This document shows positions 1 to 64,000 of a stretch of DNA of 64,000 nt, piece by piece. A program made the position numbers and the translations under genes. The stretch is from Paraspadella gotoi (lineage: Eukaryota; Animalia; Chaetognatha): NCBI GenBank assembly GCA_051294375.1, contig CM119270.1:18397267-18461266 (forward strand), given 5' to 3'. How positions within the stretch are numbered: position 1 is the first letter of the stretch; each line of letters starts with the position of its first letter. The notes below the pieces were generated by a model. The model saw nothing but the letters and a program-made list of their open reading frames with translations, searched no databases and was not told the origin of the DNA.

Positions 1-509
1 GCCACGAGGTGGCGTGAGACTCGGCTCCTCGGGCGCGAACCGTCATCTCCAAGTTGCGGATCTCGACCTGGTTCGTTGACAAATTCAAAATTTCAAATAA
101 ACCTCATAGTTCGATTAATCTTTGAATCATACTAAACTAGGTTTTATTCTACCAATTATATAAAGATGTTTAAAAATTTAAAGGAAGCCTCCCTAGCCCG
201 ACAATAACATATTCGGTTCAATTGTCCTCTCAACCAATGACACGCCAATGACCCAGCCCCATCGCCCGAGCCTCTCATTTGTCCAAACCAAGGGGGGCCA
301 GCTCACTTTGAGCTCTTTCTTAATTCTTAATTTCTAACTTTATTAACAATTCTTTACACTAAATGTATCTTCTCACTTTCACATTTCATTTTCACCTTCA
401 CTTATTTATTTATTAAATAGTTAATTGTTAATAACAGTTTAAAAACTTTATTTGTTGTACATTTGAAATGTAATATTATTTTCTCTCTCCCTGTCTCTCT
501 CTCTCTCCC

Positions 510-571
<62 letters not shown>

Positions 572-1055
572 TTCACACAAAAAACTGTACAAATTTTCAC
601 AAATCATTGACGCTGAAGAAGGCTTGCATCCAAAGCCGAAACATGTACGTTTTCTATGATAAAATAAAATTCGTTGTGAAACAAAAATCATTTTGCCCAA
701 ATACATACAACAACGAAAAAGAAAGGTTATTACTACTACTAAAAATTTAAACATAAAAGACACTTCCCCTTACCGTGGTGTTGTTCTCCATTAATGAACT
801 CCATGGGATAACGATGACTATCTCCCCGACGAACCCGTCCACCAACTCGAGCGGCGACTTGAGACTCTTCAACGTCTCGTTGACGGAATCGATATCCAGC
901 TGAACGTCCTTGATCTCCCCGCGCCCATCGTAGATGTCCAGACTCAGCTGGTCCAGCGTCAGCTTCTCTTTTAAGAAGTGACCCATGTAGTGTTGAAGGA
1001 TGTAGCGACAGGCGCGCTTCTTGATCGATTCCGACCAAGGAAAGTACCAAGGCAT
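1..1055 (-). CDS. ATG2: Autophagy protein ATG2, 5' part (exons 1055-774 and 67-<1; gene continues beyond the window start)
   Basis: Exon 1 reads MPWYFPWSESIKKRACRYILQHYMGHFLKEKLTLDQLSLDIYDGRG, the Chorein_N start typical of metazoan ATG2A/B. GTAAG donor at 773 and CAG acceptor at 70-68 join in phase 0 to VEIRNLEMTVRARG. Confidence 0.93.
590..740 (+). mobile_element. Penelope-like element pseudo-LTR remnant in ATG2 intron 1
   Basis: Closely similar to 18190-18298 (gccgaaacatgtacg...aaattcgttgtgaa...aacaacgaaaaa...gaaaggtt) and contains a minimal hammerhead motif typical of Penelope pseudo-LTRs. Confidence 0.6.
609..651 (+). ncRNA. Minimal type I hammerhead ribozyme motif
   Basis: gacg-CTGAAGA-a-GGCTT(gcatcca)AAGCC-GAAAC-ATGTA-cgtt: core CUGANGA/GAAA, stem II GGCTT/AAGCC, stem I gacg/cgtt, palindromic ACATGT, GUA cleavage triplet. 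Confidence 0.7.
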
Positions 1056-1805
1056 TTTTTTAGGTTTTTGGTTGTTTTTTTTTATATTATCGATAATGTA
1101 TTGTTTAGTATTTCCAGTGTTTTTTCAGGAATTGACGCGGGATGGTATTTCGGTTGAGCAGGGTTTTTCTTTTAAACTTCTTTTTTATCTTGAGCTTGAT
1201 TGTTTTTTGTCCAATTTTTCCTCATTTTTTCTTTCGTCGCCTCCCGTCAACGGCTCCGTCTCGCGTGATCATAGTTACCCCGTCGTCGAGCTTTATAAAT
1301 TTATTGCCACTAAACGAAATATAATGCTTGGTAAATAGAACAACGATGTAAACGAACAAGCGAACGAGCGGTATATAATACTTTTACAACCATTTATTTA
1401 TGCGTCTTGGATAAAGATTCTTGTTCGAGAGCTTTTTTGACTAGATATACGCACATAATTCGAACGAATGTATCGATTAAACTTACTACCGCGCATTATA
1501 AAAGCGTATCTATATAGTAAATTTAATACAAAATTAATTTGTTCATTTTCCCTTGGAAAATTTTCCCCGGAAAAGTAAGTAATAAATAAAAATAATTTTC
1601 CCCGGCTCGACAAAAACACCGAACGGACCATGAAGGTCTTTCCCAAATAATTAATAATTTCCCCAAATACTTAATTTTTCAAAGAGTGACGGTCACTGTA
1701 AAATGTGAAAAGCTACAAGGAGAGGTCTACAAAGCGCGATGAAAAGCTTAAGAAACTTTCCAAGTAATTACCTCCGCCACTAATGTCACCGCTATCACAA
1801 CACTA

Positions 1806-4800
1806 TCACAGATCAAAACTCGCCACGAGTTCCGAGAATGGACTCACGTCCCTTCTCTCGGCGAAAGCGCGTTGAAAGGCGTCCTTGTCTGCCGGCGCCA
1901 GGCCAGAGTGAAAGCTCAGCGCCGAAACGACGAAAAGTCGCTTGTCCACGGCTTCGCCGAGACCCATTCGATCAACGACGAAGGGAAAAAGGCGCCGCGT
2001 CCAGGGATTCGCGGAAGCGGCGACGAAGCAGCAGGTCATCGACCAGGCAGCCATCGTCGGCGGCGTCCGCTGGACGAAGTTACTTAGCGACAGCATGACC
2101 CAATCCTCGACAACGCTCGCCCGACCCTCGGCGATGAGAGCGGAGAAGACTCCGAAAATGACGCGGGCGAGAAGCTGTGGGTGTGGCTGTTGGTTGGAGA
2201 GGAACTCCCCTATCAGCTTGTTCATCACGTCCTGTGGCAGGAAAAAGTCTCGGAGGAAGCGCGGCAGTGCAGCTGCGAGGCAGTTGGCTTCGTCGGCGTA
2301 GCCTTTGCGAATTCGATCGAACAGCAGCGCCGCTTTCTCCATGGCGGCGACGAGTGACTCGGGATCGGAGCTCTGCATGTGCGAAGGAACGGCCGGGTTG
2401 AGGGGCGTGCCAACGCCGTGAGAGGACGACTCGGTCGAGTCCGCGACGCCGGACGAAGATTCGTCGATGGAACTCGGCGGCGTGGAGCTGGTGACGGCGC
2501 TGTCAGCGGCGTCGTCGAAAACTTGGAGGCTTTGGTCGCTGTACATGCTGGTGATCATGAGCGCGATGGCTGCGAGAGCACGGCGCGGCGAGGAAGCGAA
2601 GAAGGTCGACTTTTCTACGGAGAGAAGGGTGAGGGTCTCGCGTCCCTCGCGGCCGAGACGAACGCCTGCGGGGTCGTCCTCGGCGTCATGCAGCAGCAGA
2701 CGCTCCAGGCCGCGGACGAGGCCGCGAAAGATGGGCCACGGCGTCATCTCTTCGCTGCCGGAAACGTGGGAGGCGGCGACCGAGAGAACGCGAGCGACGA
2801 AGTTGTTTGCGCCGCCACCTGCGGGTTCGCCCCTCGCCAGCGCCGGAAAGGCTTCGATGATAAAGAGCGCCAGGCTCCACATGACCAAAATGTATTGAGA
2901 AGAGGTGATTGTCATGGCCGTCACGGCGCCGAGATATTTGACGAGGTAATCCAGCACCGTCATCACGAAGAGCTTCGAGACTTCCGCGTCGCCGGCTTCG
3001 AGGACGTAGAGAACTCCATAAAGGGAGGAGATTTTCGAAGGGAGGTGAGTACCCTAGGTGGTGGGAGATGGGGTCATTTACTTTATGTACTTTATATGTT
3101 AGGGTGCAAGAGTTTGTTCCTGACATATATCAGGCCCAAAGTCCAAAAAAAAGTTTTATAGATCAGACCTTGAGCGTGACTTCCACAATTTTGCTAAGTC
3201 TCTCCCCATTGGCTGGGTCGAGACCAATGACGGCGCCAGATTTGCAGAGACCCAGTACCGCATACTGCATGACCATCTCGTCGTCAGAGGAGTGCTTCCG
3301 AATCAACTCCCACAGAACTTCGTGCATCCAGTCGAACTGAGTTCGCTCCGTGAATACATCTGACAAAACGGCGATCGAACGGACGATTTCCCTGAAAGAA
3401 AAAAGAAAATATTTTTTATTTAAAAAAATATTTTAAAAATTTATCTGCGAACTCTCGTCGTCAACAACCCTTTTTTTCTTTCGACACTCACCTGAGAAAG
3501 GACAATGGCGTCCTCGGTGCCCCGGACGGCGGCAGCAGCCACTGCGAATACAATTCCAAGAGAAACTGGATGCACGAGTGGACGTCGAGTGCGTTTCTCA
3601 TGGAGGAGCGTTGCAGTTGGGAGGGAATCGACTTGGATCGAAGCGAGGCCACGGGGCTGGAGGCGTCGAGGCTGGATTCGAGTGTCGAGGTGGTTGGCGT
3701 CGTCGCCGTCGTCGTCGACGACAGCGGCGGAGCGAATTCCGAGATGCTCGACGCCGTCGTCTCAGTCGTCTCAGTCGTTTCGCCGGTGGCGCCGCCGCTG
3801 CTTTCTTCTCCAGCGCTGGAAACATCGGACAACATGCCCGTCAACAGCCACATGGACTCGACGGACATTTGTCCGAGGCCGTAACCTCTCGTCACGCCCC
3901 CGTGACGGTCGAGGTTCCCTAGTTCGAAACCGGAATTGGACTGTCGAGACGAGTCGTCGGCGAATGATTCGTCGTCCTCTTCATCGGTCGGGGCCGGCCG
4001 GCGCCTCTCTCCGTCGATTAACCATCGCTCAACGACGGCGCGAATTTTGCTCAATTTTACGCCACGCCTGTCCGCCTCGTTCTCCAGCGAAGGCAGAGAG
4101 CGATACCGCGATTTGTGCTCAAAGGCGGAGTGAACGGGGTCGCCGGAAACGGGCGTCAGGGTGGAATGAAGCAGCAGAGTCGTGATAGCCTCCACCGCCA
4201 TCACGGAAATCTTCGTCCGCTCCATCTCGTCCTCTTCGGCGACATCTTCCACCGCGGGGGCGTTGAGGACGCTGAGGAGGAACATCCACGTTTCTTCGAA
4301 TTGTTGGCGCGAGGACCAACCAAATTCGTTGATGCGACTCAGATGCTGCAGCAGCACTTCCTTCTCCTGGAAAAAGTCCAGCGGCAGTTGAGACGGGATG
4401 GCAGAAGCATCGAAGGGCCGCCCATCGTCGAAGGGGTTCCACCCGAGCTTCCACAGCAGAGGAGGAACGCGGACAAAGGCGTTGAGCGGGCGGAGTCGGC
4501 AGAGGCTCAGTATGCAAGTGCGCAGCGAGGTGGCGAGACTCGGCGGCAATCGGCGGCGGAAATCGGGGCGGCCCGTGTATTCGTAAAGGGAGGAGAGACG
4601 CCGGCAGACGAGGAAGGCGTCCGAGGGACGAGCCGCTTCCGAATCGAGACAGGGCGACTCGCTCTCCGCCGGACTTTCTCCCGGCAAAACCGACAACGAC
4701 GAGGATATTTGGTGGAGGCAGAGCACGGACGAGTGGAGCAGCGCCGGGCGTTTCTCTAAAACGCGCGTCAACTTGTCGACGCCGCAGAGAGCGGAAAACG

Positions 4801-6175
4801 CCGTCAGGACAGAGCGGATCTGTTCCGTCGTCAGCGGCTGATTATGTTGAAGGGACCAGAACAAAAACTCGAGGGCGGCAACGACGCAGAGGACGACGTC
4901 GGAGGCGACGGCAGCGAAGTGAACGCGTCGTCCTCCAACACCAGAAACGCGCGACAAATAGACTCCCATTGCGTCCGCGAGATGCATGAGAGCGTCTGTC
5001 CAGTTGGCGTCACGAAATAACTCGTGCGTCGCCCGTTTGGCGTCTCTCTCTTCTGGCGAGAGTCTTTCTCGGTTAAAGAGGACAGAGTAGGGCGGGGAAT
5101 CGGAAGGATACATTCGGGCGACGTTGGTCGCGTGGGCGGAGAGGGCCTCGGCCGTGGCATCAAAGAGCACCCTCCATTGACCGTCGAGATGTCTGTCTGA
5201 GTGACCCAGACTCGCCTTGAAACATTCCGTCAAGTAGCGGAGTTCAAATTCGCGCGACATCATGAGCTCGGCGATGTCGTGATGACCGAGGTGGCGCAGC
5301 ATGGCACCGGCCACGCCCTCCGTCGCGTTCCCGGAGCAAATTTCCTTGAGGATGGAGAGAAAAGCGGAGGCATCGGGGTCGGCGGCGAGGCCGGAGAAAG
5401 TCCAACCCGGAGGAGCGGGGTCGGCGTCGGAATCGTCGTCCTCGTCGTCCGTCGCCAGCGTCTTCCTCAAGAGCACCAGCAGCGACCACAAGTGCGAGTG
5501 TTTCTTGATCAAGCTCTTCTCCCTCATGTGCTCCTCTAGCTTCCTCAAATCCCCCGCTGTGATTCTGAGGCTCTCCGAGGCCGAGCTGGCTTGGGCCAGA
5601 AGAATCTCCGCCCGGGATGTGGCCATCTTGGCGCAGACTCGGGCCAGGGCGGCGCGGTGGGTGGAAAGGAATTTGGTCACGAGGATAGAGAGTAAAGTTC
5701 CGCTTTCGGACGCTGGGACGGCAGACAAAACCTAAAGAAAATTTGAGAATTTTATGAAATAAATATTCATAAATTTTCGGTGATAAAAAAATTAGGTTTA
5801 GATTTTGAGTTACTAACTCAGTTAGCAATCAACCCCGACGGCCCTGGGTAACTTAAAAATTAAGCCTATATTGTGGCGAATCCTAAATTCGCCTCCCGTA
5901 GAGCTTGTTGAAAATCAGCTCGTCCCATTGGCTTGGACAGCTAAGTACTCGTTCACCAACCGTGAGTTCCGGGTTCAATCCCCTCACGGTCACGCTGGTT
6001 AAAGTGCGATGGTGTCGGCATAAACACGCCAGTGACATGGGGTGGTCACTGCAGGTCCAAAGCCCTGAGCGCCAGCTGTCGGAAGATACCTCACACCCTG
6101 GGCATCGCACATGTCCCCCCGTTGCCATAATATCGTAAAATTCGAACATTAGAATTTTATTTCCATCGAAATTGG

Positions 6176-6214
<39 letters not shown>

Positions 6215-9200
6215 AGAGAGAGAAAGAGATTGAACGTTCGTCATAACACAAATTTTTAAAAAATTGGACTCGCCTTCAGCGCGTTTAACGTCGCGGCCGA
6301 GCTCTTCTTCTCTCCCGCCTCGAACCGCGAGTCGAAGGCCCGCAGGACGAGATTCGCCGAAGTCGGGTTGGCGAAGAGACGATGGAAGAACTCGCGGACG
6401 AGGGGTTCCGTCGAGTATGAATCGAGGAGATCGTCGAGGTGGTTGACCAGCAACCAAGTGGCGCACTCGGCGTCGTCGAAGAACCGATTCACGAAGTCGC
6501 AGAGGACGATCACCGTTTCCTTCTTCACGATCTCCAGGTGAGGATGCGTTCGAGACTCGCGAGAGATGGCGGAAACGTCGGCGCACGACTCCCCCGCCGG
6601 AGACGGCGTCCGGTAGATCGTCTCTCCGCCCGTCAGCGTCAACGCGCCCCATAATTCCAGGTCGCTCCAGCCGAGGCGAGTGAGAAGATTGGCCCAGAGC
6701 GAGGGCAATATCGGGTAAAAAGAGGCCATATCGCGGAAGCAATCGTTGATACGGGAGAGCTTCATCAGGCCACGCAGGCCAACATCCTCCTCCTTGTGCC
6801 GCACGATGAGAGCGAGGGCGTTGACGGTGTGCTTGAAGGATCCCACTTCGCACATGTAGATGACGTGGAGGAGCACGTGGGCGATCTGGTGCGAGAGGAA
6901 ATCCGAATCGCCATCGTCGTCTTCGGCGGAGGGTGGGCGGGCGAAGGCGGAGAGATGGAGCTCTTTGATGGAAGTGCCGATGATTTGGAGAAGCTGCGCG
7001 GCGAGGGCGTGCTCGGGAACGGAGAAGGAAAGCGACAAAGAAGGGAGCGCGCTGTCAGTTTTATCAGTGTCGGTCGAGGAAAATCGCTCGTCGTCGTCGT
7101 CGTCGTCTTTTTCTTCGTCTTTCTCCGCCTCTTCCTTCTTGGCGACATCGACTTGGGAAGACGACGCCAGAGGCTCGTCGAAGCACGCCACGTCGGCGAC
7201 ATCAGGAACGGAGACCATCATCATGTAGGAGCCGAGACTTATTTCCAGCGCCAATTCCTTGATTCTCGCCAGCACCACTTCTTCTTCCATCTGCGCCAAC
7301 TGGCGGATCACGATTAGCACTAAATTGATCCACCTTATCATTCGCGAGTTGTTGCCGGGAATTCCGACGCCGCCAAAACCTATTCCGGCACCGACGTCCG
7401 ATCCTCCGGCGCCCAAGACGCTCGTCGAGGCGTCGCGCGGCGTTTCGGAGAAATCCCCGTGCCGGGCGAAAGGCGAGGAGAGCGCGCGCAGTAGATCGTC
7501 CAGGGGTCGGAAGACTGAAGTGTGTAGGGACTCAAGCAGGCGGTGGAAAACGTCGAGCGTCTCGCGCGTCCCAACGACCAGCTCCTGCGCCAGCGGGAGG
7601 ACATTGTCTATGATGAGGCGGGAAGAGCGGCGCCACCGCTCTTCGCTTTCCGCGCGTGCTTGCTGAACCACAACTATCAGCATCTCCAGAACGGGAGGAT
7701 GGGTCACGATGCGAAACAGCATGCTGACGACGTACTCTCGCTGAGTGTCCAACTCGCGCGCCTCCTCCTCCTTGGTCGTCTTGCGGACGACGAAGAGATC
7801 GTTGACGATCGGCTGCAGCGCCGGGATGGCATGGGTGGTGGGATCTTGTCCAGAGGCCATGAGCTCGTCGCAGAGTTGGATCACCCTCGCCATGGTGATG
7901 ATGGATTTGGAATGATATTTTTCGTAGGAGAGAAGGACGAGGAACTGAAAAATGTGGGGAACTAGATTGGCAGAGGAAGATAACAATCCCGTCGGAATCT
8001 GGCCCTCTTGCACGAACTCGAACTGCTTGAGCACAAAGTTGATGAAAATCTGGTCAGAGTCGAGGAGACAATAGTTGACTCTCAGCTGGACGAGCTGAGC
8101 CAGGAGGTCCAACACTTGGCACTGTAGCGCCGCGTTCGAGGTGACGGTGTATTGCTTGAGGGACTTGATGACGAGCGGTTCGAAGAGCCGGATGTAAGAG
8201 GCTATGGCGGACTTATCAACTTTAGATCCGGGTTTGAGGATGGCGGGAATTTTTCGCACGGCGCGGAGTTGCATCCAAGCGCAGTAGTTGCGGGAGTAAG
8301 GGGAGGCTCGGGAGGAGGGAGAGTCGGTTTCCGGTTTGGGACGAAGTCGATGAGATAGAGAATTGACGGCGTTGGCGACGACGGAAGAATGGAAGGAGGC
8401 GGGCGACGTCGAGCGAGATTTGGAGGAACCTGAGAGATTTTTTTTTTGTTGAATATTTCGTTAGAGTAAGATTCCTACTAAATAATGCAGTAAGCAAATT
8501 AATGAAAAAAAAAAAAAAAAAAAACCGCTTACCGCTTTGTTCGGAAAAAGCCGCGGCCGCTTGCAGAACTTGTTCAGAGTGCGATGCGAAGTTGGTTCCA
8601 AAAAGTGCCTTCAACAATTGCTGGACGCATTCAACGGAGCGCTTGGGCTGCGATAGGAGAGTCGTTTTTAGGTAATCGAGCATCTCCTCGGCGTGGGTAC
8701 CGATCTCTTGGAGAGAGGCAACCTCGAGAAGTTGGCCGAGTACTTTAAGGACGCAGGAAAGGAAAGAGTTGAACTTGTCCTTCCCATGGAGAGAGTCGAG
8801 GGAAAGCCTAAGGGAAGAGGGAAATTGTTTGTACCAAACTTTGAAACAAAATTTAATATAAAATTATCTCGAAATATATTTTTATTCAATATTATTTCAA
8901 AAACCTCACTTGCAATTAGAGTAAGCGGCCTTCAACACGTCATACAGTTTCATGTAGTGAGAATTTTGATGAAACATTCCCAACTGCCTCTCTGGCTTGA
9001 CGGGGCCTCCCTTTCCCCCCTTCTCGCCGCCGCCTTTTCCGCCCTTTTCGGCGTTCTGCTTATCCGGCGCCGTTTCGACGACATTCACCGCCGCAGCGGC
9101 GTCATCCTTCTTTGAGGCGGCGGCGCGTTTTTTCATCGGGCTCGAGATGGAAGGGGCGTTGGGCATCGAAGGAAGAGAGGGGCGGTTGGGCGGAGCGGGA

Positions 9201-12200
9201 GGAGGACCCGGCGTTGCACCCTCCAACACATGGACGACGACGTTGAGGCATTTGGCCACGTGAGTCAGTAAATCCTCCACAAGAGGAACGAGGTTCCTGT
9301 CGGCGACGACGGCCCATTTGGTCTCCGAATCGAGGGAGGCGGCGCTGGAATCCGCGTCCTCGGCGCCGTCTTCCTCTTTCCTCGCCTCTCCGCTCTTTCC
9401 CTGTCCACCCTTCGCCGAACCGTATATCGTCCCCGCCACTAAGTTGCCAGCCAAGAGAAGGGCGTCCTGGTGGACGTTCAAATCGAGGGAGACGACGGTA
9501 TTTCGGACGAGGGTGAGAAAGAACTGCAGCGGTCCCGATCCTGAGGTGAGACGCGAGCCCAGTTGGGAGAAGAGCTCCCTGTCCCAATTGATGTTGCTCC
9601 AGGATCCGCTGACGACGCCGCGACCTCGTTGAGTCCGCGAAGAGGGCGTGGGTTCGTCTTCGTGGATGTCGCCGTCAAAACGGACGCCGAGAGTCCACGC
9701 CACGTTGTACACGGGAGTTGGGTAAATCTCGGCCAAGAGACGGAGAGCCTGGACATGGAAAAGGAGATTTAAAAGTTGTTTTTAAAACCGTTTAAAAGTT
9801 ATAATCAAATTTCATTTTCTTTGTATATATCTCTCTCTTTCTCTCATTTCAAATTTCATTTCAAATCAAATGTCATTTTCTCTCTCTGTCTCTCTCTTAT
9901 CCACTTGACAAGCCCCGGCAATGGCGTGGCGAGACGAGGCGGCGGACTTAAGGCGTTGAACTAGTTTAGGAATGAGGCGACTAAGATTTGACTCGACGAT
10001 GGCAACAAAGGGCGTCGCCGCAGCGTGGTAAGGGAAGGCTGTTCCGTGTAGCAGCGGAGGCAGCGGAAGAAGCCTAATTTTTAATTAAGTTATTAATGTC
10101 AGTTCCAGGGATTCTTCAAAAATTTAGGTTCAACATTTTTAATCTGACAATCTATTTGAGATAATCGATTCATCATCGTGATCTGTACCTGTCATGAGTC
10201 AGAGGCTCAAAGTGCCTCGCGCAAAGTCCCTCCGTCACCCGCAAGAGCGGCGTCTCTTCTTCCGACAGCGGGTGATATAACGTCGCCGCCATCTCGATGA
10301 GCGCCGTCGCCGCCGCCGACCTCACCCGCGGATCCTCGTCACGCGTCGAGTCGACGACGACTTCGAGAATGCGGTCCTGCGCCCGCAGCGCCCCGAGGAA
10401 TCGGTGGGCGCCGCGGGAAAGGGCCGGCACGGCGCCCTCGAGATGGCAAAGGGACGAGAAGTCGAGTTCCGAGAGAAGTTGGAGAAGCTCGACCTTGACG
10501 AGCCAATAGGGATGACGGGAGAGTTGGAGGCTGCGGAGGAGGAGATCCACCGCGGATTCGCTGCGTTTTAAAAAAAATAAGGAATCAGATTAAACGAGGA
10601 CAAGTTTTTCAAGTCTTGAACTTCACAAATCCCTCACAATTCACAATACCTGTGAAAGGATCTTAACAATTGCGGAAGGCACGTTCTCAGCGCGACTAGA
10701 CAAAGTCTCGTTGCGACGGAAGAGTCGTCCTTCAAGACGCGGGACAAAACGCCGACCAAAGATTCCGCCCCTCCTCTTCCTCCGCTCAATGGGGGGAGGC
10801 CCGCCGACGAAATCCCCCAATCTCCTTTGCCGGATGACAGACCGCTTCGGATCAGGTTTCCCAAAACGAGAGCGAGCTGGCCGCGGAGTTGCGGGTCGTG
10901 ATGCCGGGCAAAGGATAAGACGTCGGAAATCTTTTGACGAGGTTCAGCGGCGTCGACCGAGGAGTCGGTGATCTCCTTGAAGACGTCCAAACCGATGACT
11001 GAAGGGCGGAGCGCGACGGCGTGGGAAAGGCAATTGAGGGCGAGGGCTTTGACGGAAACTCGAACGTCTCGATCAGATCTGGAAGATATCAATGTTGTCA
11101 CATCAGCAAAATAGCTTCTCCGACCCTCTTCCGCCCGCCTTCCTTTCCTCACTAATGGCGATACGTTTTAGTTGTTGATTAAGGCGTAGTGAAAGTTGCT
11201 GATCAAAATTCATGAACAGTCTTGTACTAAAGAACCTTGATGTATAATTTTACATAGTACTTACCATAGAAAATGTCAAAATTTTAAAATAGTTTTTTTT
11301 TTTGTTTTGAAAGCAGATTCAAATTCCTCTTAAAAAGTTAATAAAAGAAAATATAAGTCTTAATCAAAAATTATTTCATTAAGTTAGCTAAAAATTAAAA
11401 AAACTATATTATTATATTATATTAAATTGTAAGTTAACTATAATAGTTTTTTAGGATTTTGACCCACTTAATGAAATAATTTTCTATAAAGAGTTATATT
11501 TCCTTCGAGGAATTCGAACCTGCTTTCAAAAATAAGAAAAAACATTTTAAAATTTTAACATTTTCTATGGTGAGTACTATGTATAAATATGGGCGTATGC
11601 GAAAATTTAAAAAAAATATATGATTTTTTTTTTAATTAAAAATGTTCACAGGTACAAGCCTACATGATCTACTATTCGAATTTTGATTAAACTTGATTTT
11701 AATATTTTCGCTATGCTTTATTGTTGATACTGGTCTTGATTTTATTTAGCGGAAATTCAAACTGTATAAAACTGTTTATTTGTAATATCATTAATCGTCA
11801 TCACTGTAATTCCATCTTATTTAGTATTTAGTAATATTGACAAAACGTCAGCGACATTAATGAGAAATTTGTTTAAGCTTGATTAATTTTAATTTTAAGT
11901 TTAATTAATTCGTGATGACCTTTTCCGTCCTTACCTAATGCTGCACTGAAATGATTAAAGCCGATACATCTCGAATTGAAGTAAGCTCATCAAATTTTCC
12001 AACCCGGCCCCAATTCAATATAAACTTCTTAAACCCGCCTTCCCCACCTGAGTCCCCCGCGACGCCCGACCAAGAGAATCTTCGACGCCAAGAGTCGCGC
12101 CACGAACTCGACGGGCGCCTGATCTTCATCGGTGATGGCGCCGATGGAGCCGTCGACGGGCTCGTCCGGCGCGGCGCTACCGGGAGACGCCGGGTGTTGA

Positions 12201-14689
12201 CGGGATGAATCGGACAGATTGCCCAGAGATCCAAAGGGCGAAACGCCTTCGGAGAATTGGCGGGAATCGGCAGAGTCGGCGGCGTCGTCGAGGTGATCGA
12301 GATGGAGTCGGGGGAAGTTGCTGCGGTGCGTAGACGAGTCGGGTTTGTCTGGCAGAAAGAAAGTGAGCGTTTTACCGCATTGATCTCATTAACCCCACGG
12401 CCACCCTTATTGGTTTTTTTTTTCAAATCCGCCCTTTTTCAAACAGTTCCCCAATCTTCAAACACTCTTTCTCACAACATCTTTAGCCTTTAAAACATCT
12501 CAGCCCCTTTAAACAACCCGTAACTCACCTGCGTCAAGGCTGTCGACGCTCTGTTCGTCCAGCGAGGGATTTCCATTCCAATCTTTGGACGAAGAGCCGT
12601 CGCCGGCCTCTTTATTGAAGGAGTCTTCTTCTGCGAAGGGAGTGGGCGAGGCGCCGCGGGAACGGAGCGGGGTTGAGGCGCCGCTGCCGGCGCCGTCTTT
12701 GGCCAAATCGCCCGTCGAAGAGTCCTCGATTTCGGAAGCGACGGAGCAAAGCTCGTCTTCGATGAGGCCACTATCCTCCGCCTAACAATGAATCGCATTA
12801 TCTACATTGAACAATATATTTAGTATAACTAATCAACTAATGTAGCAGATTAATTTGTGATTAATAAGTAACACCTGCAAACTTATTCCTCCGGACGACC
12901 CGTTTCGAGAATGCCCGCCCACCGAGGGCGTGGAGATCTGCGGATTGGTGGAGGCAGCGACGTCGAACCGACTTCCGGTGTCGAAGGACGACGTCTGAAT
13001 GCCGCCCTCGACGACGAGAACGTGCAACATTTGCGGCAGAGAGGAGCGGAAGATCTGCTGCAGCAACTCGAGACTCTGAGTCACGACGTTGTGGTCGGGG
13101 AAGTCGACGAAATGCAATGAAACCTCGAGCACTTGCAGCAGGCCGCTTGTGAGCGACCTGGTGAGAAAATGTAATGTTAAACAAAACAAGACGATTGAGT
13201 GAAGAAAAAAAACAAGAACGAACAAACTTTTTCCTTTTCTTACCCGGCGACGGCGTCTTTCGCTGCCGACGCCAGCGACGCTGATTTGACGCCAAAGGAT
13301 CCTCCCTTCAGCGCGTCCTCGCCGCCGGCGTTTCTTTTCTTCTCGCAGGCGACGATTTGCGTCGTCAGATGTCGCAGCGCCAACAAGACACCGAGTAAAC
13401 GAGGAGTTTCCGACGGCGACGGCGCAGAAGGCGCCGCCGGAGAATCCGGCGTCTCTACTTGGCTTTCGAGCCGAGAATGCAGCAAGTGAGCGTTGATGGT
13501 GGGAACGACGAGCGCGAGAAGTGTGCGGAGAAGCCATGAGTAGAAGACAGTCGGTTTGCGCGAAAACTATGGCGCAATCAATCAATCAATCAAACAACTC
13601 ATCTTTATTTTGTCATCGTCATCTCACACCTGACAAATGGCGGTGAGAGAGGTGGCCGCGGTCCGACGAGTCACGGCCGACGTTGACTCCAAATTGGGCA
13701 GGAAAGTCTTGAGCATCCGTTTTATCTCCACTTCGTTGGTGAAGGCGCCGAGAAATGGGAAGATCTTGCCGATGGCGATTCCTGTTTAGGAAAAAAGAAA
13801 GGTTAATCATAAAAAAAATCATGAGAAATAACAAGCGTTACAATTAAATCACCCAAGGTCTCCTGCACAGACTCCTCAGTTCTCGCCGCGATCCGCTGCA
13901 GACAAGGCAAGAGGTTGACGATATAGGGACGACATTTGAGCGGACGGATCAAGTGACACATCTCGGCGAAACGAGAGAGCGCCGCCCGGAGAGACCGCGG
14001 GCGTCCGTTGCGTTTGATCTCTTTGTAAAGCTCAACTTGGAGTCGGCCGAGGTTGGAATCCATCAAATTCTTAAAATAATTTGAGATGGAGGGGAAAGAA
14101 GTAAGGGTGGGGGTTCAAAAAGGTAGTTAGGCCGAAGAAACTGGTTTAAGAGGTAAATCAAATAAATGAATAATAATAATAATAATGAAAAAATAGTTTG
14201 CGGTAAGCATTTCTCAAAACAACAAAATAAATTGTTTTACTACAGAGGTTCCTCAGTTGTTGTGCAGGGCCAAAAAGTTAAAACTAATAAAATTAACTGA
14301 CAAGACTTTTGACCAGAATCTATAATAACAACAACCACAATCAATCTCACCATGATCGTCCGATTGAGACATTCGTCGGCGGCGATTCGAACGTTTGAGT
14401 CAGGATCGTCGCAAAACATGACAAAGGCTTCCATGGAGAGACTGAGAGCCTTTGGGAACTCAGGCGAGTTCCTGATATTCGGACTATTGAGGCTGTCGGC
14501 GATCACTTGGCAATGCTGCACCTTTTCCCGCCGAGACAAACCCGCGCCCTCTTTCCGCTTTCCGGCGGCGACGCCGAGAATGCCGCCAACCACGCCGGAA
14601 GAGGCGCCCCCGGCGCCACCATCGTCTCCAACCGCCTCGGTCAGCTTTAATGCTTCCAACGCCTTGACGAGCTTTTCGATGCTCCCCAT
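1806..14689 (-). CDS. HTT: Huntingtin, complete, 16 exons, ~3272 aa (14689-14351, 14069-13853, 13781-13630, 13566-13244, 13157-12875, 12781-12529, 12348-12048, 11078-10650, 10560-10189, 10073-9905, 9748-8910, 8807-8533, 8429-6274, 5731-3492, 3391-3169, 3053-1806)
   Basis: N17-like start [15 protein letters not shown] and many motifs recalled from HTT: [119 protein letters not shown]. All 15 intron phases are consistent and the exons sum to 9819 nt. Confidence 0.97.
5872..6129 (+). mobile_element. 258-bp solo-LTR-like mini-element (TGTGGCG...GTTGCCATA) with 4-bp TSD ATAT, in HTT intron 13
   Basis: ATAT at 5868-5871 and 6130-6133. GC-rich island in an AT-rich intron, with the same termini as the element at 15890-16144. 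Confidence 0.8.
5994..6076 (+). ncRNA. Twister ribozyme fold, type P5 permutation
   Basis: GCTGGT(P5) TAAA GTGC(P2) GATGG TGTCGGCA(P1) T^AA ACAC(P2) GCC AGTGAC..GTCACT(P3) G CAGG TCCAAAGC CCTG(P4) A GC GCCAGC(P5). L4 CCA pairs with L1 TGG (T1 pseudoknot). Predicted cut between 6021 and 6022. Confidence 0.8.
11253..11581. mobile_element. Fold-back MITE flanked by TA, in HTT intron 7
   Basis: Long imperfect inverted arms: catagtacttaccatagaaaatg...aaagcagattcaaattcctc versus gaggaattcgaacctgctttc...cattttctatggtgagtactatg. TA on both sides. Confidence 0.75.
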
Positions 14690-15409
14690 CTTTCACAAGA
14701 TATTGGGGGAGGTCAAAGTTGGATGAAGGTAAAGAGATCAAGCCAGAGGCCGCGCCACATGTTAAGGGGCGACGCCTGATTGTTTTTCTTAACCCCAATG
14801 GCAGGAGCGCTGGACGTGTTCATAAAATTCGGGTGAAAATTGTCTCGCGACCGAACGTCTTCATTTTTCTGTTTCGACGACTAGAAAACGTAATAAAATA
14901 AAATAACAGTAAAAACATAGGCAAAGCACTAACGAGAAAATCGCCGCGGATTGAAAATAATACAACATCCGGTTTAAAGGATTTTCATCCTGGACAATAT
15001 TAATACATAGCTGAAATCAAAAAGTTTATGCGAGTATATCGGTAAAATATTAATACTTAATACTTAGGCTTACGATCATGATTTTATTTGTAATTTTATT
15101 ACGGTTACTCGGAAACCGCGAGAGTTACAATTTCTTTTAAATCCATATGCCATCTGGTTTTATTTATTTTTTATTAAATATTTAAAATTTTCAATCCAAT
15201 GAGCCTTCGACAAGTTGACTTTTTATCTTGAGACCATTTAACCTGCCTAAACTCGCGATGAAACTGGCGCTAAATTTGTTGTTTTGAATATAGAAAATTG
15301 GTAAACAAGGTCAAATTGACTGACAATTTAGTCATCACATTTTTCGACATCATAAAGCAAACTATGTCACTCACACAAATAACCAAACTAAAGCCAAAAT
15401 AAGTTTCAA

Positions 15410-17121
15410 TCACCATGTCACCCCCAACCGCTGAGCCTCTTTGAAGTTCTTGTCCGCCACGGCGTCGTCTGCCTTCACTCCACCTAACCCCTCGGCGTAG
15501 GCGTGACCCAAAAGGAACGCCGCCTCTCCGCTGCCCATTTTCGCCGCTCGACGAAGATACTTCACTCCCTTGTGCCCGACGTCGGCGACGACGCCTTCGA
15601 ACCGGCGTCCATCAAAAACGAAGGCGGCGCCGACGTGCAATAGAGCATCGACGACTCCGCCGGAAGCGGCTCGGGTCAAGCGACGGACGCCTTCTGCTAC
15701 GTCGGGCCGATCAACGCCGCGTCCGCGAAGAAGAAAAAAGCCGCAGGCGTAATCGGCTCGAAGATGGCCGGCGTCGGCCGCGCGCTTGAAGAGCTGCAGA
15801 GCGGCGGCGTCGTCTCGTGGGACGCCTTTTCCCGATGAGTAACAGAGGCCGAGATTGAAATGCCCTTTTAGGGAGAGAAAATGGAGTTGTATGGCAACAG
15901 CCGGGTTGCCTGTGATGCCCATTGGGATGGGGCATCTCACTGTTGGCTTTGGGGGCTTCCGACCCTCAGTGACGCCTCCAGTCACTGGCGCGGTTACCCT
16001 AGGACGGTCTCGCTTTGCCAACGCAGAAGGAAGTCGTTAGGACTGTGGATGGAACACTACGCCTGGGATGGTGTGTTCCCCCTCTGAGCCAATGGATTTG
16101 GCTGACGGATGGTGGACGTGAGGCGGTGTGAATATACCGCCACAGTTGATAATTAATCATTGTCGAATCAAATGAAATTAAATTCAAATCCTAATTCTTA
16201 ATAAGATAATAACATTAATTTGAATAAAACCTCGTTACCTGCGGGAGATCCTCGAGTGGCGGCGCACTGAAAAAACCACGCCGCGGCGCCGTAATCTTTG
16301 GTGCCGACGAAGTGATCGGCGACCGCGAGATCGTTGAAGGCGCCGCTGGAGAAGAGAAAGTCTAGATGATGGGGAAGGGTGGAGGGAGGGGGGAGGTTGG
16401 GCGGTGATGGGGGTACGAAACGAGGACGGGAAGCTTTCGGGAGGTTCTGAGAAAAAGGGAGGGAAGGGGACGCCGCGAACGCATTGAGGGGAAAGTCGGA
16501 TAAAGTTTTGGAGGCGGAAAAATGAGGCGAAGGGGAGACGAATTCGACACGGGGTTCCCTTGACGGAAGCCTTTCGGAGGTAACGTCTCCCGAAGCCAGG
16601 GGTGGCGGAAGTCGCTCCGCCAACGGACGCGAGAATGACGGAAGCGTCGGTTGGGTTCCAGATTCGTACCTCGGCGTCGTCGCCGTTGAAAGTTGCCTTC
16701 GAAGCCCGGTGTCGCCCAATCGCTTTTGTGGAAAAACAAAGAGCGGTCCTCCTCTCGCGCCGAACGACCAGGTGGAACACTGGGAGGTTCCGCTAAAGAT
16801 CGGAAATCCGTTGGAGGCGACAACGTCAAAGACTTCCGATTGAGAGCGGTGTTTGACCGATGGATTCAAATCAGATGCTTCCACGGGAAACCCTCTAACG
16901 AAGCATCCAATAAAAGCGTCTTCACCCAGGTCTTGAAATAGGTGAAGATGACGAGATGATGTATCTTCCAGAAGAAAAGCATCGGTGAGGGAGACGACGC
17001 CATCGTCATCTTCAGCCGATGCCGGAGGTACCAATTCCGCGCTTCCACTCGGCGCCGATTCTCGAAAATGGCCGTTACGAGCGTGACGCCAAAAGAGGCG
17101 AAAACGCTCGGCACGCCACAT
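15410..17121 (-). CDS. DELE1: DELE1-like Sel1/TPR-repeat protein with probable mitochondrial presequence; exons 17121-16239 and 15864-15410, ~445 aa
   Basis: Arg-rich N-terminus (MWRAERFRLFWRHARNGHFR), low-complexity middle, and C-terminal Sel1 repeats (AFNDLA..YGAAAWFFQCAATRGSPAG|HFNLGLCYSSGKGVPRD..KGVKYLRRAAKMGSGEAAFLLGHAYAEGLG) in the DELE1 arrangement. Phase-1 GT-AG intron. Orthology is inferred from architecture. Confidence 0.72.
15890..16144 (-). mobile_element. 255-bp solo-LTR-like mini-element (TGTGGCG...GTTGCCATA on minus) with 4-bp TSD, in the DELE1-like intron
   Basis: GTTG at 15886-15889 and 16145-16148. The first ~155 nt are nearly identical to 59490-59645 and to the reverse complement of 60899-61055. 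Confidence 0.85.
15942..16022 (-). ncRNA. Twister ribozyme fold, type P5 permutation
   Basis: GTTGGC(P5) AAA GCGA GACCG TCCTAGGG(P1) T^AA CCGC GCC AGTGAC..GTCACT(P3) G AGGG TCGGAAGC CCCC(P4) AAA GCCAAC(P5). L4 CGG pairs with L1 CCG, a compensatory change relative to the 5994 copy. Predicted cut between 15996 and 15995. Confidence 0.8.
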
Positions 17122-17691
17122 GGCGGAGGCGGTTAAAACCGAAAAGCACGTTTTTATTCTTTAGTTTTTGAAACGTTTTCTTTCTCAGTCTTATTGTAGT
17201 CTGAAAATAAGGACATAACAAAAGTTAACTAGAACAAACAAATAAAGTAATTATCAAATCGCCTTTTTGAAAGACAATCGACATTAGAGTGGAGCAATCA
17301 AGAACAAAAAAATTATTTGAATGATTGAACAAGGATATTTAGATGTGAGATAGTACGATTAACTAGTACAAAAAATATTTTGTTCATATTGTCTCGGGAT
17401 CAGAATAATAAAATATAATATATTTGTAATAATATTCTTATAAAATAGTAAATTTTAAAAATAATTTTTTTAAACTTTTAATAAAGATTCAGATTCTTCA
17501 TAAAAATTTGAACCAAAAATATAAAACATGTTATCAAAAAAGATGAAAATTCATGACTTTTTTATTCTCTGTAGTAAAAACTTATATATGTTAAAACGTC
17601 ATTTTTTGCGATCCAAACATTAAAATATCATATAACATGAAAGTTAAATAAAAAAAAATATTTTAAATTTTTTTGATTTTATAAGGATATT

Positions 17692-17922
17692 ATTTAGAGA
17701 AAAAAACAAAGTTTTTATTAGTTTTTAACGAAATTTGTTTTTTTATTGATAAACAGACATGTTTCGGCTTTAACATTCAAGCCTTCTTCAGCGTTTTCAG
17801 TTTGTGAATTCAAACTGAAAAACGCTGAAGAAGGCTTGAATGCTAAAGCTGAAACATGTCTGTTTATCAATAAAAAACAAATTTCTTTGAAAACTAATAA
17901 AAACTTTGTTTTTTCTCTAAAT
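17692..17922. mobile_element. Palindromic Penelope-like pseudo-LTR pair carrying two outward-facing hammerhead motifs
   Basis: Near-perfect ~115-bp inverted arms centred at ~17808, followed by a duplicated tail ending in (TTA)n (17915-18065). Confidence 0.7.
17820..17865 (+). ncRNA. Minimal type I hammerhead ribozyme motif (mirror copy on the minus strand at 17751-17796)
   Basis: aaacg-CTGAAGA-a-GGCTT(gaatgcta)AAGCT-GAAAC-ATGTC-tgttt, with GUC triplet and palindromic ACATGT. Confidence 0.72.
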
Positions 17923-17958
17923 CATTTACAACAAAAAAGATAGGATTATCACATAAGG

Positions 17959-17989
<31 letters not shown>

Positions 17990-18035
17990 TGCTAAAATCA
18001 TTTACAACAAAAAAGATAGGATTATCACATAAGGA

Positions 18036-18067
<32 letters not shown>

Positions 18068-18112
18068 GCTAAAAAAATTTTTAAAGGATTTAAATTTTTT
18101 TTAATTATATGT

Positions 18113-18298
18113 CCTTAGAGCAAAATGGTTTTAATTCATAACGAATTTTTATTTTCATAGCTTTGGATGCAAGCCATCTTCAGCGTCTAGAGCCGAAACA
18201 TGTACGTTTTTCTATGAAAATAAAAATTCGTTGTGAATTAAAACCATTTTGCCTCTAAATACATATAACAACGAAAAAAGAAAGGTTATTACCACTAA
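18113..18298. mobile_element. Rearranged Penelope-like pseudo-LTR (same family as 590-740) with internal inversion
   Basis: Inverted arms ~18115-18160 and ~18212-18258. The hammerhead 5' half is inverted (18161-18187) and the 3' half is forward. Confidence 0.6.
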
Positions 18299-18402
18299 TT
18301 ATATGGCCATAACATAAGCAGCAAAAAAATAATGTTCAATCGCTCAATCTTTTCATCAATCCACCCTAATCGACATTCTCATCAGTTTTTCCTCCTCACA
18401 TT

Positions 18403-21400
18403 CTACCCATCCTCCGTCGGCCCCGCCTTCTGAGTGTACAAAGAATGAAAAACCCCTTTGCTCTTTAACAAATTGGCGGGAGTGTCGAACTCGGCAATCC
18501 TGCCCGCCTCCAGCACGAGGATGCGGTCGTAGTCGATGACCGTGTTGAGCCGGTGAGCGATGGTGAGGATCGTGCAGGAGGAGAAGCGAGAGCGGATCGT
18601 CTCCTGAAGCAGAGCATCCGTCTCGTTGTCGATGGCGGCCGTGGCTTCGTCCAGCACCAGGATCTTCGAGTCCCGCAGCAGGGCGCGCGCCAGGCACAGC
18701 AGCTGCCGCTGGCCGAGGGAGAGATTCTCCCCGCCCTCCGTACATCGGTAATCGAGACCGTCGGGAAGGGTCTTGACGAAGCTGCTGAGATGCGCCGCCT
18801 CCAACGCCGCCCAGAGTCGGTCGTCGGCGAATTGTGCGAACGGATCGAGGTTGGATCGGAGCGTGCCGAGGAAGAGGACGGGGTCTTGGGGTATGATGCT
18901 GAGCCTTCCGCGAAGGGTGTGGAGGCCGAGCCCGGCGATATCCACTCCGTCGATAAGGATTCGTCCCCGGGCCAATTCGGTCAGTCGAAAAACGGCGAGG
19001 GTGAGAGAGGATTTCCCGGCGCCCGTGCGACCAACGATGCCGACCTTTTCTCCGCCCAGCACTTTTAACGAGATGCCTTTAAGCACAAGCGGCAGCCCCA
19101 TGCGATACCGCAGAGCAGCATTCTCGAAGACGATATCGCCATTTCGCGGCCAACCCGGTTCAATGCGTTCTTTGGGATTCACCCAATCAGCCTCACGCGG
19201 AGCTTGGGCATATTCGACGATCCTCTCCACGCTGACGATGTTGTTCTCGACCTCGCAGGTCATCCGTACCAACCAGTTAAGGCCCTGAGTGATCTGAATA
19301 GCGGCGGAGACGGTGAGCCCGGTGGTGGCGGGGTCTTGCTTGTCGGCCTTCGCCACGGAGAAGAGCGCCGCCAGTAAGACGACCAGGCTGCCCATCAACT
19401 CGAGACGGAGGGCCAACCAGCGGTTGATCATCATGCCCGCGTAGTAGCAGGCGACGTTGTCGTCGATGCATCGGAAAATCTTGTTGACGAAGAGAGATTC
19501 TTGACCGAAGGCGCGAATGATGGCAGAGCCCTGAAGATAGGCGTAAGTCAAAGTTTAAGTAAATAAGCTTTAACAAACAAAAATCACTAAAACGATAAAA
19601 ATATTTCTGAAAAAAAAATCTGAAAACGATCCTACTTCCATATTTTAGCCATTTTATTAAATTAAAAAAAAAAAGAAATTTGCGCGTCTGATCTCACTCG
19701 TTTTCACAAAAATAAAACAAAGAAGGATCGATATCATTGTTATTGAAAAACCATTACGTAAATATTAGAAATATTTGAAACAAAAGCGGAAAAAAGACAA
19801 AAATTCTCTCTTTCTGATAAACATGACAAATCCGATAAATCCATACTTATGAGGGTAAGGGAAATAAGAAAAAACTATCGACTTAAATCTCATTTGTAAC
19901 AAGTTTAGGCCCATATTCTTAACGATTGTTATTTTAATTAAGGAACACCGCTCATCAGACGAGCTTAATTCTGCACCTGCAACGATTCCCCGTAATGAGA
20001 ATAGATCGGTGAGCGGGAGACGCTCTCGAGTCTCTTCAGTTGACGCGAAGTTCGCAAGTAAAAGAGCTGAATGAGGAAGTAAGCGACGACGAGAAAAGGA
20101 ACGACGGTGAGAAAGAGGACGGCGCCGTAAGAGATGATGACGAAGATGCCGAGGACTCGCGCGAAGGTGAAAAGAAACTCCCGGATGAAATTGGGAAGCG
20201 TGACGTCCACCGTGTCGATGTCTTTGGAGAACCGGTTTAAGATCCTACCTTGGGGGACCAGGTCGAAAAAGTGCATCGGGCATCTGGAGACGAAGAAGGA
20301 AATTCTACTGGTTTTCGGAAGAGAATAGTGAAGAGAATAGTTTTACGCCAAGGGAAGAACAACGCACATAGGTTGGGGCTTTTTGTGATGGAGAAACGCC
20401 AAAATAATATTTTTGTTTGAACTTAAATCAAGTTCTTAAATTAAGTCTTAATTGTGCGATTATCCCGATATAAACCATTTATAACCTGATGACATTTTCC
20501 AGCAGCTGCTCGTGCAGCTTCCTCGCGGCGCGAACGTTGCCGAAGGTAAGGCAAAAAGCTGCGCCGCCCACACAAAAGGCCTCAGTGGAGACGACGGCTG
20601 CGAAGACGCCGGCACGGAATCCGAGATCGTTTGACTCGACGCCGTCGTGATTCGGCGACGAGTAATCCTTCGTCCATTCCTTGACCCAAATTTGACAAAC
20701 GATGTCGCAGACTTGTTGCGCGACGAAGAAAAAGATACCGAAGACGACGAAGGCCGGGCCGACGCCAGCCAGGTAGGCCCGAACCACCTTCATCTGGACG
20801 CGACCAACTTCGGCCTCCTCCATCATGGGCGGTGGTAGCGCCTGAGGCTGGTCGCTTAGATCCGCTTCTGTAGCGGACACGGAAGGATCCATGGACTTGG
20901 GTCGAGCGCTTGATCGGCGTTGGACGAAATTTTGAAAAGATCCCTTCTTTGGAGCAGAGAGATACTGTTGCTGCAGCTCCACCAGATTATCCTCCATTTT
21001 CGATCTCTTGGGCTCCTCGACCGCGACGGGTTTGGCATTAACTAAATCCCACAGCCTTCCCTTGGCGGCGATGAGGTCGGTATAGGTTCCGGCTTCGGCG
21101 ACGGCGCCGTCGACCATTACGTAGACGTAGTCGCATCGGGGCAAATATTCCACGTTGTGTGTCACGAAAATGCGAGTCGCCCACCCGAGCATCCCGTCAG
21201 GGCCAATGGCTTTGTCAAAGATGTGCCGCCCCACGTGGGCGTCGACGGCGCTGAGGGGAGCGTCGAGCAGCACCGTCTGATAACGGGAAAAAACCGCCCG
21301 CGCGAGGGAAACCCGCTGCTTTTGGCCGCCGCTCAACGTGACCCCCTTCTCGCCGATCAAGGTTTGGTCCCCGGAAGGGAGAAGGATTAAGTCGGGTTCT

Positions 21401-23036
21401 AAGGCGCAGCACCAAATGACGGATTCGTAGAAGGTATCGTCGAAGGGCAGGTTGAACAGGATGTTCTTCTGCAAGGTCGTGTTTTGAATCCATGGCTGCT
21501 CGGGCACGTAGGCCACGGGCGAATTCATGGCAACGTGGCCGCCCTCCCGGACGAGCCCGTCGAGAAGGGCGGCGATGAGGGAGGATTTCCCACTTCCCAA
21601 AGGTCCGACGATAGCGACGAGGGAGCCTTTACGAAAGCTCATGTTCAAGTGCTTGAGGGTTAGAGGGCCATCCCTTTAAAGAAAAGGGGGCCGATGGGTA
21701 GGGGAAGAAAAAACAATGGAATTGAAATGTTTCCTTTGCTTAAAAAATTTTAACAAAATAAATTACCACGAAGAATATAAACATGAAAAATGCCTTGAAA
21801 AAAGTTGCGTTCCTCTTCTTTCTTTCTTTAACAAAAAAAAAGTAATCAAATTATAAATGTTCTCACTTCCCTTTAATACAATTTATTAAGATGGACAATT
21901 GGACATTTTACGGACCTGTTCCAGCGAAATGAAGCGTCGACGACTCGAACCTCCTCCTCGCCGCCTTGCGCGATCGTCTTCACGTACGGCTCGATCTCTT
22001 CCGCGCGAAGGAAGCTGTTGAGCCGCTTGATAGAGACGGAGGCCTGGATGAGGTTGTTGATCGTCATCGGCACCTGCGACATCGGCTGCTGAAGGATGCC
22101 GAAGTAGACGAGGGCGACGAAGGCCGTCTCCGCATCGAGACGGTTCCGTTTGGGATCCAGACAGACGTAGGTCAAAAACGTAATCAGCGTCACCAGATTC
22201 GGCAAGCAGACGAAAATGCCGGACGTAACGGCGTTAAGAAGCCCCATCTTCCGGAGAGTCAGCATCTCTTGGGCGCGAATTGCGTTGACCTTGAGCAAAA
22301 AGGGTGGCTCCCATGCGTAGAGCTTGAGCACCTTGACCCCATTGAGCATTTCGTTGATCATCTTGATCCGCTCGTCCTTTAGCGCCATCTGCTTTATCTG
22401 CAACGCCTTTACTTTGCTGATGATGATCCCGTTGATGGGTGCGAGTACGACCATTACGCCCAGGGCAACCAAGCTCGAGGGGCCGAGCACGTCCCAAAGA
22501 AAGTAGGCGACGACGCCGATAAGCAGAGGCGCCGCCCACGTCAGGTGAAAATAATGGTGCATCTCCATGACGCGCGCGCAGTCCACCGCCATGAGGTTGA
22601 CGATTTCGCCGGAAGTCAGTGTCCGGCGCGCCGACGTGCTCAGGCGGAGACTTTTCTCGTAGACGGCGGCGATAAGAGCGGAGCGGGCGTGCATGCCCGC
22701 AATGACGCAGAAGGAGAAGTATTGCTGGAACAAGCAGGACTGTACGGCCACCGCGAGGAAGAGAAGCACCGCGTAAAAGTAACCCTTCCACGCTTCGTAA
22801 CCAGGATGATTCCCCCAGCCGCGCGAACGCCCCTCGGCCAGGCGGATCAATTGGCGGACGATGATCGGCGGGAAAAAGAGGGTGGCGTCTCGAAAGACGC
22901 GCAACACGGCCGCGCTGAGGAAGGGCCGACCGAAAGCGGCCCAAAGGGCAACGAGGAAGTAGCGCTTGTTGAAGTCGTATTCCTCGAAGACGGTAGGCTC
23001 CTCCGCTGTCTTCTTTTTCGCGGATTTTTTCTTCAT
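18403..23036 (-). CDS. ABCC/MRP-family ABC transporter (TMD1-NBD1-TMD2-NBD2); exons 23036-21916, 21673-20486, 20283-19977, 19530-18403, ~1247 aa; true start uncertain
   Basis: GEIVNLMAVD, KVLKLYAWE, Walker A GPLGSGKSS, IGEKGVTLSGGQKQRVSLARA, GRILNRFSKD, SRQLKRLESVSRSP, GRTGAGKSS, NLSLGQRQLLCLARA, LVLDEATAAID, TIAHRL. Splice phases are consistent. Confidence 0.95.
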
Positions 23037-24103
23037 ATTAGCCTTTGTGGAGTTTTTTTTTTATTATTACAGGAAAGATGATTTTAGGGCACTTTTTAGC
23101 TTGCTACACTGGCTTAAAATGAAAATAACAAAAATTTTATCAGTAAATATTTCATGGAATGGTATGTTAAAGCTAAAAAGAATACAATGTATACAATACT
23201 GGGTTGAACCCGTGAAACATGTCTCGGGGTAATGGAAACTGGCCATTTACAAAACGAGAAAAGGGGGAGTTGCATTAATTAGTGCACGACAGATAAGTAC
23301 TGGAATAGAATAGAAGCCATAAAGAACAATTGATGCAAATATTAACACGCAACATTTAAGTAGTTGGGTTCACTGTCGTCGCGGTGGAAAAATGAGTACA
23401 AAGGTAAGTTATTCCTTTCTCACAAGCGACGCAAATCCGAGCCGAGTCTGTTTTGTTCGTCAGCCGAGCAGACGAACAGGAAGAATGGACAAGGCTCGCT
23501 GCTCACTTTCGAGTACGAGGATTTTAATAGATATATTTATATATTGCCTATGGAACGAAGTGTTTAGCCTTTGGCTTTGATTTTTAATTACTTTACTTTT
23601 AACCAATATGAAACTATCATTATTGGTGTCATAGTTCTTTATAAAAGTTTTTTTTCTTTATAAAAGTGGATTCGACTTTTCCTCAGACTCAGTGTTGCAA
23701 AGGGATCTTTTGTTTTCATTTCTAACCCGAAATTTTTGAAAAATTAAATTCTCTCAAAAACAACGAAAGAAAGGATTATACCATGAAAAAGACACGGAAA
23801 TAAAAGGTTTTGATGCTCCTGACATATCCTGTATGTACTGAATTAATTAATTAATTCAACAAGGTTAATTAATTAATTCGAAATAAAAGGCATATATAAC
23901 TATTCCTATTATAAGATTGATTTAATGGTAAAATATATTATTATTATTATTATTGAAGAAACCCCTCCAGGACCCCGGGGGGGGGGTAGACGGAAGAAGA
24001 CGTAGAGCCTCAAACAAACTGAAGACCCCGAGACCAATGGCACCGCAAATGTTTATTTTAAATGCTTATTCTTGAAAGTCACGTGATTCTGTTAGGACCC
24101 GCC

Positions 24104-24402
24104 CACACTGCCTGATTTTTCAAAAAGACCTCCAGGTTAACGCCCTGCTCCTTCCTCCGTCCGCCTATCTCCTACACACTGCCTGATTTTTCAAAAAGAC
24201 CTCCAGGTTAACGCCCTGCTCCTTCCTCCGTCCGCCTATCTCCTACACACTGCCTGATTTTTCAAAAAGACCTCCAGGTTAACGCCCTGCTCCTTCCTCC
24301 GTCCGCCTATCTCCTACACACTGCCTGATTTTTCAAAAGACCTCCAGGTTAACGCCCTGCTCCTTCCTCCGTCCGCCTATCTCCTACACACTGCCTGATT
24401 TT
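24104..24402. repeat. 71-bp minisatellite, 4 units plus a partial unit
   Basis: Unit cacactgcctgatttttcaaaaagacctccaggttaacgccctgctccttcctccgtccgcctatctccta starts at 24104, 24175, 24246, 24317 and 24387. Confidence 0.95.
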
Positions 24403-24924
24403 AAATCGCGCCAAACATCCCACCCACCTCCGAATTAGTGTCACCAATTTAAAAATTAGTCTAAACTCAAAAAAATATTCGAAATTGTTTTTATTTTTCT
24501 TTTATATAATAATGACATCAAATGTTTATATAATTATTAAATTGATATAATTGAAACATACATATTTTAAGAAATTTTTCATTGTTTTGCTTTTAAATAT
24601 TTATATTTACTAATATATTTTAAAGGAATATGTTTCTAAAACTACAACATGCAAACACAATTTTGTCATATTTGCTTGGTCAGTGGTTGGTTTCTCATTT
24701 CTCATTGCATATGAAAGAAGATAAAAATAGAAAGGGAAAAGAGCGCGTTGTTTTATTTAACTACTTGCGGTTATTATAAGTTGAGAGAAAGGGCGGAGAA
24801 TTGGTAAAAGAGAGAGAGGGCGAACGAGTCGTACGTCACCTTGGTCCGGTCAATCGGTCAGTCCATCGACCTCGGTTGTCGTCGTCTTTGTCGTGCGTCT
24901 CGTCGGTCTCGTGCCTTTCTCTTC

Positions 24925-24961
<37 letters not shown>

Positions 24962-25618
24962 AATACTAGAAATAAATTTTAATAACAATTGACTATATTG
25001 TATTATTGATATTTTGCAAAATGTTCCACTGAGTTTCGCTAATTAAATATATTGTAATAGACAAAAATTGTATTTAATTTTATGATTCTGATAGAGAAAA
25101 GTACAAAATATAATTACTTAAAGATACAAAAGAAACTGTAATCATGAAGATATAGTCAATTTACTAAAATATGAAAAGATATACTTGTTAGACTCATAAC
25201 TATGACGCTAATAAAATCAAAAATTTTGACTTTCATAATAAAAAATAACAGCCGTTGCATTTAGAAATTTTGCTATTGAAAGTTCAAAATGTAATCATTT
25301 GAGTTAAATCATTGACCACCCCATTGACGAATGCTCTACTCTTGAATAAAGTTTATTCAAAAGTTGATTCATTGATGATTAATATTGATTAAATGACGAC
25401 AAGAGGTATAATATTAGACAAGACAAGATAACAAGACAACAAATTCCCCAACAGTGAAAATAAAATCAAGTTTGACAAACTTGATATCTCGAGGTCTGTG
25501 GGCTTTATGGATGAGATTCTTTCTCCATTAAAACTGAATATAACGAAAATCTGTTTTAACCCTATATTACTGTAATCCCAGGCCAGCTTTTAAACATAAA
25601 TATATTTCTTTTTTAACA

Positions 25619-26260
25619 TAAACCTTCATAAACGAACTTGTCAAAATAAAATATGAAAGAAATTTAAAATCCTAGTTCTTTCTTTGTTATTCTTGGAATT
25701 GAGAAGTTCATTGGTAAAGCTTATTTCTCTCTTAAAATACAAAATCGCTAAAATCCGCATTAACCAGTTATTACTAGAACCTTATGCTACCTGTTCAACC
25801 TGACAATGATATTTAGTTCAGATAAACCTGGTTAAACGAATATAAGAAAGTCAGAAAGGAAAATTTGAAAACCTAGTTCTTTCTTTGTTATTTTTGATGA
25901 TTGACATATCAACTGGTAAGGTATATTTCTTTCCTAAAACTCAAAACCGCAAAAAACCGCAACAGACCATAATAGCCAAAACCGATTACTAACTAATAAA
26001 ACTATTATCAATTTTTAAATATAATAAACCTGTTTAAACGGGTAACTACAAGAAAAATTTTAATTTTGAAATGTAGTTAATTTCTTATATATTTTGCGCG
26101 AATGTCTGTGGTTGAATACCTGATTTGAAAAATCAAATTCTCTCTTAATTTTAAAAATCGCAATAAATCGCATCAAACACAGACTAAGTAAACCTTCCTT
26201 TAACTAATAAAACCTATAGATATTACCAGCAGTGATAAACCTGGTTAAACGAGTGACATA
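25619..26260. repeat. Degenerate ~205-bp tandem repeat, about 3 units
   Basis: Recurring taaacctggttaaacg, cctagttctttctttgtta and aaaatcgc.a.aaatc.gca motifs at ~205-bp spacing. Confidence 0.6.
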
Positions 26261-27205
26261 AAGTAAAAAAAATGTTTTTGTAAAATTTTTCCATGTAAAA
26301 TACATTGAGTATGTTAAGAAAAAATTATATTACTTTATACGTATGAAAAAATAACATTTGTCCTTATGCACATATCCAAGGGGAGACAATCAGCTTTCAA
26401 ACGCCGTATCATTTTATGCAATTAACCATAGTATAAGAAAATGGCAGTTGGTCAAATAAAAAAATTATTTATTTTAGAGGAGTAAAAGAAAAGTAAAAAG
26501 AAAAGAAAGAAAGGTTACGAGTTTTAGCGATCTTTTCTGGTCAAAAGCCCGTAAGACCATCTACTTAAAAGTTAACCTATCAAAATCGAAATCGATGACA
26601 TGACTTTTTTCACTCGATTTTGAAATTTTTTTTTCCTGGAGGTCTGAGGCACCGTGCCGCCGGTCCGTCCTCCTCCTAAAACGCCCCCGAGAATATTCGA
26701 AGAATATTTGAGGAAACTCCTCAACCCCGGCGAGATGCTTCGGTCGTCCAGGCATGATTTGGTGGCTTGAGCAGATCGACGATCAAATAGTCTCTTTATT
26801 TCTCTGAGTTTATGAAGAGTTTAAAAGAGTACCTTAATAAAATAATCAAAGCATATAGATATTCAAACAGTACAAAAAAGAATAATTATCAAAATTATTA
26901 TTTAAACACTCAAAAGAATTACAAAAATCAGTATAAACTCAAAAACCAATGAATAAACTAAAGCATGAATGACGAAATGATCCAAACGATAAATCCTTGT
27001 GACGAAGTAAAGTTCGAACTCAGATATCACGATTCGCGAGTCTTTGGATCTAACAATTCCCGTCCTAATATTTAGTACCTTAATAAAATAATCAAAGCAT
27101 ATAGATATTCATACAATACAATCAATGAAATACTAACTAATTAATCAAAGAAGCAATATTAAACAAATAAACAAATCCACAAAGAATCCACTAAGCGTCC
27201 GATAA

Positions 27206-28149
27206 GTCCGGGATCACTCAATTCAAATTATAATTAGCCTAAAACCGAGCTCGGATTCGAAAGGAGAGCTCCTGACGATTCCGAAAATGTATTCACTTTA
27301 CTATTTTTTCAAAGGCGTCATCGTTTTTTTGATTTTTTTTGTACTATATAAAATAAAAGAAACCTATTTGAAGAGTTGCAGCCCAAACGGTAAGGCGGTT
27401 TCTCATAAAATTTGGCATGAATTACTTTTAGGTCACTAACTCCAATTCTATGAAAAGATATTTTCAAAATTTGCCTTCCTTCATATAAAATTTGATTATT
27501 TTAATCAATTTTTGGGATTAATTCCTTGATATCTTTGAAACGAAAAACATTTTTTCAAAAACGCGCTCATAGAATCTCCCCCACCTTTCCTTTCTTGCCC
27601 AAGATATTTTTTTCTTCAAGAAGAGTCCAATGGTTTGAGCTGCAACTCTTCGTTTTTAACTTCACTTCGTCAAGAAAGTTAAATTCTGTACTCATTAAAC
27701 TCATTAAACATTTACATAAAGTAAAAAGTCAAATTGAAATAAATTCGATAAGTTTTTTAACTCATAAAACTCATGAAAAGTATAAAAAACCGTCTGGAAA
27801 ATGTGAAGAGTAGTTTGTTTTAGACTTATTAGTGATACAACCCCATGTATGTACTTGTACCAAAGGAAGAATTAAATATAAGAAGTAGAAATTGAGCTTA
27901 CTGTAAAGAATCAGTTTTAAGTTAAAAATTTAGTTGTAGAAATTTAGCTTACATATAAAAAAATAATTTTCTCTTGAAAATCTAGTTTTACCGAAGAAAA
28001 AATTTTGTTTAAATTTTATGAACATTTTTAGTAGATTTTTAAAAGTTTTCGAATAATTTTTAATAGAAAACCTCTTACAGGATATGAGAAAATGATTAAG
28101 ATACAGTAAATTAAGATTTCTACAATTTTAGGTTGAGTGATCCCTGGCC
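27206..28149. mobile_element. Probable Kolobok-type non-autonomous DNA transposon (~0.94 kb)
   Basis: Left end ataa|GTCCGGGATCACTCAA and right end TTGAGTGATCCCTGGCC|ttaa: imperfect TIR with a TTAA-like target site. Confidence 0.5.
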
Positions 28150-28310
28150 TTAAGCGCCCACAAATGTTTATTATTTTAGAGAAGAGTCCCGTTTCAGAGC
28201 AGAATCACGAATAATCGAGAGAGTCAGATTATGTTTATGAGACGAAATTTGATATCTCTCTTAACCTAGGCAAAAGAGCATCTGACTCGCAAATATTCGT
28301 CTGGACTTTA

Positions 28311-28356
<46 letters not shown>

Positions 28357-29593
28357 TATTCCTAAATATCTTGCTGTCCTGACTGATTTACTGACTGAAT
28401 TCTTTATGAAATTTATAAAATAAGTATCGCATTTTGAGATCGAGTGGTATATAAAATTATTTCTTTGAAATAATGAATAAACGATTTATAGAAACAATAT
28501 GAAACGTGGATTACAAGATGAATCAAAAGGCAATAAGTTATGAATAACTCTAGGAGATCAAAATACATTGAGACCACAAACACATAAAATTGCTTGAAAC
28601 TGATTTTTTAATCATGGGTAAAACACGGAACCGAATTCATTCACGAGCATTATGGATTTCACAATATTGCGAGGTTATAACAAATAAATAGGGACAAAAT
28701 TTACTCGACTCAAAGGTCTTAAACAAAAAAGCTATATAATTATAAATATAATGACAGGAATGCTTACATGTATGATAGGAACGATTAATTTTTTTCCATA
28801 AATTAGCTTGACGAGTAAAGCAGTTTTTTATTTAACAGTATTTTTAGAATAAAAACGTCACCAATTTTATATGAAAAAGTTAATAAATCTTCCAGGGGTA
28901 ATTGGGAATAAATAACGGGTTAACCTATACCTCAATTAAATCTGTATACATCCATTTAACAAATTGAAGAAAAAGTTTCCCCCTTACCATGCTTCACATT
29001 AAATGAGTATTGTTAATTAAATGCCACATTTTAAGATTTAGTATAAAATTATATCGCTCGCTGAACGAAACAAACAGAAGTAAATAAATGAAATTTTGTT
29101 TTGATTAAAAAATAAAAAATTCAAAATACGTAATTTTGGGGGAAAAATTAAGCAGTGGAAGGAAATATATAAATCGGGGTCTTCAAATATATTTCATCGT
29201 GACATAATTGAGTGACATACAAGCAAAAAGCTTTTATCAATTATAATGTAAAAAAAATAATCATGTAAACCATAGTATCTACTTTGTACAAAAAAGTGAA
29301 AAAAAGGGAAAGAGGGGGAATAGGAAAATGGTTTGTTAGTTTGAATTTTTTTTAGCTGACGAAGTTCACAGAATTATGCGTTCTTTATCACTCGTAATTT
29401 ATTCGTTGCATTAGTCACCAAATCTAAACAAAGTCAGCGGTTTCAATCATTATACAATTTTTTATTACCTTGTGAAAATTAATCTCCCTATACTATAGGC
29501 CATTGCCGAAAAAGGTCAACTTTCGATTAAACGTAACGAAATTGATTATAAAAAAGGGAAAAGAAAGTAAATTGAGTCTAATTTGAGTCCTCG

Positions 29594-49478
<19,885 letters not shown>

Positions 49479-49658
49479 CTGGGGGGGAATGGGGGAGAGG
49501 GGAGGAGGAGAACAAGGGCAGGGGGGAAGAAGAAGGGAGGGAGGAGAGGAAAGAGAATGGGAGGAGAGGAGGGGGGAGGCAGGAAGAAGAAGTGTGAAAT
49601 GAGGATTTATTGATAGGAAGAAAAAGGAAAAAAAAAAGGAGAACGAAGAGAGAGAGAG

Positions 49659-49712
<54 letters not shown>

Positions 49713-50497
49713 GAATGAGCTCCGTCGCCACTTCGCCTTCAAAATGAACATTTGAGATAATCGTCCGAGTCAAAAATCCTTTTTCGTTATTCCTCGACTC
49801 AGGAACGGAATCTCCCTCCGTTTTCCCTTTGGTTTGGTTGGGCGTGGCTTTCCTGCGCTGCGGAAATCTTGCGCTGCGGCAATTCAGCGGAGCTGCAGCT
49901 ATTACCGGCGCTGGCAGGCTCGAAGCAGGGAGATAATGTGGCCAAATTTTCCTAAAGTTTTCAGCTTAAGGGGTCTGTGTCATCCAGGGGGTCAAAAAAT
50001 GAAATTCGTCAACTTTGTGAAAATGATTCATTAAGCCAATCATTGCCTGTGAAGTATCACAGCTCTCATCTCTTTCACAACAGCGAAATAATACATTCCG
50101 GCCTTATCACCTCTATACATTGTCTCGTCATAAGCATATTGGCTCTACCACATAAGGAGGAATGACCGAATCTCACTCGCGTTGATCGCTTTAAAAACAG
50201 TGCTACCATGCTTTTCAACTAAAAAATGTCGATAGGCAAGATAAAAAATGGAGAATAATACGTAATGGAATACAACTATGTAAAAATACATGATGAAAAT
50301 TTTCAGTTAGAATTTGACCTAATGAGCAAACAAAGCTAGGTCATAACTTGACACTAAATAATTATTACGTTCCTATCTCTGTGACACTGATTGTTTACTT
50401 ACGTTAATCCCAAGTTGCCACTGCTTTGTGGTCGCGCAGGAAAATCTTTTATTTCTTCGTAACATTAGTAGGTATGAGAAAGAGAGGAGAAAGAGAA

Positions 50498-50528
<31 letters not shown>

Positions 50529-51297
50529 AGAGAAGAGAGAAAGAAAAAGAGAGAGAGAGAAAGAGAGAGACCAAATTGATCATGAGTATTGATTCGAGTC
50601 AGATAGTTGCTATTTTTTATTAACATAAATATTAAATACAAAAGTTTATTTTGTTTATTTTTTAAAACGATTTTTAGTCGGATCTGCTTATAAGCAGATC
50701 CCGACTCTATAATTCACTTTGTCGTCCGTCGGTCCGCACCCTCAATATTTGTCGGGCAACCACATATATCATGTCAGAATATCGAATTATGATAAATGAT
50801 GCAAAAAAAGATGTCCATCTGTCCTTCCGTCCCACCTAACAAAAAAGTCCGATTACTCGAGATTGGATGGATGGATGGAATGAAATTTTGTGTGTATGTA
50901 AGAAGTGTGTGATTGAGCTGGATATAAGTTTTGATGGAATCGTCCGAGTGGAAATGAGTTTTAAATGGAAAAACAAAAAATATAAATCACTATATGAACA
51001 CCAATTGCTCGAGTTGATGGGGCGATTGGACCTAAATTTGTAAGTGGTAGGAAAGTGTGTGATTAGCTGGAATTAAGTTTTCGATGGAATCGTTTGAGTG
51101 GGAAATGAGTTTAAATGGAAAAAACAAAAAACCTGTTTCACTAATTGATTATGCATTTTTTTTTTCCTTTTATATTAAATGGAAATGGCAAGATGTATTA
51201 ATAATCAATAATAATCAGTTAATTAATCAATTAGTCAAAATTTGTAGTCGGCATTGCCTAGGTTCACCCTTGCCTATAAGCATGACTCTTTTTAGTT

Positions 51298-51520
51298 GCG
51301 ACCCAGTGGCTCATTGAGTAAAGCCATCAGCTCATGACCATAGGTACGGGTTCAATCCACCCGATACCTACCCTGCGGGAAGAGTGAGGACGGCCGTAAG
51401 CCACCTTGGGGCGTGCCAAACCCTCAAGCCTGGTTCCAAAGCCCAGGGACTCGTTCCATGTCTGCTTAGAGGGGGTTATAGAAGTATGGATAGTCATCTT
51501 CTGCCCACTTAGCGCCTTAT
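51298..51520 (+). mobile_element. tRNA-headed SINE-like element containing a degenerate twister-like fold
   Basis: A-box-like TGGCTCATTGAG (~51307), B box GGTTCAATCC (51349-51358), then a twister-like motif at 51375-51454. Confidence 0.6.
51375..51454 (+). ncRNA. Degenerate type-P5 twister-like motif
   Basis: GCGGG(P5) AAGAGT GAGGA CGGCCG T^AA GCC ACC TTGGGG..CCCTCAA(P3) G CCTGG TTCCAAAGC CCAGG(P4) GA CTCGT(P5). TCC/GGA pseudoknot is possible, but P2 and T2 are imperfect. Confidence 0.5.
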
Positions 51521-51748
51521 CTTTATTAATCAGTTAATTAATCAATTAGTAAATTAATTAATCCAATAATTAATCAGTTAATTAATCATCAAAACTACAT
51601 TTCTGATCAAATTAATTAATTGCTTAATTAAATAATTAATTAATTAACTTGAATTAATTAATTATAATTAATTATTGATTAATTAATTAACGATAATGAT
51701 TGTGGGCATATCCGACATTGTTTGCTCAAACTTGTTAATGATAGAAAA

Positions 51749-52249
51749 GACGGACATGTTTTCAACTCTTAGGGTTCGAGTCTTCATCAGCGTTTGACAA
51801 TAACAAATATTTGGAGAATAAGTTAAGGAGAGGAAAGAGAGAGATATTGAATATATTGAAAGCAAAAGTGAGGCTTGAGGCCAGGAGGAGAGAGAGAAGA
51901 GAGAGAAAGTTTCCAACAAAGATTGAGTTAAGGACGTGGTCAGATGTGAGGACAGGTAAAGGTAAGAACCGGAAGAAGAAGAAGTAAGTTGATGAAATGG
52001 TGAAAATGAGAGAGAGAGGGAGAGAGAGAAGAAATATCCATTACATTATTCTCTCTCTCTCTCTCTTCTCATTTTCACCATTTCACCACTTACTTCTTCG
52101 TCTTCCCTGTTCTTACCTTTACCTGTCCTCACATCTTTGTTTGGAAACTTTCTCTCTTTCTCTCTCTCTCTTCTCTTTCTTAACTTATGTCTCCAAATAT
52201 TTGTTATTTTCAAACGCTGATGAAGACTCAAACCCTAAGAGTTGAAACA
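51749..52249. mobile_element. Fold-back Penelope-like remnant with hammerhead motifs at both outer ends
   Basis: 51757-52030 is inverted relative to 52050-52249. The minus strand at 51749-51795 reads acg-CTGATGA-a-GACTC(gaaccctaa)GAGTT-GAAAAC-ATGTC-cgt. Confidence 0.62.
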
Positions 52250-53652
52250 AATATTAAATAATAAATTTACATTACATTACGAGAGATAAGTCGAGGCGTC
52301 TTTTGGTCGTCGATATCAGACATCGTTTGAGCGGCAAAACATTATTTTATTATCACTGTGACTATCATTATCAGTAAAGAAAGGATTATCATATCATAAT
52401 GAACAGTATCGCTGGGTTTAATAAAAAAAATTATGGGTATTAGGAAAAGGCAAGTGTTACTGACGGAAAATGATTTAAGATGTTCTAATTAATTCAATTA
52501 TATTTTAACAAGGGTTCTTTCTGAGATTCGATGATGTCAATCCCTTGTTCTCTCTGTCGTCATTGGTCAGTCAAATAATTTTTTTGGGATCCCAAAAAAC
52601 AAAATAATTAAAATTGAAACTAATTACAATAAAAATTACAATAATATGAATTATTCAATTTATTGAAAGTTACATTAGGGACTAATAAGACAAAAATACC
52701 TGAAATGTTAACAGCATTATGATAGTGTATTCACACTGCCTCACCTCAAATTACTATCAACCAACTGCATTGGTTTAGCGTCCACTGAGAATCAAAAATG
52801 CACGCAACCTTCAGGTCAGATGACCACCCCCGTTGCTAAGTGAACGATTTAAAAATTAAGTCTTTGAAGAAATCAGATATTTTTATTTTGTATTTACGAC
52901 ATTGTGGAGCAAAATTTTTTATTAAACACTAAAAGTCTCTTCTATATAATAAAAATTTGACATCTCTTCAAATTAAACTGTATGTATGGCTAGAATCTCT
53001 AAGAAAACAGCAACATTGTCGGCGAAGTGTCATTTGTACCATTATAAAAAAAATTTTTAGTAAATCAGAATAAAAGATTTTTGACTAAGCCTATAAAAAG
53101 TTTTATTACAACAGTTTTTAATTATTATCAATGATAATAGTAGTAGAATTTTGTAATGTTAACAACTTTTGACAGAGTTGTTGTCCATTTGGTTTATTCT
53201 GTCAGTACATAGCGAGGTGGGTAACCTGAGATATACAAAAAACAAAAATTTTATTAAAATCGCATATGTTTGATCATTTAGTAATTTTTTATCAGTTATC
53301 ACCTGATTTGTAATGTAATCATTAAACAAAGATACAAGATTATTACAACTTTACTTACAATTTAGATGGTACATATTTTCAATTTCACAAAACATAAATA
53401 TAATAACTGAATTTTATTGATTGTCCACTGTCTCAAATCTTCAATCAACTTTCTAATGTTGAATTTGATGAAACTGTCATAAAAAAGAATTATTTAAATA
53501 AAAAAAGTTTTTACATAACAATAATTCAGAACTAAGACGTTTTTCTCAAACAATCACTGGACTAACCTTATGCCAATAAATATTCTCCAGCATTGTAAGT
53601 TAATGTTATCAGTTCATTAACATAGTATTAAAAGATCCTAAATTGCTGTAAA

Positions 53653-53945
53653 AACAAGTTGAGCAACAATGTCGGATCTTCCTATGAAATTAATTAATTA
53701 ATTTATCGTTGAATATAATTAATTAATTTTATTTTATTTAATAATTAATTATAAATTTATATACACTTATCATCATCGATGTCCTTAAAATAAAGTTAAA
53801 TGTGACTTTTTTTTTGCATAATTTATCAAATTCGATGTTCTGACATGATATAAGTTTAGTGCCGACAATATTGAGGGGTGGACCGACGGAACTGACAAAA
53901 GTGAATTATAGAGTCGGGATCTGCTGATAAGCAGATCCGAATAAA
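53653..53945 (-). mobile_element. Second, shorter Helentron/HINE-like copy
   Basis: Both ends match 50671-50760 and 51705-51736 in reverse complement. Confidence 0.6.
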
Positions 53946-56332
53946 TTTAGTTGGGTTAATAACTCTACCACATCATACTTAGCAATACTATTTTGCCCCA
54001 CAAATTTCTCTTCTCCAAATTCATCTTGGAGCTTCCCTTATGTTGGATATATTTCCACAAGAATAATAAGTAGCATCCTTGGCAGCGGAAATTACTTGGT
54101 GTCCGGAATCGGAGTAGTCCCCACGGAAGAAATCTTCTAATTTTAGATTCTTGAACAAAAAACTTTTGTACAACAAATAATTTTAAAAAATGTAAATATG
54201 TTTTAAAACAGTTTTTTTTTCATTTTCTTATCAGTAAATTATCTATGATTTAAGAAAGTCACATACAAAGAGTGAGACGACAAAGAGACAATGACAGTAA
54301 GATCGGAAGGGAGAGAGAGAGGGAGAGAGAGAGAGAGAGAGACAGAAAAAACAGGAGAGAGAGACAGACAGACAGACAGTGAGAGAGAGACTGACGTTTT
54401 AATACATACATACAATTATCTCTAATAATTTCGTTGTTAAGAAATAAAAATGGTCTTCTTTGAAACCTAGTAAGAAAATGAAAGTATTAATTACTACTAA
54501 AGACTACTATAATAAAAACGAATACTTATGTGAAAAACAATATGGCGTATTCCAGCTTGAGAAATTTTGTCTGTTTCAAGTAAAATATATCCTAAAAACA
54601 AAAAAATCTAGATAAGCAAACGGAAATGTTTTTGAATCCTTATTCTAATGATTATACTATAACATATTGTTTTACTCACCACAGATGGGCAAATTTCTGC
54701 TTTGCAGTCAGAAGAATAATATAAAAATGTTTGATTCAGTGTAGGAAGGAAAAACGAATAAAAAAAGAAAAACAATCGTTTTGCTTTAAAAAAAAAACAT
54801 CAGTAAAGACGATTCTATCAGCTTTTTTTTCAAAGAATTTCGTTGTTGATTCGCGTATTTCACGTCATGCACGACAAACTCGTTATGTCTTCTCGCTACT
54901 TGCAGTCGTAAAAAAATTGAAAAATCACAAGAAACCAGCGGAGAAAAACTTTTTGTAGAATCTTGCTACTTTTTTTTACATAAAAATCGATAACTCAATA
55001 ACTATCGAATAATAAATATAATGATGCACTTTTGGCTAATTATGCTTTCTCTACAATCTCAAGATGGATTTTGCAATAAGTTAACGACTTATATTTTTAT
55101 TTGCTTTTCAAAAATAGGGCATCATTTTTTGTAACTTTAAAATTATTATTTTTGTAACTAAATGTTGGAATTTTTAAAAATCCATCCATGCATTTTGTAG
55201 ATAGGGAATAAAAGAAACTATGAGCAAAGTTTGGAATTTCTTTGGTCAACGCTGTTTCCCCTGTGGAATTTTTTTAGCCAAAAAAAAACCTTTTCGTCGA
55301 TATCTCAGCGAATGATATGATAAAAAATATTTGAAAATGTTCTGGACAGAGTGGATCGGAGTATCATATCAAGAGATGAAGGAAAAATATATATCTCTTC
55401 TCTATAAAGACCCGATCAATGACACAAAACCCCTTAAATTCCGAAATAAATTTTAAGTTTCAAGATTTTGTTTGTGGATTTTCATTAGAGATTTATAGTT
55501 TAGGGATTAGATACTTAAAATCTTTGGTTCAATAGTTGAGTAATATTAATAAATAATTTAGGATTAGAAACCAGAATGAGAGCGTATTCGGAAAATAAAG
55601 TGCCGTTCTTTTTAGAGGGGGACACCGGCACCTATGTTTCAGACTTCGACCTTGCTTCTGTTGCACGCAGACATGATGCAGTGATCTGATAATAACAAAC
55701 AACTACAACACAACGATAATTTTGCCTTTCGCCAAAGACCACAACGCCGTTCGGGGCCCGCCTCTGGTTCTTCGTAATAAGTTTATCCTTGCGGTTCGGA
55801 CCATAAGACATTCATACTGGGACATCTAGGTGCGAGTCCTTGCAGACTGTTCTCTCCTCCCTCCTCCTCCTCCTCCTCCTCCTCCTTTCTCCCAGCGACG
55901 GTTTTCCTTCCAAGGAAACGAATTTAAACAAGAGAGAAAAGCGGCATCTGGCGACTAACGGGGGAGACCGCCCGTCTGTCTGCCTGTCTGTCCTTCGGTC
56001 CATCAGTGGAAAAAAATACTTAGGGAAGACTCCAGTTTCGTTGGAGAAGATTTGTTCCTACTTGAGAGAATCTAATATTAGTTATATTTATGATAATGTT
56101 TCTATCACCACATATCACTGACCACTCGAGCATTGTAACTCGCACAATAGACGAAACAGACCCAAAGTAAAACGCAAGAAACAATACATACATATATAAA
56201 AAAAAACCGTTTCGCGTCTGACTGACTTTTCTTCAATAAATCACGGATCCAAAAACTGAAAGAAGGAAAAAGAAACAAAAAACTGACGACACCGAAAAAA
56301 AAAATGGCGGATGAAGNNNNNNNNNNNNNNNN

Positions 56333-56368
<36 letters not shown>

Positions 56369-58039
56369 TTCTATTTTGAGTTTTCGTCGGTAGAAGGTCG
56401 AATAAACGATTGGGGGTCGAATGAGCGAAGGAGAAATTTCCATCAATCTGAAACGTTGTTATCGGTACTTATAACTGATCATTAATGTATCGAAAACAAT
56501 ACTTTTCCATAAATTAAAAANNNNNNNNNNNNNNNNNNNNNNNNNTCTTAAAGGCATAGGAATCGAGCCGTACTCTTTGATGATAACGCAGAGGATATTC
56601 AATCGCGATGATAACAAACAGTATGCGATAGCTGAATGCGAGAACAATACACTTAGATGCGGAGATAATAAAAAAACTGATGTGATGATAATCAAATGAT
56701 TGATGTCGATGAAGGTCAATTCATCTGATGTGAGTGATAATTCATTCATGCATATGATGAATAATGCATTCATTGAGATGCCGCGATGAAGTTCATTACA
56801 TGTGACGCGATGCAGGTCATATCCATCGTAATAAAACAAACAATGCGTGTATGAATCGAAAGAGAGAGAGAGAGAGAGAGAGACGAGAGTGAGGGAGAGA
56901 GAGAGAGAGAAAGAACGTGACGAGAGGCTGGTCCAGTTTTCCTCCTTTATATTAAAGGTATAATGCAGAAGCGTGGACCGCTATCAGAGCTGATTGAGGC
57001 TCGTTTGTTCGAAACGTATCTAGGTAGGGCGACACGTCTTTTCTCTTCCTTAATGAATTTTTGATTGTTTGTTAGGACAATCCGGGGTCCAACAATTCAT
57101 ATTGATATTTAACTAATATATAAATATTTATCCCAACTCAAATAATTATTATTTTAAACAAAAGAATAAAAATGATTAAATTACTATACACTTAAAAAAA
57201 TTACCAATTTTTAAAATCGGTAAAAAATTTTTAGGCGAGAATAACAAAACAAGTCAATGTTCTAATCTTCTGGAGCAATATCTGTCCTCTTGCTCAACTC
57301 CTATTTTAGAATATACATTTGCCACATCTAGTGGGCCGACCGGCCAAAGTTACATAATAAACAAAAACAAAAAAATTTTTTTGTTTAGAAAGTTTATATG
57401 CTAATTAAACTTAATCCCGCCGTCATGCCGGACGACTCATAGCAGCTATACTGTAACAGCGAGCAAGCTGATGTTACATGGAATTGCCTGCATTATAGAG
57501 TTATTCTTTCCTTATTTTTCTAGAAAAGGAATCATGAAAATCTGTCGGATGTTAAATTTGGGATTTTGCTATAGAGAAAAAAAAGTAAATGGCGATAGAT
57601 AAAAGTTTTTAGAATGAAAAAAAATAATAAGAATTGTTCAAAAAAGTCGAACGGTCGTACGCATAGAGAGAGAGACCAAGGAGAGAGAGACGGAGAGAGA
57701 GAGAGAGTGAAAAAAAGTGACTAAAAAATTTTTTTTTGTAAAAAAAAAAAGAGACAGAGAGAGAAGAGATAGAGAAGAGAGCCGGAACTCGTTTACTCGT
57801 ACGGCGCAGTGACGGAGGTAAAAAAAGGTGACTAAAAATTTTTATTTTTTGTACAAAAAAAAAGAGATAGAAACGAGAGAAAGAGAGAGACGAGACAGAA
57901 TAGAGAGAAAGATAGATGAGAGAGCAGAGAGAGAGAGAGAGGAGGAGAGAGAGAGAGAGAGAGCCGGAACACACGTGTTTACCTCGTTTACAAGTGAATA
58001 AATTTTTTTTTTTTGTAAAAAAAAAAAGAGAGAGAGAGT

Positions 58040-58089
<50 letters not shown>

Positions 58090-58097
58090 GAGAGAAA

Positions 58098-58136
<39 letters not shown>

Positions 58137-59489
58137 TTTTCCCGCCAACGATACGCAATATTTAGGGTCACTCTTGTTTATATCGGGCGTGATCTCCGGT
58201 CAAGTTGATTTTTTTATACACGTAACCGCGTTATTAGGTCATGTTCCTCGACATTGTTTACTTCGTTGCCCCGCAAACGGCCACGAAATCCAGGTGAAGT
58301 TAGTTATTTCTTCACATTTTCTCATAAAAAAATCACGAAAATCTCAGATGTATAATTTGGGATTTTGTATTGAGAAAGAAGCGCGGAATAAAGTGTGGCG
58401 ATATAACAATTTTTAGAAGGAAAGAAATATAAGAAATTTTTTCAAAAAACGGTGGTCAAAACAAAGCTGGAAAATTTTTTTGTTGTGTAAAAAAAAAGAG
58501 AGAGAGAGAGCAGAGAGAGAGAGGAGAGAGAGAGAGACGGAGGGAGACGGAGCCTGAGAGAGAGAGCAGCGCCTGAACATCTTTTTTTTTAAACGATTCA
58601 GAAAAGGCAGCGCCTGAGATCAATATACTATTTTTTAGAAAGAAAAATAATCAGTAATCTTTTCATAAAAACGACCGATCACGCAAGGAGATCGCACACA
58701 AAGAGAGACGAGAGAGAAACTAACTCGTTTTTATAACGATTCAGAAAAGGCAGCGCCTAAAAAAAAATATATATAATTAAAAAATAAATAAAAGAAAGGC
58801 AAAAAATGTTACAATGTTTACAATTGGACAACATTTTCCAATTATTGTCTCAATCGCAGCTTGTAAAAAGATTTTAATTTTTATTTTGTATTAACAATTA
58901 AGAAATAAGCTTCTCAATTAAAAAAATCCTTTGAGTTCCCTTTTATCTAGAAATTTAAAAAAAATTTTTTGAATTCACTCAATATTACTATACTGCAATA
59001 TGTAAATTAGCTTAAATGCATTCTTATACTAATTGGATAATCTATACATGAGTACTATCAATCTCATTTGCTATCTGTAGTAATCATAATGAAGTGGAAA
59101 TTCAAACAAAAAATACTTAAATCCAAATGTAACTGATGAAACAATATCACCAGCTATTCAAGATGAAAAGGCCATATCTAAATTCTTAACTTACCTATCG
59201 ATCGCACACTTTTGTAAAACTCTTATCATGAATTCATAAAATTTCTTATTTTAAAAAAACGGTAATCACAGCCAAACCTATAAAGCTAGTAGTTTTATAT
59301 ATATGAAAACAGCGTGACCACGACGACGACGACGACGACGACGTCACAACAAGAAGCACACCTAAACATGTATAGAGCCTGACCCGGCTTCGCCGGTCAG
59401 GTCGATAAAAAACAAAAAAAACAAAGGGCATTCTTTTTTCTGAATTTCACGAGCGAAGACACCATCGGCGGTGAATATAAAAGAAGGAT

Positions 59490-59650
59490 TGTGGCGATAT
59501 ATCACACCGCCCTCACGTCCGCCATCGTTCAGCCAAATCCATTGGCTCAGAGGGGGAACACACCATCCCAGGCGTAGTCGTTCCATCCACAGTCCTAACG
59601 ACTTCCCTCAGCCGTGGCAAAGCGAGACCGTCCTAGGGTAGCACGCTACA
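59490..59650 (+). mobile_element. 161-bp TG...CA mini-element with 4-bp TSD GGAT (short relative of the DELE1-intron element)
   Basis: ggat|TGTGGCG...CGCTACA|ggat. The same locus recurs inverted at 60899-61055 and partially at 59885-59936. Confidence 0.8.
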
Positions 59651-60679
59651 GGATAACCATAATGTCTCTCTCTCAATTTGTCGGTTCAACTCCGCCGTCC
59701 ATCGGCTGGAACTTTTACTCCGTCGGTCAACCCTCGATCATTTTCAGCACGAACGAATCCTGGAGATTGAAACCTCTTTCTCTAAAACCCACTCCGCCTA
59801 CAGCTACCGAGGGGATAGACCATTTTTCATCCCTTGCAAAATCCAAGAGATAGAAAAAACAAAAAACAATCCTATCTCTCTCTTACGACTTCCCTCAGCG
59901 GTGGCAAAGCAAGACCGTCCTAGGGTAACCGCTACAGGATAACCATAATGTCTCTTCGTCAATTTGTCGGTCAACTCCGCCCGTCCATCGGTGAACTTTT
60001 TACTCCGTCGGTCAACCCTCGATCATTTTCAGGCGACGAACGAATCCTGGAGATTGAAACCTCTTTCTCTAACAACCCAACTCCGCTACAGCTACCGAGG
60101 GGATAGACATTTTCTATCCTTTTGCAAAATCAAGAGGATAGAAAAAACAAAAAACAATCCCTAAGAGAGAGATTGAAGGAGAAAAAATAATGGACGAGAA
60201 ATGCAGGGGGGGCGTGAGGGGGGGGAGAGAAAGAGATGAGTGGGATAACAGAAAATAGAGAAGGGANNNNNNNNNNNNNNNNNNNNNNNNNGATTGCTAA
60301 TGCGAAATCTGGATGAACCGACATGTCTTTTTTTCCCGCATCGGGGGAAAGGCAGGGAATTGAGTGTAGGGGGGGTTTTTTTGGGGGGGGAGTGAGCCTT
60401 AAAGAGAATTAAGAATATTAAAGCGGAACAGCTCCGCTATCTCACCGTTGGAAAGGGGGAGCAGGTCGGCGGGAGGAGGGCGCGTGCGGCGAGCGGCGTA
60501 GAAGCCGAGTCGACACGGAGTTAGATATTCTCTTGACGAATCCCCCCGAGGTCTTTGGGGAATGTAAAATCCGCGGTTAAGGAAGAGGTAGAAAAAAATA
60601 ATGACGAGAAATGCAGGGGGGGCGCGACGTGAGGGGGGGGAGGAAGCAAATGAGTGGGATAACAGAAAATAGAGAAGGG

Positions 60680-62517
60680 AATTGTTTTTGTTTTTTCTAT
60701 CCTCTTGATTTTGCAAAAGGATAGAAAATGTCTATCCCTCGGTAGCTGTAGCGGAGTTGGGTTGTTAGAGAAAGAGGTTTCAATCTCCAGGATTCGTTCG
60801 TCGCCTGAAAATGATCGAGGGTTGACCGACGGAGGTAAAAAGTTCACCGATGGACGGCGGAGTGACTACAAATTGACGTAGAGACATTATGGTTATCCTG
60901 TACGGGTTACCGAGGACGGTTCTGCTTTGCCACCGCTGAGGGAAGTCGTTAGGACTGTGGCTGAACACTACGCCTGGGATTGGTGTGTTCCCCCTCTGAG
61001 CCAATGGATTTGGCTGAACGATGGCGGACGTGAGGCGGTGTAATATACCGCCACAAATCCTTCTTTTATATTCACCGCCATATGGCTGTCTTCGTCGTGA
61101 AATTAGAAAAAAGATGCCTTTTGTTTTTTGTTTTTTAATTTATGGAAAAGTTTTGTTTTCGATACATTAAATGATCAGTTATAAGTACCGATAATAACGT
61201 TTCAGATTTACTGGAAATTTTCTCCTTCGCTCATTCGACCCCCAATCGTTTATTCGACCTTCTACCGACGAAAACTCAAAATAGAACGTCGGTCGTCGTC
61301 GTCGTCGTCGTTCGTCTGTCGTTCGTCGTCGTCGTCGTCGTCGTCGTTCGTCGTCGTCGTCCGTCGTCGTCGTCTCGGGAAACCCCCGTTTTTCTTCATC
61401 CCGCCATTTTTTTTCGGTGTCGTCAGTTTTTTGTTTCTTTTTCCTTCTTTCAGTTTTTGATCGTGATTTATGAAGAAAAGTCAGTCAGACGCGCGAAACG
61501 GTTTTTTTTTATATATGTAGTGTATTGTTTCTGCGTTTACTTGGTCTGTTGTTTCGTCTATTGTGCGAGTTACAAATCTCGAGTGGTCAGTGATATGTGG
61601 TGATAGAAACATTTTCATAAATATAACTAATATTAGATTCTCTCAAGTAGGAACAAAATTTTCCAACGAAAACTGGAGTCTTCCCTAAGTATTTTTTTCA
61701 CTGATGGACGAAGGACAGACAGGCAGACAGACGGGCGGTCTCCCCGTTAGTCGCCAGATGCCGCTTTTCTCTCTTGTTTAATTCGTTTCCTTGGAAGGAA
61801 AAAACCGTCGCTGGAGAAAGAGTAGGAGGAGGAGGAGGAGGAGGAGAGGAGGAGGGAGGAGAGAAGTCTGCAAGACTCGCTAATGATCCGTTTGGTCTTA
61901 TGTCGAACCGAAAGGAAAACTTATTACGAAAGATACCAGGCGGCCCGAACGTGTTGGTGGTCTTTGGCTGAAAGGCAAAATCTTATTAGTTGTTGTTAGT
62001 TGTTGTTATTATCGATCATGATGTGTCCGTGAACGAAGCAATGTCGAAGGTCTGAAACATAGTGACCGGTGTCCCCCTCTTAGAAAATGAATTCGGCGAC
62101 TTTATTTTCCGAATACGCCCTCATTCTGTTTCTAATTCCTAATTTAATTTTATATCCAAATATTTGACCAAAGATTAATATCTTAATCCCTAACTATAAA
62201 TCTCTAATGGAAAATCCACAAACTAACGCATTAACAAATCTAAACTTAAAAATTTATTTCGGAATTTAAGCTGAAAACTTTGGCCACATTATCCTCCCTG
62301 CTTCGAGCCTGCCAGCGCCGGAATTACTTCATCTCCGCTGAATACTGCCGCAGCGCTAGGAGCCGCAGCGCAGGGAAAGCCACGCCCCAACCAAACCAAA
62401 GGAGAAAACGGAGGGAGATTCACTCCTGAGTCGAGGAATAACGAAAAATTTTTTGACTCGGACGATTTTATTCCAAATGTTCATTTTTGAAGGCGATAGT
62501 GGCGACGGAGCTCATCG

Positions 62518-62561
<44 letters not shown>

Positions 62562-63847
62562 TCTTCTCTTTCTCTCTCGTTCTCTCTCGTTTTTTCCTTT
62601 TCTTCATATCATCAATCTCATTTCACACTTTCCTTTCTTCCTCTCTTCCACCCTCCCTCCCCTCCTTCCTCCCATTCTCCTTCCCCTCCTCCCTCCCTTC
62701 TTCTTCCCCCCTCCCCTTTCTCCTCCCTCCCCTCTCCCCCAGTTCCCCCCCGCAGGGTCAGCTCGTCAACCTGAAGATCAAAGCCTGCAGCCTTCGTCGA
62801 GAGATCCGCCACCTGAGCGCGTCCAAGAGGCCAACACCAAAGCATCCAAGAGGCCATCCACGAAGTCTCTTTTCCAAGATCGAGCGGGCCGCCGCCACCG
62901 TCCCGGGCCCAAACGAACACCCCCGTCCAGGCCAGAGAATAAAGGTGAGGAAAAGGGGGGGGTCAAAGGTGAGGCTTGGATGGGGACATCGGGCGTATGG
63001 GTGAGAATGTTCAAGATGGTTTAGTAAGGATGACAATTTTGAAGCAAACAAGAATAATTGTGCGGCAAATCTATGGAGTTGAACTCGCCTTACGGCAGAA
63101 AACACAAATTGTGAGGTTTTTTAGGCAATGGAACGAATCGATTTATCTTGGGTTAAGGATCGGAGATTTAGTTCATCTCGGGGTTGAAGTCGAATCAAAA
63201 AGAAAGTCAGAAACTGAGAGAGAAAAAAATGAAGAGAAGAAAAAAAAAGTAGAAATGAATGGATTTGCGGTAAATTGGCGGTGATAAAGACTAAAGAGAG
63301 AGGATTGCCGATTTTGAGGTAAGGCTCATGGCGGATGGAAGCGGTAGATGGGATTGGGATGGAGGGTCGGAGGGGTGAAGGGGCGGTAAAGGGGGAGAGA
63401 GGTAAAGGGGGCGAAGGGGTGTAGGGAACAAAGAGGCGCAAAGGGCGGCTGTTAGGTAATGCAGGGTGGAAGTTGTGTTACAGAGGCCGAAGAGCTGGTA
63501 AAGGGGGCATACGAAGGAATAAAGGGGGCAGAGGGGGATAAAGGGGTCACAGAGAGCGAAGGGGCCCAGAGGGGTTAAGAGGCAAAGAGTCGGGATTTGC
63601 GAAGAGAAGGAGGATTAAAGAAGAGTTTTTTTTTCTGCGGAAAGAAAAAACTCTCGACCGGATCACAAAATAAAGTCAGGAGTCTTGACTCCGTCACCCG
63701 CCGAGTCTTTCTGCTGATTACGATCGGTTGAAAACTGTTTGACTGGTGAACACCTTTCTGTGACTGTGGGGGGATTTATTTTTATTGGTCGTTGTTCCTC
63801 TTTTTTACTTATTTATTATTTTGGGAGCTCAATGATTCCGAACAGAA

Positions 63848-63878
<31 letters not shown>

Positions 63879-64000
63879 ATACAACGACGAAGACGACGAC
63901 GAATGTCTATATTATCATTTTTCGTTTTCAGTTCTCTTTCTTTCTTCTTTCTTTCTTTCTTTCTTCCTTTTTTCTGTCTTTCCTTCCTCACCCCTCACCC
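60680..64000 (+). other. Inverted, error-rich second copy of the ~46960-60160 region, lacking two large insertions; includes an SRCIN1-like exon copy at ~62756-62944
   Basis: Reverse-complement matches: 63660-64000 to 46965-47320; 62270-63660 to 47460-49969; 61135-62270 to 55434-56520; 60680-61135 to 59405-59870. Confidence 0.85.

Follow-up and report, generated by a model that had tools for sequence, protein, structure and literature searches.

In the literature searched, as far as its text was available, LTR elements with a ribozyme are plant elements carrying a hammerhead, animal retrozymes are non-LTR elements, and animal twisters are tied to LINE 5' ends or stand without an assigned role. 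In plant LTR retrozymes each LTR holds a ribozyme, the TSDs measure 4 bp and solo LTRs occur (accessible text of PMC4918200), and a 2026 preprint on animal retrozymes (10.64898/2026.07.22.740005) places LTR retrozymes primarily in plants, with zero occurrences of 'twister' in the part of its text that was available. The LTRs of the animal Helenus TRIMs contain tRNA boxes; these elements make 4-bp TSDs and are partnered with Gypsy, and both Helenus and Ajax frequently occur as solo LTRs (passages of PMC10886601). In the available passages of PMC8501958, PMC7761336, PMC6765202 and PMC13725137, twisters appear with non-LTR elements only. RtcB ligates the monomers of animal retrozymes, and tandem twisters give RNA circles in mammalian cells (passages of PMC7229834).

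Against this background we analysed a 64-kb window (the whole stretch of DNA under study), for which a preliminary description had reported two units of ~255 bp with shared ends, at 5872-6129 on the plus strand and 15890-16144 on the minus strand, each flanked by a different perfect 4-bp TSD (ATAT and CAAC). The coordinates, the TGTGGCG start and GTTGCCATA end common to the two copies, and both TSDs were verified; the copies are called E1 and E2 below.

5872-6129, plus strand: E1, a complete 258-bp unit with TG...TA ends, antisense in a huntingtin intron (6273-5732, minus strand)
5868-5871 (left) and 6130-6133 (right), plus strand: TSD ATAT of E1
5875-5893, plus strand: 5' hairpin of E1
16144-15890, minus strand: E2, a complete 255-bp unit, sense in an intron of a Sel1-repeat gene (16238-15865)
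16145-16148 (upstream) and 15889-15886 (downstream), minus strand: TSD CAAC of E2, read on the minus strand

E1 and E2 are identical at 164 of 272 alignment columns (60%), and the 5' hairpin is present in the minimum-energy structures of both. Given the local base composition, a 4-bp TSD match would arise by chance with a probability of ~0.007 and ~0.010 for the two copies, which are the only two with TSDs shown; the contigs surveyed below do not pair both flanks of one copy. The termini are TG...TA and not the canonical TG...CA, and the family contigs likewise end after TA; TGTA is known as one of the rare non-canonical LTR termini, reported from plants (available text of 10.1101/137141). The 5' end fits TGTNR, the pattern of Gypsy LTRs (passages of PMC2836005). 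The inverted repeat at the termini extends over just 6 bp and is imperfect, with one mismatch.

The neighbouring exons, which place the host among the animals, belong to huntingtin (identified with Pfam), a Sel1-repeat protein and an ABC transporter, the ABCC exon having its best matches, at 37-49% identity, mostly in insects and other arthropods. The huntingtin intron with E1 has an apparent GC donor at 6273, and the Pfam Htt_bridge profile runs on across this intron. E2 makes up about two thirds of the Sel1-gene intron (15865-16238, minus strand) and ends 25 nt before the splice acceptor. As E2 lies there in the sense orientation, an active twister would cut the pre-mRNA; the family thus inserts in introns in both orientations, and the effect of a sense copy on the host pre-mRNA is testable.

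Both units contain a predicted twister core.

5994-6076, plus strand: E1 twister core, type-P3, with the predicted cut at 6021/6022, the conserved GA at 6008-6009 and a weak Rfam twister-P1 match
16022-15942, minus strand: E2 twister core, type-P3, with the predicted cut at 15996/15995

The position of the conserved GA was assigned from the usual twister numbering. The predicted scissile U/A is nt 150 of the unit in E1 and nt 149 in E2. Read 5' to 3', both units have P3a, P2b, GA, T1b, a 2-bp P1 with a tetraloop, UAA, P2a and GC, followed by a 7-bp P5 hairpin, P4a, the L4 loop (T1a and AAGC), P4b and P3b. Both pseudoknots are intact in E1 and E2 (T1 3/3, T2 2/2 paired), as are the catalytic bases, and the conserved L1 and L4 bases are present in both (UAA at the cut site, GA after P2, U...AAGC in L4), with L4 and the 5' L1 bases aligning to the Rfam twister-P1 consensus. 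Pairing in the stems is less regular: P1 has 2 bp, P2 pairs at three of four positions in both copies, with the mismatch next to L1, and P4 is fully paired (4/4) in E1 and mismatched at its outer pair in E2 (3/4). Natural twisters tolerate mismatches in P1, P2 and P4, but not in the pseudoknots and catalytic bases (available text of PMC11662667). Type-P3 is defined by RNA ends in stem P3 (available text of PMC5408937), and because the E1 and E2 ribozymes have their ends in P3, with loops closing both P1 and P5 (P5 as a hairpin with a loop of 7-8 nt), the ribozyme is a predicted type-P3 twister and not type-P5. The full type-P5 fold proposed earlier is therefore retained as a twister core with T1 and T2 parsed in both copies; its type and its unbroken P2 and P4 are not.

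The preliminary description had also claimed compensatory changes in T1, P2, P4 and P5. On the two-sequence alignment 41 of the 44 pairing cells are paired (P3 left out), and two-sided changes between E1 and E2 occur at 5 of 22 pairs (two in T1 and one each in P2, P4 and P1), a number reached by 18 of 500 shuffles, while slid registers give none. P3 was excluded from this count owing to the alignment register; it is paired at 6/6 positions in both copies, with a pairing probability of 0.99 in the isolated cores, and adds one further two-sided change, making six in all. P5 is identical in the two copies, all 7/7 pairs being invariant, and so is without covariation. The claim thus stands for T1, P2 and P4, extends to P1 and P3, and falls away for P5.

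An exhaustive search of both strands with a twister descriptor gave two matches in the window, E1 and E2, against one in 100 shuffled windows. The covariance-model check suggested in the preliminary description turned out negative: Rfam gave no match at gathering score in the 64 kb, and the best score was a partial twister-P1 match of 15-23 bits against a threshold of 67.2. A covariance model built from the two sequences found broken copies only and no further full core in the window, and Rfam scans of the window and units found no hammerhead, whose place is occupied by the twister. In ViennaRNA, which does not model pseudoknots, forcing the twister helices costs 6-10 kcal/mol over the minimum, and the P2 and P4 pairing probabilities do not exceed 0.32. 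An L4-like word at 26539 was considered and put down to chance. Since standard Rfam scans miss this family, others like it may have escaped notice elsewhere among the invertebrates.

We then turned to contigs from 6 of 11 public sequencing runs of the source animal (runs are denoted by X and a number). For each unit the matches come from four runs, with 8376, 12508, 2978 and 488 contigs for E2, and 2934, 1145, 1260 and 247 for E1. Depth over the E2 family drops to background at 15890 and 16144, where the numbers of loose-ended contigs at the 3' and 5' ends are at least 238 and at least 163 in X4, and at least 250 and at least 182 in X3. The flanks of the E2 family are AT-rich and mutually discordant (agreement 0.41-0.48), and the majority at the exact ends reads ATAT in 4/4 runs, both in the last four letters before 15890 and in the first four after 16144. 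E1-family contigs end at 5872 (at least 97 contigs) and at 6129 (at least 45) in X4. Such sharp ends at many discordant flanks mean that the twister-bearing family occupies hundreds of independent insertion sites, and this bears out the earlier view of a dispersed family with an integrase-like footprint and ends at exact coordinates. Judged from the density in the window, thousands of copies are likely. Summed contig depth was set aside as a copy number (0.5-2.4 million in X4 against contigs of ~100-400), as was X9 depth as a sign of expression, X9 being only guessed to be RNA. Among the joints listed, no contig bridges the two flanks as an empty site would; the flanks were poorly covered, and no weight is placed on this.

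Fourteen places in the E2 family show variation of at least 5%. The 74 constrained core positions contain none of them, two lie in the P5 loop and 12 are upstream; the naive p for this depletion of the core is 0.007, but the places are not independent and reflect subfamilies. At position 6007, the P2 mismatch of E1, ~99% of the depth in the DNA runs X4, X5 and X8 carries the pairing base, and this is the only frequent in-core difference of the E1 family in run X4 among the differences listed. The six two-sided changes, the core free of variable places and the pairing base at 6007 would all be expected of a twister under selection, and we count them as support for it. C>T and G>A account for many of the E1-family variants and in several cases affect CG sites, a hint of methylation decay. 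E1-type subfamilies differ strongly in the last 40 bp, and depth falls about seven-fold after 6090.

The twister-bearing family is thus real and abundant, and it is probably undescribed. No twister in an LTR element was found in full-text literature searches, which covered titles, abstract starts and passages, with Repbase, Dfam, the PMC11662667 supplement and subscription papers (the original twister paper included) lying outside them. The twister-core pattern had no match in viral contigs, metagenome contigs or prokaryote genomes, and the element 5'-end pattern had none in viral contigs. The 3'-end pattern matched 21 metagenome loci that we regard as chance, with the L4 core upstream in 0/21 and a best BLAST E of 0.17.

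Several broken or decayed sequences in the window resemble the two complete units.

59490-59646, plus strand: broken E2-type copy, 5' half (~155 nt), stopping ~6 nt past the predicted cut site
59882-59932, plus strand, and 61055-60902, minus strand: repeats of the broken E2-type copy, in duplicated, error-rich sequence beside an N gap
52718-52840, plus strand: old short relative, E2-like in the 5' 60 nt and with a similar 3' end, without twister or TSD

The broken E2-type copies at 59.5-61.1 kb are probably one locus. The copy at 59490 was considered as a cleavage product and rejected, as its break lies ~6 nt after the predicted cut and not at it. Just upstream of it (59461-59489, plus strand; 61056-61085, minus strand) is an inverted near-copy of element nt 9-23 followed by a purine run, and in one of the duplicates the element's six terminal letters and then TGG precede the inverted near-copy; this spacer could be a tiny PBS/PPT spacer or the result of a local template switch. 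The region from 47000 to 64000 has many kilobase-scale inverted or tandem duplicates with indels and N gaps (for example 48915-49950 with 63319-62275, 55433-56520 with 62270-61132, and 59406-59879 with 61137-60671), which are probably assembly or amplification artefacts.

The old relative at 52718-52840 has an nhmmer E of 0.014 and an alignment score of 48, against a shuffle maximum of 30. A further stretch at 51243-51599 (plus strand), bounded by TGTAGT...ACTACA, has tRNA-type A and B boxes at 51307 and 51350 and twister-like pieces in the type-P3 order, namely GA and a T1 partner at 51386, a P5-like hairpin, and P4/L4 at 51429-51447. Neither P2 nor the 5' side of T2 forms in this stretch, it has no TSD, and Rfam shows nothing relevant in it. 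A relaxed descriptor, chosen post hoc, matches only E1, E2 and this stretch (0.09 matches per shuffled window), which is possibly a decayed TG...CA relative. Long imperfect palindromes at 17689-17925, 11244-11590, 18105-18268 and 51760-52247 are possibly MITEs or foldback elements.

Upstream of the twister, the units also contain sequences resembling tRNA-type promoter boxes, identified with the standard A- and B-box patterns.

5929-5981, plus strand: E1 box region, with a weak A-box-like word at 5929 and a perfect B box at 5973-5981
16091-16081 and 16055-16047, minus strand: E2 A box and B box, 36 nt apart

The E2 boxes have one mismatch in all, and 2 of 500 shuffles are as good; for the E1 pair this is true of 177/500 shuffles, which is not significant. 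The A box lies ~55 nt inside the element. The Helenus words TRGCY and GGTTC both occur in E1. There is no TTTT terminator on the sense strand of E1 or E2, and neither ARAGORN nor Rfam called a tRNA in the units.

On balance we favour, with somewhat more confidence than doubt, a reading of E1 and E2 as solo LTRs of a non-autonomous, protein-free LTR retrozyme that is mobilised by Gypsy and carries a twister and, probably, a Pol III promoter. Transcription of a two-LTR parent would start in the 5' LTR, probably at the tRNA-type A and B boxes recognised by RNA polymerase III, and the twister would cut the transcript in each LTR. An RtcB-type ligase would then close the cut RNA into a circle, as it does for hammerhead retrozymes, and the RT of a helper Gypsy may copy this circle from PBS and PPT, with its integrase inserting the DNA at ATAT-like sites. 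Single units would arise through LTR-LTR recombination or directly as short cDNAs, and would be dead ends, since one ribozyme makes no circle and an internal promoter misses the first ~50 bases. What the window and contigs display of such a cycle is its DNA anatomy, the RNA steps being carried over from other systems. The family would work like an LTR retrozyme, yet its ribozyme is not the hammerhead of that class, and its two-LTR form is putative.

The place at which a two-LTR form might be glimpsed is 16145, immediately upstream of the E2 5' end. Here the first 12 letters of the majority flank are common to X3 and X9, while X4 shares four of them and X7 none, and the loose ends are shorter than elsewhere (median 85-146 in X3, X4 and X9, against 216-255 in the other end rows). 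In reverse complement, nine of ten bases of the shared flank are purines, and the run stops three bases short of the element. This flank, a majority line drawn from 8-32 mixed contigs with an agreement of 0.43-0.57, was never seen as one whole sequence; it differs from the element's own 3' end, and it fits a multi-copy interior that ends in a PPT in a minority of E2-type contigs. A PBS was not seen in the family contigs, where it would be hidden among many unique downstream flanks, and the 64-kb window holds no two-LTR copy around an interior with PBS and PPT.

More tentatively, and as something we would hold possible without expecting it, the family may be an animal retroelement reduced to the minimum, with integrase ends, a Pol III promoter and a twister all packed into a single 255-bp unit, and in which small twister-cut circular RNAs would be integrated by the Gypsy integrase mostly as monomers straight from the circle. 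If true, such a monomer-circle element would do in nature what engineered twister constructs do in RNA circularisation, and it would be the first retrozyme whose ribozyme is not a hammerhead.

Among the rival explanations, the one that survives best, while still unlikely, is that the 255-bp unit is the whole element, with head-to-tail or nearly head-to-tail masters from which the twister would release unit-length circular RNA, and with monomer cDNAs integrated directly and little or no internal region. The unrelated flanks in nearly all of the end rows listed, with no PBS visible, and the single state of both complete window copies with their TSDs are as this would have it, and the plant retrozyme model permits a solo-LTR-sized cDNA from a circle (accessible passages of PMC4918200). 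Yet no head-to-tail junction was found among the loose ends and joints listed, the shared flank at 16145 is not the element's own 3' end, and a source of primer would be required. The broken copy at 59490 can be read either way, as no more than ~24 nt, resembling a very small spacer of PBS and purines, separate it from six nt that match the element 3' end, but the region is error-rich and has no upstream LTR.

We regard it as improbable that E1 and E2 are solo LTRs of an autonomous Gypsy element, in whose LTR the twister would process the 5' end of the gag-pol RNA. This reading shares the evidence of the ends, the TSDs and the PPT-like flank, and there is a precedent in the twisters that process 5' ends of autonomous non-LTR elements (passages of PMC8501958), but if each LTR were cut, the RNA would lose the terminal redundancy on which normal LTR replication depends (an argument made for retrozymes in the available text of PMC4918200), and Pol III boxes are ill-suited to a long coding RNA (available text of PMC10886601). 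Nor does the window contain a coding remnant: Pfam found no RT or integrase, and huntingtin only, in the 65 of 94 window ORFs that passed the filter, the 29 ORFs outside this set lying at 8.5-19.1 kb around the huntingtin, Sel1 and ABC genes, with two of them scanned separately.

A non-autonomous cut-and-paste DNA transposon, that is a Ginger-like MITE with the twister as a passenger, is harder still to sustain. A passenger would not hold pseudoknot covariation over 40% divergence, and Ginger elements have TIRs of ~40-270 bp and target CCGG/CCGT or RTATAY, against a 6-bp repeat with a mismatch, ATAT as the preferred site and the TSDs ATAT and CAAC here. In its favour are the sharply bounded single units, their 4-bp TSDs, their AT-rich targets and TGTNR 5' end, and the preference of Ginger2 for AT-rich 4-bp targets (Ginger data from the available text of PMC2836005). 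The TG ends and 4-bp TSDs had been taken to indicate a Gypsy- or Ginger-type integrase, and of this the integrase-like footprint is upheld while Ginger, given the 6-bp imperfect inverted repeat, is disfavoured.

That the units are tRNA-headed SINEs whose body is the twister, and that an RTE-type LINE inserted them through target-primed reverse transcription, is very improbable, since the Pol III boxes, the twister and the twisters reported at RTE 5' ends (passages of PMC8501958) stand against two ends that are exact in hundreds of contigs, the lack of a tail, a TSD of 4 bp and an A box ~55 nt inside the element. The cassette itself may nonetheless have come from a SINE and been taken up by an LTR afterwards, a course of events proposed for Helenus.

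The LTR-retrozyme reading of E1 and E2 suggests an independent animal origin of this lifestyle, based on another ribozyme, and offers a concrete and testable biological role for the type-P3 twister.

In comparison with known systems, as described in the accessible parts of the papers cited, the plant LTR retrozymes (PMC4918200) are similar in having a non-coding unit, a ribozyme in an LTR-like repeat, 4-bp TSDs, many solo units and a proposed Gypsy helper. They differ in having a type III hammerhead and a unit of 300-400 bp, whereas E1 and E2 are animal units of 255 bp with a predicted type-P3 twister, TG...TA ends and tRNA-type boxes, for which the two-LTR form, the PBS and circular RNA are putative. 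Ginger1 and Ginger2 (PMC2836005) share the TGTNR 5' end and the 4-bp TSD, but have long TIRs and other target motifs, and no ribozyme is described for them in the available text. The twister T-variants of Perere-3/RTE LINEs (PMC8501958, PMC7761336) likewise tie a twister to an animal retroelement; there, however, the twister heads a coding non-LTR element and its cut site adjoins the TSD, whereas in E1 and E2 the cut is at nt 149-150 inside a non-coding unit with fixed ends and no ORF. Animal non-LTR retrozymes (PMC7229834, 10.64898/2026.07.22.740005) are also small, abundant, non-coding ribozyme repeats, but they are arranged in tandem, carry type I hammerheads, have longer TSDs and are linked to Penelope, whereas single units, a twister and a 4-bp TSD are found here. 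Finally, Helenus/TRIMp3 (PMC10886601), with two LTRs, a PBS and a PPT in less than ~1.3 kb, resembles what is seen or proposed for the family in that its animal LTRs are short and contain A and B boxes (significant in E2 and weak in E1), its TSDs are 4 bp, it depends on Gypsy and many of its LTRs are solo, although the accessible text mentions no ribozyme, the animal LTRs shown there end in CA, a motif search of its supplement did not find the GTTGCCATA end, and the tRNA likeness of E1 and E2 is confined to the boxes. Some Helenus LTRs start with TGTGG, as do E1 and E2, and several end in a C-rich run followed by GTTACA, which is a further likeness to the units described here.
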